Shown one piece after another: positions 1-64,000 of a DNA stretch of 64,000 nt. Numbering within the stretch: the first letter of the stretch is position 1; every line of letters begins with the position of its first letter. The translations under genes and the position numbers were made by a program. The notes under the pieces were generated by a model. The model saw only the letters and a list, made by a program, of their open reading frames with translations. It ran no database searches and was not told the origin of the DNA. Origin of the DNA: an uncultured Crocinitomix sp. (GTDB lineage Bacteria; Bacteroidota; Bacteroidia; Flavobacteriales_D; Crocinitomicaceae); the NCBI GenBank assembly GCA_937136425.1, contig CAKZON010000083.1, positions 120-64,119 of the forward strand, written 5' to 3'.

Positions 1-240
1 CTCAAGATGTTGATGAGTAAGAAAAACAAAATTTTCAGGTGTGTCATAACCAAATCCAACTACAACTTTCGGGTTTTGTTCGTCTCCAATTATTGTTTGT
101 TTTATTGCACCTGCTTGTATTCCAACCCAATCGCCTGGTTTAAGAATTGGAAATATTTTATGATTTCCACTTTCCGATTGCTCTTTTATTTTTTCGACTT
201 CTTTATTTGTCTTTTTCTTTCCGAATAATGCTTTCCACAT
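1..240 (-). CDS. hypothetical protein, N-terminal part only (ORF continues beyond left edge)
   Basis: Reverse-strand ATG at 240-238 (MWKALFGKKKTNKEVEKIKEQSESGNHKIFPILKPGDW...) is followed by 80 stop-free codons to position 1. It is absent from the ORF track because no stop lies in the window. No family recognised. Confidence 0.45.
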   Translation of the reverse strand, partial: MWKALFGKKKTNKEVEKIKEQSESGNHKIFPILKPGDWVGIQAGAIKQTIIGDEQNPKVVVGFGYDTPENFVFLTHQHLE

Positions 241-380
241 AATGTTTGTTTTAATTACCTACAACGGTCTAGTATAAGAATAGTAGCGGATTTATACTCA
301 CTAATTTTTCGGTTAAACACTGACCTTATTTATATTCATTTACTTTTGTTTTAGCGATTAAACCGCTATTATTTTTATAC

Positions 381-396
381 AATGTTGTGTAGCGTT
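381..396. repeat. junction motif copy AATGTTGTGTAGCGTT (inverted partner of 1825-1840)
   Basis: Matches 14 of 16 positions of the reverse complement of 1825-1840 (AACGTTGTGTAGCATT). It overlaps the stop codon of the protease gene. Confidence 0.5.
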
Positions 397-1432
397 ATTC
401 TTCTACTATTTCAAAATCAAGTATTCTAACTTCCAAATTCTCACCGCTTTCTTTTCGTAAAGCTCTATGGTCATCCCAATCAAAAATGTCAAAAGTTATA
501 GTTTTGGCTAAAAAAGCTTTTATGCCCTCATCTCGATATCCATTAAAATAAGTCTTTTCAAAATAATCAACTGGCACACCAGTTCGGTCGAATAGTATAT
601 ACAGAACTTGGATTTTACGAATTGTGTACGGTAATTTATTCCTAAAAGAAATACTTGCAATTAGTTTTTGATTGGATTCAACATTTGACCCTCCCGATAT
701 GCCTGTTTTATATTTCCAATCTCTAATAACAATTCCTTCCTTAATATTAATTTCGTTTTTTGATGTTTTTGGTGCAGTTACACCTTTAGAGATATTTAAA
801 GAGGTTATGCCATTATTTGATTTTATTAAAAGCTTTTCAAGTAGAAATGAAGGAATAGCAAAATTTAAGTTCTGCCCAGATGTTAAAGTTCCTACTGCTA
901 CTCCAATAACTTTACCAGAATTATTAATAACTGGACCTCCACTGCTACCTGGTGAAATAGGGGCAGTAATTTGAATCAACTTTTTATTTTCTAAACTTCT
1001 AATACCGCTTACTATTCCTTCTGATATTGTTCCCGACAGACCTTTAGGGTTACCAATTGCATATATTTTTTCTCCAATTTCAGATTCGGATGTTTCTAAT
1101 GATAGAGGTTGTCCGTTCAATGATGGTATAGAAAGTACAGCTAAATCATTAGATTTATCAATTGAAAAATAGCCTTCTATTTTATGTTTTTCTTTACTGC
1201 CATTTATAAAAATATAACCATATTTAGCTGCTTCTATTACGTGTAAATTTGTAACCACTTTTCCTTTATCCACAATAAAACCAGAACCAAGAGAAATTGG
1301 TTGTTTAAATTTATCTTGCATAACAAGAGAAACAGTTGAAGGCAAACAATTTTTTGCTATTTCTTTTGCAGATTGGCTAAAAGTCAGTAATGGTATTATG
1401 GTTAATATTAATAGTAGATATTTCTTAGTCAT
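395..1432 (-). CDS. secreted trypsin-like serine protease (S1C/Trypsin_2-like) with C-terminal domain of unknown function
   Basis: N-terminal signal peptide (MTKKYLLLILTIIPLLTFSQS). Catalytic triad contexts are TNLHVIE (His), NDLAVLS (Asp) and GSSGGPVIN (Ser). There is no PDZ domain; the C-terminal ~130 aa are unassigned. Confidence 0.8.
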   Translation of the reverse strand: MTKKYLLLILTIIPLLTFSQSAKEIAKNCLPSTVSLVMQDKFKQPISLGSGFIVDKGKVVTNLHVIEAAKYGYIFINGSKEKHKIEGYFSIDKSNDLAVLSIPSLNGQPLSLETSESEIGEKIYAIGNPKGLSGTISEGIVSGIRSLENKKLIQITAPISPGSSGGPVINNSGKVIGVAVGTLTSGQNLNFAIPSFLLEKLLIKSNNGITSLNISKGVTAPKTSKNEINIKEGIVIRDWKYKTGISGGSNVESNQKLIASISFRNKLPYTIRKIQVLYILFDRTGVPVDYFEKTYFNGYRDEGIKAFLAKTITFDIFDWDDHRALRKESGENLEVRILDFEIVEE

Positions 1433-1442
1433 TAGTTTTAAT

Positions 1443-1811
1443 TTATAAGTTAAATATTATTGTTCCTTTGTTGTAGCCATAATTACTTTCCACTTTTAAT
1501 ATTGCCTCATCGTAGGTCGCATACTCATAACAATATCTTGTTTCTATGTAATAATCGGTTCCATCTACTTTGTATAAATTACTTCCTTTTCTTGTAACTT
1601 CTACCTTGAATGTACCTTCTTCCATTTTTGTAGGTACTAATATTAGTTCAGCTTCTTCTAAATCTCCCGAAGTAGTTAAGACTTTAACATCGCTGTCTGG
1701 TTCAACAGCTTTATAAAATTTAGCAACATCACATTCGTCACTTAATACAGCTTTATCTGTAAAAGAAGTCAATGTAATCATTCCAATTAATACTAATAAT
1801 ATTCTTTTCAT
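1443..1811 (-). CDS. small secreted hypothetical protein
   Basis: 122-aa ORF with a signal peptide (MKRILLVLIGMITLTSF). It lies 10 nt upstream of the protease gene on the same strand, so they are probably co-transcribed. Confidence 0.55.
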   Translation of the reverse strand: MKRILLVLIGMITLTSFTDKAVLSDECDVAKFYKAVEPDSDVKVLTTSGDLEEAELILVPTKMEEGTFKVEVTRKGSNLYKVDGTDYYIETRYCYEYATYDEAILKVESNYGYNKGTIIFNL

Positions 1812-1824
1812 ACGATTTTGTTTT

Positions 1825-1840
1825 AATGCTACACAACGTT
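1825..1840. repeat. junction motif copy AATGCTACACAACGTT
   Basis: Inverted partner of 381-396. It sits 14-29 nt upstream (minus strand) of the 122-aa ORF start, next to the 11-mer TTTGTTTTAAT (1817-1827), which also occurs at 245-255. Confidence 0.5.
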
Positions 1841-2599
1841 TAGCTATGAACAGTACGGAACTAGACTATTATAGTCCATTGTTTCTAGCACAAGCCAAAG
1901 CCTTTATTTGGTGTTTATATTTTTTTATTTAATGCGAAATCTAGGATTTGGCGATTATGTAAATATACATAAACTTAGGAATATTTAACCAAAGCTCCGT
2001 ATTGATTATAGGTGCTGTTAGTATTAGTTTTTACTATTTAAGAGTATGAGTAGTTTTCAGTTAGATTCCGTTGTGTTTGGCAGTTTGTAGCTCCGTTAAT
2101 CAAGCTAACACGAGCAGCGAAATTCTGTGTTTTAAAGGCTATTGATCACTAATTTTCAGGAGGGTAAACCTCTGAATAGCAAATAGAAGAGTAGTAACTT
2201 GTCTAACTTTTATGCTTATTGATATAAACAACAAATTAACAAGTTACTACTATCTTATTGCAAAACCAAGATTAATGTTCTGATATTTAGTTTTTTAGCT
2301 GTGTTTTTAAGCGCATTTTCTTCTGTTCGTTTTTGTCTTGACACAAAAAGAACCAAAAAGGTCAAGACTGCAATTCTAGTACTCAAATTACTAATCCTCG
2401 TATCAAGACCAATCGAACTCGTCCCATAGTCCTCAAACAGCGATTGCTCAAAATTTGATACTTGCGGTTGTAATTTTTACTTACTAGTATTGAGGTCGAA
2501 AAAGAGAGTTAGGGTTAACATAAGTAATTAATACTAACGTGTTTATATATGGTTTGTTGCGTGAATTTAGCACTAAATTAATAAATAATTACTGACAAA

Positions 2600-2619
2600 G
2601 AAAATCCGCGAGGATTTTC
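2600..2619 (-). terminator. stem-loop downstream of nuclease-domain gene (possible terminator)
   Basis: GAAAATCC-GCGA-GGATTTTC: perfect 8-bp stem with a 4-nt loop. On the minus strand it is followed by a T-rich tail (TTTGTCAGT). It lies 56 nt after the stop at 2675. Confidence 0.4.
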
Positions 2620-2674
2620 GTAAGTAGGCAAGAAGCAAGCAATAAATTATATATGGTGTTGGGCATAGTATTTT

Positions 2675-3016
2675 TTAATCATCGTTTAATTCCAATTTCA
2701 TTTTGTAGGTTTTCAGACCTATTTTGTCAGTTGTTTTAATTGCATTTCTTAAACTCTCATCCATTTCTCCAGCTATAATAAAACCTTTAATTTTTCTTTC
2801 GGGGAATTTGTCCATTAGTAAACCAATATACATTGATATTTGACCAAAAACTTTATAATTAGCAATTCCAGATTTTAATTCGATTACTAATAAATCTCCA
2901 TTATGTTTTTCAAGAAGTATGTCAATCCTTTTTCCTCCAATTAGATATTCAACACCTTCATTGTTTTCTCCGATAATTTTATATTCAGGGAATAATTCAT
3001 TGATTTGAGAAACCAT
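2675..3016 (-). CDS. stand-alone PD-(D/E)XK nuclease domain protein, NucS/DUF91-like (possibly a 5'-truncated remnant)
   Basis: The motif run GGKRIDILLEKHNGDLLVIELKSG ... YIGLL ... IKGFIIAGEMDESLRNA matches the NucS-type nuclease core (D, E-x-K). Start is taken at MVSQINE (3016), because the upstream 15 codons overlap the A2M reading frame. The N-terminal DNA-binding half of NucS is absent. Confidence 0.5.
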   Translation of the reverse strand: MVSQINELFPEYKIIGENNEGVEYLIGGKRIDILLEKHNGDLLVIELKSGIANYKVFGQISMYIGLLMDKFPERKIKGFIIAGEMDESLRNAIKTTDKIGLKTYKMKLELNDD

Positions 3017-5327
3017 TGAATTTTTTAAATGCCGTTTGAGTTGCCACCAAGTGCACATCAACTTTTGTTTTTAAATCGCCCGCAATTGCACCATGTAACC
3101 ATTTAGATTCTAGATTAACAGATCTGCTTGCTGATTGATTTAATATTTCTCCATCAAATGATAATTCAATCTTTAAACGGTTAGGTTTAACAGATTCAAT
3201 TTTAATGGTTTTATAAAACTTCCTGTTTCCAACTGTAACTCTTGCACTATAATTCCCTGTTTCATCCTCTGGATTAGTGGCTGTTCTAAAGTCATACAAT
3301 CCATTTAAAGAACGGGTTGACATTTGCTCATCAACTACAATTCCCATTGGGTTTATAAACTCAAATTTAACAGGATGAGAAGAAGGTAAAAGATCCTCTT
3401 TGTCCTCCATCATAAAAGAAATATATAAACTGTCACCTGGACGCCATACCCCACGTTCAGTATAAATAAAGCCTTTAATTCCATCTTGCACTGTTTCACC
3501 AGAAACATCAAATTTACTGAGCGATAAACTCTCACCATCCTTCAATTTTAAGTAGCCTTTTTGATCTTCTTTTTCAGCTACTAGTAAGAATGGTTTTCTG
3601 TCCAAATGAACTACAGCCATCCCTTCTCCATCTGTGTCAACCTCTCCTAAAAATTGTTGTTGATAATCATAAAACTTAACCGTAGCTCCAGAAATTGGTT
3701 CTGTAGTATTTAAATCTGTTAAAACAACATGCATGTTTTTATCGGAACCGGCTTTTGCAATTATTCCAATATCAGAAATTAGGATATTTCTTGCAATTGA
3801 TTTATTTCTGTAATAATAATCCGTGCACGGATTGCTACGATCACTATAATCATAGTCATAATCATACCCGTAATCGTCATAATAATCATAGTAGTAATAA
3901 TTGTCCCCCCAATCATTTTCATTCCAAGGTTCATTGGTTGATGTAAAGTTGAAAGTAGTAAGGTTTTCATCTCCCTTTTTAGCGTCCTCACAATCATATA
4001 AAGAGTATTCTTTTTTCGCAGATAATTCTACTCGATAAATAGAACCCAAATCCATATTCACATATTTAGAAAGGTCAATTGAGAAATTATTCCAATTATG
4101 CAAATCCAAATCACCATCTGGGTTTAGTTCTATTCGCTCTTCATGCACTTCGCGCGACACACGTCTTAATTGGTAAGTTCCATCATAGTCATTTACCTGT
4201 AAGAATTGCATCATATTATCTTCATAGATCTTGGTTATTGTTACATCCACAGCAGTTAGGTTAATTGCTGCAAATGGAAAATGGGCATCACCTGTTTTTG
4301 GCACAATATTGCCTTCACCAATTAGCTCAAAATCTGGAGAAATGTCTTCAAAATAAATGCGATAATCTTCCGAACTGTCCATTCGGTCACCATTGGAGTT
4401 TTTCACTCCTTTATTGATGCGCAAACGATCAGAACCTGTAATACGTTCAGTAGGGTAAACCATTACAACCTGACCATCTGCAACCAAATTGACATCATTA
4501 TCATCTAAATAAATTAATCCTTCTAAAAACTGAGTTGAATTTAATGGATCAGAAAAATGAACTTTAATATACTGTTGCGGTGCATGATTCACTTCATAAT
4601 CAAGCACAACAAATTCATCAATTGTTGGAATTTTAATGGTTTTATCTCCAGATTTATCAATATTAACGGCACTTCCATCCCAAATTAAACTCAATTTAGA
4701 ACGTTCTGATTTACGAATAATGTTTTCAACGATAAAACCGCATGTATTATCACTTTCGCGGAAAGTCTTCACTTTCAAATCAGCACCATCTTGCGTGGCA
4801 TGAATAATGCCCCCAATCTTGGTACTATCTACACTTCCTGTAAAATATATTTTTCCTATTAATTTTTGCTTTGAATAATCTGATTGGCTGTAAGATTGAA
4901 ATCTTTCAATCTCTACTTTCATATTTCTTTCAAGCGTTCTAAAATTAAACTGAAACACCTCCAAATCATCATCAACTTCAATAATATCGGTTAAATCTAA
5001 CTCGGCTTTATAACGTACACCAGCAATCAAGGGCTCATCCGGTACAAATTCAATTGTTCTTTCATCAATCCAATTGGCGGTGCCATTAGCACTCGGCTGC
5101 AAGGTAAATGCACTTGAATGATCTTCCTCGCGCACATTTTCTGCAATGTTTTGATTGAATTGTACTTTGATTGTTGCATCTGTATTTACTGTTCCTCCAG
5201 TAAAAGCGGTAATGTACTCTGCAAATTCAGGATTAATTTGTACCTGTTCTCCCTGCTCAGTTTCTTTTGATCCTGAACATGCAATTAACGTGGTTAATAT
5301 AAATGTAAAAATTGCAATTCTTTTCAT
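2997..5327 (-). CDS. alpha-2-macroglobulin family lipoprotein, N-terminal MG-domain portion only (C-terminally truncated)
   Basis: Lipoprotein signal MKRIAIFTFILTTLIACSG (start 5327). Sequence blocks typical of Bacteroidota A2M N-termini are present: VHFSDPL, FPFAAINLTAVDVTITKIYEDNMMQFLQ, LLVAEKEDQKGYLKLKDG, SKWLHGAIAGDLK. The ORF is about 776 aa, whereas my recollection is that family members are roughly twice that. No thioester or receptor-binding part is present. Confidence 0.7.
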   Translation of the reverse strand: MKRIAIFTFILTTLIACSGSKETEQGEQVQINPEFAEYITAFTGGTVNTDATIKVQFNQNIAENVREEDHSSAFTLQPSANGTANWIDERTIEFVPDEPLIAGVRYKAELDLTDIIEVDDDLEVFQFNFRTLERNMKVEIERFQSYSQSDYSKQKLIGKIYFTGSVDSTKIGGIIHATQDGADLKVKTFRESDNTCGFIVENIIRKSERSKLSLIWDGSAVNIDKSGDKTIKIPTIDEFVVLDYEVNHAPQQYIKVHFSDPLNSTQFLEGLIYLDDNDVNLVADGQVVMVYPTERITGSDRLRINKGVKNSNGDRMDSSEDYRIYFEDISPDFELIGEGNIVPKTGDAHFPFAAINLTAVDVTITKIYEDNMMQFLQVNDYDGTYQLRRVSREVHEERIELNPDGDLDLHNWNNFSIDLSKYVNMDLGSIYRVELSAKKEYSLYDCEDAKKGDENLTTFNFTSTNEPWNENDWGDNYYYYDYYDDYGYDYDYDYSDRSNPCTDYYYRNKSIARNILISDIGIIAKAGSDKNMHVVLTDLNTTEPISGATVKFYDYQQQFLGEVDTDGEGMAVVHLDRKPFLLVAEKEDQKGYLKLKDGESLSLSKFDVSGETVQDGIKGFIYTERGVWRPGDSLYISFMMEDKEDLLPSSHPVKFEFINPMGIVVDEQMSTRSLNGLYDFRTATNPEDETGNYSARVTVGNRKFYKTIKIESVKPNRLKIELSFDGEILNQSASRSVNLESKWLHGAIAGDLKTKVDVHLVATQTAFKKFNGFSNQ

Positions 5328-5494
5328 ACGGCAAATAATAATATAAGGGTAATTTGCTCCATAAAAACACGCATTTAGCGCTAGTATGAAACAATAACTA
5401 GAACGAATGTACTTGTAATTATAACTTATAGCAATAGAACACACCAATTCTTAATGAACAAGTTATTATCTGTTTCTTAAAGTCAATTATTTGA

Positions 5495-5875
5495 TTACCC
5501 CTGATAGGTCTCTATTCCATCCTCAGTAATGACGTAAGTCTTTCTTTTACCGGATTCTCTAGAAAAGATAACCTCAAAACTAATTTCATTTCCCACATCC
5601 ATATTTAACAATGCAAAATTCGGATGATTAGGAGCTTTTAAATCCTCTGCGCAATTAGGACAAACAAAATCAACGATTTCTTTCAGTTCAAACTCTGTTT
5701 CTGGAATATGACGATAGGTATAATTACCAAAGGTTACGGACATAAAAATTCTTCCTTCAGCTCCTGAATCTCGTCTAGTGACAAGTTCAATTTCCTCACT
5801 ATTATTCAATATTTGATTACAGAAAGGACAAGAGAAACTGAAGTTTTTTAGTTCCATAGAATAGGTTTTCTTCAA
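5495..5875 (-). CDS. hypothetical zinc-ribbon protein
   Basis: Two CxxC pairs (CPFC ... CPNC). No signal peptide. An alternative start exists at MELKNF (5857). Confidence 0.55.
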   Translation of the reverse strand: MKKTYSMELKNFSFSCPFCNQILNNSEEIELVTRRDSGAEGRIFMSVTFGNYTYRHIPETEFELKEIVDFVCPNCAEDLKAPNHPNFALLNMDVGNEISFEVIFSRESGKRKTYVITEDGIETYQG

Positions 5876-5978
5876 ATTATGACAATTTGAACACTATTAC
5901 AAATTTTTGATAAATTTTTTCTTAATACTCTGGGAATACTTCTTTAATTGCTCAAAATTATTTGGCACATTATTCTTG

Positions 5979-6920
5979 CTAAATCACGATTTCACTCTCG
6001 CGCACATCACTCATGTACTTACCACCGGGATAGGAATCATTATAATCAAAGTTTAACCAAAAGAAACCTTTACTATCTTGATAATAGAAAATTGATTTCC
6101 CTTTTGACTCCTCTTGGAAATAGACATTTTTAATGAGATAAACCACCATTTCCAAATCCTTTGAGTCGCCAAATTTAACTTCAGGATACATATGCCCCAC
6201 TTGCCTATCCTCCATTTGTACAATTGTGCGTACTAATTTAACTTCACCTCCAATGGATTTAATAGCAGCTGCCATCATTATAGAATAATCATCACAGTCT
6301 CCTTTAAAAAAACCATCATATTCTAACTGGCCAATAGTTTGCACGGCGGTTGAATAATAATCTTCATCTACCGGATCATATACATATTTCCATTGAGAGT
6401 AAACCTCTTTAAATATGCTAAAAAACTGTACCCATTTTCTATTTTTAGATAAATGTGCATTATCCTGAAAATGTTTAACTGCAGTACTTGCCGCATAATT
6501 TCGAACGATAGGATCTTTATAATTAATGGCTTCTCGTAATTCTTTCTCTTTTTTGAAATGCGTTTCATGCGATTCAAACTTTTGCCGCAGTGAATTTTCT
6601 GATAAATCATACAAAAATTGAGAATAATCATGATAGAGATTATCCATAGTATAAAATCCAGAAAAGTTAGTAATTGTTAGCACTACTAAACCACCAATTA
6701 AAACAACATACACTACCATTCTCATTTTCTTGAGTAAATAGTATGTGGCAAAAAATATGGCCAAGAATAATAGAATATGGTCTATACGAATATTGGCAAT
6801 TTCCAACGCAGGAAAATACTTATAAAGTAAAACAAACAAGGGCATTGTCAATACAGCAGATACAATTCCGAGTAAAATTACAGAGCCTCCTTTATTTTTT
6901 GAAACTTTTTCTTCTTCCAC
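5979..6920 (-). CDS. membrane-anchored transglutaminase-like cysteine protease-fold protein
   Basis: Three N-terminal hydrophobic helices, then a transglutaminase-core motif GDCDDYSIMMAAAIKSIGG with a downstream GHMYPEV His. Confidence 0.65.
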   Translation of the reverse strand: MEEEKVSKNKGGSVILLGIVSAVLTMPLFVLLYKYFPALEIANIRIDHILLFLAIFFATYYLLKKMRMVVYVVLIGGLVVLTITNFSGFYTMDNLYHDYSQFLYDLSENSLRQKFESHETHFKKEKELREAINYKDPIVRNYAASTAVKHFQDNAHLSKNRKWVQFFSIFKEVYSQWKYVYDPVDEDYYSTAVQTIGQLEYDGFFKGDCDDYSIMMAAAIKSIGGEVKLVRTIVQMEDRQVGHMYPEVKFGDSKDLEMVVYLIKNVYFQEESKGKSIFYYQDSKGFFWLNFDYNDSYPGGKYMSDVRESEIVI

Positions 6921-7039
6921 GGTTCAAAAATAGTGAATCTATAGCAGGACTTGGCAAAAATTAATCCCAATGTATTATTCGCGTATTAATCCGTCAAATT
7001 CGACCCTTGAAATGAACAATTTGATTGCTCTAATTTGAT

Positions 7040-7047
7040 TATATTTG
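7040..7047 (+). promoter_or_regulatory. candidate Bacteroidota -7 box TATATTTG
   Basis: Matches TAnnTTTG. It lies 29 nt upstream of the hbd start. Confidence 0.35.
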
Positions 7048-7075
7048 CCGTTCAATCTAAGAAAAAATCATTTTT

Positions 7076-7966
7076 ATGAAGAATATAACAGTTATTGGAG
7101 CAGGTACTATGGGAAATGGTATTGCTCATGTTTTTGCTCAAAACGGATATGCCGTAACACTTGTAGATATTTCTCAAGCGGCTATTGATAAAGCAATTGC
7201 TAAAATTGGTAAAAATTTGGACCGAATGGTTGCCAAAGAAAAAATTACTGATGCGGATAAAGCTGCAACTTTAGCTAATATTGGATCAAGTACTGACTTA
7301 AAGACGGGAGTTGCCAATGCTGACTTAGTTGTTGAAGCTGCGACTGAAAATGTTGATCTTAAATTGAAAATTTTCAGAGATATTGATGCTAACACAAGTG
7401 ATGATTGCATTTTAGCAACAAACACTTCATCAATTTCTATTACTAAAATTGCTGCAGTTACTTCAAAACCAGACAAAGTAATTGGAATGCACTTTATGAA
7501 TCCGGTTCCAATCATGAAATTGGTTGAAATTATTAGAGGATACTCTACATCTGACGAAGTGACAAACATTATTATGGAAACTTCTAAGTCATTAAAAAAG
7601 GTGCCTGTTGAAGTAAATGATTATCCTGGTTTCGTCGCTAATCGTATTTTAATGCCAATGATTAATGAGGCTATTATTACCTTAAACGAAGGTGTTGCTG
7701 GTGTTGAAGAAATTGACACGGTAATGAAACTTGGTATGGCTCACCCAATGGGACCATTACAATTAGCTGATTTCATTGGTTTAGACGTTTGTTTAGCAAT
7801 TATGAATGTATTGTATGATGGTTTAGGAAATGATAAATATGCACCTTGTCCGTTATTGGTAAACATGGTTACTGCAGGTAAACTTGGAATTAAATCAGGT
7901 GAAGGTTTTTATAGCTGGGGACATGGAACAAAGGATTTAATTGTTGCAGATAACTTTAAGAAATAA
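7076..7966 (+). CDS. hbd: 3-hydroxybutyryl-CoA dehydrogenase
   Basis: Rossmann motif VIGAGTMGNGIA at the N-terminus. Typical 3HCDH N- and C-domain blocks (HFMNPVPIMKLVEIIRG, GFVANRIL, MGPLQLADFIGLD). Length 296 aa. Confidence 0.9.
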   Translation: MKNITVIGAGTMGNGIAHVFAQNGYAVTLVDISQAAIDKAIAKIGKNLDRMVAKEKITDADKAATLANIGSSTDLKTGVANADLVVEAATENVDLKLKIFRDIDANTSDDCILATNTSSISITKIAAVTSKPDKVIGMHFMNPVPIMKLVEIIRGYSTSDEVTNIIMETSKSLKKVPVEVNDYPGFVANRILMPMINEAIITLNEGVAGVEEIDTVMKLGMAHPMGPLQLADFIGLDVCLAIMNVLYDGLGNDKYAPCPLLVNMVTAGKLGIKSGEGFYSWGHGTKDLIVADNFKK

Positions 7967-8014
7967 GTAATTAGATATTTGTCGTAAGACAAGTTGGAAA
8001 TATATAATTAAGAA

Positions 8015-8046
8015 AGGCCGCTCTAGTAAATTGGGCGGCTTTTTTA
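8015..8046 (+). terminator. rho-independent terminator after hbd
   Basis: 7-bp GC-rich stem (AGGCCGC / GCGGCTT) followed by TTTTT. Confidence 0.5.
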
Positions 8047-11000
8047 TTGGATTCTGATTCCCATCATACAAATATCATCTGTCTGATCTTTATCCCCTCT
8101 CCAATCACTAATAGCTTCATTCACCAATCCGTATTGCTCCGCCATGGGTTTCTTATAAATATCAGTAAATAAGCCTTGCATTCTACGGTAAGTATACTTC
8201 TTATAACGATCGCCACCAAATTGATCAGGGAAACCATCTGAGGTTAAATAAATCACATCACCTTTTTGAATCTCAATTTCTGTATTGGTATACGAATTTG
8301 ATATTTCATACTCGGCGCTAATTCCTACTTTATCTCCTTTTAAAACAATCAACTCGTCATCTTGAATTAAGTATAATGAATTATTTGCTCCAGCAAACTC
8401 AAGAATATTCGTTTTCAAATCAATACTACACAATGCTAAATCCATTCCGTCAAAAAGATCCGCTTTCCGTTCGCCTGTTTGTCCGAAAGCCAAGGAAAGG
8501 CCAACTTGTAAAAAGTTTAATATTTGTGATGGAACCGTAATTCCTTTTTCATTCACGGCTTGATCTAACAAGTTTCGTCCAATAATACTCATCATTGCTC
8601 CAGGCACACCATGTCCTGTACAATCAACAACTGCAAACAATATTTTTGACTGCGTTCTATCTACCCAATAAAAATCTCCACTTACAATGTCTTTAGGTTT
8701 AAAGTAAACAAATGAATCTGGTAGCAACTGTTCCATAAACGATTTTGCAGGTAATATTCCTTTCTGTAATCGCTTGGCATAATTAATACTTGCAGTAATA
8801 TCATTATTCTTTTGTACCAACTCTTCCGTTCTCATCTTAACTTTAGACTCTAGCGTGTTATAGAGCTCAGCATTATCAATCACAGTTCCAATATATGAGG
8901 CAAGGGTTTTCAAGATATCTAAATGATAAGGTTGATACGCATTCATTTTAAAACTTTGAATCGTAATTACTCCAATCATTTTATTCTCAACAATCATTGG
9001 ATAAAATATAAGTGAGTTAGGCATTTCGCCACTTGGCACCATTATTTTACTCACATATTTGTGGCTTTCATTGAGGTTATCATTAATTAAAACTTCTTTT
9101 TTATTTTCAATACACCAAACACTGTAATTGTCCTTTTCATCCATTGAAATTCGAATCGGTTCGTGCAATACACCTTTTTCAATTGAGTACTTATAATAAA
9201 CCGTATTTCTTTCTTCCTCATAAATACGAACAGAGAAGATTTCTGCATCCATCAGCTTACCTATTCTCTCGTATAGATCCACAAAAATTTCATCAAAATC
9301 TAAAGTAGACGAAACTAATTGACCTATTTCACTTAATAAACGGGTATTGAAATAGTTTACTTCCAATTCTTCTTTTTGCAAGCTCACCTCTTTCGTTCGT
9401 TTGCTAATCTTATATTCCATTGTTTCGTATAGCGTTGCATTTTCCATTGCAATAGCCACAAAACTTGCTAAACTCCGAATAAGGTTGAGTTGATATTCAT
9501 CATAAGCATCTTCATTAAAGCTTTGCACCGTAATTACACCTATAGTTTTACCTTTTAAAATTAAAGGAAGATAAACTGTTGAAATTGTTTGATCTCCTGC
9601 AACAGGAGCAACCGTATCAACATCAGGCACAAAATCATTTATTTGCGTGAAGAAATTGCTTATAATTATTTCGCGCGACTCTTTATAACATATTACCCCT
9701 AAACGAGTATTGTCTGCCATATCAAAACCAAAATTCTCTAATGCTTCTCCATTTTCAAGAATTTGAGGAAATACAAGTCGTGTATGCTCTCTATTTGGAA
9801 TTGCAATACCAAACACATTTGCATCCATTAGCTTATTAATGTTTCCGTATACGTTATTGATAATTTCGGTAACAGAATGCGTAGATGTAATTTGCATTCC
9901 TATTTTACTTAATAAACTCGCATTAGAGTGTGTTTTCTTCAATGATTCCTCTACCCTCTTTTGTTCGGTAATATCTCGCGTAACAACACTATACCCACTC
10001 ACATATCCTGTAAGAGAATCCATCTTAGGTCTGGCACGTTGTCCAACCCAAATTATTTTTCCATCTTTTGATTTAGCAGGGAACTCTACATAAGAATTCA
10101 TTAGCTTATCTTTGAATTGTTTTTCATAAAACAATTTTACTCGCTCTTGATGATTATCAGGAATGAGCTGAACAAAATTCATATTGATTAGTTCAACCTT
10201 AGTATAACCTAAAGTTTTAGACATTACATCATTTACAAATATGAATCTTCCTTCCAAATTAATTTCAAAGATCATATCTGTTGATCCTTCAACAAGATCT
10301 GCATATTGAGCTTCTAGCAATTTAGTTTCAGTAATGTCGGTAGCAACACTAATATATTTTATGACATTTCCGTCCTCATCAAAAACTGGTGAAACATTTA
10401 TTGATATCCAAAAAGTAGAATTTGTAACACGATTAGTACTTTCAACTTCAATAGTAAAAGGTTCCTTTGTTTTGTACTGTGTTAATAAACTCCTTTTCTC
10501 TTCTGCTGATAACAACGGACCGTTATAAATATCAACTGGGCTTTTTCCAAGAACAGAATCAGCACTCATACCAGACATTTCGGTAAAACTATCATTTACC
10601 CATATTACTTGGATATCAGCATCAAAAATCACGATTGAGTTTGTTGTATTACTAGCAACCAAGGAAAGCTCCTTTAATTCTTCTGCTACTTTTTCTTGCT
10701 CAGTAATATCGTGTGAAATAACAATGTATCTCTCCAAGTCTTTATTATCGTTCAAAATTGGAGAAATGTGCAAGCGTGTTAAAAACGCTTTATTGTTTTT
10801 AGCATATTGTGTTAGGTTAGCCTCAAACGCCAATTTCTCCTTAAAAATTCGCTCATTAATTTCATTGACTTCTTCTAAGTCTGTCAGTTCTCCGCCCAAC
10901 AATTCATAAGGGGTTCGGTTAACCGCTTCAAACTTTAAATAACCAAACTTTTTTTCAAAAGCGCTATTCACCCATTCTATTCGATCGTCATTTCCAACAA

Positions 11001-12306
11001 TCATTACCATTTGCTCAATATTTGCAGCTACAATTGAAAGTTTCTGTAATTGTTCTTGTTGTTGCTCTAATTGTTTAAAGAGTTTATTTCCTTTGATTAA
11101 TCGGCGATATAAAAGAAATAAGAAAACAAACGTTACTAAAAGTCCTATTGTAATTGCATAAATTAACAATTGATCATTTTCAGACTCTAGCTCTTTTGCT
11201 CTTAATTCACTTTCAGTTTTAACCTGCTCCCTTTGCCTTATAACTTTGTCTACTTCTGTTTCAAAGTTCTTTCTTTGTCCAGCTTGTTCAGATCTGTAAA
11301 GCGAATCTTTAAGCACATAATATTCTTTCAAATAATCATTAGCAGCTCTATAATCACCATTGTTTTGGTGTGCTTCTGCAAGAACCTCATAATTATCCAA
11401 CTTCTCCTTAATAAGGTTTCGTTCCATGGCTGTTTGCAACCCTAATTCGCCAAGCGTAATTGCTTGATCGTAGTTCTCTCCTACAATTTTAAGTTGACCA
11501 CAATATGCATTTGCTGCTGAGATTAATTTATAATCTGCTAACTTCTCAGATTTTTTCAAAGCATCAAAAGCAAAATTCTCTGCCATAACCATGTTCTTTT
11601 GCAAAAGAAAATACCTTGATATTGAAAATAAGTTTTCAGGAGTAGAATGTCTGAATTCCGTCTTTGTTTCATAATTTAAAACAGACTCAAAATAAAACAA
11701 TGCCAAAGTTGTATCTCCTGTTTCAAGTAATACCTCTCCTAATTCGCCGTAAATCTTTGTTGAGGCTTCGTCATTCTGAGCTTCTCCTGCCAAATCTACT
11801 GCAGCAACATAATATCGAATTGATTCATTATATTGTTTATTGAGTTGATAAGAATGTGCAATGTTTTGCAGCACATGCAATTCCATTTCTTTGTCGTCGG
11901 CTGCCAATGCTAATTTAATGGCTCTGTCAAAATATTCAAACCCATCCGAAACATGTATACCATTAGCAATTTTAAGCTCACCCAACCTGTTAGAGGCGTA
12001 CAACTCTCCCTTTTTATAGTCTATTTTTTTAGATAAGTTAAGAGATAACTGGGCGTACTCAGTTGACCGTGCCCAATCAAAGCGATAATATTCATCAGAA
12101 ATTTGATAAAGAACATCTACTTTCTCTTCTCCTTTATCAAGGACAGAAAGACGCATGATGAGCGAATCAATTACTTCATTATTGGATGCACTTTGAGCAA
12201 CTGCAACTTGCGAAAGAAATAGTAGAATAAATCCTGGCAATAGCAGTTTACAGCGCAGCCAATTTACTTGAAGTAATTTAATTAGTTGCATAAGGTTGTT
12301 GGTCAC
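8044..12306 (-). CDS. multidomain sensor protein: TPR repeats - TM - PAS x3-4 - GAF x2 - PP2C/SpoIIE-type serine phosphatase
   Basis: Signal/anchor at the N-terminus, TPR-like repeats, a coiled coil, and a TM helix (LLIYAITIGLLVTFVFLFLLY). PAS blocks follow (VTRDITEQKRVEESL-type junctions), then two GAF-like blocks. The C-terminal SpoIIE motifs are SGDFYWVD and VVDCTGHGVPGAMMS, ending DDICMMGIRI. Confidence 0.8.
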   Translation of the reverse strand: MTNNLMQLIKLLQVNWLRCKLLLPGFILLFLSQVAVAQSASNNEVIDSLIMRLSVLDKGEEKVDVLYQISDEYYRFDWARSTEYAQLSLNLSKKIDYKKGELYASNRLGELKIANGIHVSDGFEYFDRAIKLALAADDKEMELHVLQNIAHSYQLNKQYNESIRYYVAAVDLAGEAQNDEASTKIYGELGEVLLETGDTTLALFYFESVLNYETKTEFRHSTPENLFSISRYFLLQKNMVMAENFAFDALKKSEKLADYKLISAANAYCGQLKIVGENYDQAITLGELGLQTAMERNLIKEKLDNYEVLAEAHQNNGDYRAANDYLKEYYVLKDSLYRSEQAGQRKNFETEVDKVIRQREQVKTESELRAKELESENDQLLIYAITIGLLVTFVFLFLLYRRLIKGNKLFKQLEQQQEQLQKLSIVAANIEQMVMIVGNDDRIEWVNSAFEKKFGYLKFEAVNRTPYELLGGELTDLEEVNEINERIFKEKLAFEANLTQYAKNNKAFLTRLHISPILNDNKDLERYIVISHDITEQEKVAEELKELSLVASNTTNSIVIFDADIQVIWVNDSFTEMSGMSADSVLGKSPVDIYNGPLLSAEEKRSLLTQYKTKEPFTIEVESTNRVTNSTFWISINVSPVFDEDGNVIKYISVATDITETKLLEAQYADLVEGSTDMIFEINLEGRFIFVNDVMSKTLGYTKVELINMNFVQLIPDNHQERVKLFYEKQFKDKLMNSYVEFPAKSKDGKIIWVGQRARPKMDSLTGYVSGYSVVTRDITEQKRVEESLKKTHSNASLLSKIGMQITSTHSVTEIINNVYGNINKLMDANVFGIAIPNREHTRLVFPQILENGEALENFGFDMADNTRLGVICYKESREIIISNFFTQINDFVPDVDTVAPVAGDQTISTVYLPLILKGKTIGVITVQSFNEDAYDEYQLNLIRSLASFVAIAMENATLYETMEYKISKRTKEVSLQKEELEVNYFNTRLLSEIGQLVSSTLDFDEIFVDLYERIGKLMDAEIFSVRIYEEERNTVYYKYSIEKGVLHEPIRISMDEKDNYSVWCIENKKEVLINDNLNESHKYVSKIMVPSGEMPNSLIFYPMIVENKMIGVITIQSFKMNAYQPYHLDILKTLASYIGTVIDNAELYNTLESKVKMRTEELVQKNNDITASINYAKRLQKGILPAKSFMEQLLPDSFVYFKPKDIVSGDFYWVDRTQSKILFAVVDCTGHGVPGAMMSIIGRNLLDQAVNEKGITVPSQILNFLQVGLSLAFGQTGERKADLFDGMDLALCSIDLKTNILEFAGANNSLYLIQDDELIVLKGDKVGISAEYEISNSYTNTEIEIQKGDVIYLTSDGFPDQFGGDRYKKYTYRRMQGLFTDIYKKPMAEQYGLVNEAISDWRGDKDQTDDICMMGIRIQ

Positions 12307-12374
12307 AATACTTAAAGATAATTAAATATTCAACTTATCCTTGTATTTCACCTCCTTTTTGCCCTCATATTGCA

Positions 12375-12411
12375 CAAAAAAACCGTCTAGACTATAACGT
12401 CCAGACGGTTT
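12375..12411 (-). terminator. rho-independent terminator after rplI
   Basis: On the minus strand, ACCGTCTGG..CTAGACGGT stem followed by a T7 run. Confidence 0.6.
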
Positions 12412-12444
12412 AAATACTTATTAAAAATTTCTATCGAAAAGGAA

Positions 12445-12891
12445 CTACTCTCCTATTACTTCGAAATTGAAACTTTGTTTTACTTCTTTGTGTAAGTTCG
12501 CAATTGCTTCGTACGTACCTAATTCTTTGATTGGCTCGTTTACAATTGTGATTGACTTTCTATCAATTTCAACACCTTCAGCAGCTAATGCAGCTACTAA
12601 ACCTACTGTATTAACAGATCCAAAAATCTTTCCACTTTCACCAATTTTAGCAGCAACTTTAACAGAAATACCAGTTAATTTAGTTGCAATAGCTTCAGCA
12701 GCTTCTTTAATTTGTGATTCTTTGTGTGATTTTTGACGCATTACTTCAGCATGCGCTTTCTTTGCAGATTCTGTTGCTAGAGAAGCATAACCTTGAGGGA
12801 TTAAGAAATTTCTTCCATATCCGTTTTTTACTGTTACAACTTCGTCTTTATATCCTAGCTTGTCTACGTTCTTCTTTAATATAACTTCCAT
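12445..12891 (-). CDS. rplI: 50S ribosomal protein L9
   Basis: MEVILKKNVDKLGYKDEVVTVKNGYGRNFLIPQGYA is the canonical L9 N-terminus. Last gene of the rpsF-rpsR-rplI operon. Confidence 0.95.
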   Translation of the reverse strand: MEVILKKNVDKLGYKDEVVTVKNGYGRNFLIPQGYASLATESAKKAHAEVMRQKSHKESQIKEAAEAIATKLTGISVKVAAKIGESGKIFGSVNTVGLVAALAAEGVEIDRKSITIVNEPIKELGTYEAIANLHKEVKQSFNFEVIGE

Positions 12892-12922
12892 TACAAGGGA
12901 ATTTTTAATTCAACACTATTAT

Positions 12923-13186
12923 TTATTTCATCAAATCAGCAACATAAGGAAGGATAGCAAGGTGTCTTGCTCTTTTCACTGCCTTATTTACTTTTTTCTG
13001 AAATTTTTGAGAAGTTCCAGTTACTCTTCTCGGCAAGATTTTCCCTTGCTCATTGATAAATTTGATTAAGAAATCAGGATTTTTATAATCAATGTATTTG
13101 ATTCCGCTTTTCTTGAATCTGCAATATTTCTCCTTTTTAATTTCAATATTAATTGGAGTTAAATATCTAATTTCTGATTGTGACAT
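12923..13186 (-). CDS. rpsR: 30S ribosomal protein S18
   Basis: YCRFKK ... IDYKN ... [18 protein letters not shown] ... [19 protein letters not shown]-type S18 signature. Confidence 0.95.
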
Positions 13187-13218
13187 TTTTAAATTCTTTT
13201 AATTAAACACTTTGTTAA

Positions 13219-13551
13219 TTATGCTTTTGCAGCATTTCTTGTTTTCTCAGCAAACGCAACGTGATCTTTTTCCATTCTCACAGTTAAAAATCGCATGATG
13301 CGCTCATCACGTTTAAATGCTATCTCCAATTTCTGGATCAAGTCTCCTTGTGCTTCAAATTCAACAAGATTGTAAAAGCCGTTAGATTTTTTCTGAATTT
13401 GGTAAGCCATCTTTTTGAGACCCCAAAATTCTTTGTGTTTAATCGCTCCTCCGTTAGAGGTGATAAAATCTTCATACACTTTTACTGCTTCCTTTGTCTG
13501 TTCCTCAGACAAAACGGGAGTTAAAATGAAAACAGTTTCGTACCTATTCAT
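13219..13551 (-). CDS. rpsF: 30S ribosomal protein S6
   Basis: MNRYETVFILTPVLSEEQ is the canonical S6 start. The 39-codon upstream extension in the ORF track is not S6-like. Confidence 0.93.
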   Translation of the reverse strand: MNRYETVFILTPVLSEEQTKEAVKVYEDFITSNGGAIKHKEFWGLKKMAYQIQKKSNGFYNLVEFEAQGDLIQKLEIAFKRDERIMRFLTVRMEKDHVAFAEKTRNAAKA

Positions 13552-13942
13552 ATATAAAATTTTAAAAATTAGCTCGCCTCCGCACTCTGCTATGGCGAAC
13601 GAGAGCGCAAAGATACGTTTATTAATTGAAGAACAAAGAATTTTGAAGAAAGTTTTACGCTCCTTCATTCCTTTAATAAAATTCCAGATCCCCTACCCGC
13701 ATTAAACTGCTTATTAATAAAGAGCTAAGCATCCATATTCACTCCATTATAAGTAATACCTTAACTTGTTCAAACAAGACTATTAATATTGTATAAATGC
13801 AAGAATTGAATTCAAAGATAATAGGAATACTTTCCATTTGCTTTATATGAATGAGCAATTGCTGAAAAACTGTTAATAAATAGCGCCTTTGATAGGCTAT
13901 TATCTGAGGTCTTTAAATTATATTTGTTCTTCAATATTTTCT

Positions 13943-15061
13943 ATGAGTAATTTTGTTGTTTCAGCCCGTAAGTACAGACCACAAACTTTTGATACAGTTG
14001 TTGGACAATCGTCCATTACAACAACATTAAAAAATGCAATCAAAAATGATCATTTGGCGCAAGCCTTTTTATTTTTTGGATCAAGAGGAGTTGGAAAAAC
14101 GACTACCGCTAGAATTTTAGCAAAAACAATTAACTGCTTAAATTTAAGTCCAGATATTGAGCCGTGCAATTCTTGCGAGTCTTGCACCTCATTTAACGAA
14201 GGACATTCGTTTAACATACTAGAATTGGATGCTGCTTCGAATAACTCTGTAGACGACATTCGAAACTTGATTGACCAAGTAAGAATTGCACCGCAAATTG
14301 GAAATCATAAAATCTTCATCATTGATGAGGTTCACATGTTATCTCAATCTGCCTTTAATGCTTTCTTAAAAACGTTAGAGGAACCTCCAAAACATGCTGT
14401 ATTTATTTTAGCTACAACGGAAAAACATAAGATCTTACCTACTATATTGTCTCGTTGTCAAATTTTTGATTTCCACAGAATTCAAATAGAGGATATTGTA
14501 GGACATCTATCCTCAATTGCAGAAAAAGAAAGTATAAAAGCGGATGAAAAAGCTTTACATGTAATTGCTCAAAAGGCTGACGGAGCATTAAGAGACGCCC
14601 TTTCAATATTTGATCAGATTGTATCATTTAGTAATAATAATGTTACGTACGAGGCGGTTTTAGAAAATCTTAATGTACTTGACTATGATTATTATTTTAA
14701 AATAATTGAAGCGGCTAAAGAAGGTAACATTGCTCAAAACTTATTGATTTATAACGACATTTTATCAAAAGGATTTGATGGCAGTCAATTTATCTTGGGT
14801 CTTTCAGAACATCTAAGAAATTTACTCGTTTGCAAAGACCCTTCTACAGTTGATTTAATGGAGGTACCTAACGAAATCAAGGAAAAGTATTTGGCTCAAA
14901 GCGCTTCTACGTCTCAAAGCTTTATTTTATTAGCACTTGACTTGTTACGCGATACAGACTTACACTTTAAAGCAAGTAAAAATAAAAGATTAAGCGTAGA
15001 GATTTCTCTCATGAAATTGAGCTCAATCGAAGCAACATTAAAAAGTAAACAAGCATCTTAA
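13943..15061 (+). CDS. dnaX: DNA polymerase III subunit gamma/tau, domains I-III (gamma-length product)
   Basis: ARKYRPQTFDTVVGQ, Walker A GSRGVGKTT, zinc module CNSCESC, DEVH box IIDEVHML, sensor SRCQ. The in-frame stop comes after 372 codons. Confidence 0.9.
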   Translation: MSNFVVSARKYRPQTFDTVVGQSSITTTLKNAIKNDHLAQAFLFFGSRGVGKTTTARILAKTINCLNLSPDIEPCNSCESCTSFNEGHSFNILELDAASNNSVDDIRNLIDQVRIAPQIGNHKIFIIDEVHMLSQSAFNAFLKTLEEPPKHAVFILATTEKHKILPTILSRCQIFDFHRIQIEDIVGHLSSIAEKESIKADEKALHVIAQKADGALRDALSIFDQIVSFSNNNVTYEAVLENLNVLDYDYYFKIIEAAKEGNIAQNLLIYNDILSKGFDGSQFILGLSEHLRNLLVCKDPSTVDLMEVPNEIKEKYLAQSASTSQSFILLALDLLRDTDLHFKASKNKRLSVEISLMKLSSIEATLKSKQAS

Positions 15062-15075
15062 GTTTTACTGACATA

Positions 15076-15696
15076 GTGATTTTACCCTTTGAGGGGCAAG
15101 GCGAAGTGGCTGCTAAAAAAGCAACATCTACTTCCAGCCAACCTGCAGCAAATGGTAGCAAACAAGCGCCCGTTAACAATGGACCGCGAATTGGAGGGGC
15201 ACCTGTGCGAAAACAGGTTAGCCAGCCAACAGGCAAATTGAGCACCAATAATATTGGAATTAACGAAACCTTAAATCCAACTGTAAGAACAGGAACTAAA
15301 AAACAAGTTGCCGCTTCCACTAATCAAAGAGAGGATTTTACGTTTGATCAATTAAAGCGGGTTTGGAAAGAATATAGTTTGGCTATTCGCCGCGAAAAAC
15401 GAGAGAGCATGTACTCTACTTTGATGAATTCGAAGATGACCATGTCGTCTGATTATCAAATTCACCTGGAAATTGCAAATGAATTACAAGGGAAAAAGCT
15501 GGAAATTGAAAAGGTTGAACTTTTAGGTTTTATTCGTTCAAAATTAAAGAACTACACCATTGGTTTAAAATACAGTTTGATCGCTACTGAAAAAATGGAG
15601 ATTTTAGATAGCAAAGGTATATTTGACAAATTAGCAGAAGAAAATTCATCTCTAAATAAGTTTCGAAAACTGTTTAATTTGGATATTGAATTCTAG
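15076..15696 (+). CDS. tau-specific C-terminal segment of DnaX, in a different frame from the upstream dnaX ORF
   Basis: A low-complexity linker (AAKKATSTSSQPAANGSKQAPVNNG) is followed by a conserved-looking C-terminal module ending KFRKLFNLDIEF. There is no ATG until codon ~113. This frame is open from 15049, overlapping dnaX by 10 nt. Confidence 0.55.
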   Translation: MILPFEGQGEVAAKKATSTSSQPAANGSKQAPVNNGPRIGGAPVRKQVSQPTGKLSTNNIGINETLNPTVRTGTKKQVAASTNQREDFTFDQLKRVWKEYSLAIRREKRESMYSTLMNSKMTMSSDYQIHLEIANELQGKKLEIEKVELLGFIRSKLKNYTIGLKYSLIATEKMEILDSKGIFDKLAEENSSLNKFRKLFNLDIEF

Positions 15697-16144
15697 CGAA
15701 AACTCCTTTATTCAAAAATTATTTCTTTCATTTGGAATGCTTAATAACAAGTGCTAAACCGTTCATTTTAAGCAACTAATTAGACTCACAATATTCTACC
15801 GATTTAGGGGATTATATAGTTTTGGTTGTATAAATTAGGTAAGCACTACCCTTTTTAGCTTACTCGGCATTTTACCAAAGTGCATTTTTAACCATACTAA
15901 CCATAAAATACAACCCTATGAAAAAAAACATTACTACTTGTTAACCACGGTATTCTGTTCTAAACACATATAAAAGTCTTAATTTCCGTTTTGAAATCAG
16001 GCCTTTATATGCTTTATTGTTTAAAAACGAACAAATACCTTATAAACAAGTGCTTATCACTCTAATTATTCTTACATTAAGACAACTGTTACCTATGTGT
16101 AATCGTTTTAAAATTGATTGCTAACCAAATAAAATATAACACCT

Positions 16145-17683
16145 ATGAAAAAAATCTTATACACTATTGCATTTGTGTGCTCTACTGCATTTTCATTTGC
16201 ACAAGATTTTGCCCTTACCTATGAACCTATTGAAGGAAGTGGATTTGTCACAATTCGTGATTTAAGTACAACAACTGATGGTAATTTAATTGTTGGATAT
16301 GATTACGTTAATGCTGGCGTGCCTGTTTCAGGAATTATGAAAACGGCTGCTGACGGCTCCATATTATGGTCTAAAACCCTAGAAGTACCTGAGTCTGTTG
16401 CGGGATGTTCATTTGAAGTAATAGAAAACGCAGAAGGAAACTTCTACCTTTGGGGACTTAGCAAAGCTGAATCTACTAACAAGCGTGCAATCCTTTCTGA
16501 AATCACTGCAGAAGGAGAAATACTTTGGTCTAAAAAGTATGACTTTGGTACACATGCAAGTACTGCTTACTCTATCAACTCCTTATCATTATTACCTTCC
16601 GGTAATCTTCAAATGATGATTGCTGTTTACACGAATGTAATTGTTATTCAAACTAACGCTGATGGTGAAATCATTTGGGGTAAAGTTTCTGCAATGGGAC
16701 CTCCGGATGACGGTGGAAAAAACCCAGGGTTTGAGTGGCTAGCAATTCCAGATGACGGTGGAATGTGTGCCAGTAAAGCAGAAAATGACTTTTCTTTATT
16801 AAGATATAGCAACGACGGTGAATTACTATGGAACAGAGCTTATAAACTAGGCGGATATACGCACTGTAAAACTATTGCTAGTGCTCCCAACGGAAACGTA
16901 TTAATTGCTGGTTATATTGATTTTGTACCACATATTATGGAAGTGTCTGACGAGGATGGAACTTTGATTTGGATCAAAACATTTGAAGGATTATCAATGT
17001 CATTTACAGGAAAATCTCACTTGACTGTTGATGGTGACAATATTTATCTTGATTTTACAACTACAACTAACCAACAATATGTTTTAAGAATGAGTGAAAC
17101 TGGCGAAGTTCTAGAAACTATGATGACTAAGAAAAATGTTTTAGACTATAATAAAATTGAATTGGTAGATCAAAATGAGGTTTACTTATATGGTTCTGCT
17201 TTAGAAGGAGACATTTATAAAGGAATGATTTTAAGAACTAAAGATTTATTTGAAGAATCTTGTATGGTTGGTCCTGCTGAAGAAGTTACTACAGTTGATT
17301 TTGAAGATTATTCAGAAGTTGATTTTACTCCATTTGAGTGGGATTTTGCTGATGAAGCTGATATTGACATTTCATTAGTAGACTTATCAATGAGAGCAAA
17401 ATATGCTTGCGAAGTTGTTTTATCAAATGGTTCTGACATCAACGAAAGTAATATAGCTGTTTATCCAAATCCTGTTGCTAACAACATCACAATTCAGGTA
17501 ACAGAAGATTTAGTAAATGCACCATTTATTATTACTGATCTTTCTGGAAAACAAGTAATGAATAGTAAAATCACAAGTATTCAATCTGAAATTGACCTGT
17601 CTGAATTAAACAATGGACAATATATTCTTTCAATTCAAACTGAAAACGGAATTAAAACACAAAAAATTACGGTTCTTAAATAA
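16145..17683 (+). CDS. secreted repeat protein with type-A T9SS C-terminal sorting domain
   Basis: Signal peptide (MKKILYTIAFVCSTAFSFAQ), repeated G-x-ILW/IIWGK beta-propeller-like units, and a C-terminus VYPNPVANNITIQV...GQYILSIQTENGIKTQKITVLK. Confidence 0.8.
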   Translation: MKKILYTIAFVCSTAFSFAQDFALTYEPIEGSGFVTIRDLSTTTDGNLIVGYDYVNAGVPVSGIMKTAADGSILWSKTLEVPESVAGCSFEVIENAEGNFYLWGLSKAESTNKRAILSEITAEGEILWSKKYDFGTHASTAYSINSLSLLPSGNLQMMIAVYTNVIVIQTNADGEIIWGKVSAMGPPDDGGKNPGFEWLAIPDDGGMCASKAENDFSLLRYSNDGELLWNRAYKLGGYTHCKTIASAPNGNVLIAGYIDFVPHIMEVSDEDGTLIWIKTFEGLSMSFTGKSHLTVDGDNIYLDFTTTTNQQYVLRMSETGEVLETMMTKKNVLDYNKIELVDQNEVYLYGSALEGDIYKGMILRTKDLFEESCMVGPAEEVTTVDFEDYSEVDFTPFEWDFADEADIDISLVDLSMRAKYACEVVLSNGSDINESNIAVYPNPVANNITIQVTEDLVNAPFIITDLSGKQVMNSKITSIQSEIDLSELNNGQYILSIQTENGIKTQKITVLK

Positions 17684-17712
17684 ATCGTTATTTTTTTTTA
17701 TAAATAACTAGG

Positions 17713-17747
17713 AGTCCGCTCAATATGTATTGAGCGGACTTTTTTTA
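17713..17747 (+). terminator. rho-independent terminator
   Basis: AGTCCGCTCAATA-TGT-ATTGAGCGGACT perfect stem followed by T7. Confidence 0.75.
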
Positions 17748-18002
17748 TGCTCAATTTTAAGTATTCTTCACAAATTATCTCCAACCATTTTTTGATTACG
17801 GTCGTCTTACTACACATACACTTATAAATGTTAACCATGACAGTCCCAAAAAATCAAAACACCACTAATTCATTTATATTTACTTTTTTGAAGTACTTAA
17901 TTCCATAATTTGCGATATTTGAATCGTATATAGTTTCCCACACATGTTATTAGCATTATTAACGCTTTTTACTTTAACCGGTAAGATTAGCCCAAAACCG
18001 AG

Positions 18003-18040
18003 CGCGTGCATTAACTATGAGTTGGTGCACGCGTTTTTTT
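18003..18040 (+). terminator. orphan rho-independent terminator (no annotated upstream ORF)
   Basis: CGCGTGCA ... TGCACGCG 8-bp stem followed by T7. No ORF of 60 aa or more lies between 17748 and 18003 on the + strand. Confidence 0.55.
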
Positions 18041-18061
18041 CTACACACAAATAAAGCGCAT

Positions 18062-18090
18062 AAAAAAACCGCCCTAACTCAATAAGGCGG
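18062..18090 (-). terminator. terminator after yajC
   Basis: CCGCC/GGCGG stem. On the minus strand it is followed by a T7 run. Confidence 0.5.
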
Positions 18091-18114
18091 CTTCACTAAA
18101 TAAAATTATTTTAC

Positions 18115-18444
18115 TTAACGCTGTTGGTTCCCCAATTGATCCATTGAATTAGGACTAATTGACGATTTTTCAATTCTTAATTTTGTTCCTTCAGAAGAAA
18201 TTAAAATTGTAGTATCAGATACCTCTAATACTTTTCCATGGATTCCTCCAATAGTCACAATTTTATCTCCTTGCGCAATGCTTTCACGGTATTGCTTTGC
18301 TTCTTTTGTACGTTTCATTTGTGGACGGATCATAAATAGGTAAAATACTAAACCTATTAAACCGAACATTATTAAACTTTGCATTAAAGAACCACCTTCG
18401 GCTCCACCTGTTGCTTGTAATAACGTAATCATTTGATTGTTCAT
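18115..18444 (-). CDS. yajC: preprotein translocase subunit YajC
   Basis: Single TM helix plus MIRPQMKRTKEAKQYRESIAQGDKIVTIGGIHGKV, the canonical YajC core. Confidence 0.9.
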   Translation of the reverse strand: MNNQMITLLQATGGAEGGSLMQSLIMFGLIGLVFYLFMIRPQMKRTKEAKQYRESIAQGDKIVTIGGIHGKVLEVSDTTILISSEGTKLRIEKSSISPNSMDQLGNQQR

Positions 18445-18456
18445 TTTTTTTTGTTT

Positions 18457-18891
18457 TTATTCTGCTGCTACTACTTCACCAGTTATTTTAACTGTAGAAA
18501 CAGTAGGGTTTGTATTCGCTTCAATACGAATGCTTTTATTTACACTTCCAACCTTGTTGTTAGAATTAAAAATCACTTTAACTTCTCCTCCATCACCTGG
18601 TTCAATTGGGTGCTTAGGCCAATCCTCAGGCACTGTGCATCCGCATGTTGTTTTCACGTCAAATAACACCAAATTTTTATCTCCAGTATTTGTGAATTTA
18701 AAGGTGTGCTTTACCATTTCTCCGTCTACAACAGAACCAAAGTTATACTCTGAACTTTCAAATTCAATGCTTGTTGGTTCATCAACAAACTCAGCATATT
18801 CGGCTCTTCTTTCCTCGGCATCAGCACCTTGATCAGACGTACAGCTTACTAAGCTTAAAAATGCCACTCCAATAAAAAATAAATTTTTCAT
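18457..18891 (-). CDS. DUF1573 domain lipoprotein
   Basis: Lipobox LVSC. Motif HTFKFTNTGDKNLVLFDVKTTCGCTVPEDWPKHPIEPG. It occupies the conserved position between nusB and yajC. Confidence 0.85.
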   Translation of the reverse strand: MKNLFFIGVAFLSLVSCTSDQGADAEERRAEYAEFVDEPTSIEFESSEYNFGSVVDGEMVKHTFKFTNTGDKNLVLFDVKTTCGCTVPEDWPKHPIEPGDGGEVKVIFNSNNKVGSVNKSIRIEANTNPTVSTVKITGEVVAAE

Positions 18892-18900
18892 TTCTCCTTT

Positions 18901-19854
18901 TTAGTTAATTAATCCTCTTCCTGTTTTTTTAAGCTCTCCTCTTTCTTCTAATAGAGGAATTGCTTTATCTAAAATTCCGTTAATAAACACCTGGCTTTTA
19001 GGCGTACTATAGAACTTTGAAATTTCAATATATTCATTTAGCGTTACTTTTTTAGGAATAGAAGGCTGTACTTTAAGCTCTGTCAATGCCATTTTCAATA
19101 AAATAACATCCATTTTCGCAATACGATCAATCTCCCAGTTTTTAGTTAACTCGTCAATCAACGCAGTGTTTTCATCATCCAACTGTGCTGACTTACGAAC
19201 AATTGTTTTGACAAACCCAAGTTCATCCTCTTTATCCTTATACAAACCTAAGATTGATTTGCCCGCATCATCATCTGCCTTAAACTGTTTAATTGTTTTA
19301 AGAACCATTGAGCACATCAAATCAATATCATCCAACCAGAAAATACTCTTGTTTTCAAAATAATCATGAATTAACTCAAAATTGGCAATTTCTTTTTTGA
19401 AAAGATCTACGATAAACTCCTTATCTCTTTCAAATGATTGCCCTTCTTCCTCCATATAATTTTTATACAGATCAGAATCCATAATTTGTAAAAACAATTT
19501 GCGCATTAAATCGTTTTCTACTGCTCCAGTCCAGTTCACTTTATTCTCCTCTGACTTTCTTCGTAAATCGTCACTTTGCAGTAACAGCTGAATAATTTCA
19601 TTATTCACAAATTTACGATTAGGAGACAAGTCGTCTTTAGTTGGTCTCACCTTTTTCAATCTATCCTCAATACGTTGAGATGAAAAACGGTGCACTTCTT
19701 CAAATGTTAATAAAAACCACAAATAAAGATCATACATACGATCAATCGAGGTTAATAACTCCTTCTCTGTTTTTAAAATATCCCCATCTTCGGTTTGAAA
19801 AAAGGCGTAAAGTACTTGCAATACTTTAATACGTAAATGACGTCTGTTTAACAT
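18901..19854 (-). CDS. nusB: transcription antitermination factor NusB (long Bacteroidota form)
   Basis: RRHLRIKVLQVLYAF at the N-terminus. C-terminal NusB blocks DRIAKMDVILLKMALTEL and NEYIEISKFYSTPKSQVFINGILDK. Confidence 0.85.
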   Translation of the reverse strand: MLNRRHLRIKVLQVLYAFFQTEDGDILKTEKELLTSIDRMYDLYLWFLLTFEEVHRFSSQRIEDRLKKVRPTKDDLSPNRKFVNNEIIQLLLQSDDLRRKSEENKVNWTGAVENDLMRKLFLQIMDSDLYKNYMEEEGQSFERDKEFIVDLFKKEIANFELIHDYFENKSIFWLDDIDLMCSMVLKTIKQFKADDDAGKSILGLYKDKEDELGFVKTIVRKSAQLDDENTALIDELTKNWEIDRIAKMDVILLKMALTELKVQPSIPKKVTLNEYIEISKFYSTPKSQVFINGILDKAIPLLEERGELKKTGRGLIN

Positions 19855-19864
19855 GCTTTTTTTT

Positions 19865-20962
19865 CTACATTGGTAATTTAACCTGACCTATTGATGCAAT
19901 ACGCTCTTCAGCCATTTTATTTGCAATCATATAAGTAGCTACATTATCACTATTTGATCTATTAATTATATTTAATGATGTGTCATAAATTTCGGCAGCT
20001 TTATTCATTGCCCATTCAGACGATAATCCTTTTACTTCTGCGTAACAGTTAATAACACCCCCAGCGTTTATCATAAAATCGGGCACATAAATAATCCCTT
20101 TTTCTTTAACGGCTTCTCCGTGAACTGTTTCGTCTTTTAATTGATTGTTGGCAGCACCTGCGATAATTGAACAATTCAATTGAGCTAAAGTTTCATCATT
20201 CACAGTGGCTCCTAGTGCACAAGGCGCATAAATATCCATATCAACTTTATAGATATCATCTAAACCAACAACTGTTGCTCCATATTTATCTGCTACATTT
20301 TTCAATGTTGCTTCATGAATATCTGTAATGTAAATGTCTGCGTTTTCTTTAGCTAAATATCCTACTAAATACTCTCCTACATGTCCAACACCTTGCACTG
20401 CAACTTTTTTACCAGCCAAAGAATCAGTTCCAAACTGAACCTTAGCAGCTGCTTTCATTCCCATGTAAACGCCATAAGCAGTAACTGGAGAAGGATCTCC
20501 ACTTTTACCTGGAAGGCCAACTACATTATTGGTTTCCATATTTACCCAAGTCATATCTTGTGGAGAAATTCCGACATCTTCTGCAGTAATATATTTCCCA
20601 CCTAATGATTCAACAAATTTTCCAAATCTTCTGAAAAGTGCTTCGCTTTTTTGTTTACGAGAATCTCCAATAATAACAGCTTTTCCTCCTCCTAAATTCA
20701 ATCCAGAAATTGAGTTTTTATAAGTCATCCCTCTAGACAAACGCAATACGTCATTCAAGGCTTCCAACTCGTTATTATAGTTCCACATTCTTGTTCCTCC
20801 CAATGCAGGCCCAAGTGTTGTATTGTGAACAGCAATAATTGCTTTTAATCCTGTTGCATTATCATTGCAAAACAAAAGTTGCTCATGGTTGTACTGAGAC
20901 ATTCTTTGTACTACTGGATTTTCCCCTAGCGTTGTCTCTTTGATATCTTTTACTTCAAACAT
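19865..20962 (-). CDS. Leu/Phe/Val (leucine-type) amino-acid dehydrogenase
   Basis: GPALGGTRMW, catalytic-Lys block GLNLGGGKAVIIGD, NAD-binding GVGHVG. 365 aa. Confidence 0.85.
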   Translation of the reverse strand: MFEVKDIKETTLGENPVVQRMSQYNHEQLLFCNDNATGLKAIIAVHNTTLGPALGGTRMWNYNNELEALNDVLRLSRGMTYKNSISGLNLGGGKAVIIGDSRKQKSEALFRRFGKFVESLGGKYITAEDVGISPQDMTWVNMETNNVVGLPGKSGDPSPVTAYGVYMGMKAAAKVQFGTDSLAGKKVAVQGVGHVGEYLVGYLAKENADIYITDIHEATLKNVADKYGATVVGLDDIYKVDMDIYAPCALGATVNDETLAQLNCSIIAGAANNQLKDETVHGEAVKEKGIIYVPDFMINAGGVINCYAEVKGLSSEWAMNKAAEIYDTSLNIINRSNSDNVATYMIANKMAEERIASIGQVKLPM

Positions 20963-21145
20963 AATATTATATTGAGGTTATAAATTTATATTGATCGTCT
21001 AATTGTTAATCTCTTAATTGCCAAGCTGCAATCTTTATTTTTGTCATTATACTTGCAAATAAATGTTACAACAGGTTCTTTGTAAATGAATCTTTATCGT
21101 AACTTTGCAGTCGTTTTTTTGCGCTACAAAAGTACTAAATTTTAC

Positions 21146-22930
21146 ATGTCTTCATTATTCTATTTAAATAAATATTTGGTCAAGTATAAATGGCGCTTGA
21201 TACTGGGCACTATTTTCATTTTTATCTCCAATATTTTTTTCGTACAACAGCCTGAAATCCTGAGTGAAGCGATAAACACGATAAGTGGACAATTAGAATC
21301 TGGTGAAGAAAATACGCGTGAATTAATTCTTAAAACTGCTCTTACCCTCTCTGGCTTATACATGTTATTAGCCGTTTTAAAAGGTGTATTTTTATTTTTA
21401 ACGAGACAAACGATAATTGTCATGTCTCGATTTATTGAATATGATCTAAAAAATGAGATCTACGATCAGTACCAACATTTATCATTCAACTTTTATAAAA
21501 AAAATGCAACGGGTGATTTAATGAACAGAATAAGTGAAGATGTTTCTAAGGTTAGAATGTATTTAGGACCTGGAATTATGTACACGATTAACTTGTTCTT
21601 TTTGTTTGGGTTGATTTTATATAAAATGATTTCTAAAAACCCTGAGTTGACCTTATACGTGCTACTTCCCTTACCAATTATGTCGATATTGATTTATTTC
21701 GTTAGTCGCGTTTTGAATAAAAAAAGTGAGCGCGTTCAATTTCAACAATCCTTATTGTCTACAATTGTTCAAGAATCTTTTTCTGGAATTCGCGTAATAA
21801 AATCTCATGTTAAGGAAAAACAAGTAGAAGCAAAATTTAACCGTGAAGCGGAAAATTACAAGCGCAACTCAATGAATTTGGCTAAAACAAATGCCTTTTT
21901 CATGCCTACAATTATTTTATTAATTGGTATTAGTACAATTTTAACCATTTATATTGGCGGACTTCAAGCCAATGCAGGAACAATTGAGCGAGGGGAAATT
22001 GCTGAATTCGTATTGTATGTAAATATGCTTACATGGCCATTTGCATCAGTTGGGTGGGTAACTTCAATAGTGCAGCACGCCTCTGCCTCACAAAAAAGAA
22101 TTACAGAATTTTTAAAGGAGAAACCAGATTTGGATGAAAATGCAAACGAAGACAAATCTGTTGTATTCTCAGAAAGCATCAATCTAAACAACGTAAGTTT
22201 AACTTATGAAAATTCTGGTGTTACGGCATTAAACGGAATTACGCTATCTATTAAAAAAGGACAAACAATAGGTATTATCGGTCGTACAGGCTCTGGAAAA
22301 TCTTCATTAGCATATTTACTAATGCGTTTATTAGATCCTACTGAAGGTAAAATAGAGATCGATCAACAAGAACTTGCAAAACTTAATTTAGAAAGGTGGC
22401 GACATTTATTAGGTTATGTTCCGCAAGAACACTTTTTGTTTTCAGATTCTATCAAGAATAATATAATATTTGGTGCAAATTCGGATGAAATAAGTGATGA
22501 AGAGGTTTATGAATATGCCAAAAATGCAGGAATTCATGAAACAATTATGCATTTCCCCGAAAAATATGACACACTATTAGGAGAACGTGGAATTAACTTA
22601 TCTGGTGGGCAAAAGCAACGACTTTCAATTGCAAGGGCACTTATTAAAAAGCCAGAAATATTATTATTTGATGATTGTTTATCTGCCGTAGATAATGAAA
22701 CGGAAGAGTATATCTTGCAATCCATTAAAAGTGATTTAACTGAAAAAACGGCAATCATTATTAGTCACCGAATTTCAAGTATTAAATATGCAGATACCAT
22801 TATTGTTTTAGACGAAGGTAAATTAGTGGAGCAAGGTAATCATAAAGAATTACTGGCTCAAAAGGGAATTTATTACGACACCTTTAAACGACAAGAAATC
22901 CAGGCAAAGGAAGAAAATAAAAAGCCATGA
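21146..22930 (+). CDS. ABC exporter, fused permease/ATPase (MsbA/MdlB-like)
   Basis: Six-TM domain, Walker A GRTGSGKSS, signature LSGGQKQR, Walker B ILLFDD. Start is taken at MSSLFYLNKY. Confidence 0.9.
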   Translation: MSSLFYLNKYLVKYKWRLILGTIFIFISNIFFVQQPEILSEAINTISGQLESGEENTRELILKTALTLSGLYMLLAVLKGVFLFLTRQTIIVMSRFIEYDLKNEIYDQYQHLSFNFYKKNATGDLMNRISEDVSKVRMYLGPGIMYTINLFFLFGLILYKMISKNPELTLYVLLPLPIMSILIYFVSRVLNKKSERVQFQQSLLSTIVQESFSGIRVIKSHVKEKQVEAKFNREAENYKRNSMNLAKTNAFFMPTIILLIGISTILTIYIGGLQANAGTIERGEIAEFVLYVNMLTWPFASVGWVTSIVQHASASQKRITEFLKEKPDLDENANEDKSVVFSESINLNNVSLTYENSGVTALNGITLSIKKGQTIGIIGRTGSGKSSLAYLLMRLLDPTEGKIEIDQQELAKLNLERWRHLLGYVPQEHFLFSDSIKNNIIFGANSDEISDEEVYEYAKNAGIHETIMHFPEKYDTLLGERGINLSGGQKQRLSIARALIKKPEILLFDDCLSAVDNETEEYILQSIKSDLTEKTAIIISHRISSIKYADTIIVLDEGKLVEQGNHKELLAQKGIYYDTFKRQEIQAKEENKKP

Positions 22931-23394
22931 AAAAAAAGTGGGATATAAATGAAGAGTCGTTTTTTGGAATTGGAGTTTACCAACCAAAAACAACACATAA
23001 TATTGGTACTTTATGGCGAACGGCAAAAATACTTGGCGCCTCGTTTATCTTTATAATTGATGGTAAATACAAACACCAGACTTCTGACACACAAAAGGCC
23101 TGGTCGAAAATTCCATTTTATAGATATGACGATTTTGATCATTTTTATTCGTCTTTACCCTACTCTACACAACTTGTAGGTATAGAAATGGATCGTAATT
23201 CACAATCAATTTGTACCTTTGCGCATCCTCCAAGAGGAGCTTATTTATTAGGCGCCGAGGATAACGGTTTACCGCAAAACGTTTTGGACAGATGTCACCA
23301 CTTAATACAATTACCTGGTGAAGGTTCATTAAACGTAGCAGTAAGTGGTAGTTTAGTAATTTATGACCGAATACAAAAATGGGAGCTGAAGTAA
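22927..23394 (+). CDS. SpoU/TrmH-family RNA 2'-O-methyltransferase
   Basis: C-terminal SPOUT knot motifs LLGAEDNGLP and LPGEGSLNVAVSGSLVIYD. ATGA overlap with the ABC gene stop. Confidence 0.75.
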   Translation: MKKKWDINEESFFGIGVYQPKTTHNIGTLWRTAKILGASFIFIIDGKYKHQTSDTQKAWSKIPFYRYDDFDHFYSSLPYSTQLVGIEMDRNSQSICTFAHPPRGAYLLGAEDNGLPQNVLDRCHHLIQLPGEGSLNVAVSGSLVIYDRIQKWELK

Positions 23395-24227
23395 TGGATG
23401 ATAAGGAGCTGAAAGCAGCTGAAGAGAAGCTAAATCGTAAAATCAAAAAAACGGTTTGGAACGCGATCAACGAATATGATATGATTCAAGATGGCGATAA
23501 GTTAATGGTATGCTTATCAGGTGGAAAAGATAGTTATACAATGTTGGATATTTTGATGCAAATTCAAAAAGCATCTGTCTTTAACTTTGAAATTGTTGCG
23601 GTTAATTTAGATCAAAAACAACCTGGATTTCCAGAAGAAGTTCTGCCTAAATATTTAACAGAGGTTGGCGCTAATTTTGAAATAGTTGAGCGTGATACTT
23701 ATAGCATTGTTAAAGAAAAAGTTCCTGAAGGTAAAACAACCTGTAGCCTATGTTCAAGACTAAGACGCGGAACATTATACGAAGCTGCTGAACGCCTAGG
23801 ATGTAATAAAATTTGTCTCGGTCATCACCGTGACGATATTCTAGAAACTTTCTTTTTGAACTTGTTCTTTGCAGGTAAAATAGAAACAATGCCGGCTAAA
23901 TACATTACAAATGACAATCGTTTTGTTGTGTTAAGACCATTAGCATTGGTGAAAGAATCACAAATCATAGAATATTCTGGATATAAAAAATATCCTATCA
24001 TTCCTTGTAATTTATGTGGTGCTCAAGAAAATTTACAGCGCCAGGTAGTAAAGAAAATGTTGGCGACTTGGGATGAAAAATATGCCAATCGATCGGAAAT
24101 TATGTTTACGGCTTTGAAAAACATTTCTCCAACACATATGTTTGACACTGATCTATATGACTTTAAAAATTTGCAATCAAAAATGATGGGCGAAACTAAG
24201 GTTGGAACAGAGTTTGAAATGCTTTAA
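23379..24227 (+). CDS. ttcA: tRNA 2-thiocytidine(32) synthetase TtcA
   Basis: PP-loop CLSGGKDS, plus CSLCSRLRRG and PCNLCG cysteine motifs. Near-colinear with E. coli TtcA. An alternative start at 23394 would form a TAATG overlap with the upstream stop. Confidence 0.9.
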   Translation: MGAEVMDDKELKAAEEKLNRKIKKTVWNAINEYDMIQDGDKLMVCLSGGKDSYTMLDILMQIQKASVFNFEIVAVNLDQKQPGFPEEVLPKYLTEVGANFEIVERDTYSIVKEKVPEGKTTCSLCSRLRRGTLYEAAERLGCNKICLGHHRDDILETFFLNLFFAGKIETMPAKYITNDNRFVVLRPLALVKESQIIEYSGYKKYPIIPCNLCGAQENLQRQVVKKMLATWDEKYANRSEIMFTALKNISPTHMFDTDLYDFKNLQSKMMGETKVGTEFEML

Positions 24228-24340
24228 CCAAGAAAATAGTACTTGGTTCTTCTTATTCAGCATTTAGCTTCTTTAAAATTTTAGTGGCAATATCACAGGT
24301 TTTAAATCGTTTTATTAAAAAACAATTTAAACTTACCACA

Positions 24341-24913
24341 ATGAATTTAGGAAAAGGAATGATCTATTTAATGATTTTTTCATTAGTAGTTATCAGCTGC
24401 AAAAAGGAAAAATTCAATACAAAAAACACAGATTTTCAGAAAGCATTTAATGAGAAATTAGACGCTGGAAGCGAAAGTGCCATAACTATGGATACGGAAG
24501 TTCATACTTATACTTTTGTTTTGAGCGAGGACAAATCTTTAGCATCAATAGGATATCAAAGTGTAGAAGCAATTGAAACGGCAAACTATTTAATTGAAAT
24601 TAGAGACAATAGCGACTCTTCTTTGGTCTACAGTGAAGAATCTACATTTAAATCCAATAAAATGTCCTATATAACAGCTGGAGCGCCAATTGTTTTGCAA
24701 GGCGGTGTATCATATAGTATTAGTAGAATTCAAACAAATTGGGCTGGTAATATCACAAATACAATTGGGCATCTTGTTAAAACTTCAGAATCTGACTATC
24801 CTATTTCATACGGAATTTTAACTATAACGGAATCAAATTTTCATGACCACGGTAAAAACGATACCAATTTAAGGTATTATGCGCTCCCTAGAATAGATAT
24901 GGAGTTGAAATAG
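24341..24913 (+). CDS. hypothetical lipoprotein
   Basis: MNLGKGMIYLMIFSLVVISCKKE lipobox. No family recognised. Confidence 0.55.
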   Translation: MNLGKGMIYLMIFSLVVISCKKEKFNTKNTDFQKAFNEKLDAGSESAITMDTEVHTYTFVLSEDKSLASIGYQSVEAIETANYLIEIRDNSDSSLVYSEESTFKSNKMSYITAGAPIVLQGGVSYSISRIQTNWAGNITNTIGHLVKTSESDYPISYGILTITESNFHDHGKNDTNLRYYALPRIDMELK

Positions 24914-24958
24914 CGCTTAGTAATTAGTACTTGGTACTTAGTATTTTTGAGCATTACT

Positions 24959-27538
24959 TTACCTTACAAGTTGCACAGTTCCCTGCCCTTTAAATACAGT
25001 TGCATTTGTTGAAACAGCCTCATAGGTATAAAAATAAACCCCATGTTGGCAATCATCTCCGTTTCGGTCTGTTCCATCCCAGGCTTGAGTGATATTGTTA
25101 AGTTCTGCAACCTGCACACCCCAACGATTCACGATAACACAATGAAATTCTTCAATTGCGGCAGACGTAAACTCAAAAGTGAAAACACTATTAATATCAT
25201 CATTACCACCTGGCGTAAATATATTAGGCGCAATAAAGCCAGGTTGTTCATGCACGATAATGTTTTTACAAGTAGTATCTGTACAACCGTTTTTATTTGC
25301 TGCAACTAAACACACTTCATAAACATCCTCTCCCGGATAAACAGTATCTACTACCTCAAAATAATCATGAGATAAATACCAACTCGCATTTGTATAACCT
25401 AAATGCCAAAAGAAACTCGTATCAGATGATGGATTGTTTGGATTTGCAAAATTTTCAGACTCATTAATGAAATTAGCTATAACGAGTTCAGTTCCCTCAC
25501 AATCACTATTCAACTGGTCAGAATCAATAGTAAAGGCAGCAATTGGGTTTAATGAATCAACAACAACCGTATCTGTTAAAACACAGCCATTAGCATCAAT
25601 AACTTCAATAATACAACCTCCAGGATTTAATCCTCCCCAAGTTGAATTATCAGACACATCTCCTGTTTCAATATTTGTCCATTCATAATCATAGTCGGGT
25701 GTACCACCAGTTGCAGCAGCATAAACTACTCCATTCCCAGATTGATATCCATACAATCGACAATAAGCATGCTCAAACCCTAATTCTGAAAAGACCAACT
25801 CTGTCGGTTCAATAATGGTAAAATCCATCACATTAGAACATCCATTATCATCATTAATTGTTACCGTATACCCTCCAGCTGGCATTCCATAAGCAGAGTC
25901 AACTCCCACTCCTTCATCTCCAAAGAAATTTGGAGCCCAATAAAAAGAAATATTATCTAAATCACCTTGTGCGTTATAAACAGGGCTAACAACTGCAGTT
26001 CCTGTAGAATCACCAAAACACAATGGATGCGTAATTGTAAGTTCTGCATATAATGAATCAGGTTGTCCCATTATGATTTCTAAAGAATCAATACAATCTC
26101 CACTTGAAGCATAAACCCAATAAGTTCCGGCATTCATACTATTATAGGTTGGACCTTCAACTGGATTATCAGGTATCCAAGTATAATCAGCTTCTCCTAC
26201 TCCAGACGAAACAGTTACTGATCCGTCTGAAAACCCATAACAGGTTGGTTCATTAAAGACCACAATTTCTAAATCAAGTGCAATTGACCCCATAATATAA
26301 ATGTCATTTGAATATTGGCAGCCATTTGCATCTTCAACACAAATTTCATAGGTATTTTCACAAAGGTCGGTGAAAGTTCCCGTGGCTTCTGATGTTGCAC
26401 AATCATCAATACTAAATGTATATGGACCAACACCTCCTGATGCTTCTAGATCAATTTCTCCAGAACAATCAACATTACAAACCCCGTCTGTAACAGTTTC
26501 CGTAACTACTAATTCATCAGGCTCTACTAATTCCACTTCAATTTCATGCGTACAATCATTTTCATCCGTAATGACAATTGTATATGTTCCAGCGCCCAAT
26601 CCAGTAAATTCGCCCGAAGCAACAGGACCGTCTCCAATATCATAAGTTAAGTCACCTGTTCCTCCAGATCCGCCGATTGTAATAGCGCCATCTGTTAATC
26701 CAAAGCAGCTAACATCTGTTTCCACTAATACAACAGCTTCGATTGCGTCCGGCTCTGTAATTGTAATTTCTAGTATTTCTTCACCTCCATCACCATCTGT
26801 TACGGTAACCTCATAAGTTCCTGCACATAAATCATCAGCAGTTATATCGGTTCCGCCTCCGGCCTCAGCATCCCACAAGAATGTATAGGGAGGAATGTCT
26901 CCTTCAATAACCGTTGCAGATCCGTCGCAATCACCATTACATGTAACATTGGTTGTTTCATATCCACTTACTGAAACAACAGAATTACTACACAATGCGA
27001 TTAAACTTCCGGCAGAACCACCGGGTCCTGAAAGTGTTACTGATGTATAAGGTCCACCTGGATCATTTACTCGAAAAGCACCACCACCACCATCTGGCCC
27101 GGCTCCTGCACCACTCGATATTAAATTACCCACAACTGTTGTAAAACATGAACCTTCATCAATAACATCAGGAATTCCAGCACCGTCTACATTTACAGTA
27201 AACTCTTCATCCACTCCTGTACCAGTTGCTGTAATTATAAAAACAAGATCATTTACAGGCTCGCTAAAATCAAACGTATAGGTAAATGCTCCTGACGCAC
27301 CAACATGAATAGAACTTGCAGGAGTTGTAAATCCACATGATGTCCAAGCTGTTGGGTATGTTGTCACTGACCCTGTCCATGTCGAAGTAACCGAAACACC
27401 ATCTAACACCGTAGGCGGTACAACAGACTCATCACAATCTATCTGGGCATTTGTAATTATAGGGAATAAAAAAAGTAACAATAATACTGCTTGACGATTC
27501 CAGTTTTTATCTAAACGTTCCTTTAATATTGATATCAT
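24959..27538 (-). CDS. SprB-repeat adhesin-like protein with type-B T9SS (gliding-motility-associated) C-terminal domain
   Basis: Signal peptide. Repeated about 75-aa Cys-containing units (e.g. VTCNGDCDGSATVIEGDIPPYTFLWD and DVSCFGLTDGAITIGGSGGTGDLTYDIGDGP). C-terminus APNIFTPGGNDDINSVF...NRWG...GVYFYTY...GTVQLVR. Confidence 0.85.
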   Translation of the reverse strand: MISILKERLDKNWNRQAVLLLLFLFPIITNAQIDCDESVVPPTVLDGVSVTSTWTGSVTTYPTAWTSCGFTTPASSIHVGASGAFTYTFDFSEPVNDLVFIITATGTGVDEEFTVNVDGAGIPDVIDEGSCFTTVVGNLISSGAGAGPDGGGGAFRVNDPGGPYTSVTLSGPGGSAGSLIALCSNSVVSVSGYETTNVTCNGDCDGSATVIEGDIPPYTFLWDAEAGGGTDITADDLCAGTYEVTVTDGDGGEEILEITITEPDAIEAVVLVETDVSCFGLTDGAITIGGSGGTGDLTYDIGDGPVASGEFTGLGAGTYTIVITDENDCTHEIEVELVEPDELVVTETVTDGVCNVDCSGEIDLEASGGVGPYTFSIDDCATSEATGTFTDLCENTYEICVEDANGCQYSNDIYIMGSIALDLEIVVFNEPTCYGFSDGSVTVSSGVGEADYTWIPDNPVEGPTYNSMNAGTYWVYASSGDCIDSLEIIMGQPDSLYAELTITHPLCFGDSTGTAVVSPVYNAQGDLDNISFYWAPNFFGDEGVGVDSAYGMPAGGYTVTINDDNGCSNVMDFTIIEPTELVFSELGFEHAYCRLYGYQSGNGVVYAAATGGTPDYDYEWTNIETGDVSDNSTWGGLNPGGCIIEVIDANGCVLTDTVVVDSLNPIAAFTIDSDQLNSDCEGTELVIANFINESENFANPNNPSSDTSFFWHLGYTNASWYLSHDYFEVVDTVYPGEDVYEVCLVAANKNGCTDTTCKNIIVHEQPGFIAPNIFTPGGNDDINSVFTFEFTSAAIEEFHCVIVNRWGVQVAELNNITQAWDGTDRNGDDCQHGVYFYTYEAVSTNATVFKGQGTVQLVR

Positions 27539-27681
27539 AATGTAAAAAGATTATGTGTGGTTGAATCTATTTGGGATAGAACGACAACATTTACATTATA
27601 GAAACGCATTAAGAATTGAATTCGTTGCGTAAACAACAAAATAATTTACAATTAAATAATAAGAAAGACTGTTAGTCGAAA

Positions 27682-29811
27682 TTACTTAAGTACAGTAACA
27701 TGACCGTGAAACTCTAGTTTTTTATCTGTAGCAATTTCGGCCGTTGTAATGTGCCATATATAAACACCATCTTCAACTAAGTCATCACCATATGTTCCAT
27801 TCCAACCAGTAGCTAAGTTATACGATTCAAACATTTTTTCTCCCCATCTATTGTAGATCGTTAAATGGTAATCGTAAATATCGATTCCAGTAAAGTATGG
27901 CGTAAATACCTCATTAAAAGTATCACCATCTGGAGTAATTACATTAGGAACAAAAATCAATTGGTCTTGATTAACTGTAATGTTCTTTACAATTGTATCT
28001 CTACAACCATTATCTGTAATTGCAATTAACTGAATAGGATAAATTCCCTCTTGCTCAGGGAAAATGAAAGTAGGGTTTTGATCTGTTGACGCTCCAAAAC
28101 CGCCAAAATCCCATTCCCAACCGTCTGCACTTACAGAATAGTCAGAAAAATTAACTTCAGTATCAATAGTTGTTGGATTAACAGGATTAAAAATGAAATT
28201 AGCTGAAGGCACTTCATATACTTCAATAAGATCATAGGCTACAAAGGTTGTAAAGCATCCTCCTACATTTGTAACAGTTAAACTAACATCATGTAAACCA
28301 GCTGTTGTAAACTCATGTGTTACATCTGGACCACAAGAAGTTGATGAAGATCCATCTCCAAACGTCCACTCGCAGCTTGCTCCAGTTTCACCCGTATTTG
28401 TAAAAATTACTTCAACTGGCGCGCAACCATCATTTATATCGGCAATAAAAGAAACAACTGGTAAAGGACTATCTGTAATACTAATTTCCTGAACAACATT
28501 ACAGCCATTAGCATCTGTTACCGTTACAGTGTAATCTCCAATTGCTAGATCATTAAAAACACTTATTCCTCCAGGACCTGCCCCAATATCATAACTAAGT
28601 GGAGGTGTTCCTCCTGTTGCTGTAATATTAATAGCTCCGTCATTCGCACCTGCGCAACTTACATCTGTTGTTACAATTGTCATTAATAATTCATCTGGCT
28701 CTTCAATCGTTACTGTACCCTCTTCGTCACATCCTTCAGAATCTGAAACTTGAACGGTATAAGTTCCTGCACATAATCCAACTGCAGTTGCTGTAGTCTG
28801 GCTACCTGCTGCCGCATCCCACAAATAAGTGAATGGTGGAACTCCTGCAGGCTCAGCTGTTGCGCTTGCATTACAATCTCCAAAGCAAGCTAATTCTGTA
28901 TGTGTCATAACTGGAGGCTCACAACAAACCACATCTACAAAGACATCATCTGTTGCCACTTCTACTCCACAAGAAATTAATCTAACTGTATACGTTGTAG
29001 GTTCAAGAGGACATAATGTAATATCTGGTCCAACCCCTATTAAATCTGCACCGTCATACCATTCCACATCTGGATCTCCAATTGGTGAATATCCGATCCC
29101 ATCATTCGTAGCATCCCAGGCTGTATTGTTTCTTCCAGGAGAAGGCACTGCTTCTGTTCCATCAATATTATGTAATCCTTGCGTAGCTTGTCCATCATCC
29201 CAATCCACACAAATATTTTTTGTTTCTAAGAAATTAGCAATGTCATTTGTTGTTTCATAAAGAATGATTTGATAAGTCTCTAATTGATCTCCACATAAGA
29301 AATGAGGTACATTAATATAACTTACAACAAATCTTCTTGATGGAGCAATACCTAAAGTTTGATAACGAATTTCGCCACCGTCTCCTGGGTCAATATCATA
29401 CCATGGTCCCATTATACAATTTTTGGGAACGTCAGGATCTGTTGATGGAATAGTTGACGAAGTAAAGGTTGTTGGCTCTCCAGGAGAAAAGGATACCCAA
29501 CCATTAGATCCAATGTAAAGTTGCGAATAGGTATTTCCGTAAAAACAAAAATCAAAGCCTATATCAATAGCATCTGTTACATCATCATCAAACAAGTCTA
29601 CGGGCGTACCATCATAAGGATCAGGTGCGTAAGGAATAACCATTACGTCATAATCACTAGTATTTCCACCACCACCTTCAAATACAGCCGTAATATCAAC
29701 ACAATCAGGAGGGCAAATAGACTGATCAGGTCCAGCATCAATAGAAGGACCTTGAGCACTAGCACTGATTCCAGCTACCAACACTACAAGAATTAGAAAC
29801 AACTTTTTCAT
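27682..29811 (-). CDS. adhesin-like protein: NIDO-like N-domain, SprB repeats, 2 PKD-like domains, type-B T9SS C-terminal domain
   Basis: Signal peptide. N-domain with GFDFCFYGNTYSQLYIGSNGWVSF, then SprB repeats and PKD-like blocks (FGDGSSS). C-terminus VPNVITPDGDTFNEVF...YNRWGEKMF...GVYIWHI...GHVTVLK. Confidence 0.85.
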   Translation of the reverse strand: MKKLFLILVVLVAGISASAQGPSIDAGPDQSICPPDCVDITAVFEGGGGNTSDYDVMVIPYAPDPYDGTPVDLFDDDVTDAIDIGFDFCFYGNTYSQLYIGSNGWVSFSPGEPTTFTSSTIPSTDPDVPKNCIMGPWYDIDPGDGGEIRYQTLGIAPSRRFVVSYINVPHFLCGDQLETYQIILYETTNDIANFLETKNICVDWDDGQATQGLHNIDGTEAVPSPGRNNTAWDATNDGIGYSPIGDPDVEWYDGADLIGVGPDITLCPLEPTTYTVRLISCGVEVATDDVFVDVVCCEPPVMTHTELACFGDCNASATAEPAGVPPFTYLWDAAAGSQTTATAVGLCAGTYTVQVSDSEGCDEEGTVTIEEPDELLMTIVTTDVSCAGANDGAINITATGGTPPLSYDIGAGPGGISVFNDLAIGDYTVTVTDANGCNVVQEISITDSPLPVVSFIADINDGCAPVEVIFTNTGETGASCEWTFGDGSSSTSCGPDVTHEFTTAGLHDVSLTVTNVGGCFTTFVAYDLIEVYEVPSANFIFNPVNPTTIDTEVNFSDYSVSADGWEWDFGGFGASTDQNPTFIFPEQEGIYPIQLIAITDNGCRDTIVKNITVNQDQLIFVPNVITPDGDTFNEVFTPYFTGIDIYDYHLTIYNRWGEKMFESYNLATGWNGTYGDDLVEDGVYIWHITTAEIATDKKLEFHGHVTVLK

Positions 29812-29925
29812 TTCGTCTAAAATTAAACAAAAACCGCAACAAGCAATTCAAATATAACGGAATCCCTCTTCTGAAAATGAATCAAAATAGGATTCCAAAA
29901 TTAACTATTTAGCACTACAGTCTTT

Positions 29926-32415
29926 TTATTTTACAACTGTTACGTGCCCAAAAAACTCTAACTTATCATCCGTAGCAATGTCTGCTGTAGTAATGTGCCA
30001 AATATACACACCATCTTCTACAATTTCACCACCATAAGTCCCATTCCAACCTCCAGCAACATTATAGGATTCAAACAAAGTTTCTCCCCATCTATTATAG
30101 ATGGTTAAATGGTAATCATAAATATCTATTCCTGTAAAATAAGGTTTAAACACTTCATTAAAAGTATCTCCATCTGGAGTGATTGTGTTAGGAACAAATA
30201 TGAGTTGTTCTTGATGAATATTTAATGTTTTTGTAATTGTATCCCTACATCCGTCATCTGAAATTGCAATAAGCGTTACATCATAAGCTCCTTCTTGATC
30301 TGGAAAAGTAAAACTTGGATTTTGATCTGTTGAATTTCCATAGTTATCAAATGTCCAAATCCACCCCTCGGCGTTAGATGAATAATCTGTAAAATCTACC
30401 TCAGTATCTAAAGTGGTTGTTGTAACTGGATCAAACACAAAGTTGGCTACTGGAACCTCATAAATATCAATATAATCGTAATATGTTACTGAATTCGTAC
30501 AACCATTTACATCTGTTACAGACAAGGTTACGTCATATGTTCCTGCGTTAGAATAAACATGATTTACTGATCCACACGATAAACTAAAAGCTCCATCTCC
30601 AAACTCCCATTCGCAACTTGTTCCGACATCCCCTGTATTAGTAAATATGACTTCAATTGGAGCACAACCACTATTTTCATTAGCCGTGAAACTAACTACA
30701 GGTAAAGGGTTAACAACAACATCAAAAGTTGCTAAACCTCCGCAACCATCAACAATAGTATTTGTAATTGTATGCGTACCCACTCCTGCAACCGCAGGGT
30801 CAAAAACACCTCCTACTACACCAGGACCGGTGAATGTTCCAACATCAACCGCATCTAACGTAATAGCTGTAGCATCAATGCACATAGGTCCAAACGGAGT
30901 TATTGTTGCATCTACTGGCGAAGTTCCTGCATCAACATTTAATATACTTGTATATTGACAACCGTTAGCATCCTCAATACAAATATTATATGCACCAGCA
31001 CATAAATCTGTATATGCTCCAAGTCCATCAAAAGTTACGCATCCATCAATACTATAAGTATATGGTCCTACTCCACTAGATGCTACTAAATCAATCGTTC
31101 CTAAACAATCCCCCAAACAAATTTCACCTGTTGAACTTTCAACTACCGTTATTGCATCAGGTTCCGTAATCGTTATTAAAATAGAATTCTCACAAGCATT
31201 TTCATCTTGTACAGTAATTGTATAATCTCCAGCAGCTAAATCTGTAAAGGTTGTTCCGGCGCCAAATGCACCACCATCTATTGAATAGGTATATGTCCCC
31301 GTTCCGCCAGCACCTATTACTTCAATTTCACCTGTATTATCACCATTACACAATACATCTACTGTGCTCACTTCTGTTATTAACAGGGCGTCTGGTTCCA
31401 AAATTTCCACAGGAACATCAACCGTACAACCATTTTCATCTGTAACAGTAACTGTATATAATCCGCCAGCTAAATCTGTAAAATCACCCGAAGCTACTGG
31501 ACCATCACCAATATCATAAGTCAAAACTCCTGTTCCACCAGCAGCTTCAACAAGAACGGTTCCGTCATCAGCACCAAAACAAGTTACATCAGTATAATCA
31601 GTAATTCCAGCAATAATCTCATCTGGTTCATCAATCGTTACCTCCAAAACCACAACATCTCCCACACCATTAGTTACTTCAACTTCATAAGTTCCCGCGC
31701 ATAGATCAGTAGCCTCTGCTGTTGTAACTGCTCCTGCCCCAGCATCCCATAAATAAGTATATGGAGGTATAACACCATCAATTACTGTAGCAGAACCATC
31801 ACAAGCTCCAAAACAAGTGGCATCTGTAACTTCAGTATCCAATTCATCATCTGGTACTATAAATTCAAAATGATCTAAATGATTCCAAAAAGGACCGCCG
31901 GGTGCATTTTTAACCGTAATATGCGTAGCATTGTTAGGAGCAACAAAAGTAAAAGTATGATTTCCCCAATCCATTACTGTTGGAGAAACTGTTTGAATTA
32001 AATCGCCAAAATCTGTTGCAGATGTAGAAGCGCCAATTACAACGTCTCCAGGGCCTACAAAGGTAGTTTCGCTTAATGCCCAAAAAGACAATGTATAAGT
32101 TTCTCCTAGTACTAATGGCACATCAATAACCATTGATATTTCATCTTCAGGAACATGTGCTATTGAAATACTTCTTAATCCATCAGGAAGATCGGTTACA
32201 TAGCAACCATCCATTATGATATCAGTTTCATTTCCTCCACCATAAGCCTCAACATCAGTCATGTATCCGTTAAAAACAGCATTGGCTAAATTATAATTGC
32301 AACCAACTGGAGCAGTGGTTACCTCGAAACTTCCATTAACAATAACTTGACTATAAGCATGGGAGCTAAAATACATCACACATAGTATGTATAGGAGGCG
32401 TTTAAAGTTAGGCAT
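29926..32415 (-). CDS. adhesin-like protein: jelly-roll-like N-domain, SprB repeats, PKD-like domains, type-B T9SS C-terminal domain
   Basis: Signal peptide (HAYSQ), at least five SprB-type repeats, and a C-terminal about 265 aa closely similar to the two neighbouring paralogs. Confidence 0.85.
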   Translation of the reverse strand: MPNFKRLLYILCVMYFSSHAYSQVIVNGSFEVTTAPVGCNYNLANAVFNGYMTDVEAYGGGNETDIIMDGCYVTDLPDGLRSISIAHVPEDEISMVIDVPLVLGETYTLSFWALSETTFVGPGDVVIGASTSATDFGDLIQTVSPTVMDWGNHTFTFVAPNNATHITVKNAPGGPFWNHLDHFEFIVPDDELDTEVTDATCFGACDGSATVIDGVIPPYTYLWDAGAGAVTTAEATDLCAGTYEVEVTNGVGDVVVLEVTIDEPDEIIAGITDYTDVTCFGADDGTVLVEAAGGTGVLTYDIGDGPVASGDFTDLAGGLYTVTVTDENGCTVDVPVEILEPDALLITEVSTVDVLCNGDNTGEIEVIGAGGTGTYTYSIDGGAFGAGTTFTDLAAGDYTITVQDENACENSILITITEPDAITVVESSTGEICLGDCLGTIDLVASSGVGPYTYSIDGCVTFDGLGAYTDLCAGAYNICIEDANGCQYTSILNVDAGTSPVDATITPFGPMCIDATAITLDAVDVGTFTGPGVVGGVFDPAVAGVGTHTITNTIVDGCGGLATFDVVVNPLPVVSFTANENSGCAPIEVIFTNTGDVGTSCEWEFGDGAFSLSCGSVNHVYSNAGTYDVTLSVTDVNGCTNSVTYYDYIDIYEVPVANFVFDPVTTTTLDTEVDFTDYSSNAEGWIWTFDNYGNSTDQNPSFTFPDQEGAYDVTLIAISDDGCRDTITKTLNIHQEQLIFVPNTITPDGDTFNEVFKPYFTGIDIYDYHLTIYNRWGETLFESYNVAGGWNGTYGGEIVEDGVYIWHITTADIATDDKLEFFGHVTVVK

Positions 32416-32531
32416 AACGTAGGTTTTGTATTCTTGCAGAGCTCATTAACAAAACGAACTCTCTAATACTAACGCACCTAACTTACCCTCAGTTGCTTTA
32501 ATAAGAAGAAAATATTGAATCGATTTATAGC

Positions 32532-32567
32532 AAAAAAAAATAGCCCGATTAAAACCGGGCTATTTTT
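32532..32567. terminator. bidirectional rho-independent terminator
   Basis: A9 - TAGCCCG/CGGGCTA stem - T5. It serves the minus-strand gene ending at 32588. Confidence 0.65.
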
Positions 32568-32587
32568 ACTATTAATTTTTGATTGTT

Positions 32588-35500
32588 TTATTTTAACACG
32601 GTAACATGACCATGATATTCTAATTTCTTGTCAGATGTAACTTCCTGCGTATTAATGTGCCATACATAAACACCGCTAGGAACTAATTCTCCTCCATATG
32701 TTCCATTCCAACCTACTGTTACATCATGGGAAACAAACATTATTTCTCCCCAACGGTTAAATACTGTCAATGTATAATCATAAATATCTATTCCGTTAAA
32801 ATATGGTGTAAATACTTCATTATACAAATCGCCATCAGGAGTAATTGTGTTTGGAACGTAAATTAATAACTGTTCTGAGATAACTATTGTTTGAGAAGTA
32901 CTGTCAACACAACCATAACTATTTTCAACAACAAGATCAACAATATAATTCCCTGGAATTTCTGGGAAGAAGAAAGAAGGATCTTGGTCGTTTGAGTTAC
33001 CTAACTCATCAAATGTCCAAGTCCAAGCATCTGCTCCTGTGGACATATCAGTAAAGTTAATTTCAGTATTAATGGTAGTAGCTGGTTGTGGTCCAAATCT
33101 GAACACAGCATTCGGTTGTGGGTAAACATCTATATAATCATAGAAAGTTGAAGTACTTGAACACCCATTCACATCTGTAATAGTATAACTTACATCATAT
33201 TCACCAGCGTTGTCATATGTATGGGTCACTGATCCACAGAAAGTAGAACTTGTTCCATCACCAAAGTCCCAATAACACTCAGCCCCATCATCTCCAGTAT
33301 TCGTAAATGGCACTACAAGGTCTTCACAACCAGAATTAACGGCTGTCATGAAAGAAACAACTGGCAATGGATTCACTACAACGTCTAAAGTTGCGACATC
33401 TCCACACCCTAACGAAATTGTATTTGTAATTGTATGAGTTCCGACACCAGCCAGAGCAGGGTCAAACATTCCAGCTGTAACACCAGTTCCTGTATACTCT
33501 CCTCCTGGAGAAGCAGCAGTTAAAACAACCGCAGCATCATTTACACAAAATGGACCAATTGGTGTAATTGTAGCATCTGCAGGCACAACACCATCAATCA
33601 CGGTAACTGTATTGGTATATTGACAACCATTTGCATCAGTAACGCAAATATCATAATCACCTGCACAAAGACCAGCGTATGAACCTACTCCATCAGTTGT
33701 TGCGCAATCATCTATACTAAATGTGTAAGGCGCTACTCCATCAGAAGCATCTAAATCAATAGAACCTAAACAATCACCTAAACAAGTTTCACCAACAACA
33801 ATTTCGTCAACCGCAACTGGAATTGGATGACCAACAACTACATCCAGTGTTGTTTCACATCCATTTGCATCCCTTACAGTAATAGTATATGTCCCCTCAG
33901 TTAACCCACTAAAAGTTGGAGCTCCACCAAACGCACCACCGTCAATTGAATATTCTAAGGCTCCTGTTCCGCCTCCACCAATTACTTCTAACGATCCATC
34001 AGATCCTTCAAAGCAAGTAGCATCAATTGTACCTACTAAATCTAATGTTAATGCTGGTGGTTCTGTAATGTCAATAGTAAGCATACTTAGACACCCATTA
34101 TAATCTCTTATCTCAACATCATATGAACCAGCAGTTAAACCGGTAAAAGTAGCGTCAGCGCCAAATGCACCTCCATCAATTGAATATTCATATGGTACAA
34201 CTCCACCAATGCCTTCAACTGTTAGTTCGCCATCATCACCTCCATTACAAGAAACCTCTACAGTACTTACCAATGTCAATTCTAATAATTCTGGTGATAC
34301 AATATCTAATGGAATATCAAGCGTACACCCATTTTCATCCATAATAGTTACAATATATGAACCTGGTGCTAAATCTGTAAACTCTCCTGTAGGCATTGGT
34401 CCATCACCAATATCATACGTCAACACTCCCGTACCACCTTCACCGACAATAGTTCCTGAACCGTCTGTTAAACCAAAGCATGACACTAAGTTAACTACAG
34501 TTACCATTCCGGTTATTTCTTCAGGCTCTAATACTTCAACCTCTCCCGTTTCTACACATCCTAATGCATCTGTCACTGTTACTTCATATACTCCCGCACA
34601 CAAACCAACTGCTGTTGCCGTAGTTTGCGAAAGTGGATCATCCCATGAATAAGTAAATGGAGCAACACCAATTGCATCCGCAGTTGCAGTACCATCACAA
34701 CCACCAAAACAAGACACATCTGTATGAGACATTGTAGGAGGTTCACAACATATTTGATCTATAAAAATTTCATCTTCTGCAACAATACCGCTACAAGAAA
34801 TTAATTTCGCAGTATAAGTCGTAGCTGTAACCGGACAAACGGTTATTTCAGCTCCTTCTCCTATAAATAAAGGCCCAACGTACCATTCAATTATTGGATC
34901 ACCTAAAGGTGTATAACGAATTGCATGATTGGACGCCGTCCAAACCGTGTTATTTCTTCCAGGGAAAACCACAGCATCTGTACCAGTAGCGTTATGCACA
35001 CCTTGCACCGCACGGCCACCTGCCCAACCCGGACAAGTTAATTTTGTCTGAATGTGATTTTCAATAACATTTGTTGTTTCGAAAAGAATAATTTGTTGTG
35101 TATTATATGTTCCTGTACAAGAGAAAAACGAAACCGCCTCCCAAGAAACAACTAATCTTCTAAAAGGCGCAACTCCCAAAACTTCATACTGTATTGTCCC
35201 TGCAATACTTGGATTCAAATCTTGCCAAGGTCCCATTACACAATTCTTAGGTACTGAAGCAACAACCGAAGGAATCGCTGCAGGAGACCAAGTTCCTGGC
35301 CCGCCAGAAAATCCTAACCAACCGTTAGAACTGATATAAAAGTTACTATATGTTTCTCCGTAAAAACAAAAATCAAAGCCAATTCCAATTGCACCTGTTG
35401 TAGCGTCATCAGATAAAACTCTAACCGTACCTCCATAAGGTTCGGCTGCATAAGGTATAGCAGCAACAGTATAATCGGTAGTATTTCCTCCTCCTGTGTA

Positions 35501-35629
35501 TATTGCTTCGAGATCTACACATCCTGGTGAACAAGTAACGGTATCAGGTCCTGCGTCAATTGTAGCGTCTTGAGAGAAACCTACAAAAGCGGTGAGAAAA
35601 AGGGTAGTTATTAGTAAACGCGTTTTCAT
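32588..35629 (-). CDS. adhesin-like protein: NIDO-like N-domain, about 7 SprB repeats, PKD-like domains, type-B T9SS C-terminal domain
   Basis: Start at MKTRLLITTLFLTAFVGFSQ. N-domain with GFDFCFYGETYSNFYISSNGWLGF, paralogous to 27682..29811. C-terminus VPNTITPDGDLYNEVF...NRWGEIMF...GHVTVLK. Confidence 0.85.
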   Translation of the reverse strand: MKTRLLITTLFLTAFVGFSQDATIDAGPDTVTCSPGCVDLEAIYTGGGNTTDYTVAAIPYAAEPYGGTVRVLSDDATTGAIGIGFDFCFYGETYSNFYISSNGWLGFSGGPGTWSPAAIPSVVASVPKNCVMGPWQDLNPSIAGTIQYEVLGVAPFRRLVVSWEAVSFFSCTGTYNTQQIILFETTNVIENHIQTKLTCPGWAGGRAVQGVHNATGTDAVVFPGRNNTVWTASNHAIRYTPLGDPIIEWYVGPLFIGEGAEITVCPVTATTYTAKLISCSGIVAEDEIFIDQICCEPPTMSHTDVSCFGGCDGTATADAIGVAPFTYSWDDPLSQTTATAVGLCAGVYEVTVTDALGCVETGEVEVLEPEEITGMVTVVNLVSCFGLTDGSGTIVGEGGTGVLTYDIGDGPMPTGEFTDLAPGSYIVTIMDENGCTLDIPLDIVSPELLELTLVSTVEVSCNGGDDGELTVEGIGGVVPYEYSIDGGAFGADATFTGLTAGSYDVEIRDYNGCLSMLTIDITEPPALTLDLVGTIDATCFEGSDGSLEVIGGGGTGALEYSIDGGAFGGAPTFSGLTEGTYTITVRDANGCETTLDVVVGHPIPVAVDEIVVGETCLGDCLGSIDLDASDGVAPYTFSIDDCATTDGVGSYAGLCAGDYDICVTDANGCQYTNTVTVIDGVVPADATITPIGPFCVNDAAVVLTAASPGGEYTGTGVTAGMFDPALAGVGTHTITNTISLGCGDVATLDVVVNPLPVVSFMTAVNSGCEDLVVPFTNTGDDGAECYWDFGDGTSSTFCGSVTHTYDNAGEYDVSYTITDVNGCSSTSTFYDYIDVYPQPNAVFRFGPQPATTINTEINFTDMSTGADAWTWTFDELGNSNDQDPSFFFPEIPGNYIVDLVVENSYGCVDSTSQTIVISEQLLIYVPNTITPDGDLYNEVFTPYFNGIDIYDYTLTVFNRWGEIMFVSHDVTVGWNGTYGGELVPSGVYVWHINTQEVTSDKKLEYHGHVTVLK

Positions 35630-35727
35630 ATTAGTCAGATGATTGGTACTAAGGTAACGCAAATTTAACACAAGGGATGCCTCATTGTTAAAAAAAAACA
35701 ATAACTAAATTGGATAACTATCCAATA

Positions 35728-36645
35728 TTACCCAATTGAATAATTGGTGTTTAAAACGTTTGATGTGTATAAATCAGGATTTCCATTTTTATCAAAATAG
35801 AAGTCAATCCGACCAAGAATAAGGCCCGCCCAACCGACTTGATTTATTAGCACGGCTTTTCCATTTTTATTTTCATGCATTTCCGCTTGCTTTAAAAAAG
35901 TGTGGGAATGCCCTCCAATAATTAAATCAATATTTGTTGTTTCTTTTGCTAAAACAGGATCGCACATTTTATTCAGTTTGGATTTATATCCTAAATGTGA
36001 AAGACATATTACCAAATTGCATTTATGCTCCTGTTTTAGTTCATCTGCAATTTTCTGAGCCTTTTCAATTGGATCTAAATATTGAGTTGCTCGATAAAGC
36101 TCAGGACTAACCAATCCCTCCAACTCTACTCCAATTCCAAATACTCCTACTTTTATTCCTCCTTTTTTAAAAATTTTGTAGGGTTTTGTTTTTCCATTTA
36201 AAATGGTATCCTCAAAATTATAGTTGGCACATAAAAAAGGAAAATTGGCATTCGGTAACATTTTATCAAACCCTTCTATTCCAGCATCAAAATCATGATT
36301 CCCCATTGTTGCGGCATCATACCCCATTTCAGACATGAGTTTAAATTCTAATTCGCCACCGTGAATATTAAAGTATGGGGTCCCTTGAAATATATCTCCC
36401 GCATCTAACAGCAATACCTCTTGCTCATCCTCTCTAATTAAGTCAATCAATTTTTTACGTCTACCTGCACCACCTTGTCCAGGATACTTACTGTGATTTT
36501 GAGGAAAAGGATCAATATGAGAATGGGTATCATTAGTATGCAAAATGGTCACTTTCTTTCTATTATCAACCCAACTAGCAGAACTAAGTGCGAATGCCGC
36601 GACTCCTCCAGTTGTAATACTTCTAAGAAAACCTCTTCTTTCCAT
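35728..36645 (-). CDS. Tat-exported metallophosphoesterase (N-terminal half of UshA-type 5'-nucleotidase)
   Basis: Twin-arginine signal MERRGFLRSITTGGVAAFALSSA. Metallophosphatase motifs HTNDTHSH, DAGDIFQG, GNHDFD, GGHSH. Confidence 0.85.
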   Translation of the reverse strand: MERRGFLRSITTGGVAAFALSSASWVDNRKKVTILHTNDTHSHIDPFPQNHSKYPGQGGAGRRKKLIDLIREDEQEVLLLDAGDIFQGTPYFNIHGGELEFKLMSEMGYDAATMGNHDFDAGIEGFDKMLPNANFPFLCANYNFEDTILNGKTKPYKIFKKGGIKVGVFGIGVELEGLVSPELYRATQYLDPIEKAQKIADELKQEHKCNLVICLSHLGYKSKLNKMCDPVLAKETTNIDLIIGGHSHTFLKQAEMHENKNGKAVLINQVGWAGLILGRIDFYFDKNGNPDLYTSNVLNTNYSIG

Positions 36646-37382
36646 TACTTACTAATTTTCATCCTACGGTCAATCCCAACATTCTTAATTACGCCCTTTT
36701 CTTTAATGTATTCAATAAAAACATCTCGCATTAAAATGCCCGAGTCCCATTTTTCAGTAGCATCTTTTAGAAAGTTCATTTTATCTCCTCCTGAAGCCAA
36801 ATAATTGGACGTTATAACATAAAGCTCTGTTTTCTCTTTTGGTAAATTTTCAAGTGTGAAATTTTTATAATCAGCACCTAAATCAAAAGTTGCATTACTT
36901 ACAGGTTGTCCATTCATTAAATAGAGATAATCCAGCAAAGCATCAACACCATCTAAATCAAGCTTAACAATGGTTATTGTATTATCAAACGGCATAAATT
37001 CAAACACGTTTCCAATTGTTATATCTCCTTGATTAATTGGTGCACGCAAACCTCCAAAATTTAGCAAGGCAATTGAATTGTTTACTTTAAAATCATTAAA
37101 ACCTGGTGGGGCTAATGTTATTCCTTTTTCAAAAATAGCATCAGCAGCAAAATTCCCTAATGGAGATTCTGGCGCATACTTTATTAATGTTGAATCACAA
37201 ACACCTATAACTGCACTCATTTGAGCATCCACCTCACTTCTATATGGGGCAATAATACTTTCTAAGTCATTTGAGTTATAGGTAGAATCTAAACCTACAT
37301 TTTCTGCTGTGTATGATTCATAGGTTGAATGTGAACATCCAACTAATATAAACACAAGAGCTATTGCACAAAACTGTTTCAC
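36645..37382 (-). CDS. 5'-nucleotidase C-terminal (substrate-binding) domain lipoprotein
   Basis: Lipobox LVGCSHS. 5_nucleotid_C-like blocks (ESPLGNFAADA, GGLRAPI, NYLASGGD). The stop overlaps the next gene start as TAATG. Confidence 0.8.
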   Translation of the reverse strand: MKQFCAIALVFILVGCSHSTYESYTAENVGLDSTYNSNDLESIIAPYRSEVDAQMSAVIGVCDSTLIKYAPESPLGNFAADAIFEKGITLAPPGFNDFKVNNSIALLNFGGLRAPINQGDITIGNVFEFMPFDNTITIVKLDLDGVDALLDYLYLMNGQPVSNATFDLGADYKNFTLENLPKEKTELYVITSNYLASGGDKMNFLKDATEKWDSGILMRDVFIEYIKEKGVIKNVGIDRRMKISK

Positions 37383-37386
37383 TTAT

Positions 37387-38439
37387 TTACTTCACTTCTT
37401 TTTTAAGCACTAAGAAAACTGGAAAATGGTCAGAATACCCGTTTAGATATTTACCACCAGCATGTGTCCGTTTAGGATACCCTTTATAATTACCATCTTT
37501 TTGCTTCAAATATTCCTTACTGTAAACATATGATTTATGAAAAATATAACTTGAAGCGTCTTGAGAAGTCAGCCCTTCACTAATAATTAATTGATCAAAT
37601 AAATTCCAAGCATCTCGATAAGCCAAGGTGCAATCACCCTGCTTAAATTTAGAGTACATAGTATTATACATGTCCCCCTTTTTCATTTTTGCAATTTTTG
37701 ATTTTGCTCTAATATAATTTTTAACGCTCTTATTAATAGGATCATCATTTAAATCTCCCATTAAGATAATTTTAGCATTTGCATCTGCAACAAGTAATGA
37801 ATCAATAATCTTACGTCCTAATATCGCAGCATCAATTCTTCTAGGTTGTGATTTTTCCATTCCACCACTACGAGAAGGCCAGTGCGCAACTATAATATGC
37901 ACTTTATCTCCATCCAATTCACCTGAGACTACTAATTGATCTCTTGTTTTATAGTCAGGGTCGCTTTCAAATTTAAGTTCGTGCGATACACTATTAGTTG
38001 GTTTAAAGTATTTTTCTTGATATAATAGGCCAACATCAATTCCACGGCGATCAGGAGAATCAAAGTGAATGATTTTATAATCACGGTCTTTTATTTCTTC
38101 TTCTGCCACAAGATCTTCCAACACTTTTTTGTTTTCAACCTCACAAACACCTAATACAGCACAGCCGTCTGGTGACACAGAAGTACCTAGGTCAGCAATT
38201 ACATGTGCCATGTTTGTTAACTTGTTTTGGTATTTCTCTTCTCCCCATGTATATCTGCCATCTAAGGTAAAGTCTTCATCTCTAATCGCTGGATCATCCT
38301 CTGTATCAAAAAGGTTTTCAAGGTTATAAAAGCCTATGCATGCTACTTTGTAGGCTTTATTTGTCTGGCTATGTCCAACTATTGAAACACCAAGCATTAC
38401 AATTACTAGCATTCCAATATTGATTCCTATTTTTCTCAT
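37387..38439 (-). CDS. secreted endonuclease/exonuclease/phosphatase (EEP) family protein
   Basis: Signal peptide. EEP blocks FYNLENLFD, GVCEVEN, AHWPSR, MGDLND, YSDHFPV. It resembles the catalytic domain of ExeM/NucH-type extracellular nucleases. Confidence 0.8.
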   Translation of the reverse strand: MRKIGINIGMLVIVMLGVSIVGHSQTNKAYKVACIGFYNLENLFDTEDDPAIRDEDFTLDGRYTWGEEKYQNKLTNMAHVIADLGTSVSPDGCAVLGVCEVENKKVLEDLVAEEEIKDRDYKIIHFDSPDRRGIDVGLLYQEKYFKPTNSVSHELKFESDPDYKTRDQLVVSGELDGDKVHIIVAHWPSRSGGMEKSQPRRIDAAILGRKIIDSLLVADANAKIILMGDLNDDPINKSVKNYIRAKSKIAKMKKGDMYNTMYSKFKQGDCTLAYRDAWNLFDQLIISEGLTSQDASSYIFHKSYVYSKEYLKQKDGNYKGYPKRTHAGGKYLNGYSDHFPVFLVLKKEVK

Positions 38440-38464
38440 TTATTCTATTCTTTTTTAGGATTGT

Positions 38465-38472
38465 CAAATTTA
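38465..38472 (-). promoter_or_regulatory. candidate -7 box TAAATTTG for the EEP/5'-nucleotidase operon
   Basis: The reverse complement of CAAATTTA matches TAnnTTTG. It lies 26 nt upstream of the start at 38439. Confidence 0.35.
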
Positions 38473-38580
38473 ACTATTATAATCAAATACCAGACCAAGG
38501 AAACGTGCATGTAATGTTAACAAACAATTAAGTTATTCACAATTAATCAAATTATGGTGTTTCGCCCGTGTTTTATTTCG

Positions 38581-38588
38581 TAAATTTG
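38581..38588 (+). promoter_or_regulatory. candidate -7 box TAAATTTG for the TonB-dependent receptor operon
   Basis: Exact TAnnTTTG match 52 nt upstream of the start at 38640. It is the same octamer as the divergent box. Confidence 0.35.
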
Positions 38589-38639
38589 TCCAGCTTTTTA
38601 TATTCATGCATAACAAAAGCTTAATTTAGCATCACAAAA

Positions 38640-41162
38640 ATGATAAAGAAAATTGGAATTCTAATTTCACTATCTCTCTTTGCAATCAACGGAATTTCGC
38701 AAAGCACAGAGACAGAGCAAGAAGATACACTTCTTACAAACACCCCTGTTTTCATCACCAATTTAGAAGATGGTGAAAACAGTAGCGGTAGTTCAGGAAA
38801 CATCTCAGGATTATTGCAATCCTCTCGTGACGTTTTTGCAGCAACAGCAGGTTTTAACTTTAGTGCAGCCCGTTTTAAAATTCGTGGTTACCAGTCTGAC
38901 AAAACAATGATTTTGTTAAATGGTATTCCAATGAATGATTTAGAAACGGGAAGAGGCACCTGGTATAGATGGGGAGGATTAAATGATGTAACTCGTTATT
39001 CTGAGACAAAAAACTGGCTTTCAGACAATCCTTATCATTTTGGAGGAATTGGCGGTTACTCTAACATTAACTCTAAAGCAACAGGCATTAGAAAAGGATC
39101 TAGAGTTTCTTACGCATCTACCAACAGAGCTTATTCTCACCGTTTAATGTATACGCACGGAACGGGAATGCAAAAAAATGGTTGGGCATTTGCAGCATCA
39201 TTATCTGCCAGATATGCAAACGAAGGATATGTAGACGGAACTTTTTACGAAGCTTTTAGTTATTTTTTAGCCGCCGAGAAGAATATTAATAAAAGTCACA
39301 ACCTTAACCTTACTATTTTAGGTTCTCCTTCTCGCAGAGGAAAAGGAAGTATTTCAACGCTTGAAACCTATGAATTATCTGGAAACAACTTCTATAATTC
39401 TTATTGGGGATACCAAACCCAACCTGATGGAACGCGAATTAAAAGGAATTCAAGAGTTGCAGATTCGCACATGCCAATCATTGCTTTTTCTCATGAATGG
39501 AAAATAAACGACATCTCATCATTAAAAACATCTCTTCATTCTAGTTTTGGAAAATATGGGCAAACAGCTTTAAACTGGTATGACGCTAAAGATCCGCGAC
39601 CAGATTATTACAAATACCTTCCTTCATATTACGAAGGCATCAATGATCCTACAAATGCGCAGCGCATGTTAAACAACTGGCAAAACGAATCCGCTCGCCA
39701 AGTGCAATGGGACGATTTATATTTTGCCAACAGCAAAAACTTATACACACACAAAGACGCAAACGGAAACATTTTGCGTGAAGGTTTACGCTCAAAATAC
39801 ATTGTAGAAAACAGATGGAATAATATTGTATCTGGTGGTTTATCATCTTTATATACTGTAGAGAAAGAAAACATGACCATGAATGCAGGACTATTTATTC
39901 AAGCACAGCGTAATCACTATTATAACACTGTTGAGGATTTATTAGGTGGTGATTATTGGGTTGATGTAAACCAATTTGCAGAGCAAGATTTTATTGACCC
40001 TAATGCAGCACAAAGTGATTTGCAAAACCCTAATAGAACTGTTGGCGTTGGAGACACTTATGGTAATAACTATTACATCATGAATGTTAATGCCACAGCA
40101 TTTTGGCAAATCAACTACCGCACAAAAAGAGTTGATTATTATGGTGCATTAGAATTAACAGATGAGCAATTTTATAGAGAAGGGTTATTCCAGACAGGTT
40201 TATTCCCTGACAACTCGCTAGGAAAATCTGAAACAAAAAACTTTGTAAACTACGCTATTAAAGGTGGTGCAACTTATAAAATTTCAGGAAGACAATATAT
40301 TACTGCTAATGCAGCATACCTTACAGAAGCTCCAACTTCAAGATCGGCATTTATTTCACCAAGAACGAGAAACGTAACTGTTGATGACCTTAAAAACGAA
40401 ACAATTTACACAGGAGACATTAACTATATTTTACGCTACCCTAATTTAAAGATGCGTTTAACTTACTACTACTCTGAACGTAAAGACGCAGTTTGGTCAA
40501 GAAGTTTTTATCATGATGAATACAATTCATTTGTAAACTATGTAATGCAAGACGTTGATTACTTCCACCAAGGAATAGAATTAGGAGTAGATGGTAAAAT
40601 TCATGGAGGGCTTTCTGGAAACTTAGTAGTTGCCATGGGACAACACCTTTACAACTCTCGTCCAACAGCATCAATTTATGTAGACAACTCTGCAGAATTA
40701 ATTGCAGAAGACAAAACAGTTTATTTACAGAACTATAAAATTGGAGGAATGCCGCAATCTGCAGCATCAGTAGGATTAAAATATAGTGGTAAAAAATATT
40801 GGTTTGCAGGTGTTAACTTCAACTACTTTGCAGATATTTATTTAGATCCAAACCCAGACAGAAGAACGGCTGAAGCTGTTGCAAACTTTGTAGAATCAGA
40901 TCCACAGTTTACACAAACTATTGAGCAAACTAAGTTAGATAATGGATATTCAATGAGTTTATTTGCTGGTAAATCATTTAAAATATCCAACTACTTCCTA
41001 AATATCAACGTGAATATTAATAACCTCACAAACAATACACAATTTGTGACGGGTGGATTTGAGCAATTGCGTTTTGATTCGCAAAAAATTGACAAGTTTC
41101 CACCACGTTTAGGATACATGTACGGATTGAATTACTTTTTAATGGCCACTTTACGTTTTTAA
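38640..41162 (+). CDS. TonB-dependent outer-membrane receptor (not obviously SusC-type; no SusD partner)
   Basis: Signal peptide, plug-domain block RGYQSDKTMILLNGIPMNDLETG, long beta-barrel region, terminal ...ATLRF. Confidence 0.85.
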   Translation: MIKKIGILISLSLFAINGISQSTETEQEDTLLTNTPVFITNLEDGENSSGSSGNISGLLQSSRDVFAATAGFNFSAARFKIRGYQSDKTMILLNGIPMNDLETGRGTWYRWGGLNDVTRYSETKNWLSDNPYHFGGIGGYSNINSKATGIRKGSRVSYASTNRAYSHRLMYTHGTGMQKNGWAFAASLSARYANEGYVDGTFYEAFSYFLAAEKNINKSHNLNLTILGSPSRRGKGSISTLETYELSGNNFYNSYWGYQTQPDGTRIKRNSRVADSHMPIIAFSHEWKINDISSLKTSLHSSFGKYGQTALNWYDAKDPRPDYYKYLPSYYEGINDPTNAQRMLNNWQNESARQVQWDDLYFANSKNLYTHKDANGNILREGLRSKYIVENRWNNIVSGGLSSLYTVEKENMTMNAGLFIQAQRNHYYNTVEDLLGGDYWVDVNQFAEQDFIDPNAAQSDLQNPNRTVGVGDTYGNNYYIMNVNATAFWQINYRTKRVDYYGALELTDEQFYREGLFQTGLFPDNSLGKSETKNFVNYAIKGGATYKISGRQYITANAAYLTEAPTSRSAFISPRTRNVTVDDLKNETIYTGDINYILRYPNLKMRLTYYYSERKDAVWSRSFYHDEYNSFVNYVMQDVDYFHQGIELGVDGKIHGGLSGNLVVAMGQHLYNSRPTASIYVDNSAELIAEDKTVYLQNYKIGGMPQSAASVGLKYSGKKYWFAGVNFNYFADIYLDPNPDRRTAEAVANFVESDPQFTQTIEQTKLDNGYSMSLFAGKSFKISNYFLNINVNINNLTNNTQFVTGGFEQLRFDSQKIDKFPPRLGYMYGLNYFLMATLRF

Positions 41163-41173
41163 AAGCATTTAAA

Positions 41174-42445
41174 ATGAGAAAAAGAATTAACGCAATATTA
41201 TTAGGAGTTTTCGCTATTAGTGCAGTTACGGCTTGTAAAAAAGAACCGGACTCTCCACCAATCAATTCAATTACTGATAGCGAAATCATTACGATTGATA
41301 GCTTAAAAGCTTGGCAACGCTCTGTCAATGATGCTATTTTAATTACTGACACAATTTCTGTTTATGGAATTGTAACTATGGATGAAGGAAATGGGAATAT
41401 TTATAAAAATATTTATTTCCAAGATCATACTGGAGCAATCAATGTGCGCTTTACAAGTGGTACAGATTTAGTGCAGGGAGATTCTATTCGAATTGCATTA
41501 AACGGAGTAACCTTAAACAACTTTAATGGTGTTTATCAATTGGACAATGTTGAGGAAGAAACAAATGTCGTTGTACAATCATCAGGGAATGATTTGGAGC
41601 CACTAACATTGACTATTGATCAAGTTCAAACAGCGTATACTGCCTTTTTAACAGATGACGAGATTGTTGAATTTAAGTATCAATCCATGCTAATGCGTTT
41701 TGCGGATGTTCAATTTAAAACATCTGAATTATTAAACACTTATGCTGATCCAGTGAACCAAAGTTCAGAGAACAGGTTGTTTGAAGACTTTGACGGTTAT
41801 ACTAGCTTTATTAGAACAAGCGGCTTTGCAGCATTTGCTGGAGACAGCTTACCAAAGGGTGCTGGATCAATGGTTTGTATTATAAGCGAGTATAATGAAG
41901 AAATTCAATATATACTTAGATCACCTGAAGAAGCTGATATGCATGGGCCACGTGGACCAGGAGAGTTATTAGTAAAAGATTTCAATGACGAAGACATTAA
42001 CTCTGGTGGTTGGCTAGTACAACAAGTAATTGGAACTGATGCTTGGGAAATTGGTGACTTAGGAAGTTGGGAAGACCGTCCTTATGCTGTAATTTCAAAT
42101 TATGATGACGGAAATTCAGCTTGTGAAAGTTGGCTTATCTCCCCTAGTCTAGATTTAAGCGGATCAACAGACGCTTCACTTTCTTTTGACAATGCATATA
42201 ACTACAGTGGTGATCCCCTAGAATTATTAATCTCTATAGATTATGCAGGAACGGGAGATCCAAATGCAGCAACATGGGTGCCATTAACTGCAACTTGGTC
42301 TACAGGAGGATTTGCTTTTGTAAATTCAGGAAGCATTGATTTAGCAGCTTATTTAACAAGTAATGTTCGCATTGCATTTAAATATGTTGGAACTGAAAGT
42401 AGCGGTAGAACTTGGGAAATTGACAATATTATTATTAACGGTTAA
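41174..42445 (+). CDS. surface lipoprotein with OB-fold-like module and C-terminal jelly-roll (DUF5689 / choice-of-anchor-J-like)
   Basis: Lipobox VTACKKE. Module VYGIVTMDEGNGNIYKNIYFQDHTGAINVRF...GDSIRIALNGVTLNNFNGVYQL. C-terminal WLISPSLDL...RIAFKYVG...RTWEIDNIII. Confidence 0.7.
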   Translation: MRKRINAILLGVFAISAVTACKKEPDSPPINSITDSEIITIDSLKAWQRSVNDAILITDTISVYGIVTMDEGNGNIYKNIYFQDHTGAINVRFTSGTDLVQGDSIRIALNGVTLNNFNGVYQLDNVEEETNVVVQSSGNDLEPLTLTIDQVQTAYTAFLTDDEIVEFKYQSMLMRFADVQFKTSELLNTYADPVNQSSENRLFEDFDGYTSFIRTSGFAAFAGDSLPKGAGSMVCIISEYNEEIQYILRSPEEADMHGPRGPGELLVKDFNDEDINSGGWLVQQVIGTDAWEIGDLGSWEDRPYAVISNYDDGNSACESWLISPSLDLSGSTDASLSFDNAYNYSGDPLELLISIDYAGTGDPNAATWVPLTATWSTGGFAFVNSGSIDLAAYLTSNVRIAFKYVGTESSGRTWEIDNIIING

Positions 42446-42449
42446 GAAA

Positions 42450-43691
42450 ATGAAAAGATTTATTCAAAAAAGTACGTTCGTTTTTATGCTTGGAGCACTT
42501 GCGCTCTCTTCATGCAAAAAAGAATATGACACTCCACCGTTAGAAGATATTCCAGAAACGGCTGTAATGACAATTGACGAATTACGTACATGGCAGGCAA
42601 CAGAAGGAGGCGTTATCTCTATTCAAAACGAGCTTTCAGTATATGGAATTATTACCATGGATGAAAGTGATGGGAATGTTTATAAAAATGTTTACATGCA
42701 AGACCATACTGGTGCAGTAAATGTAAGAATGCTAAATGGCGGAGGTGTTTATCAAGGTGATTCTGTTCGAATATACCTGAAAGGAACTATCCTTAGTCAG
42801 TACAATGGTGTTTTACAAATTGATTCGGTGGATGTTGACAAGAATATTATTAAGCAATCAACGAATAACAACTTTGCACCAGAAACGATCTCAATTGATT
42901 TAATTACTTCTTTAAAAGAATCAGAATTGATTCAAATTAATGATGTACAATTTATCAAACCTGAGGTTGGGCAAACATTTGCGGATGGTGAAGAATTAGT
43001 ATCACTAGATCGTATTTTAGAAGATGTAGATGGAAATACGATCAAAGTAAGAACTAGCGGTTACGCAGCATTTGCTGATGAAATAATTCCAGCAGGATCA
43101 GGAAGTATTGTTTGTATAGTAAGTCACTTTAATGGAGAAGTTCAATTATTAATAAGATCATTTAGTGAAATAGCTATGAACAATGACCGCTTTAGTGGAT
43201 TAGTTGCTGCTAAAGATTTTGATGATGGAGAAATCAACTCTAATGGATGGACAACATACCAAGTAGCGGGACCAGAAGTAGAATGGGAAACGAGCAGTGC
43301 TGGTGGCGCACCAAATGATTATGGAGTAATCTCTAATTATATTGATGGCTCAAACATTGCTACCGAAAATTGGTTAATCTCCCCTTCTATTGACCTTTCT
43401 GAGGCAGCAAGTCCTTATTTAAATTTTGATAATGCATGCAGCTATGACGGAGCGCTAATAGAAATTCTTGTATCTACAGATTATGATGGTACAAGTAATC
43501 CAAACGAACAAGGTTCTTGGACAAACATTGGAGGATTAGCAACGCTTTCAACTGGATTTTTCACTTGGGTAAACTCGACTAATGTACCAATTGGAACATT
43601 AGGAGAAAACGTGCATATTGCATTCAAGTATACTGGTTCAGTTTCTGACGGAAGAACTTGGGAATTAGATAACATTTTAATACACGAATAA
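42450..43691 (+). CDS. paralogous surface lipoprotein (OB-fold-like module + C-terminal jelly-roll)
   Basis: Start at MKRFIQKSTFVFMLGALALSSCKKE. Colinear with 41174..42445 (VYGIITMDESDGNVYKNVYMQDHTGAVNVRM; WLISPSIDL; HIAFKYTG; RTWELDNILI). Confidence 0.7.
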   Translation: MKRFIQKSTFVFMLGALALSSCKKEYDTPPLEDIPETAVMTIDELRTWQATEGGVISIQNELSVYGIITMDESDGNVYKNVYMQDHTGAVNVRMLNGGGVYQGDSVRIYLKGTILSQYNGVLQIDSVDVDKNIIKQSTNNNFAPETISIDLITSLKESELIQINDVQFIKPEVGQTFADGEELVSLDRILEDVDGNTIKVRTSGYAAFADEIIPAGSGSIVCIVSHFNGEVQLLIRSFSEIAMNNDRFSGLVAAKDFDDGEINSNGWTTYQVAGPEVEWETSSAGGAPNDYGVISNYIDGSNIATENWLISPSIDLSEAASPYLNFDNACSYDGALIEILVSTDYDGTSNPNEQGSWTNIGGLATLSTGFFTWVNSTNVPIGTLGENVHIAFKYTGSVSDGRTWELDNILIHE

Positions 43692-43756
43692 AAATCTTTC
43701 CTGTTTTGAAATGGGAATTATAAATAAGCTAAAACAAAAAAAACAAACAATTGATT

Positions 43757-45106
43757 ATGACTAAATTATTTACTTTATTATTGTCTATAACGCTGGGAGC
43801 GGCGAGTTTTGGACAAGTAATTTTCGAGAGTGATTTAAGCTCTTGGACAGATACAGATCCTGATGGATGGATGGGTTCTAAAACCAATATTGGTTCAGAA
43901 AACGTAGTAGAGCAAACTATTGGAGCAATGCACGGAACTGCAATGGCACAATTATTCAACGCTACTGGAAGTCACAAACGTTTCACTACAGAAGAAATGC
44001 CAGTGACTGAATTAGAAACTTATGAAATTAAATTATGGTTAACAGGTATGGAAGGCTCTATGCTTCGTACAGGGTACTATAACACTACTGCTGATGGTTG
44101 GTATTATAACGACTATATTGATGTATTTGCTGAAACTGGTGGAGATTTAACTATGTTAAGCCAAACAGTAACTATTCCAAGTGGATGTACTGATGCTGAA
44201 TTCATTTTATCATTACATAGTACTGATGAATTGGTAGGAATCGTAATTGATTCAGTAGCTATTACAATTGGTGAGCCAGAAGAGTCTGAAGAGGTTTCTA
44301 TTTATGACATTCAATATTCAGAAGATGCTGATTTCATTTCTCCATATGCTGACGAATTAGTAACTACAAGTGGAATTGTTACAGGTGTTTTCCTTTTTGG
44401 AGCAGCTGAAGGAACTTTCTTTATTCAAGATGGTGAAGGTGCATGGAATGGAATTTATGTATACGAACCAGGAACAGAAGTTGCACTTGGTGATAGTGTA
44501 GTAGTAACTGGTGAAGTTACTGAATACTTTACTTTAACTGAAATCGTTTCTGTAGTTACAGTAAACGTTATAAGTTCAGGACACCCAATGCCAAATGCTG
44601 TAGCTGTTGCAACTAGTGATGTGGTAAATGAAGAATACGAAGGCGTATTAGTTCGATTAGAAGATGCAAAATGTACAAATCCTGATGCTGGTTTTGGACA
44701 ATTTGAAGTAGATGACAATTCAGGTGTACGTTTAGTTGATGACGAAATGTTTAGCTACACGCCTGCATTAAACAACTATTATAACATTACAGGTGTTTCA
44801 TTCCTATCTTTTGGTGAAACTAAAGTTTACCCAAGAATGCTTTCTGATATTGAAGTAACAGGATATGCTGGAATCGAAGAAAATGAAAACGGTTTCAACC
44901 TATACCCTAACCCAGCAACTGAAATGATTACATTAAATGTTAATGCAACTGCATTAGTAAACATTTATAGTGTTGATGGTGCTTTAGTTTACTCGGCTAA
45001 TGGAAACGTAAACACAATTGATGTATCTTCATTTGATACTGGTGTTTACCAAGTTGTAGTAACAGAAAATGCAACAACAATGACTGAGCGTTTAATCGTT
45101 AGATAG
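43757..45106 (+). CDS. T9SS-secreted protein with OB-fold-like module and type-A C-terminal sorting domain
   Basis: Signal peptide MTKLFTLLLSITLGAASFGQ. Module TSGIVTGVFLFGAAEGTFFIQDGEGAWNGIYVY...GDSVVVTGEVTEYFTLTEI. C-terminus LYPNPATEMITLNV...GVYQVVVTENATTMTERLIVR. Confidence 0.75.
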   Translation: MTKLFTLLLSITLGAASFGQVIFESDLSSWTDTDPDGWMGSKTNIGSENVVEQTIGAMHGTAMAQLFNATGSHKRFTTEEMPVTELETYEIKLWLTGMEGSMLRTGYYNTTADGWYYNDYIDVFAETGGDLTMLSQTVTIPSGCTDAEFILSLHSTDELVGIVIDSVAITIGEPEESEEVSIYDIQYSEDADFISPYADELVTTSGIVTGVFLFGAAEGTFFIQDGEGAWNGIYVYEPGTEVALGDSVVVTGEVTEYFTLTEIVSVVTVNVISSGHPMPNAVAVATSDVVNEEYEGVLVRLEDAKCTNPDAGFGQFEVDDNSGVRLVDDEMFSYTPALNNYYNITGVSFLSFGETKVYPRMLSDIEVTGYAGIEENENGFNLYPNPATEMITLNVNATALVNIYSVDGALVYSANGNVNTIDVSSFDTGVYQVVVTENATTMTERLIVR

Positions 45107-45199
45107 TCAATTAATAAATATTAAAAAAGGGGATTAACCAATGGTTAACCCCCTTTTTCTTGTCCTTAATTTTGATATAAATGAAGGCGATTGCTATTA

Positions 45200-46939
45200 C
45201 TAATTAGATTTAACAACTTTCAACACGGCCTCCTTGTCATCACTGTTTAGCTTAACAAAGTAAATTCCTGTAGGGCCATCAATATTCAATTGAATTACTG
45301 CAGCTGAATTATAATTTTGAGTTTGTACTACTCTTCCTGTTTGATCAATAACAGACACTTTTACGTTGGCCAATGGTTCGTTAAGATTTAAGACAATGTC
45401 TCCTTGAGTTGGATTTGGGTACAAAGCAATATTTGAAGCAAGGCTAGTAGCCTCTATACCTACATTTCCATCCTGAAGTTTAAGAACATATGCTGTTGGC
45501 TCATAATTATCGCCGTACACCATAAATTCTTCTGCGGATAGATCTAAATCAATTTCAGAATGAGCTGTCCCTGCCAAGTAAACGCTACCTTCAGGCCCTC
45601 TTTGCAAATCAATACAATAATCATTTCGATCCCCATTAAACGCCTGACCTTGAATAAATTCTCCTTCTTGACTTAAGGTTGCAATAAACATATCATAATT
45701 ATCGCCATCACCTGTCGTATGTTCCAAAATATATTCAGCACCGCTTGGGTCAACATCTATATCTGCTCCATAATTACCAGTTATATAAACTGTGTTTATT
45801 GCAGATATTTCAATCAAAGCATTACGATCACTTAATTCACCTCCTATTTTTTTTGCCCATATTAAATCACCTGTTGTTGCATATTTTGTAATAAACAAAT
45901 CAGATTGACCAACTGCAGAAAGATTAAACTCACCTACTCCAGGATCAAAATCAATGTCTTCTCCTGAAAAGCTTCCAGTTGTATAAATATCTCCTTCACT
46001 ATCCAATGAAATTGATGTTACTTTACCATAGGATGGTCCTGAAATTGTAATTACCCAATCATATGTTCCAGTTGCATCTAATTTTAGCAAAAAAGATTCT
46101 TGAACACCTTCAGAAGTTAAAATATACTCGTCATCTCCCACATTAAAATCGGCCGAATTTGTGTAAAACCCTCCAATAAATAGATTATTATTTTTATCTA
46201 TTTCAAGATCAAATACTTCATCAAAAAAGTCCGATTCAACTGATCTCACCCAGATAAACTCCCCAGATTCGGTTAATTTAAGGACAAAAACATCAGAGCC
46301 TTCAACCCCACCAGCCGTTAATTCATCTATTTCTATGTCATCATTAAAGTCTACTGTTAAGCAAAATGTTCCAGTTACTACAATATCACCAGCATAATCC
46401 GTTTGGATATCAATTCCTTTATCCGCACAATCTCCTCCTAAAGTTTGTACCCAATCAAGCTCCCCTTCTTCATTTAATTTTAAAATGAAAATATCATAAT
46501 AAATAGATCCAATTTCATCCGCATAATATTCTTCATCTCCCGGATCATAATCAATTCTCCCAGATGTATTTCCTGTTAATAGAATATTACCAGTTGCATC
46601 AATTGCAATGCTCTGAACCTCCATTCCATTACCAATAATTCCGTCACCATCACCACTTTCAACAAATTCTTTTGCCCAAATAAAGTTTCCGTTAACATCC
46701 AATTTTTGAATCACTGTAATCCCTTCTACCCAACCTGTAACTGGATAATTCGCTGGTCCAGGATCAAAATCCACAGTTTCAGTAATAACAATGGCAGTAT
46801 ATGTGTTTCCGTCAGAATCAACAGTCATAGCAGTTACCCAAGAGTTGTCCCCCTCAAAGTCTGCAGCCCAAGTAAAATCTTGACTAAACACCATATTATT
46901 TAGTCCGATAAATAGAAGAAGTAAAATTGAAATTTTCAT
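45200..46939 (-). CDS. secreted beta-propeller repeat (SBBP-like) protein with type-A T9SS C-terminal sorting domain
   Basis: Signal peptide. About 9 repeats of the pattern D..GN.Y.TG.F....DFDPG. C-terminus LYPNPTQGDIVLNL...GIYFVKLNSDDKEAVLKVVKSN. Confidence 0.8.
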   Translation of the reverse strand: MKISILLLLFIGLNNMVFSQDFTWAADFEGDNSWVTAMTVDSDGNTYTAIVITETVDFDPGPANYPVTGWVEGITVIQKLDVNGNFIWAKEFVESGDGDGIIGNGMEVQSIAIDATGNILLTGNTSGRIDYDPGDEEYYADEIGSIYYDIFILKLNEEGELDWVQTLGGDCADKGIDIQTDYAGDIVVTGTFCLTVDFNDDIEIDELTAGGVEGSDVFVLKLTESGEFIWVRSVESDFFDEVFDLEIDKNNNLFIGGFYTNSADFNVGDDEYILTSEGVQESFLLKLDATGTYDWVITISGPSYGKVTSISLDSEGDIYTTGSFSGEDIDFDPGVGEFNLSAVGQSDLFITKYATTGDLIWAKKIGGELSDRNALIEISAINTVYITGNYGADIDVDPSGAEYILEHTTGDGDNYDMFIATLSQEGEFIQGQAFNGDRNDYCIDLQRGPEGSVYLAGTAHSEIDLDLSAEEFMVYGDNYEPTAYVLKLQDGNVGIEATSLASNIALYPNPTQGDIVLNLNEPLANVKVSVIDQTGRVVQTQNYNSAAVIQLNIDGPTGIYFVKLNSDDKEAVLKVVKSN

Positions 46940-47133
46940 ATTAGTTGTTTTGATTTGAAGACAATGTCTAAAAATTTAACACGAAAACAACACTGTTATT
47001 TTTAACAGATATAGGATTTTATACAACTCTAGATTAACTGCAATTTATACAAACGGATAATCTCATTGATTCAACCGTATAGTTTTCAACTTAAAAAGAA
47101 AATGATTAAAAAAAAAGAGTCTTCCTGCGGTGT

Positions 47134-48648
47134 TTATTCCGCGTCTAACTCCTGACGAATACGCTGGCTTAATTGACGATTATATGTCTCTTTTAACCAA
47201 TTTAAATAACTGTCAGTCGCTTTGGTAATACATTTTGTATAATGCTTTAATCTGCGCTCAATATCATCTTGCAACTCTTCTAACAGCATTAAGCCGTCAT
47301 ACATGTCCTCAGAATTTTCCGCCACAACTTCAAAGTGATTATCTAAAGAAATATCAACAGCTTCTTTTCCTTTTTTACCAGCATCAATACAATCGTCATA
47401 AACCTTTTTCATTGAAAACTCTTCCAATAAACCTGGAGACTTCAATTTATCTTTAAGGTTACGCGGCAATTCATATGCTGCTTCAAACATCATATCATCC
47501 TCTTCACTCAATCGCGCTTCTAAGAAACGATCTGGATAATTGAAGGCATCTTGCCAATCGATATATTCTTGCCAGTATCCAAAACGGCGAACGTTATTTC
47601 CAAGATCAATCACTTGGAAAGAGCTCTTATTCTCTAATTTACGAGAACCACGCCCAATCATTTGGTGATAAAGGGTTAATGAACGTGTTGCACGATTCAA
47701 AATAATTGTTTCAACCGTAGGCTCATCAAAACCAGTAGTTAAAATTCCGACAGACGTTAATACTGCACCCGGCGTTTCTTTAAACCACTTTAATATGTCT
47801 TTTCGTTCTGTATCACCAAACGTACTATCTAAGTGACGCACTTTATAGTTGTGCTTTTTAAATAGTTCATAAACAGATCGAGACGATTCAATTCCACTAT
47901 TAAAAATAAGTGTCTTTCTTTTTAGTGCAACTTCTTCATAAGCAAAAAGTAATTTTTCTTGCATGAAATAGTTACTGTACACTTTATCAGAAGAACTTAC
48001 TGTAAAATCTCCATTTACACCAATCTTTAAACCATGAAGGTTTACATCATAGGTATAGGTTTCAGCATTTGACAAATACTGCTTCTCAATTAAAGACTTA
48101 ATACTTTCTCCAACAATTAGCTTATCATAATTGTCTTTTAATGGTAATGTTTTATTAGAACTTAGCGGCGTTGCTGTAACTCCTAATATGTTAACATCTT
48201 GAAAGTATTGAAATATTTTACGGAATGAATTGTTGTGTGCCTCATCAACAATTACAAGCCCAATATTTTTTATAAACTCTTTATCGTCTTGCAAACGATT
48301 ATTTAAAGTTTCCACCATTGCGGTGAAAGAATCAAACTGAGACTGATCGTCTAAAGTCTTCACTAAACTATTCACTACTTTGTTCTCAATTCCTAATGCA
48401 GTAAGTTGCTTAGAAGTTTGAACACATAGCTCAATTCTGTGTGTAAGAATTAAAACTTTTCTTTTTGTCTTTTGAATATATTCTCTTGCAATATTTGAAA
48501 AGATAACCGTTTTACCTCCACCAGTAGGCAATTGAAAGAGTAAATTAAAGTTTTGACCCTCGTCTTTCAGCTCCTTAATTATCTGATTAACAATGTTTTT
48601 CTGGAACGGATAGAGTTCTTTTTTCTTGAAGAGGCTTTTGTCAATCAT
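47134..48648 (-). CDS. SF2 DEAD/DEAH-box helicase family protein with C-terminal extension
   Basis: Motif I LPTGGGKT, motif II VDEAH, motif III VTATP, motif VI HQMIGRGSR. Start is taken at MIDKSLFKKKELYPFQ. Confidence 0.8.
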   Translation of the reverse strand: MIDKSLFKKKELYPFQKNIVNQIIKELKDEGQNFNLLFQLPTGGGKTVIFSNIAREYIQKTKRKVLILTHRIELCVQTSKQLTALGIENKVVNSLVKTLDDQSQFDSFTAMVETLNNRLQDDKEFIKNIGLVIVDEAHNNSFRKIFQYFQDVNILGVTATPLSSNKTLPLKDNYDKLIVGESIKSLIEKQYLSNAETYTYDVNLHGLKIGVNGDFTVSSSDKVYSNYFMQEKLLFAYEEVALKRKTLIFNSGIESSRSVYELFKKHNYKVRHLDSTFGDTERKDILKWFKETPGAVLTSVGILTTGFDEPTVETIILNRATRSLTLYHQMIGRGSRKLENKSSFQVIDLGNNVRRFGYWQEYIDWQDAFNYPDRFLEARLSEEDDMMFEAAYELPRNLKDKLKSPGLLEEFSMKKVYDDCIDAGKKGKEAVDISLDNHFEVVAENSEDMYDGLMLLEELQDDIERRLKHYTKCITKATDSYLNWLKETYNRQLSQRIRQELDAE

Positions 48649-48829
48649 ATCAATTTTGTGGCATTTTGAGCGGTGCAAAAATAGCACCTTTTAATTGAAA
48701 ATAAAAATTCTGAGGCATCTATTATTGAAATGCCAAGAAATAATGATTTTTCAAGTTTCATGCCAATTGTATCTAAAAAAAATTGAATCGTATTATCTTT
48801 GTTCTTTTAGAAACGACAAACGAATTAAA

Positions 48830-49777
48830 ATGAGCGAAATAGAAAGAGTAAAATGTTTGATTATTGGATCTGGTCCTGCTGGTTATACAGCTGCAATTTA
48901 TGCTGCTAGAGCTAATATGGCACCAGTTTTATATCAAGGATTACAACCTGGAGGTCAATTAACTACTACTAATGAAGTAGAAAACTTCCCTGGGTATCCC
49001 GAAGGAATTACTGGTCCTGACATGATGATTGAGCTTCAAAAACAAGCAGAACGTTTTGATGCAGATATTAGAAGTGGTTGGGTTTCAAAAGTTGATTTTA
49101 CAGGTCCTGTTCATAAGGTTTGGGTTGATGAGAAAACGGAAATTCATGCTGACACTATTGTTATTTCGACGGGGGCCTCTGCAAAATACTTAGGTTTAGA
49201 ATCAGAACAACATTATTTAAAAATTGGTGGAGGTGTATCTGCTTGTGCTGTTTGTGACGGTTTCTTTTACAGAGGTCAGGAAACAATTATTGTTGGTGCT
49301 GGAGACTCTGCATGTGAGGAAGCTCACTACCTTTCTAAACTTTGTACGAAAGTAACTATGCTTGTTCGTAGAGATGAGTTTAGAGCGTCAAAAATTATGG
49401 CGAACAGAGTAAAAAACACTGAAAACATTGAAATTTTATTCAATACTGAGACCGTAGAAGTTTTAGGAGATGGCAACGGTGTAACTGGAGCTAAAGTAAA
49501 AAACAATGTTACTGGTGAAGAGTCTGAAGTTCCTGCAACTGGATTTTTTGTTGCAATTGGACACAAACCAAATACAGACATCTTTAAAGGATGGATTGAC
49601 TTAGATGAAACTGGTTATATCATTAACGAGCCAGGAACTTCTAAAACAAATGTAGAAGGTGTATTTGTATCAGGAGATGCTGCAGATCATGTTTACCGCC
49701 AAGCAGTAACTGCTGCGGGGACAGGTTGTATGGCTGCTCTTGATGCTGAAAGATACTTGGCTGCAAAAGAAGGTTAA
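48830..49777 (+). CDS. trxB: thioredoxin-disulfide reductase
   Basis: GSGPAGYTAAIYAARA FAD motif, redox centre CAVCDG, NADPH motif GAGDSACEEA. Start at MSEIERVKCLIIG. Confidence 0.93.
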   Translation: MSEIERVKCLIIGSGPAGYTAAIYAARANMAPVLYQGLQPGGQLTTTNEVENFPGYPEGITGPDMMIELQKQAERFDADIRSGWVSKVDFTGPVHKVWVDEKTEIHADTIVISTGASAKYLGLESEQHYLKIGGGVSACAVCDGFFYRGQETIIVGAGDSACEEAHYLSKLCTKVTMLVRRDEFRASKIMANRVKNTENIEILFNTETVEVLGDGNGVTGAKVKNNVTGEESEVPATGFFVAIGHKPNTDIFKGWIDLDETGYIINEPGTSKTNVEGVFVSGDAADHVYRQAVTAAGTGCMAALDAERYLAAKEG

Positions 49778-49820
49778 AAAAAATAGACTTGCTTATCGTA
49801 AGTCTTATAATAAATTTAAA

Positions 49821-49857
49821 AGAGGCTGTTAGAAATTTCTAACAGCCTCTTTTTTTA
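49821..49857 (+). terminator. rho-independent terminator after trxB (palindromic, may act for both convergent genes)
   Basis: AGAGGCTGTTAGAAA/TTTCTAACAGCCTCT perfect palindrome followed by T7. Confidence 0.75.
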
Positions 49858-49886
49858 TAATTACTAATTTTGTTTTATTCCGTCTT

Positions 49887-52256
49887 TTATTTTATTAGTG
49901 TTGTATTTCCTTTCTGCATTCCACTCTTACCGTCAACCAATTCATACTGCAATAACCAATGAAATACTCCTGAGTTTTGCTCTTTTCCCATAAAAGAACC
50001 GTTCCATCCAATATTTTGTTCGGTTGTTTCAAACATTAATTCTCCATAACGATTATACACTGCAAAATACATTTGTTTGATTCCAAAGCCTTGCACAAAT
50101 AGCACATCATTGTTTCCATCATTATTAGGAGAAAACGCCGTTGCAACTCCTACTCCTTCAATAAAATTAACAAGTACAACAACAGAATCTGAAGAAGAAC
50201 ATCCGTTAGCTGATGTATGCACTACAGTATAAGTTTGATTTTCACTTGGATTTGCAGTAGTTATTGAGCAATCATCACAAATTACGTTATCATCAGGTGA
50301 CCAAATATAACTTCCATTAACATCACCTCCGTTGGCTATTAAGTTCGCAGCTCCTCCAAGATCAACAATTGTATCCTGCACGGCATTTACAGTTGGAGCA
50401 TCAAACACAGTAATAAGATTATTATAGATAGATTCATCTCCTGCTGCATTGGTAACTGTTAATGATACATTCACTTCTCCAGCAGTTTCAAAACAAAAAG
50501 TAGGGTTTTGATCCTCAGAAATATCCAATCCTCCAAAATCCCAAGCCCAAGTTACAGGCTCACCAATTGATCGATCAACAAATGTAATACAGTCTCCTAC
50601 ACAAATCTCTTCAGGCGATTCAAATTCAGCTATAACTGGTTCACAAGTCACCACATTAATTGTTATTTCTGCCTCACCAAAACAGCCAAAATTGTCTTCA
50701 CCAATTACAACGTAAGTTTCTGTAAAAAGCGGATTAAAAGCAACGCCATCTACCACTCCGCCAGACCATAAATACGTCAATGCACCACCTCCAGAAAGGG
50801 TAACTTCATCTCCATCACAAATTTCTGTTCCAGGATCAGCAGTAATTGTAACCGCAGGTAATTCTCTAACATTTATAGTAATCGTTGTGTCATCCACCGC
50901 TACTCCATTGGTTATGGTTAAGGTAACCAATTGCTCACCAGGATTATCAAAACAAACCAACCCTGTTTCTTCTCCGATAATTGGTCCGCCAATTGTTGGA
51001 TCACTAAACGTCCAAGCATATTCTATAATTCCAACTCCAACAGATGCATCTTCAAAATTTAAACAATCTCCAACACAAATATCAAAATCTGTTGGGGTAA
51101 AAACAGCTTCAATTTCATCACAATCTTCTAATACTGTTATGGTAAAGGTAGTGTCATGCATTCCTGTAGCATCTTCAACCTCTAAAGTAATATCATAAAC
51201 ACCTGCTGTATTAAATGTAATATCATGCGGTCCCTCTGTTGCTGCAACGGCTGGTAGACCTCCATCAAATGTCCAATTCCAGGCTGTAACACCATCTTCA
51301 CTTAAACTAGCATCTGTGAACGTTACAATATCATCTAAACAAACAACAGTATTTTCAGGTGTAAACAATGCAGTTAAAGGAGTAGTACAATCTTCTACAG
51401 TAATTGCAAAAGTAGTATCATGTGTTCCTGTGGCATCCGTTACCTCTAATGTTACATCATACACTCCAGGTGTATCATAAAGCACATTATGGGGTCCCTC
51501 TGTAGCTGCCGCCGCTGGTAACCCTCCGTCAAACGTCCAGTTCCACGCTGTAACTCCATCCTCACTGATACTAACATCCGTAAATGTAATTTCTTCATCA
51601 CTACAAATTGTTTCTTCTTCAGGTGTAAACAGAGCAGTTAAATCAATTGGACCGTCAGCAATTAGATTCACATCATAATCAACCGCTTGTCCATATGAAT
51701 ACTCTGTATCATCCATGGTTGTTCCTGCATTACACGGCGCTGCATGATCACCAGGACCTGGAGGTGGTGCCCCCCAATCAAAAGGAATCAAATGTGAACG
51801 AACTACTCTCATTCGAGTAATACCAGGAGTGGCGATAAGTGGAACAGTAACGTTTCCTACACGCGTTTCATCTGTTCCAGCAAAGCAAGGCAAAAATCCT
51901 CCACCTGTATCCCAATTATTCATTAAGTCTTCATCTTCTGTAAAGATATTATCATGGTTAAAGTCAATATAAACACCAAATAATTGAGGTTCGCCATCAA
52001 TAGCATCTCCAAACGTTATTGACATTGGTGTTGCTGCACCAATAACAATGTCGGGAACAACCTCTTCATTATAGTAATTATACATTGTTGTTGCCCAATC
52101 ATAAGCAGGATCATGATCCAAAGCTCCAATTTGTACATTATTAATTGGTGCTGCACCCCAAGCGTTGAATACGCAATAAGGACTTGGATCCGCTATTTGA
52201 GAATATAGCCCACTAGAAATTAGGAATAATAAGGTGAGTAAAGAAAAAATTTTCAT
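49887..52256 (-). CDS. GEVED-like N-domain / multi-PKD protein with type-B T9SS C-terminal domain
   Basis: Signal peptide. N-domain with FGVYIDFNHDNIFTEDEDL. At least four PKD-like units (WNWTFDGG, WAWDFGG). C-terminus FSPNNDGNNDVLFVQG...YNRYGELMF...GVFHWLL...GNTTLIK. Confidence 0.85.
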   Translation of the reverse strand: MKIFSLLTLLFLISSGLYSQIADPSPYCVFNAWGAAPINNVQIGALDHDPAYDWATTMYNYYNEEVVPDIVIGAATPMSITFGDAIDGEPQLFGVYIDFNHDNIFTEDEDLMNNWDTGGGFLPCFAGTDETRVGNVTVPLIATPGITRMRVVRSHLIPFDWGAPPPGPGDHAAPCNAGTTMDDTEYSYGQAVDYDVNLIADGPIDLTALFTPEEETICSDEEITFTDVSISEDGVTAWNWTFDGGLPAAAATEGPHNVLYDTPGVYDVTLEVTDATGTHDTTFAITVEDCTTPLTALFTPENTVVCLDDIVTFTDASLSEDGVTAWNWTFDGGLPAVAATEGPHDITFNTAGVYDITLEVEDATGMHDTTFTITVLEDCDEIEAVFTPTDFDICVGDCLNFEDASVGVGIIEYAWTFSDPTIGGPIIGEETGLVCFDNPGEQLVTLTITNGVAVDDTTITINVRELPAVTITADPGTEICDGDEVTLSGGGALTYLWSGGVVDGVAFNPLFTETYVVIGEDNFGCFGEAEITINVVTCEPVIAEFESPEEICVGDCITFVDRSIGEPVTWAWDFGGLDISEDQNPTFCFETAGEVNVSLTVTNAAGDESIYNNLITVFDAPTVNAVQDTIVDLGGAANLIANGGDVNGSYIWSPDDNVICDDCSITTANPSENQTYTVVHTSANGCSSSDSVVVLVNFIEGVGVATAFSPNNDGNNDVLFVQGFGIKQMYFAVYNRYGELMFETTEQNIGWNGSFMGKEQNSGVFHWLLQYELVDGKSGMQKGNTTLIK

Positions 52257-52423
52257 TCGTAGTTTTTTTTATTTCTTGGAAGACGCAGGCGTTGCCATTT
52301 GGTAGATGTTTTGGCACTCTACAAAGGCTCTACTATAGAAAAAAAACTTCTACTCACAGCAGTTAAACTCTGGTTATCAATGAAGTAAAAAACACGCTTA
52401 AAAAAACAAACAATGGCTATAAA

Positions 52424-52460
52424 ACAAAAAACACTCGCAATTACGCGAATGTTTTTTTTA
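52424..52460. terminator. bidirectional terminator downstream of LOG gene
   Basis: A-run - CACTCGC..GCGAATG imperfect stem - T8. Confidence 0.5.
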
Positions 52461-52479
52461 ATTATGATTAAAATTATAC

Positions 52480-53151
52480 TTAGAAGTTCGGGCGTAAAGG
52501 ATGACTTTCGTAAAAATCATTAATATATTTTACCGCTTCTTCAGGATCATCTGTCATTCTTAACAGATCCATGTCTTTTAACGAAATATTACCTTCCATA
52601 TTTAACATAGCCTCTTCAATCCAACCTACCATTCCTTTCCAATATTCTGTACCGAAAAGCACTACTGGTTTCATGTCAATTTTTTTGGTTTGCATTAGCG
52701 TAAGTGCTTCAAACAGCTCATCTAACGTTCCAAAACCTCCAGGAAAAGTAATAAAACCCTGTGTGTATTTTACAAACATTACTTTGCGCACAAAGAAATA
52801 GTCAAAATCTACCGGATGATTGACATATTGATTACATGATTGCTCAAATGGTAATACAATGTTTAATCCTACTGATTTTCCTTTTCCTTCTACTGCTCCT
52901 TTATTTCCTGCTTCCATTATCCCTGGTCCTCCACCGGTAATTACACCATATCCTGACTCAACTAATAAACGTGACGTTTCTACTGCTTTTTCATAATATG
53001 GATTATCTGGCTTTGTTCTTGCTGATCCGAAAACTGAAACACACGGCCCTATTCTCGCCATTTTCTCATACCCCTCTACAAATTCCGACATTATTTTAAA
53101 TATCGCCCAACTATCATTGGTCCTTATCTCATTCCAATCCTTTTCTGTCAT
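52480..53151 (-). CDS. LOG family protein (TIGR00730 Rossmann fold, nucleotide phosphoribohydrolase)
   Basis: GGGPGIMEAGNKGA and PGGFGTLDELFE motifs. Confidence 0.85.
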   Translation of the reverse strand: MTEKDWNEIRTNDSWAIFKIMSEFVEGYEKMARIGPCVSVFGSARTKPDNPYYEKAVETSRLLVESGYGVITGGGPGIMEAGNKGAVEGKGKSVGLNIVLPFEQSCNQYVNHPVDFDYFFVRKVMFVKYTQGFITFPGGFGTLDELFEALTLMQTKKIDMKPVVLFGTEYWKGMVGWIEEAMLNMEGNISLKDMDLLRMTDDPEEAVKYINDFYESHPLRPNF

Positions 53152-53342
53152 ATCTAATTCTGATTATTTTAAATTTCGATCTCTTAATATAAACATTCTA
53201 ACATAATTTGCAGCGTTCTATTCACCCAATTAATCGTTTAAATCTAAAAATTCGTTAAATAATATAATTTACGTGAAGTGATAGGAAATATTGTGCCAGT
53301 TCAATCGTCTACTATAAAAACAAGAATATCTAATTGACGATA

Positions 53343-53555
53343 ATGAAAACATTAACATTTACAACAACGATAAAGAAAGAGAAGGATGCATTGAATATTT
53401 CTAATCTTCTTAAGAATTATTTTAGTCTTAAATCAGCTAGTATTGACTGGACGAACAAAGGCAATCTATTAAAAATAGAGGGTAAAAACTTACTTCCTAA
53501 AAAAGTAGAACAAACTTTACTTTTATTTGGATATAAATGTAAACAGTTATTATAA
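53343..53555 (+). CDS. small hypothetical protein (ferredoxin-like/HMA-like fold suspected, no CxxC)
   Basis: 70-aa ORF starting at the ATG (MKTLTFTTTIKKEKDALNISNLL...). It has the beta-alpha-beta-beta-alpha-beta length and pattern, but no metal-binding cysteines at the usual site. Confidence 0.35.
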   Translation: MKTLTFTTTIKKEKDALNISNLLKNYFSLKSASIDWTNKGNLLKIEGKNLLPKKVEQTLLLFGYKCKQLL

Positions 53556-53618
53556 ATGCAGCCCCACTTTAACAATGGAGCTGCAATATAAATAATAGAA
53601 TAAATTAGAATATAAAGG

Positions 53619-53870
53619 TTAGCCTTGCTTCTTTTTATCCTTCTTAGAATTTTTAATACTATCTAATTTTTCTTGATCAGGGTTTCCATGAATTATAGGG
53701 TTACCGCTATCTGGCAATGGTAAATCAATTACCAATGAATCAGTAATAGTTAATGAGCTATCACTTAAAACAACAGTTGAATCCTGATCATTATTAGTTT
53801 GCACTGAATCTTCGCTTGTACCACAAGCTATCAGTAAAAAAGGAATACTAACGTATAATAATCTTTTCAT
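53619..53870 (-). CDS. small lipoprotein, Lys-rich C-terminus
   Basis: MKRLLYVSIPFLLIACG lipobox. It overlaps the upstream gene end by 23 nt, so the two are likely co-transcribed. Confidence 0.5.
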   Translation of the reverse strand: MKRLLYVSIPFLLIACGTSEDSVQTNNDQDSTVVLSDSSLTITDSLVIDLPLPDSGNPIIHGNPDQEKLDSIKNSKKDKKKQG

Positions 53871-55716
53871 TTGCTATTTGTTTTTCGTCTGATAGAATTT
53901 GTACAAAATATGTTCCGCTTGCCAAGTTTGCTTTATTAAAAGCAAATTTGTTCTCGCCTACAAAGGCAGTTCCTGAATAAAGGTTTTTCACTAACCTTCC
54001 GTCTAATCCAATAATTTTAACCTCTACTGGTGTATCTTCAGTAACATCAAAGTTTAAAACAAAAGTTTCAACTACTGGATTTGGTGCAATCGTCAAATTT
54101 TCTTCTGTAGAATTTTCGTCAATACCGACAGCATAATCCGCATGAATTTCTGCAATCCAAGTATTCCAACGGTGTGGAGCAGTTCCATACATTCCGTTAA
54201 TCCAAACAGAAGGTTCAGCAGCATTATGTCTTCTTGTTGTTCCAGTATAATCACCCCAACGCTCAACAGAAGGAGAAGTAAAACAAGCATAAGAAACACT
54301 TTCTTTAATCAGTGTTGTTTCAGACCAATCTCCGGCATCATTTACGTGCACGGCTCTAACTTCAGGATAAACAGAAGAACTTACACTTCCGAAACTAATT
54401 AATGCTGAACGATCATCAGGAGAGAAACCAAACCATGCAATTGAGGGATAAGAATAATCCATATTACCTGCGTCACCGAATTTATCAGACTCATTTGAAA
54501 GAGCTGATACATTTAAACGGTTATAGTTAATCCCATTCCATCCAGAACCTACATCAGATTGAAAAACAAAATGAATGATTCCGTTCATATAAAAACCACT
54601 TAAGCATCTACAATCGCCATTATCTAACTGGCAAGAAGTACCTAATTGTGCCGCATCTGCCGCAACATCATAATACGCTGTAGAAACTGAATAATAATCC
54701 ATTGTTGGGCTACCTGCAATGGCATCTGTAATATCATATAACTTAATAGTATTTCCTGAAAAAGGATTACTCGCTACCATATAAATTCCTGGTCCGTAAT
54801 TAGCATTTGAACCAGAAGAAACTGGCAATAAAGTAAAAGGATCTGCAGATAAGTCAAACCAATACTGCCAAGTCAATGAAGCACCATCATATCCATCAAA
54901 CTTTTCTATTTGATAAACAACTGATTGATTAAAACCACCAGCATTGTAAAATAAGTTTCCAGAAATAAACAATTCAGTATCTGATATCGCCAATTTAGGA
55001 TAATCAAACCAGCTATTATCTCCTAACGGGTTTCCTGTAATTTTATAATAATTCCATCCGTCAGAAGGATCATTAGTCTCTGAAAACATAATTAACAGAT
55101 TCGAATTTGAAGAGTGTCCAGAACATTCTTGTGCAAAAAAGATAAAACGATCTTCTTCGGGATCATAATGCACAACGGGATCACAAACGTAAGCAATTGA
55201 TGGATCATCAATAAAATCTGCAATTGAATTTGAATATGTTGTTGCTCCAGCAGTAGTTTTATACTGTATTGTAGTGTTTGCTACACTTACAATAAATCCA
55301 CCATCAGAAATTGCAATAGAGTTATCCATTGGCGAACTTCCATTATTAGGGTTTCCTGCAAACTCTTCTCCCACAACCGGAGTTGATCCTGTAAGAATCA
55401 CTTCATCTTCCTCTCCTACAATACCGGCAAATTCTGTCTTAAGTTCTAATTTTGCAGCCTTAGCAGCTCTTATTTCTTCCTCTCCTGGTAGTTCATGACT
55501 AACTCGGTTAGCTTTGCTTGTTAAAGTAGGTGTCCAATCTAAATCACCAGATGGAGTTTGTTTTTTTGATGTAAGCTCTGTCTGAAATATTTCTGATTTT
55601 TGAGCTTCTCCAAGTTTTTGCGATTTATCAATAATAGCCTTTCCAGATTGTGCAAAAGACACACTTTGTCCTATTACAACAAAAGCTAACGCAATCGTAA
55701 GTAAATTTTTTTTCAT
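53848..55716 (-). CDS. secreted hypothetical protein with type-A T9SS C-terminal sorting domain
   Basis: Start at MKKNLLTIALAFVVIGQSVSFAQ. C-terminus IAPNPVVETFVLNF...GTYFVQILSDEKQIANEKIIIR. The central region is not assigned to a family. Confidence 0.75.
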   Translation of the reverse strand: MKKNLLTIALAFVVIGQSVSFAQSGKAIIDKSQKLGEAQKSEIFQTELTSKKQTPSGDLDWTPTLTSKANRVSHELPGEEEIRAAKAAKLELKTEFAGIVGEEDEVILTGSTPVVGEEFAGNPNNGSSPMDNSIAISDGGFIVSVANTTIQYKTTAGATTYSNSIADFIDDPSIAYVCDPVVHYDPEEDRFIFFAQECSGHSSNSNLLIMFSETNDPSDGWNYYKITGNPLGDNSWFDYPKLAISDTELFISGNLFYNAGGFNQSVVYQIEKFDGYDGASLTWQYWFDLSADPFTLLPVSSGSNANYGPGIYMVASNPFSGNTIKLYDITDAIAGSPTMDYYSVSTAYYDVAADAAQLGTSCQLDNGDCRCLSGFYMNGIIHFVFQSDVGSGWNGINYNRLNVSALSNESDKFGDAGNMDYSYPSIAWFGFSPDDRSALISFGSVSSSVYPEVRAVHVNDAGDWSETTLIKESVSYACFTSPSVERWGDYTGTTRRHNAAEPSVWINGMYGTAPHRWNTWIAEIHADYAVGIDENSTEENLTIAPNPVVETFVLNFDVTEDTPVEVKIIGLDGRLVKNLYSGTAFVGENKFAFNKANLASGTYFVQILSDEKQIANEKIIIR

Positions 55717-55843
55717 GTTATAGTTATTCAAGTTTAAATCTATTGGTTATCAAATTTAAGTAGTTTTTTATGCATTCACTCCGATTAATGATTTTTTTTC
55801 AAAGAGTAATTCATATTTTTACACTTTGAAAAGACAATATTTT

Positions 55844-57886
55844 ATGCAAAATCCTCTCCACTCACCATACTCTGGAACTCTAAATACAATTCCTTTTGAT
55901 TCAATACAAATAGAGCATTATAAGCCCGCAATTGTAGAAGCAATTGAAATGGCTAAAGCTGAAATTGAAAAAATCAAAAACAATAAAGAAGAGGCTAATT
56001 TTGAAAACACCATAGCAGCTTATGAACGTAGTGGTGAATTATTAGGACAAATTTCAAGTATATTTTTTAATCTTAATAGTTCTAAAACGAATGATGAGAT
56101 GCAAAAATTAGCACAGGAATTATCTCCTTTATTAACTGCATACTCTAGCGAAATTCAGTTAGACGAAACTTTATTTGCACGCATTAAAGCAGCATACGAT
56201 AATATTGACAAAGCTGCCATTGATGCTGAAAGTGCTTATTTATTGGAAAAAATTTACAAAAGTTTTGTTCGGAACGGTGCTAATTTAAACGAGGCGGATA
56301 AATCTAATTTAAAATCAATCAACTCAAGATTGTCTCAGTTGAGCTTAACGTTTAGTGAGAATGTTTTAAAAGACAGCAACGACTATGAGTTATGGATCAG
56401 TGATGAAAATGATTTAACAGGACTTCCGGATGGCGCTAAAGAAGCTGCAAAACTAATGGCAAAAGCTAAAGGAGAAGAAAATAAATGGTTGGTTAATTTA
56501 GACTATCCTTCTTATTTACCGTTCATGAAATACGCTGAGAATAGAGCGTTAAGAGAGGAGCTTTTTATGGCATTTGGAACAAGAGGATGCAAGGATAATG
56601 ATTTTAACAATGAAGGTACGCTTAAAGAAATTGCAAAGTTAAGACATGAAAAAAGTCAACTTTTAGGTTATAAATCGCATGCTGATTTTGTTTTAGAAGA
56701 ACGCATGGCAAAATCACCTGACAATGTTTACAAACTTTGGGATGAACTTTTAAACAAAGCCTTTCCTTTAGCAGAAAAAGAGATTGCAGAAGTTCAGGCT
56801 ATTGCTGATAAAATGAATGGCCCAAATCCAATGCAACGTTGGGATTTTAGTTATTATGCAGAAAAATTGAAAAACGAAAAATTTGCATTAAACGACGAAC
56901 TATTAAAACCTTATTTTAAGCTAGAGAATGTAATTTCAGGAGCTTTTCAAACCGCCGAGAAACTATTTCACCTTACGTTTAAAGAAAGAACAGACCTTGA
57001 AAAATATCACGAAGATGTTAAAACATATGAAGTTCTTAATGCAAACGGCGACCATATAGCGGTGCTTTATGCTGATTTCTTTCCAAGAGCTAGTAAGCGT
57101 AACGGTGCCTGGATGACTTCTTATAGAGGGCAAAATAAATACGATAATAAAAATCAACGTCCAATTACTTCTATCGTTTGTAATTTTACTAAACCAACAG
57201 AATCTAAGCCATCATTACTTACATTTGGTGAAGTTACTACCCTATTTCATGAATTTGGACATGCATTACATGGCATGTTGGCTAATGGACATTATGAAAG
57301 TTTGAGCGGTACATCTGTATTTTGGGATTTTGTTGAATTACCGTCTCAATTAATGGAGAATTGGTGTTACGAACCAGAGTGTTTGGCTTTATTCGCTAAC
57401 CACTATGAAACAGGTGAAACAATTCCTCAAGATTTGGTTCAAAAAATAAAGGACAGCATGAACTTTTTAAGTGCATATCAAACGGTTCGTCAAGTATCGT
57501 TAGGACAGTTGGATATGGCATGGCATAATTTAAGTGCACCTTTAGCCGAAAACACAAATGTGTACACTGTTGAAAAAGAATCAGGCGCTAAGACAGAGCT
57601 TTTCCCAGCGGTTGAAGGAATAGCAACATCATGTGCATTTTCTCATATTTTTAGTGGTGGATATTCTGCTGGATATTACAGCTATAAATGGGCAGAAGTG
57701 TTAGAAGCAGATGCTTTTGAATACTTTAAAGAAAATGGCATTTTTGATGCGAAAACGGCACAGCGTTTTAACGACCATATTTTATCAAAGGGAGGTTCAA
57801 GCGATCCAATGGAACTTTATGTAGCGTTTAGAGGCCAGGAACCATCAACAGATGCTTTGCTGCGTAAAAGTGGCCTTATGAGCTAA
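55844..57886 (+). CDS. dcp: M3 family metallopeptidase (peptidyl-dipeptidase Dcp / oligopeptidase A-like)
   Basis: Zinc motif TLFHEFGHALHG with a downstream E. Overall length about 680 aa. First ATG at 55844. Confidence 0.85.
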   Translation: MQNPLHSPYSGTLNTIPFDSIQIEHYKPAIVEAIEMAKAEIEKIKNNKEEANFENTIAAYERSGELLGQISSIFFNLNSSKTNDEMQKLAQELSPLLTAYSSEIQLDETLFARIKAAYDNIDKAAIDAESAYLLEKIYKSFVRNGANLNEADKSNLKSINSRLSQLSLTFSENVLKDSNDYELWISDENDLTGLPDGAKEAAKLMAKAKGEENKWLVNLDYPSYLPFMKYAENRALREELFMAFGTRGCKDNDFNNEGTLKEIAKLRHEKSQLLGYKSHADFVLEERMAKSPDNVYKLWDELLNKAFPLAEKEIAEVQAIADKMNGPNPMQRWDFSYYAEKLKNEKFALNDELLKPYFKLENVISGAFQTAEKLFHLTFKERTDLEKYHEDVKTYEVLNANGDHIAVLYADFFPRASKRNGAWMTSYRGQNKYDNKNQRPITSIVCNFTKPTESKPSLLTFGEVTTLFHEFGHALHGMLANGHYESLSGTSVFWDFVELPSQLMENWCYEPECLALFANHYETGETIPQDLVQKIKDSMNFLSAYQTVRQVSLGQLDMAWHNLSAPLAENTNVYTVEKESGAKTELFPAVEGIATSCAFSHIFSGGYSAGYYSYKWAEVLEADAFEYFKENGIFDAKTAQRFNDHILSKGGSSDPMELYVAFRGQEPSTDALLRKSGLMS

Positions 57887-57975
57887 TTATTTGACAAGCT
57901 CATAATCACCTTTTTAAGCGATTTTAATCTCGCTCATTTGGTTGTAACTTTGTCAGCAAATTTGCAAGAAAATTA

Positions 57976-58935
57976 ATGAAGATATTGGCAGACGTATGGG
58001 ATGATATAATGCAGGGGTTACTTGAACCACTCTATTATTTCAACGATCCTGAAAAACGTATAAACTATTTCTATTTAATTTCTTCATTGCTTTTGGCATA
58101 CTATGTTTACTATAAAGCCAAAGAAAAAATTCCTTTTTACAAGTATATTTTCAACAAAAAAATTTGGTTAAGTAAATCAGCATTTATCGATTATAAGTAC
58201 TTTTTTTTTAACGGAATTATCAAAATTGTTTTAATTGCTCCATTAGTTAATACATGGTGGTATTTAGGAGTTTCAATTAATGATTGGATGGAGGAATCTT
58301 TCGGTTTTTCAAAGACATTACTTTCTGAGAATGAACTTATAATTTACTATACTTTAACCTTAGTTGTATTATCGGACTTGCTTATCTATCTCATTCATTT
58401 AGCCATGCACAAAATTCCATTTTTATGGGAATTTCATAAAATCCATCACTCTGCCACTACATTGAATCCTATTACTCAATATCGGCTGCACCCAGTTGAG
58501 TTAATCGTAAACAATATTGCACTTGTTTTACTTTCAAGCTTTTTAGTTGGTTTTTTCGATTATTATTATGCTGGCTCTGTAAAAGCTGCAACATATCTTG
58601 AAGTGAATATTTTTGTTGTGTTATTTCTTTTTTGGGGCTCAAGTTTACGTCATTCGCATGTAAAATTGAAATACTTCCATTTTTTAGAGCGTTTTCTACT
58701 AAGTCCTTTCCAACACCAATTGCATCATAGTGATAATCCTGCACACTTTGATAAAAATATGGGATCAAAATTAGCCATTTGGGATTGGATATTTGGAACA
58801 CTAGTTCGCTCAGCACAAGTCTCCAAAATTAAATTTGGTTTGGGAAAAAATGAGGAAAAGAATTACAATAGTTTTTTCAAAACTCTCTATATGCCATTCA
58901 AGAATATTGGGCGGTTTCTAATTGGTAAAAAATAA
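57976..58935 (+). CDS. fatty-acid hydroxylase / sterol desaturase family membrane protein
   Basis: Multiple TM helices and histidine boxes HLAMHK, HKIHHS, HQLHHS. Confidence 0.8.
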   Translation: MKILADVWDDIMQGLLEPLYYFNDPEKRINYFYLISSLLLAYYVYYKAKEKIPFYKYIFNKKIWLSKSAFIDYKYFFFNGIIKIVLIAPLVNTWWYLGVSINDWMEESFGFSKTLLSENELIIYYTLTLVVLSDLLIYLIHLAMHKIPFLWEFHKIHHSATTLNPITQYRLHPVELIVNNIALVLLSSFLVGFFDYYYAGSVKAATYLEVNIFVVLFLFWGSSLRHSHVKLKYFHFLERFLLSPFQHQLHHSDNPAHFDKNMGSKLAIWDWIFGTLVRSAQVSKIKFGLGKNEEKNYNSFFKTLYMPFKNIGRFLIGKK

Positions 58936-58981
58936 ACAGCTAAAAATACAAATCCCCCTTATAAATATATAAAGGGGACTT

Positions 58982-59145
58982 GATTTGCTACTTTACTAAG
59001 TTGTAAGACAATTTGTCAAGATGACCAAATTACCACGAAAAACTCTACTCTTAAACCAACCTTTCGGTTGTTGTCTTACAAACTCAGTTTTTTAAATGCT
59101 ACCCTTATACGTTTATAAGGTGAACTCAATCATTGTTTTGGGTTT
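58982..59145. repeat. intergenic repeat element, copy 1
   Basis: Shares conserved islands with copy 2 at a constant offset of about 417 nt: GATTTGCTAC, AAATTACCACGAAAAACTCTACTCTTAA, AAACTCAGTTTTTTA, GTTTTGGGTTT. Contains an 11-bp inverted repeat, TTGTAAGACAA (59001-59011) / TTGTCTTACAA (59071-59081). Confidence 0.6.
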
Positions 59146-59398
59146 CAATGTTAGAGCAAATCTATTCATTACATACAGTTCATAAAAGCGTATTTATACG
59201 TGATTTTCATTTATTTTAAAAAATTCGGACATTTTATTGGTTTAATAATTGCTTAAAACAGAGTGTTGAAAGAATGACATTAGACTAGCCACAACACTTT
59301 AGGAGATATTTTTGAACAGAATATCTTGATTAAACGCTCAAAGCAGCCAAACTTATAAAATAACAAAAGCTGCTCAAGACGTTTCCTGAGCAGCTTTC

Positions 59399-59553
59399 GA
59401 TTGCTACTTGAGCTAAGCTTATCCTTTTTGTATTGACACAATTAAATTACCATGAAAAAACCCTACTCTTAATAATTAATGTGTCAAATAGGTGTAAACT
59501 TAGTTTTTTATATTCCAACAAAGGAATAATGATATTACTTGCGTTTTGGGTTT
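59399..59553. repeat. intergenic repeat element, copy 2
   Basis: GATTGCTAC, AAATTACCATGAAAAAACCCTACTCTTAA, AAACTTAGTTTTTTA, GTTTTGGGTTT. Has its own inverted repeat TTGACACAATTAA / TTAATGTGTCAA flanking the conserved island. Confidence 0.6.
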
Positions 59554-59676
59554 ATTAATGCTGTTGTAAATGTAGGGGCTATTATGTCACTAAAAAACCG
59601 TATAAAGACCTAATTATGTTATTTATTTTAGGTCTTTATCATTTCGCCAAAAGGCTTAATTTTAGTTGTTATAAAC

Positions 59677-59710
59677 GAAAAAAGTTCTCAAACCCTAAGG
59701 CTTGAGAACT
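59677..59710 (-). terminator. rho-independent terminator after lpdA
   Basis: AGTTCTCAA/TTGAGAACT 9-bp stem. On the minus strand it is followed by T6. Confidence 0.65.
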
Positions 59711-59734
59711 TTCAAATCATTTATTAACAACTAC

Positions 59735-61126
59735 TTAAAGGTGAATCACCTCATCATATGCAGCAGCTGCAGCTTCCATTACCGCCTCACTCAACGTTGG
59801 GTGAGGATGTACTGTTTTTATAATTTCATGTCCAGTAGTTTCTAGTTTTCTAATAGCAACAATTTCCGCAATCATTTCTGTTACGTTCATTCCTATCATA
59901 TGTCCACCTAACAACTCACCGTACTTTGCATCAAAGATCAGTTTTACAAACCCATCATTAGCTCCAGCAGCACTTGCTTTACCTGAAGCTGAGAAAGGGA
60001 ACTTACCAACTTTAATATCATACCCGGCCTCTTTAGCTGCTTTTTCTGTCATTCCAACAGACGCAACCTCTGGCGAACAATATGTACAACCTGGTATGTT
60101 TCCATAATCCAATCCTGCAACATCCATTCCTGATATTTTTTCAACACAAATAATTCCTTCTGCAGAAGCTACGTGAGCCAAAGCTGGACCAGAAACGATA
60201 TCACCAATCGCATAGTATCCTGGGATATTTGTTTGATAAAATTCGTTTACTAATACTTTTCCTTTATCAGTTGCAATTCCAACATCTTCCAATCCAATTC
60301 CCTCTAAATTAGTTTCAATTCCAACTGCAGAAAGTACAATATCACAATCGATAATCTCTTCTCCCTTTTTAGTTTTCACTTTCACCTTACATCCAGCACC
60401 ACTTGTATCAACAGACTCTACAGAAGAGTTTGTTTTAATTTTTAAACCTTGCTTCTTTAAAGAACGCTCTAGTTGTTTTGACACCTCTTCATCCTCAACA
60501 GGAACAACAACTGGCATGTATTCTACTACAGTTACATCTACGCCCATTGCATTATAGAAATATGCAAACTCAACACCAATAGCTCCAGAACCTACTACCA
60601 CCATTTTCTTTGGTAGTTTAGGAAGTACCATTGCCTCTCGATATCCTATGATCTTTTTCCCATCTTGTGGAAGATTAGGTAATTGTCTTGATCTTGCTCC
60701 TGTTGCTAAAACAACACCTTTGTTTGCTTTATAATCAGTCACATTACCTTTAGCATCTGTAACAGCAACTGTTTTACCAGCTTTCACTTTACCAGTTCCT
60801 ACTAAAACGTCAATTTTATTTTTTTTCATTAGGAATTTAATCCCACCACTCATTTTTTCTGCAACTCCCCTACTTCTCTTAACAATCCCCTCAAAATCTG
60901 GTTCTGCACCTTTTACGTTAATTCCATAATCGGCTGCGTGTGTAATGTATTCAAATACATTTGCACTCTTTAATAATGCTTTCGTGGGAATACATCCCCA
61001 GTTCAAACAAATTCCACCAAGTTCTGCTTTTTCAACAACAGCTGTTTTTAAGCCTAATTGTGAAGCTCTAATTGCGGCAACATATCCACCAGGCCCACTT
61101 CCAATTACTATAATATCGTAAGTCAT
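59735..61126 (-). CDS. lpdA: dihydrolipoyl dehydrogenase
   Basis: GSGPGGYVAAIRA FAD motif, redox disulfide GGICLNWGCIPTK, C-terminal HPHPTLSE interface motif. Confidence 0.93.
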   Translation of the reverse strand: MTYDIIVIGSGPGGYVAAIRASQLGLKTAVVEKAELGGICLNWGCIPTKALLKSANVFEYITHAADYGINVKGAEPDFEGIVKRSRGVAEKMSGGIKFLMKKNKIDVLVGTGKVKAGKTVAVTDAKGNVTDYKANKGVVLATGARSRQLPNLPQDGKKIIGYREAMVLPKLPKKMVVVGSGAIGVEFAYFYNAMGVDVTVVEYMPVVVPVEDEEVSKQLERSLKKQGLKIKTNSSVESVDTSGAGCKVKVKTKKGEEIIDCDIVLSAVGIETNLEGIGLEDVGIATDKGKVLVNEFYQTNIPGYYAIGDIVSGPALAHVASAEGIICVEKISGMDVAGLDYGNIPGCTYCSPEVASVGMTEKAAKEAGYDIKVGKFPFSASGKASAAGANDGFVKLIFDAKYGELLGGHMIGMNVTEMIAEIVAIRKLETTGHEIIKTVHPHPTLSEAVMEAAAAAYDEVIHL

Positions 61127-61355
61127 AATTTGAAATTTAATCTTCCGCGAATTTAACTAATAATCATTCAATAAATGATTGCTCGATCGAATATTTTATT
61201 TTTGGTTTTATAAATTATGTTCAATCATTATTTAAGGATTAAAATGCATGTTAAAATTGGATAGGTTTAATGCACAGATTGTTTATTTTTGAAATTGAAC
61301 TAAATTTATCCAAATAAACCCATAGGATAGTTGTAGCATGCAAACAAAGTCACCA

Positions 61356-62405
61356 ATGAAAAAGAATAGCATATTCACTCGCAAAAAGCAATTCAAGCTG
61401 TATTTTTTCACAAGTTTATTAAGTCTATTGTTTTTATCAGGATGTGCTTTATTTAAAGGAAATAAAGAGGTTGTTGGTTTAGCATTCTCATATTCATCTG
61501 CAGCGGAAATAAACTACGGTTATAGTTTTTCATTTAAAACCAAATTGGTTTATTCTAATGGTAAAGAAAAAGATATTACGGATAAAAAAGGACTCGCAAT
61601 TACTATTAATGGCGGAACCTACAGTAATGGAAAAATATCAATCGGTGGTTATCCTCAAACCTTGCGTTCTGATACAGTACACGTAACTGCACATTACACT
61701 GTAAATGAAACAGAGTATGAATTGAAAGAGTCAATCCCCTTTAATTATAATGGTACACTTATTATGAATTTTAGTGGTGACGCTGGCAAAAATGGTAATG
61801 ATGGTGATAATAAAGGAACGCCTCTATTATTAAGAAATGGAAAAACTGGCGGAGATGGAGAGGATGGCGCACAAGGTGGAATTGGGCAGGACTTATCAGT
61901 TAACATTTGGAAAGAGAAAGATGATAGATATAGAATTACGGTCACAAATTTAGTTTCTAGTAAAACCTATCAATATACCTATAAAGATAGGGGCTTTGGA
62001 ATTCGATTTGATGTAAATGGAGGAAGTGGCGGAAACGGTGGTGATGGCGGAAATGGTGGTGATGGTAAAGATGGAGTAATTTCTGAAAAAAAGACAAAAA
62101 CACCAGGTGACGGAGGAAATGGTGGCAATGGTGGTAACGGTGGTTTCGGTGGGCCGGGCGGAACAGTGTACGTTTTTATACATCCCAATGCTGCTGAACT
62201 AAAAGATAAAATAGCGGTTTACAATTTTGGAGGTACTGCAGGCACCGCTGGTAAAGCAGGAAAAGCAGGAAAAGGGGGTGATCCTGCTGATGGACAAGAC
62301 CTAGTTCCTGACGGTATTGCAGGCAATGATGGTGTTGATGGAGTAAACGGCGAGCAAGGCACACCTTTTGAAATTGTCATTGAGGATTTCGATATTGAGA
62401 ATTAA
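61356..62405 (+). CDS. lipoprotein with interspersed short Gly-X-Y blocks
   Basis: Lipobox LFLSGCALF. C-terminal half has four blocks of about six G-X-Y triplets (GKTGGDGEDGAQGGIGQD; GGSGGNGGDGGNGGDGKDG; GDGGNGGNGGNGGFGGPGG; GIAGNDGVDGVNGEQGTP) separated by beta-strand-like segments. Confidence 0.65.
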   Translation: MKKNSIFTRKKQFKLYFFTSLLSLLFLSGCALFKGNKEVVGLAFSYSSAAEINYGYSFSFKTKLVYSNGKEKDITDKKGLAITINGGTYSNGKISIGGYPQTLRSDTVHVTAHYTVNETEYELKESIPFNYNGTLIMNFSGDAGKNGNDGDNKGTPLLLRNGKTGGDGEDGAQGGIGQDLSVNIWKEKDDRYRITVTNLVSSKTYQYTYKDRGFGIRFDVNGGSGGNGGDGGNGGDGKDGVISEKKTKTPGDGGNGGNGGNGGFGGPGGTVYVFIHPNAAELKDKIAVYNFGGTAGTAGKAGKAGKGGDPADGQDLVPDGIAGNDGVDGVNGEQGTPFEIVIEDFDIEN

Positions 62406-62424
62406 AACATAGCTGATTAGATTA

Positions 62425-64000
62425 ATGAATTATACAATTACTTACCAGAACCCAGGCCAACAATATATTCCTATTGAAGCCCAAATAAATTGTCAGTCGC
62501 ATAATGAAATTGAACTTCAGTTTCCTGCATGGCGCCCTGGAAGATATGAACTAGGGAATTTTGCAAAAAATATTAAAGGATTTAAAATAGTAGATGAAAA
62601 CGGGCAAAAAGTTTCTTTTCAAAAATTAAACAAAGATTCTTGGCTTATTGACTGCAGCGGGGTTAATAATTTAAAAGTTTCTTATTCTTATTTTTCAAAT
62701 GAACTCAACGCAGGTTCAACATTTATAGATGATACACAATTATATGTGAATCCCGTTAACTGCATGATCTACATTAAAGATCGTGAATTCGAAACTTGTT
62801 CCATTCAATTAAACATTCCCACTCAATTTGAACTTGCTTGTGGTGTAAAGCACGAAAACAATAAAATGTTGTTTAATGATTTGCATGAAATGATGGATAC
62901 GCCATTTATTGCAAGCGCAACTTTACAGCATAAAACATATAGTGTCTTTGGTATCACATTTCATTTATGGTTCCATGGCAAAGTAGAATTAGATTGGAAT
63001 AGAATAATTACTGATTTTGAAAAATTCACTAAAACTCAATTAGAAAAATTTAGTGATCGAAAATCTAAAACAGTCGGTTTCCCAGTAAAAGACTACCATT
63101 ACCTTTATCAAATTCAACAAATAAGAGCCTATCATGGTGTTGAGCATAAAACTTCAACTGTTGTTTCTCTTGGACCAGCAAGTAATTTGATGGACAAATT
63201 ATATGATGACTTTTTGGGAGTGAATTCGCATGAGCTTTACCATGTTTGGAATATCAAAAGCATTCGCCCAACTGAAATGTACCCATATGATTATTCTAAA
63301 GAAAATTTTTCTCATTTAGGATATGTAGCGGAAGGTGTTACAACTTATTTAGGAGATCTTTTTTTAGCTGAATCAAACGTTAAAGATTTTGTTTGGTATA
63401 AAAAAGAGTTTGAAATTTTGCTTCAAAAGCACTTTAATAACTTCGGAAGATTTAATTATTCTGTTGCAGATTCAAGCTGGGACACTTGGCTTGATGGCTA
63501 TGTTAAAGGAGCTCCCCACCGTAAAGTGTCAATTTACAATGAGGGCGCATTATTGGCTTTTGCAATGGATATGCTGATTAGAAAAGAGAGTGAAAACAGA
63601 GCTTCTATCCACAATGTAATGAATAAGCTTTATACAGATTATGCACTTCAAGGCAAAGGTTACACTGAACAAGATTACAAAACGGCTTGCGAACATTTTT
63701 CAGGCAAAGATTTAACATATTTCTTTGAAAACTTTGTACATGGTACACAACCATACGAGTCATTATTAGTAGAAGCATTAGAGGCAATTGGATTCACATT
63801 AGAAATGGAACAAAATCCGCTATTTTCTGAAAGAATTTTGGGGATTAAAACCGCCAAGCTAAATGGCAATTTTATTGTAACCGATATTTTCCCTGGTAGC
63901 ACAGCTGAATTAGGTAATCTCATGCTGAACGATCAAATTATAGCTATCAATGACCGTGAGGTTCAAAATAGCCTAGAAGATGTGATCGCACCGATTTTCG
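62425..64000 (+). CDS. M61 family (glycyl aminopeptidase-like) metallopeptidase with C-terminal PDZ, 3' end beyond window
   Basis: ATG at 62425, then an open frame to the right edge, so it is not in the ORF track. Motifs FPAWRPGRYELGNFAKN and zinc motif SHELYHVWN. A PDZ-like stretch begins around TDIFPGSTAELGNLMLNDQIIAINDREV. Confidence 0.8.
   Translation, partial: MNYTITYQNPGQQYIPIEAQINCQSHNEIELQFPAWRPGRYELGNFAKNIKGFKIVDENGQKVSFQKLNKDSWLIDCSGVNNLKVSYSYFSNELNAGSTFIDDTQLYVNPVNCMIYIKDREFETCSIQLNIPTQFELACGVKHENNKMLFNDLHEMMDTPFIASATLQHKTYSVFGITFHLWFHGKVELDWNRIITDFEKFTKTQLEKFSDRKSKTVGFPVKDYHYLYQIQQIRAYHGVEHKTSTVVSLGPASNLMDKLYDDFLGVNSHELYHVWNIKSIRPTEMYPYDYSKENFSHLGYVAEGVTTYLGDLFLAESNVKDFVWYKKEFEILLQKHFNNFGRFNYSVADSSWDTWLDGYVKGAPHRKVSIYNEGALLAFAMDMLIRKESENRASIHNVMNKLYTDYALQGKGYTEQDYKTACEHFSGKDLTYFFENFVHGTQPYESLLVEALEAIGFTLEMEQNPLFSERILGIKTAKLNGNFIVTDIFPGSTAELGNLMLNDQIIAINDREVQNSLEDVIAPIF

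Follow-up and report, generated by a model that had tools for sequence, protein, structure and literature searches.

In Bacteroides thetaiotaomicron, degradation of exogenous DNA requires the whole ddbABCDEF locus, whose deletion abolishes DNA depletion (Sharan 2025, PMC12478041). The same study found DdbA, DdbB and DdbF to be nucleases in vitro, predicted a complex of DdbC and DdbD, based the case for DNA binding by DdbD on its structural similarity to tandem-OB/HIN DNA binders, and observed minimal DNA depletion for a ddb-type subtype that has no secreted nuclease. [quoted passage not shown] In Riemerella, the gene pair RA0C_RS04915/04920, encoding a TonB-dependent transporter and a DUF5689/choice-of-anchor J lipoprotein, is essential for natural transformation (Huang 2021, PMC8459023), which also requires tonBA (PMC8383284). 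[quoted passage not shown]

Here, we analyzed a 64,000-nucleotide stretch of DNA (the window) from Crocinitomix, a marine member of the Flavobacteriales, and conclude that one of its loci is probably (at a probability of about 0.7) a ddb-type DNA-utilization system, homologous to the outer-membrane module of Riemerella transformation. This reading draws on gene content, export signals, homology, synteny and predicted folds for the locus itself, and on homologues for the DNA phenotypes. Going by published descriptions and a homologous locus in Bacteroides finegoldii, its core of EEP nuclease, transporter and DUF5689 lipoprotein comprises the same genes as ddbBCD; going by published descriptions, the transporter/DUF5689 pair resembles RA0C_RS04915/04920 and shares its lipoprotein architecture. 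The statement in an earlier, sequence-only reading that the system was not a characterized one is therefore outdated. The features of the locus are as follows.

35728..36645, minus strand: Tat-exported metallophosphoesterase that corresponds to the catalytic N-terminal half of UshA-type 5'-nucleotidases and closes the leftward operon
36645..37382, minus strand: lipoprotein that corresponds to the C-terminal half of UshA-type 5'-nucleotidases, which binds the substrate (5_nucleotid_C domain and lipobox)
37387..38439, minus strand: EEP-superfamily nuclease of family PF19580, predicted periplasmic; first gene of the leftward operon, DdbB counterpart
38440..38639, no strand: divergent promoter region with Bacteroidota -7 boxes TAAATTTG on both strands and a conserved central block
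38640..41162, plus strand: TonB-dependent outer-membrane transporter, DdbC / RA0C_RS04915 counterpart
41174..42445, plus strand: lipoprotein DUF5689a, in which a choice-of-anchor J beta-sandwich follows a tandem OB module; DdbD / RA0C_RS04920 counterpart
42450..43691, plus strand: lipoprotein DUF5689b, a paralogue 46-47% identical to DUF5689a
43757..45106, plus strand: T9SS-secreted protein composed of a CBM/MAM-like beta-sandwich at the N-terminus, a YhcR/ExeM-type tandem OB module and a T9SS sorting domain of type A (from profiles and AF2)
45123..45159, no strand: G+C-rich hairpin with a 17-bp stem and A and T runs on its flanks, separating the T9SS gene from the convergent gene that follows

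Gene organization and promoter region

The ORF coordinates and profile searches bear out the seven genes, domains and export signals that had been read from the sequence. The intergenic gaps are -1, 4, 200, 11, 4 and 65 nt, so that the genes form two tight divergent strings with a 200-nt spacer between them. The same -7 box was indeed present on each strand of this spacer (TAAATTTG at 38465-38472, minus, and 38581-38588, plus); by count, the pattern TAnnTTTG is not enriched in the whole window (87 found versus 97.6 expected). Six Crocinitomicaceae loci keep both boxes in position together with the central spacer block, and in most related loci the ATG of the transporter gene follows the plus-strand box at a distance of 49-57 nt. 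The central block contains a palindrome, TGTTAACA (38515-38522), which is missing in loci more distant than this Crocinitomicaceae set and is a candidate operator. At the other end, the hairpin, called on the minus strand, is likely to be a terminator and the right-hand boundary of the locus, and the symmetry of its A and T runs suggests that it could act bidirectionally. T9SS adhesin-like genes are abundant in the window.

Exported enzymes, transporter and OB-fold proteins

The EEP nuclease carries an SPI signal peptide, is predicted to be periplasmic, and matches Exo_endo_phos_3 (PF19580) over its full length (E 1e-128). Along its whole length it shares 46.7% identity with the EEP protein of the B. 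finegoldii locus, and it shares 48.7% with that of Aureibacter. Downstream of it, the lipoprotein matches 5_nucleotid_C (E 2e-14) and positions 347-543 of the NCBIfam UshA model and has the lipobox LVGC, whose cysteine is not followed by acidic residues, while the metallophosphoesterase matches Metallophos (E 3e-17) and UshA positions 30-258 of 550 (E 2e-41) and begins with the twin-arginine signal MERRGFLRS (ERRGFLR). The substrate-binding half thus lies upstream of its catalytic partner, the reverse of the order in UshA. The 4-nt gap between the nuclease and lipoprotein genes and the 1-nt overlap of the two 5'-nucleotidase genes are retained in five other Crocinitomicaceae loci.

The transporter has a single, marginal Pfam domain match (Plug, aa 39-105, 24.4 bits versus a cut-off of 23.9) and no relative by sequence in the PDB. 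Its orthologue in related locus L019 (42% identical) matches CarboxypepD_reg, Plug and TonB_dep_Rec_b-barrel, and the Bacteroides and Flammeovirga orthologues (35-39% identical) are annotated as TonB-dependent receptors. Since the B. finegoldii, Aureibacter and Flammeovirga proteins (35.2, 41 and 38.5% identical) align to it only from their own residues ~104-124 onward, the transporter lacks the usual N-terminal CarboxypepD_reg extension. As had been proposed, this receptor has no SusD partner: no SusD/RagB-like gene was found in the locus.

Both lipoproteins have a lipobox and match PF18942 and choice_anch_J (DUF5689a, E 7e-39 and 6e-20; DUF5689b, E 7e-44 and 1e-17), and DUF5689b shares 32% identity with the OB half of the B. 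finegoldii DUF5689 protein (E 4e-26). Their mature N-termini, CKKEPD and CKKEYD, do not strictly fit C(x/xx)(D/E)(D/E), the surface-export motif applied in PMC12478041. DUF5689a also has an end-to-end match to lipo_M949_1556, an NCBIfam model named for Riemerella (E 1e-50, below cut-off). The OB-like fold anticipated from the sequence is present in its AF2 model (pLDDT 88), which resembles tandem-OB/HIN DNA binders, including the dsDNA complexes 5z7d and 4lnq; Foldseek matched the N-terminal half to Teb1 AB, p204 HINab-dsDNA, Ifi202 HINa-dsDNA and LEF-3, with TM-scores for the OB matches that are low (0.16-0.24) because the model is multidomain, and the C-terminal half to MAM, Eph-LBD, CBM and gingipain adhesin folds.

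The T9SS-secreted protein (AF2 model pLDDT 88), whose gene follows the lipoprotein genes in most related loci, ends in a Por_Secre_tail domain (E 4e-12), and profile searches detected no nuclease domain in it. The proposed link to the OB region of ExeM/NucH was recovered at aa 204-303, a match that covers only positions 1-110 of the model (E 7e-12, 45 bits versus a cut-off of 300). Pairwise BLASTP against the DUF5689 lipoproteins gave E 0.18 only; profile-profile comparison gave E 1e-5 over 167 columns, and hhalign of the OB sub-profiles E 1.1e-6 (91% probability, 165 columns). On these profile comparisons, the claim that the three proteins share one OB module holds as remote homology, and in L019 one T9SS protein matches DUF5689 directly. 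The modules are strongly acidic (net -22, -17 and -22, with 5 K+R in the 177 residues of the T9SS protein module), unlike HIN or RPA-type backbone binders. Acidity is general here: every surface protein in the window is acidic, and so is the Bacteroides homologue. At the cell surface, the OB modules would bind DNA.

Conservation of the core and lineage-specific parts

The trio of PF19580 EEP, transporter and DUF5689 protein is kept in 14 related Flavobacteriales loci (transporter identity down to 42%), on an unrelated 4.7-Mb contig, and in B. finegoldii, Aureibacter and Flammeovirga (full-length identity 41-49% for the EEP and 35-41% for the transporter). The core ranges over Crocinitomicaceae, other Flavobacteriales, Cytophagales and Bacteroides. 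The core EEP is transcribed divergently from the transporter and lipoprotein genes, and it adjoins the transporter in every related locus with enough flanking sequence to be informative, across at least three orders and several gene orders. Conservation of the neighborhood thus extends across Bacteroidota for the core, but not for the 5'-nucleotidase genes, which had been counted as part of the system: Crocinitomicaceae are the only family in which they are found with the core, and B. finegoldii has a pair in the same reversed order at an unrelated locus. Judged by this distribution, they are a general Bacteroidota gene pair and no conserved part of the system.

The lineage-specific parts are the second DUF5689 lipoprotein (two copies in loci L002-L009 and L011-L013; one in L010, L014, L015, L018, L019 and L021), the T9SS OB protein without a nuclease domain, the absence of a secreted nuclease from the locus, the transporter without its usual N-terminal extension and the split 5'-nucleotidase co-operonic with the nuclease. 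In related loci, the nucleases beside the core vary (T9SS-EEP PF03372, T9SS Endonuclease_1 and genes annotated "endonuclease"). Because other nucleases are swapped in beside the same core, its constant theme is nucleic acid.

Proposed DNA utilization and its alternatives

In the proposed mechanism, the two lipid-anchored tandem-OB lipoproteins and the T9SS-exported OB protein would capture extracellular DNA or its fragments at the surface, one lipoprotein probably capping the transporter as SusD caps SusC and the remaining ones serving as auxiliary binders. The transporter would then bring DNA or oligonucleotides to the periplasm, where the SPI-exported nuclease would cleave them. In Crocinitomicaceae, the co-transcribed two-subunit 5'-nucleotidase (Tat-exported catalytic half and lipoprotein substrate-binding half) would release nucleosides and phosphate from 5'-nucleotides, to be taken up by the cell. 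We infer that transporter and lipoprotein form a complex, in which form DNA is transported, and that the purpose is nutritional. Several points weigh against this reading: the acidity of the OB modules, the low TM-scores of their structural matches, the imperfect fit of the lipoproteins to the surface-export motif, the lack of a secreted nuclease, which the locus shares with the published subtype of minimal DNA depletion, the poor value of DNA as a nutrient for B. thetaiotaomicron, and the restriction of the 5'-nucleotidase linkage to one family.

The main rival to nutritional import is import for natural transformation, as in Riemerella, which we consider unlikely but worth serious attention. 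Under this explanation, the core would bring long DNA through the outer membrane, to be taken up by a ComEC-dependent route and recombined, while the nuclease would trim DNA or make single strands, and nutrition would be a by-product at most. RA0C_RS04915/04920 and tonBA have this role in a fellow member of the Flavobacteriales (PMC8459023, PMC8383284), the lipoproteins in the window share the Riemerella architecture and match lipo_M949_1556 end to end, and profile searches found no secreted nuclease encoded in the locus, as in that of Riemerella, which would spare long DNA. Against this, the nuclease is co-transcribed with a nucleotide-destroying 5'-nucleotidase, sister loci have added secreted nucleases, and no competence genes were found within the 64-kb window. 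The two roles can also coexist.

It is highly improbable that the target is a polymer other than nucleic acid (an anionic glycan, a phosphorylated polysaccharide or a teichoic-acid-like polymer) bound by the CBM/MAM-like beta-sandwiches, with the EEP acting as a phosphodiesterase or phosphatase. Such beta-sandwiches do dominate the Foldseek matches of the lipoproteins and of the T9SS protein, Pfam gives a weak CBM_4_9 match, the OB modules are acidic, and phosphatases and sphingomyelinases are among the members of the EEP superfamily. Yet no CAZymes were found in any related locus, the variable accessory enzymes are all nucleases (EEP, Endonuclease_1, "endonuclease"), the OB module is that of the ExeM/NucH and YhcR nucleases, and homologous loci have DNA phenotypes (PMC12478041, PMC8459023).

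We give hardly any credence to a main role in remodeling extracellular DNA in a biofilm or surface matrix, as for BT3563, rather than in import for metabolism or transformation. While the BT3560-3563 operon was found through a biofilm phenotype and the window contains many T9SS adhesin-like genes, that phenotype stems from a secreted DNase with no counterpart in this locus, whose sole nuclease carries an SPI signal and is predicted to reside in the periplasm, and an energized importer is conserved alongside it. Chance adjacency of the two operons can practically be discarded: for the core it is refuted by synteny, the conservation of the shared spacer with both promoter boxes also speaks against it, and it is possible only for the 5'-nucleotidase pair, given its Crocinitomicaceae-restricted linkage and separate position in B. 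finegoldii.

Taken together, the earlier interpretation as a whole is partly supported. Synteny, homology and fold data place the Crocinitomix locus in the ddb/Riemerella family, and the PUL-like reading of a system that binds, imports and degrades nucleic acid matches the published genetics of ddbABCDEF (PMC12478041) and RA0C_RS04915/04920 (PMC8459023). The functional guess was thus right and the claim of novelty is superseded, as this kind of system was already known from the homologous loci described in 2021 (Riemerella) and 2025 (ddb).

Gene content of the two divergent operons

The locus, which comes from a Crocinitomix species and is 98% identical at the protein level to its counterpart in a Crocinitomix MAG (L001), comprises seven open reading frames in two divergent strings. 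A sequence-only reading had interpreted it as a system for the capture and import of extracellular DNA, and profile and motif searches confirmed the coordinates of these reading frames, every domain that it had named and both boxes that it had pointed out between the operons. Genes of the leftward string are separated by -1 and 4 nt and those of the rightward string by 11, 4, and 65 nt, and a spacer of 200 nt lies between the two strings; the rightward one is closed by a hairpin at 45123-45159.

Genes of the locus, with their domains and export signals
35728-36645, - strand: metallophosphoesterase, corresponding to Metallophos and the N-terminal half of UshA (profile search); twin-arginine signal ERRGFLR
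36645-37382, - strand: 5_nucleotid_C lipoprotein (profile search); lipobox LVGC
37387-38439, - strand: EEP nuclease, full-length PF19580 Exo_endo_phos_3 (E 1e-128); ordinary SPI signal
38640-41162, + strand: TonB-dependent receptor (TBDR), an 840-aa outer-membrane protein; marginal Plug match
41174-42445, + strand: lipoprotein DUF5689a, with PF18942 (E 7e-39) and choice_anch_J (E 6e-20); lipobox
42450-43691, + strand: lipoprotein DUF5689b, with PF18942 (E 7e-44) and choice_anch_J (E 1e-17); lipobox
43757-45106, + strand: T9SS type A cargo protein, TIGR04183 / PF18962 (E 1.3e-12 and 4.2e-12, aa 382-449, above cut-offs)

The two lipoproteins are 46-47% identical to each other and have the N-termini CKKEPD and CKKEYD, neither of which strictly fits the surface-export motif of PMC12478041. 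A weak DUF5017 match was also obtained for the lipoproteins. Profile searches detected neither a lipoprotein nuclease nor a T9SS nuclease within 35728-45106, and returned no SusD/RagB, glycoside hydrolase or lyase match in the seven proteins or their neighbours. The TBDR lacks the CarboxypepD_reg N-terminal extension that is present in its homologues from Bacteroides, Aureibacter, Flammeovirga and L019, a related locus from another genome (906-928 aa); the alignment of the window protein starts at their residues ~104-124. This extension is also absent from related Flavobacteriales TBDRs (844-859 aa) and from a Prevotella homologue (846 aa).

Both domains of the UshA-type periplasmic 5'-nucleotidase are found in the leftward operon, where the metallophosphoesterase matches UshA positions 30-258 (142 bits) and the 5_nucleotid_C lipoprotein positions 347-543 (45 bits), each far below the equivalog cut-off of 600. 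Unlike in UshA, they reside on two proteins with separate export signals (lipoprotein and Tat), and the gene order is reversed, the substrate-binding lipoprotein preceding the Tat-exported catalytic half (35728-37382, - strand). The sequence-only reading had counted these enzymes as part of the system. However, among the 20 loci mapped, the pair stands beside the core of EEP nuclease, TBDR and DUF5689 lipoprotein in Crocinitomix and in a single further genome of the Crocinitomicaceae, and Bacteroides finegoldii carries the same arrangement of 5_nucleotid_C protein and metallophosphatase beside rplS and a GH3 gene (L029 3950-5592; annotated "5'-nucleotidase" and "metallophosphatase"). The split pair looks like a general two-subunit 5'-nucleotidase of Bacteroidota that, in Crocinitomicaceae, follows the nuclease gene at a distance of 4 nt.

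Other genes of the window were also annotated. At 24959-35701 (- strand), where G+C is 0.38-0.39 versus 0.33-0.35 elsewhere, an uninterrupted run of four genes encodes large T9SS paralogues that combine SprB repeats and PKD domains with CHU_C sorting domains. On the other side, a ResIII/DEAD-box helicase-like protein (47134-48687, - strand) is 91-99% identical among Crocinitomix genomes, compared with 55-90% for its neighbours, and its gene adjoins the locus only within this genus. The 1420-aa signalling protein at 8044-12306 (- strand), with TPR, multiple PAS, GAF and SpoIIE (PP2C phosphatase) domains, is unrelated to the DNA-uptake locus.

A shared OB module in three exported proteins

One module shared by the two lipoproteins and the T9SS protein had been recognised as that of the OB-fold-like region of ExeM/NucH-type extracellular nucleases. 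This identification proved correct: aa 204-303 of the T9SS protein match the first 110 of the 546 positions of the ExeM/NucH model (NF033681; E 7e-12, with 45 bits lying below the cut-off of 300), and the matched region contains the motif GIVT...FxIQD..GA...GDxV...G.V.EY. Moreover, some DUF5689 family members have precomputed matches to PF01336, the nucleic-acid-binding OB family, and to LTD, and one Crocinitomicaceae member is named "OB-fold nucleic acid binding domain-containing protein" by NCBI. Some homologues are labelled "predicted extracellular nuclease" or "YhcR" by JGI. Unlike ExeM/NucH and YhcR, however, the T9SS polypeptide carries no EEP or SNase catalytic domain, and the catalytic EEP of the locus is a separate protein that belongs to a different EEP family (PF19580).

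The presence of the same module in all three proteins was borne out by profile comparisons. BLASTP alignment of the T9SS protein with a lipoprotein gave no significant match (E 0.18); profile-profile comparison of the T9SS protein with DUF5689 yielded E 1e-5 over 167 columns, and hhalign of the OB sub-profiles alone gave E 1.1e-6 (165 columns, 91% probability). In the AF2 model of DUF5689a (pLDDT 88), two five-stranded barrels precede a beta-sandwich. Its N-terminal half matched, in Foldseek, Teb1 AB (3u58, 1e-5), the p204 HINab-dsDNA complex (5z7d, 1.4e-5), LEF-3 (7yny, 1.9e-5) and the Ifi202 HINa-dsDNA complex (4lnq, 6.5e-5), with low TM-scores because the model is multi-domain, and its C-terminal half matched MAM, Eph-LBD, CBM and gingipain-adhesin sandwiches. 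Searching the PDB by sequence gave no match for the EEP protein, the TBDR or the DUF5689 profile. In the T9SS protein model (pLDDT 88), the sandwich comes first, then the same two-barrel strand pattern, and the sorting domain last. Foldseek returned no independent OB match for this protein, its list being dominated by the N-terminal beta-sandwich, and the putative OB nature of the T9SS protein is deduced from the profile comparison together with the pattern of secondary structure. A simple relation as domain-permuted paralogues was rejected, as the two sandwiches have no detectable homology (hhalign E 0.3).

The OB modules are very acidic, with net charges of -22, -17, and -22 and only 5 basic residues among the 177 of the T9SS module. 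Classical OB/HIN domains that bind the nucleic-acid backbone differ in this respect, and DUF5689 proteins are here presumed to bind DNA. The acidity is common to all surface proteins in the window and is also seen in the Bacteroides homologue. In several relatives the T9SS protein is larger (~660 aa; L009 12542-14545, L013 12549-14552, and L008 12509-14488) and is matched twice by the OB region of the window protein, so that the tandem-OB module is duplicated there; the L009 copy also matches DUF5017. In L001, the closest relative of the window, the N-terminal domain of the T9SS OB protein occurs a second time as an incomplete copy (7151-7741; 38% identical, residues 1-194), which takes the place of the T9SS beta-propeller gene downstream of the locus.

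Conservation of the core and of the divergent spacer

Mapping of the window proteins across 20 loci from genomes showed an EEP gene divergent from a TBDR gene, one or two DUF5689 genes and a T9SS OB protein gene in Crocinitomicaceae, Vicingaceae, Parvicellaceae and other Flavobacteriales, with identities as low as 42% for the TBDR and 28% for the lipoprotein. Crocinitomix catalasitica and C. algicola are among the carriers of the locus. A 4.7-Mb contig of another lineage likewise has a PF19580 gene divergent from a TBDR gene, which is followed by DUF5689. While a scan of genome contigs with the window lipoprotein returned only Flavobacteriales MAGs, annotated records of a plasmid collection gave access to other orders (Bacteroides, Cytophagales, and Prevotella relatives). 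These include loci of B. finegoldii (TBDR-DUF5689-EEP), Aureibacter (TBDR-DUF5689-DUF5689-endonuclease-EEP-EEP) and Flammeovirga (EEP-EEP-TBDR-DUF6359-endonuclease), in which full-length identity to the window is 41-49% for the EEP protein (47% for that of the B. finegoldii locus) and 35-41% for the TBDR (B. finegoldii 35% over 795 aa, E 1e-149; Flammeovirga 38.5%; Aureibacter 41%). Lipoprotein identity is 24-32%, over the full length for Aureibacter DUF5689_1 and over the OB half only for B. finegoldii (32%). TBDR identity drops to 30% in Prevotella and ~25% in Phocaeicola and Persicobacter. The additional nucleases vary from locus to locus and comprise a T9SS PF03372 EEP, a T9SS Endonuclease_1 with fn3, and genes annotated "endonuclease". 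This combination of a conserved core with varying nucleases excludes that the two operons are neighbours by chance and identifies nucleic acid as their common theme.

Beside the PF19580 gene of L019 (2571-5950, - strand) lie a T9SS Endonuclease_1 + fn3 protein and a T9SS Calx-beta protein with a direct DUF5689 match. Exported nuclease and binder modules have evidently been shuffled between lipoprotein and T9SS formats.

The 200-nt spacer contains both TAAATTTG boxes, one on each strand. The pattern TAnnTTTG is not over-represented in the window (87 found versus 97.6 expected), so its count alone proves nothing about the boxes. Their positions are nonetheless kept in six Crocinitomicaceae loci, and the rightward box lies 49-57 nt upstream of the transporter start in most related loci, distant ones included. 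Between the two promoters, at 38515-38545, the block TGTTAACAAAnnATTAAGTTATnCACAA, which includes the palindrome TGTTAACA, is kept in all six Crocinitomicaceae loci and not beyond; the palindrome does not recur at other promoters within the window. The EEP-TBDR spacers of L009, L012, and L013 share a different block, CGAyAGTGTAGGATrG, and both blocks are candidate clade-specific operator sites. A sigma-70 promoter scan was uninformative (30 matches versus 39 expected). As to a link with the PHO regulon, a Flavobacterium phosphate-starvation study (PMC8115612) does not mention a DUF5689 system.

Relation to characterised DNA-uptake loci and proposed role

Full-text literature searching linked DUF5689 to two papers. 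In the first, transposon mutagenesis of Riemerella anatipestifer showed that natural transformation cannot proceed without RA0C_RS04915, an outer-membrane protein with CarboxypepD_reg, and RA0C_RS04920, a protein with DUF5689 and DUF5017 / choice-of-anchor J (Huang et al. 2021, PMC8459023). The process also needs tonBA (Zhang et al. 2021, PMC8383284). The second paper defined ddbABCDEF, the DNA-utilisation locus of B. thetaiotaomicron (Sharan et al., PNAS 2025, PMC12478041), in which DdbA and DdbF (SPII signals) and DdbB (SPI signal) are nucleases active in vitro, DdbC is the TonB-dependent transporter (TBDT), DdbD is a DUF5689 protein with p202 HIN domain-like structure and predicted to cap DdbC, and DdbE is an SPII protein without a recognised domain. 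The reference proteins are WP_008767132.1 for DdbB, WP_008762511.1 for DdbC, WP_048698952.1 for DdbD and WP_146072611.1 for DdbE. Deletion of ddb abolishes DNA depletion and nucleobase production, and the same authors pointed out that its logic is PUL-like, that ddbBCD is homologous to the Riemerella locus, and that secreted nucleases are absent from that locus and from the Pv2 subtype. The operon had come to light earlier as BT3560-3563, through the effect of the DNase BT3563 on biofilm (Béchon et al. 2022, PMC8851478), and the EEP label in Fig. 5 of that study suggests that DdbB is a PF19580 member. The import model of the sequence-only reading is thus essentially the published one, whereas its statement that the system was not characterised is outdated, the descriptions dating from 2021 and 2025.

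The window locus is most likely a DNA-uptake locus of the ddb/Riemerella kind with family-specific accessories; the earlier interpretation was right in substance and not novel. As in ddb, the TBDR gene is directly followed by that of a DUF5689 lipoprotein with HIN/OB-like fold similarity, an SPI-signal nuclease stands alongside, the logic is PUL-like without SusD, and there is an extra exported non-nuclease protein (DdbE in ddb, the T9SS OB protein here). Unlike ddb, it has no lipoprotein (SPII) secreted nucleases matching DdbA/DdbF, although sister loci have exported ones; it has two DUF5689 paralogues instead of one, a T9SS-exported rather than lipid-anchored accessory binder, a TBDR without the N-terminal extension, and a divergently transcribed nuclease in an operon with the 5'-nucleotidase. 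Since the ddb subtypes Bt1/Bt2/Pv1/Pv2 are defined by >50% identity and >75% coverage to the reference DdbC, membership of the window locus in any of them is very unlikely (TBDR 35% to Bacteroides, ~25% to Phocaeicola). With the Riemerella locus (NC_017045:1014432..1020133) it shares the order Flavobacteriales, a ddbB-like nuclease, a TBDT, a DUF5689/choice-of-anchor J lipoprotein and the absence of a secreted nuclease, but RA0C_RS04915 has the CarboxypepD_reg that the window TBDR lacks, and the window adds the second lipoprotein, the T9SS OB protein and the 5'-nucleotidase pair. The likeness to SusCD PULs, namely a TBDT beside surface lipoprotein(s), accessory binders and periplasmic hydrolases under one promoter region, is accompanied by the absence of SusD/RagB, CAZymes and the SusC-type N-terminal extension, and by a lipoprotein partner made of tandem OB and beta-sandwich.

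Homology searches with the window and L019 lipoproteins, the latter being more Riemerella-like, returned no named Riemerella or B. thetaiotaomicron entries. Family membership is suggested by, and rests on, shared Pfam/NCBIfam models, architecture, synteny and the Bacteroides intermediary. The window lipoproteins align end to end with NCBIfam NF052645 (Riemerella M949_1556; E 1e-50 and 6e-46) at 172.8 and 157.2 bits, far below the curated cut-off of 475; by these scores, they are homologues outside this narrow subfamily. M949_1556 is reported to affect LPS antigenicity and virulence (Zou 2015, cited in PMC4976936 and PMC12566107). It and the transformation lipoprotein RA0C_RS04920 are probably members of one gene family, in which case LPS/virulence phenotypes and a DNA-uptake role have so far been left unconnected.

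From the observed gene content and synteny, we infer how DNA is bound, which proteins form a complex, how long the transported DNA is and what its uptake is for. At the surface, DNA would be captured by both lipoproteins together with the OB protein that the T9SS exports; it would then be imported in a TonB-dependent manner and cleaved by the SPI-exported PF19580 nuclease as the counterpart of periplasmic DdbB. In Crocinitomicaceae, the 5'-nucleotides may then be dephosphorylated by the split UshA-like enzyme, with its Tat-exported catalytic and lipoprotein substrate-binding subunits. That the nuclease is co-transcribed with an enzyme that destroys nucleotides speaks for a nutritional role. 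The alternative that the locus serves natural transformation, as in Riemerella, is less probable; it agrees with the absence of a secreted nuclease, a trait common to both loci, while the operon shared by nuclease and 5'-nucleotidase points away from it and toward nutrition. Both roles may coexist.

It is tempting to speculate, improbable though this is, that the marine Flavobacteriales version uses the nuclease-free tandem-OB protein as a T9SS-released "DNA-ophore", soluble or surface-tethered, which would capture extracellular DNA and pass it to an extension-less transporter on which two DUF5689 lipoproteins sit as a cap. As the locus encodes no secreted nuclease, long DNA could be taken in uncut, supporting both phosphorus/nucleoside scavenging and natural transformation, and competence would then be widespread in marine Bacteroidota.

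Dissolved DNA is a large organic phosphorus and nitrogen pool in seawater, where Bacteroidota are major consumers of polymers. The locus reveals no new kind of system; it bears on marine DNA cycling and on whether TonB-dependent DNA import supports transformation widely in Bacteroidota. The DNA-import machinery of gut ddb and Riemerella is conserved in Crocinitomicaceae and other marine Flavobacteriales, with accessories of their own in the T9SS OB protein and the co-transcribed 5'-nucleotidase. It thereby provides a concrete marker gene set by which DNA uptake can be traced in marine metagenomes, and a route to ask if DNA imported via TonB serves nutrition, gene transfer, or both.
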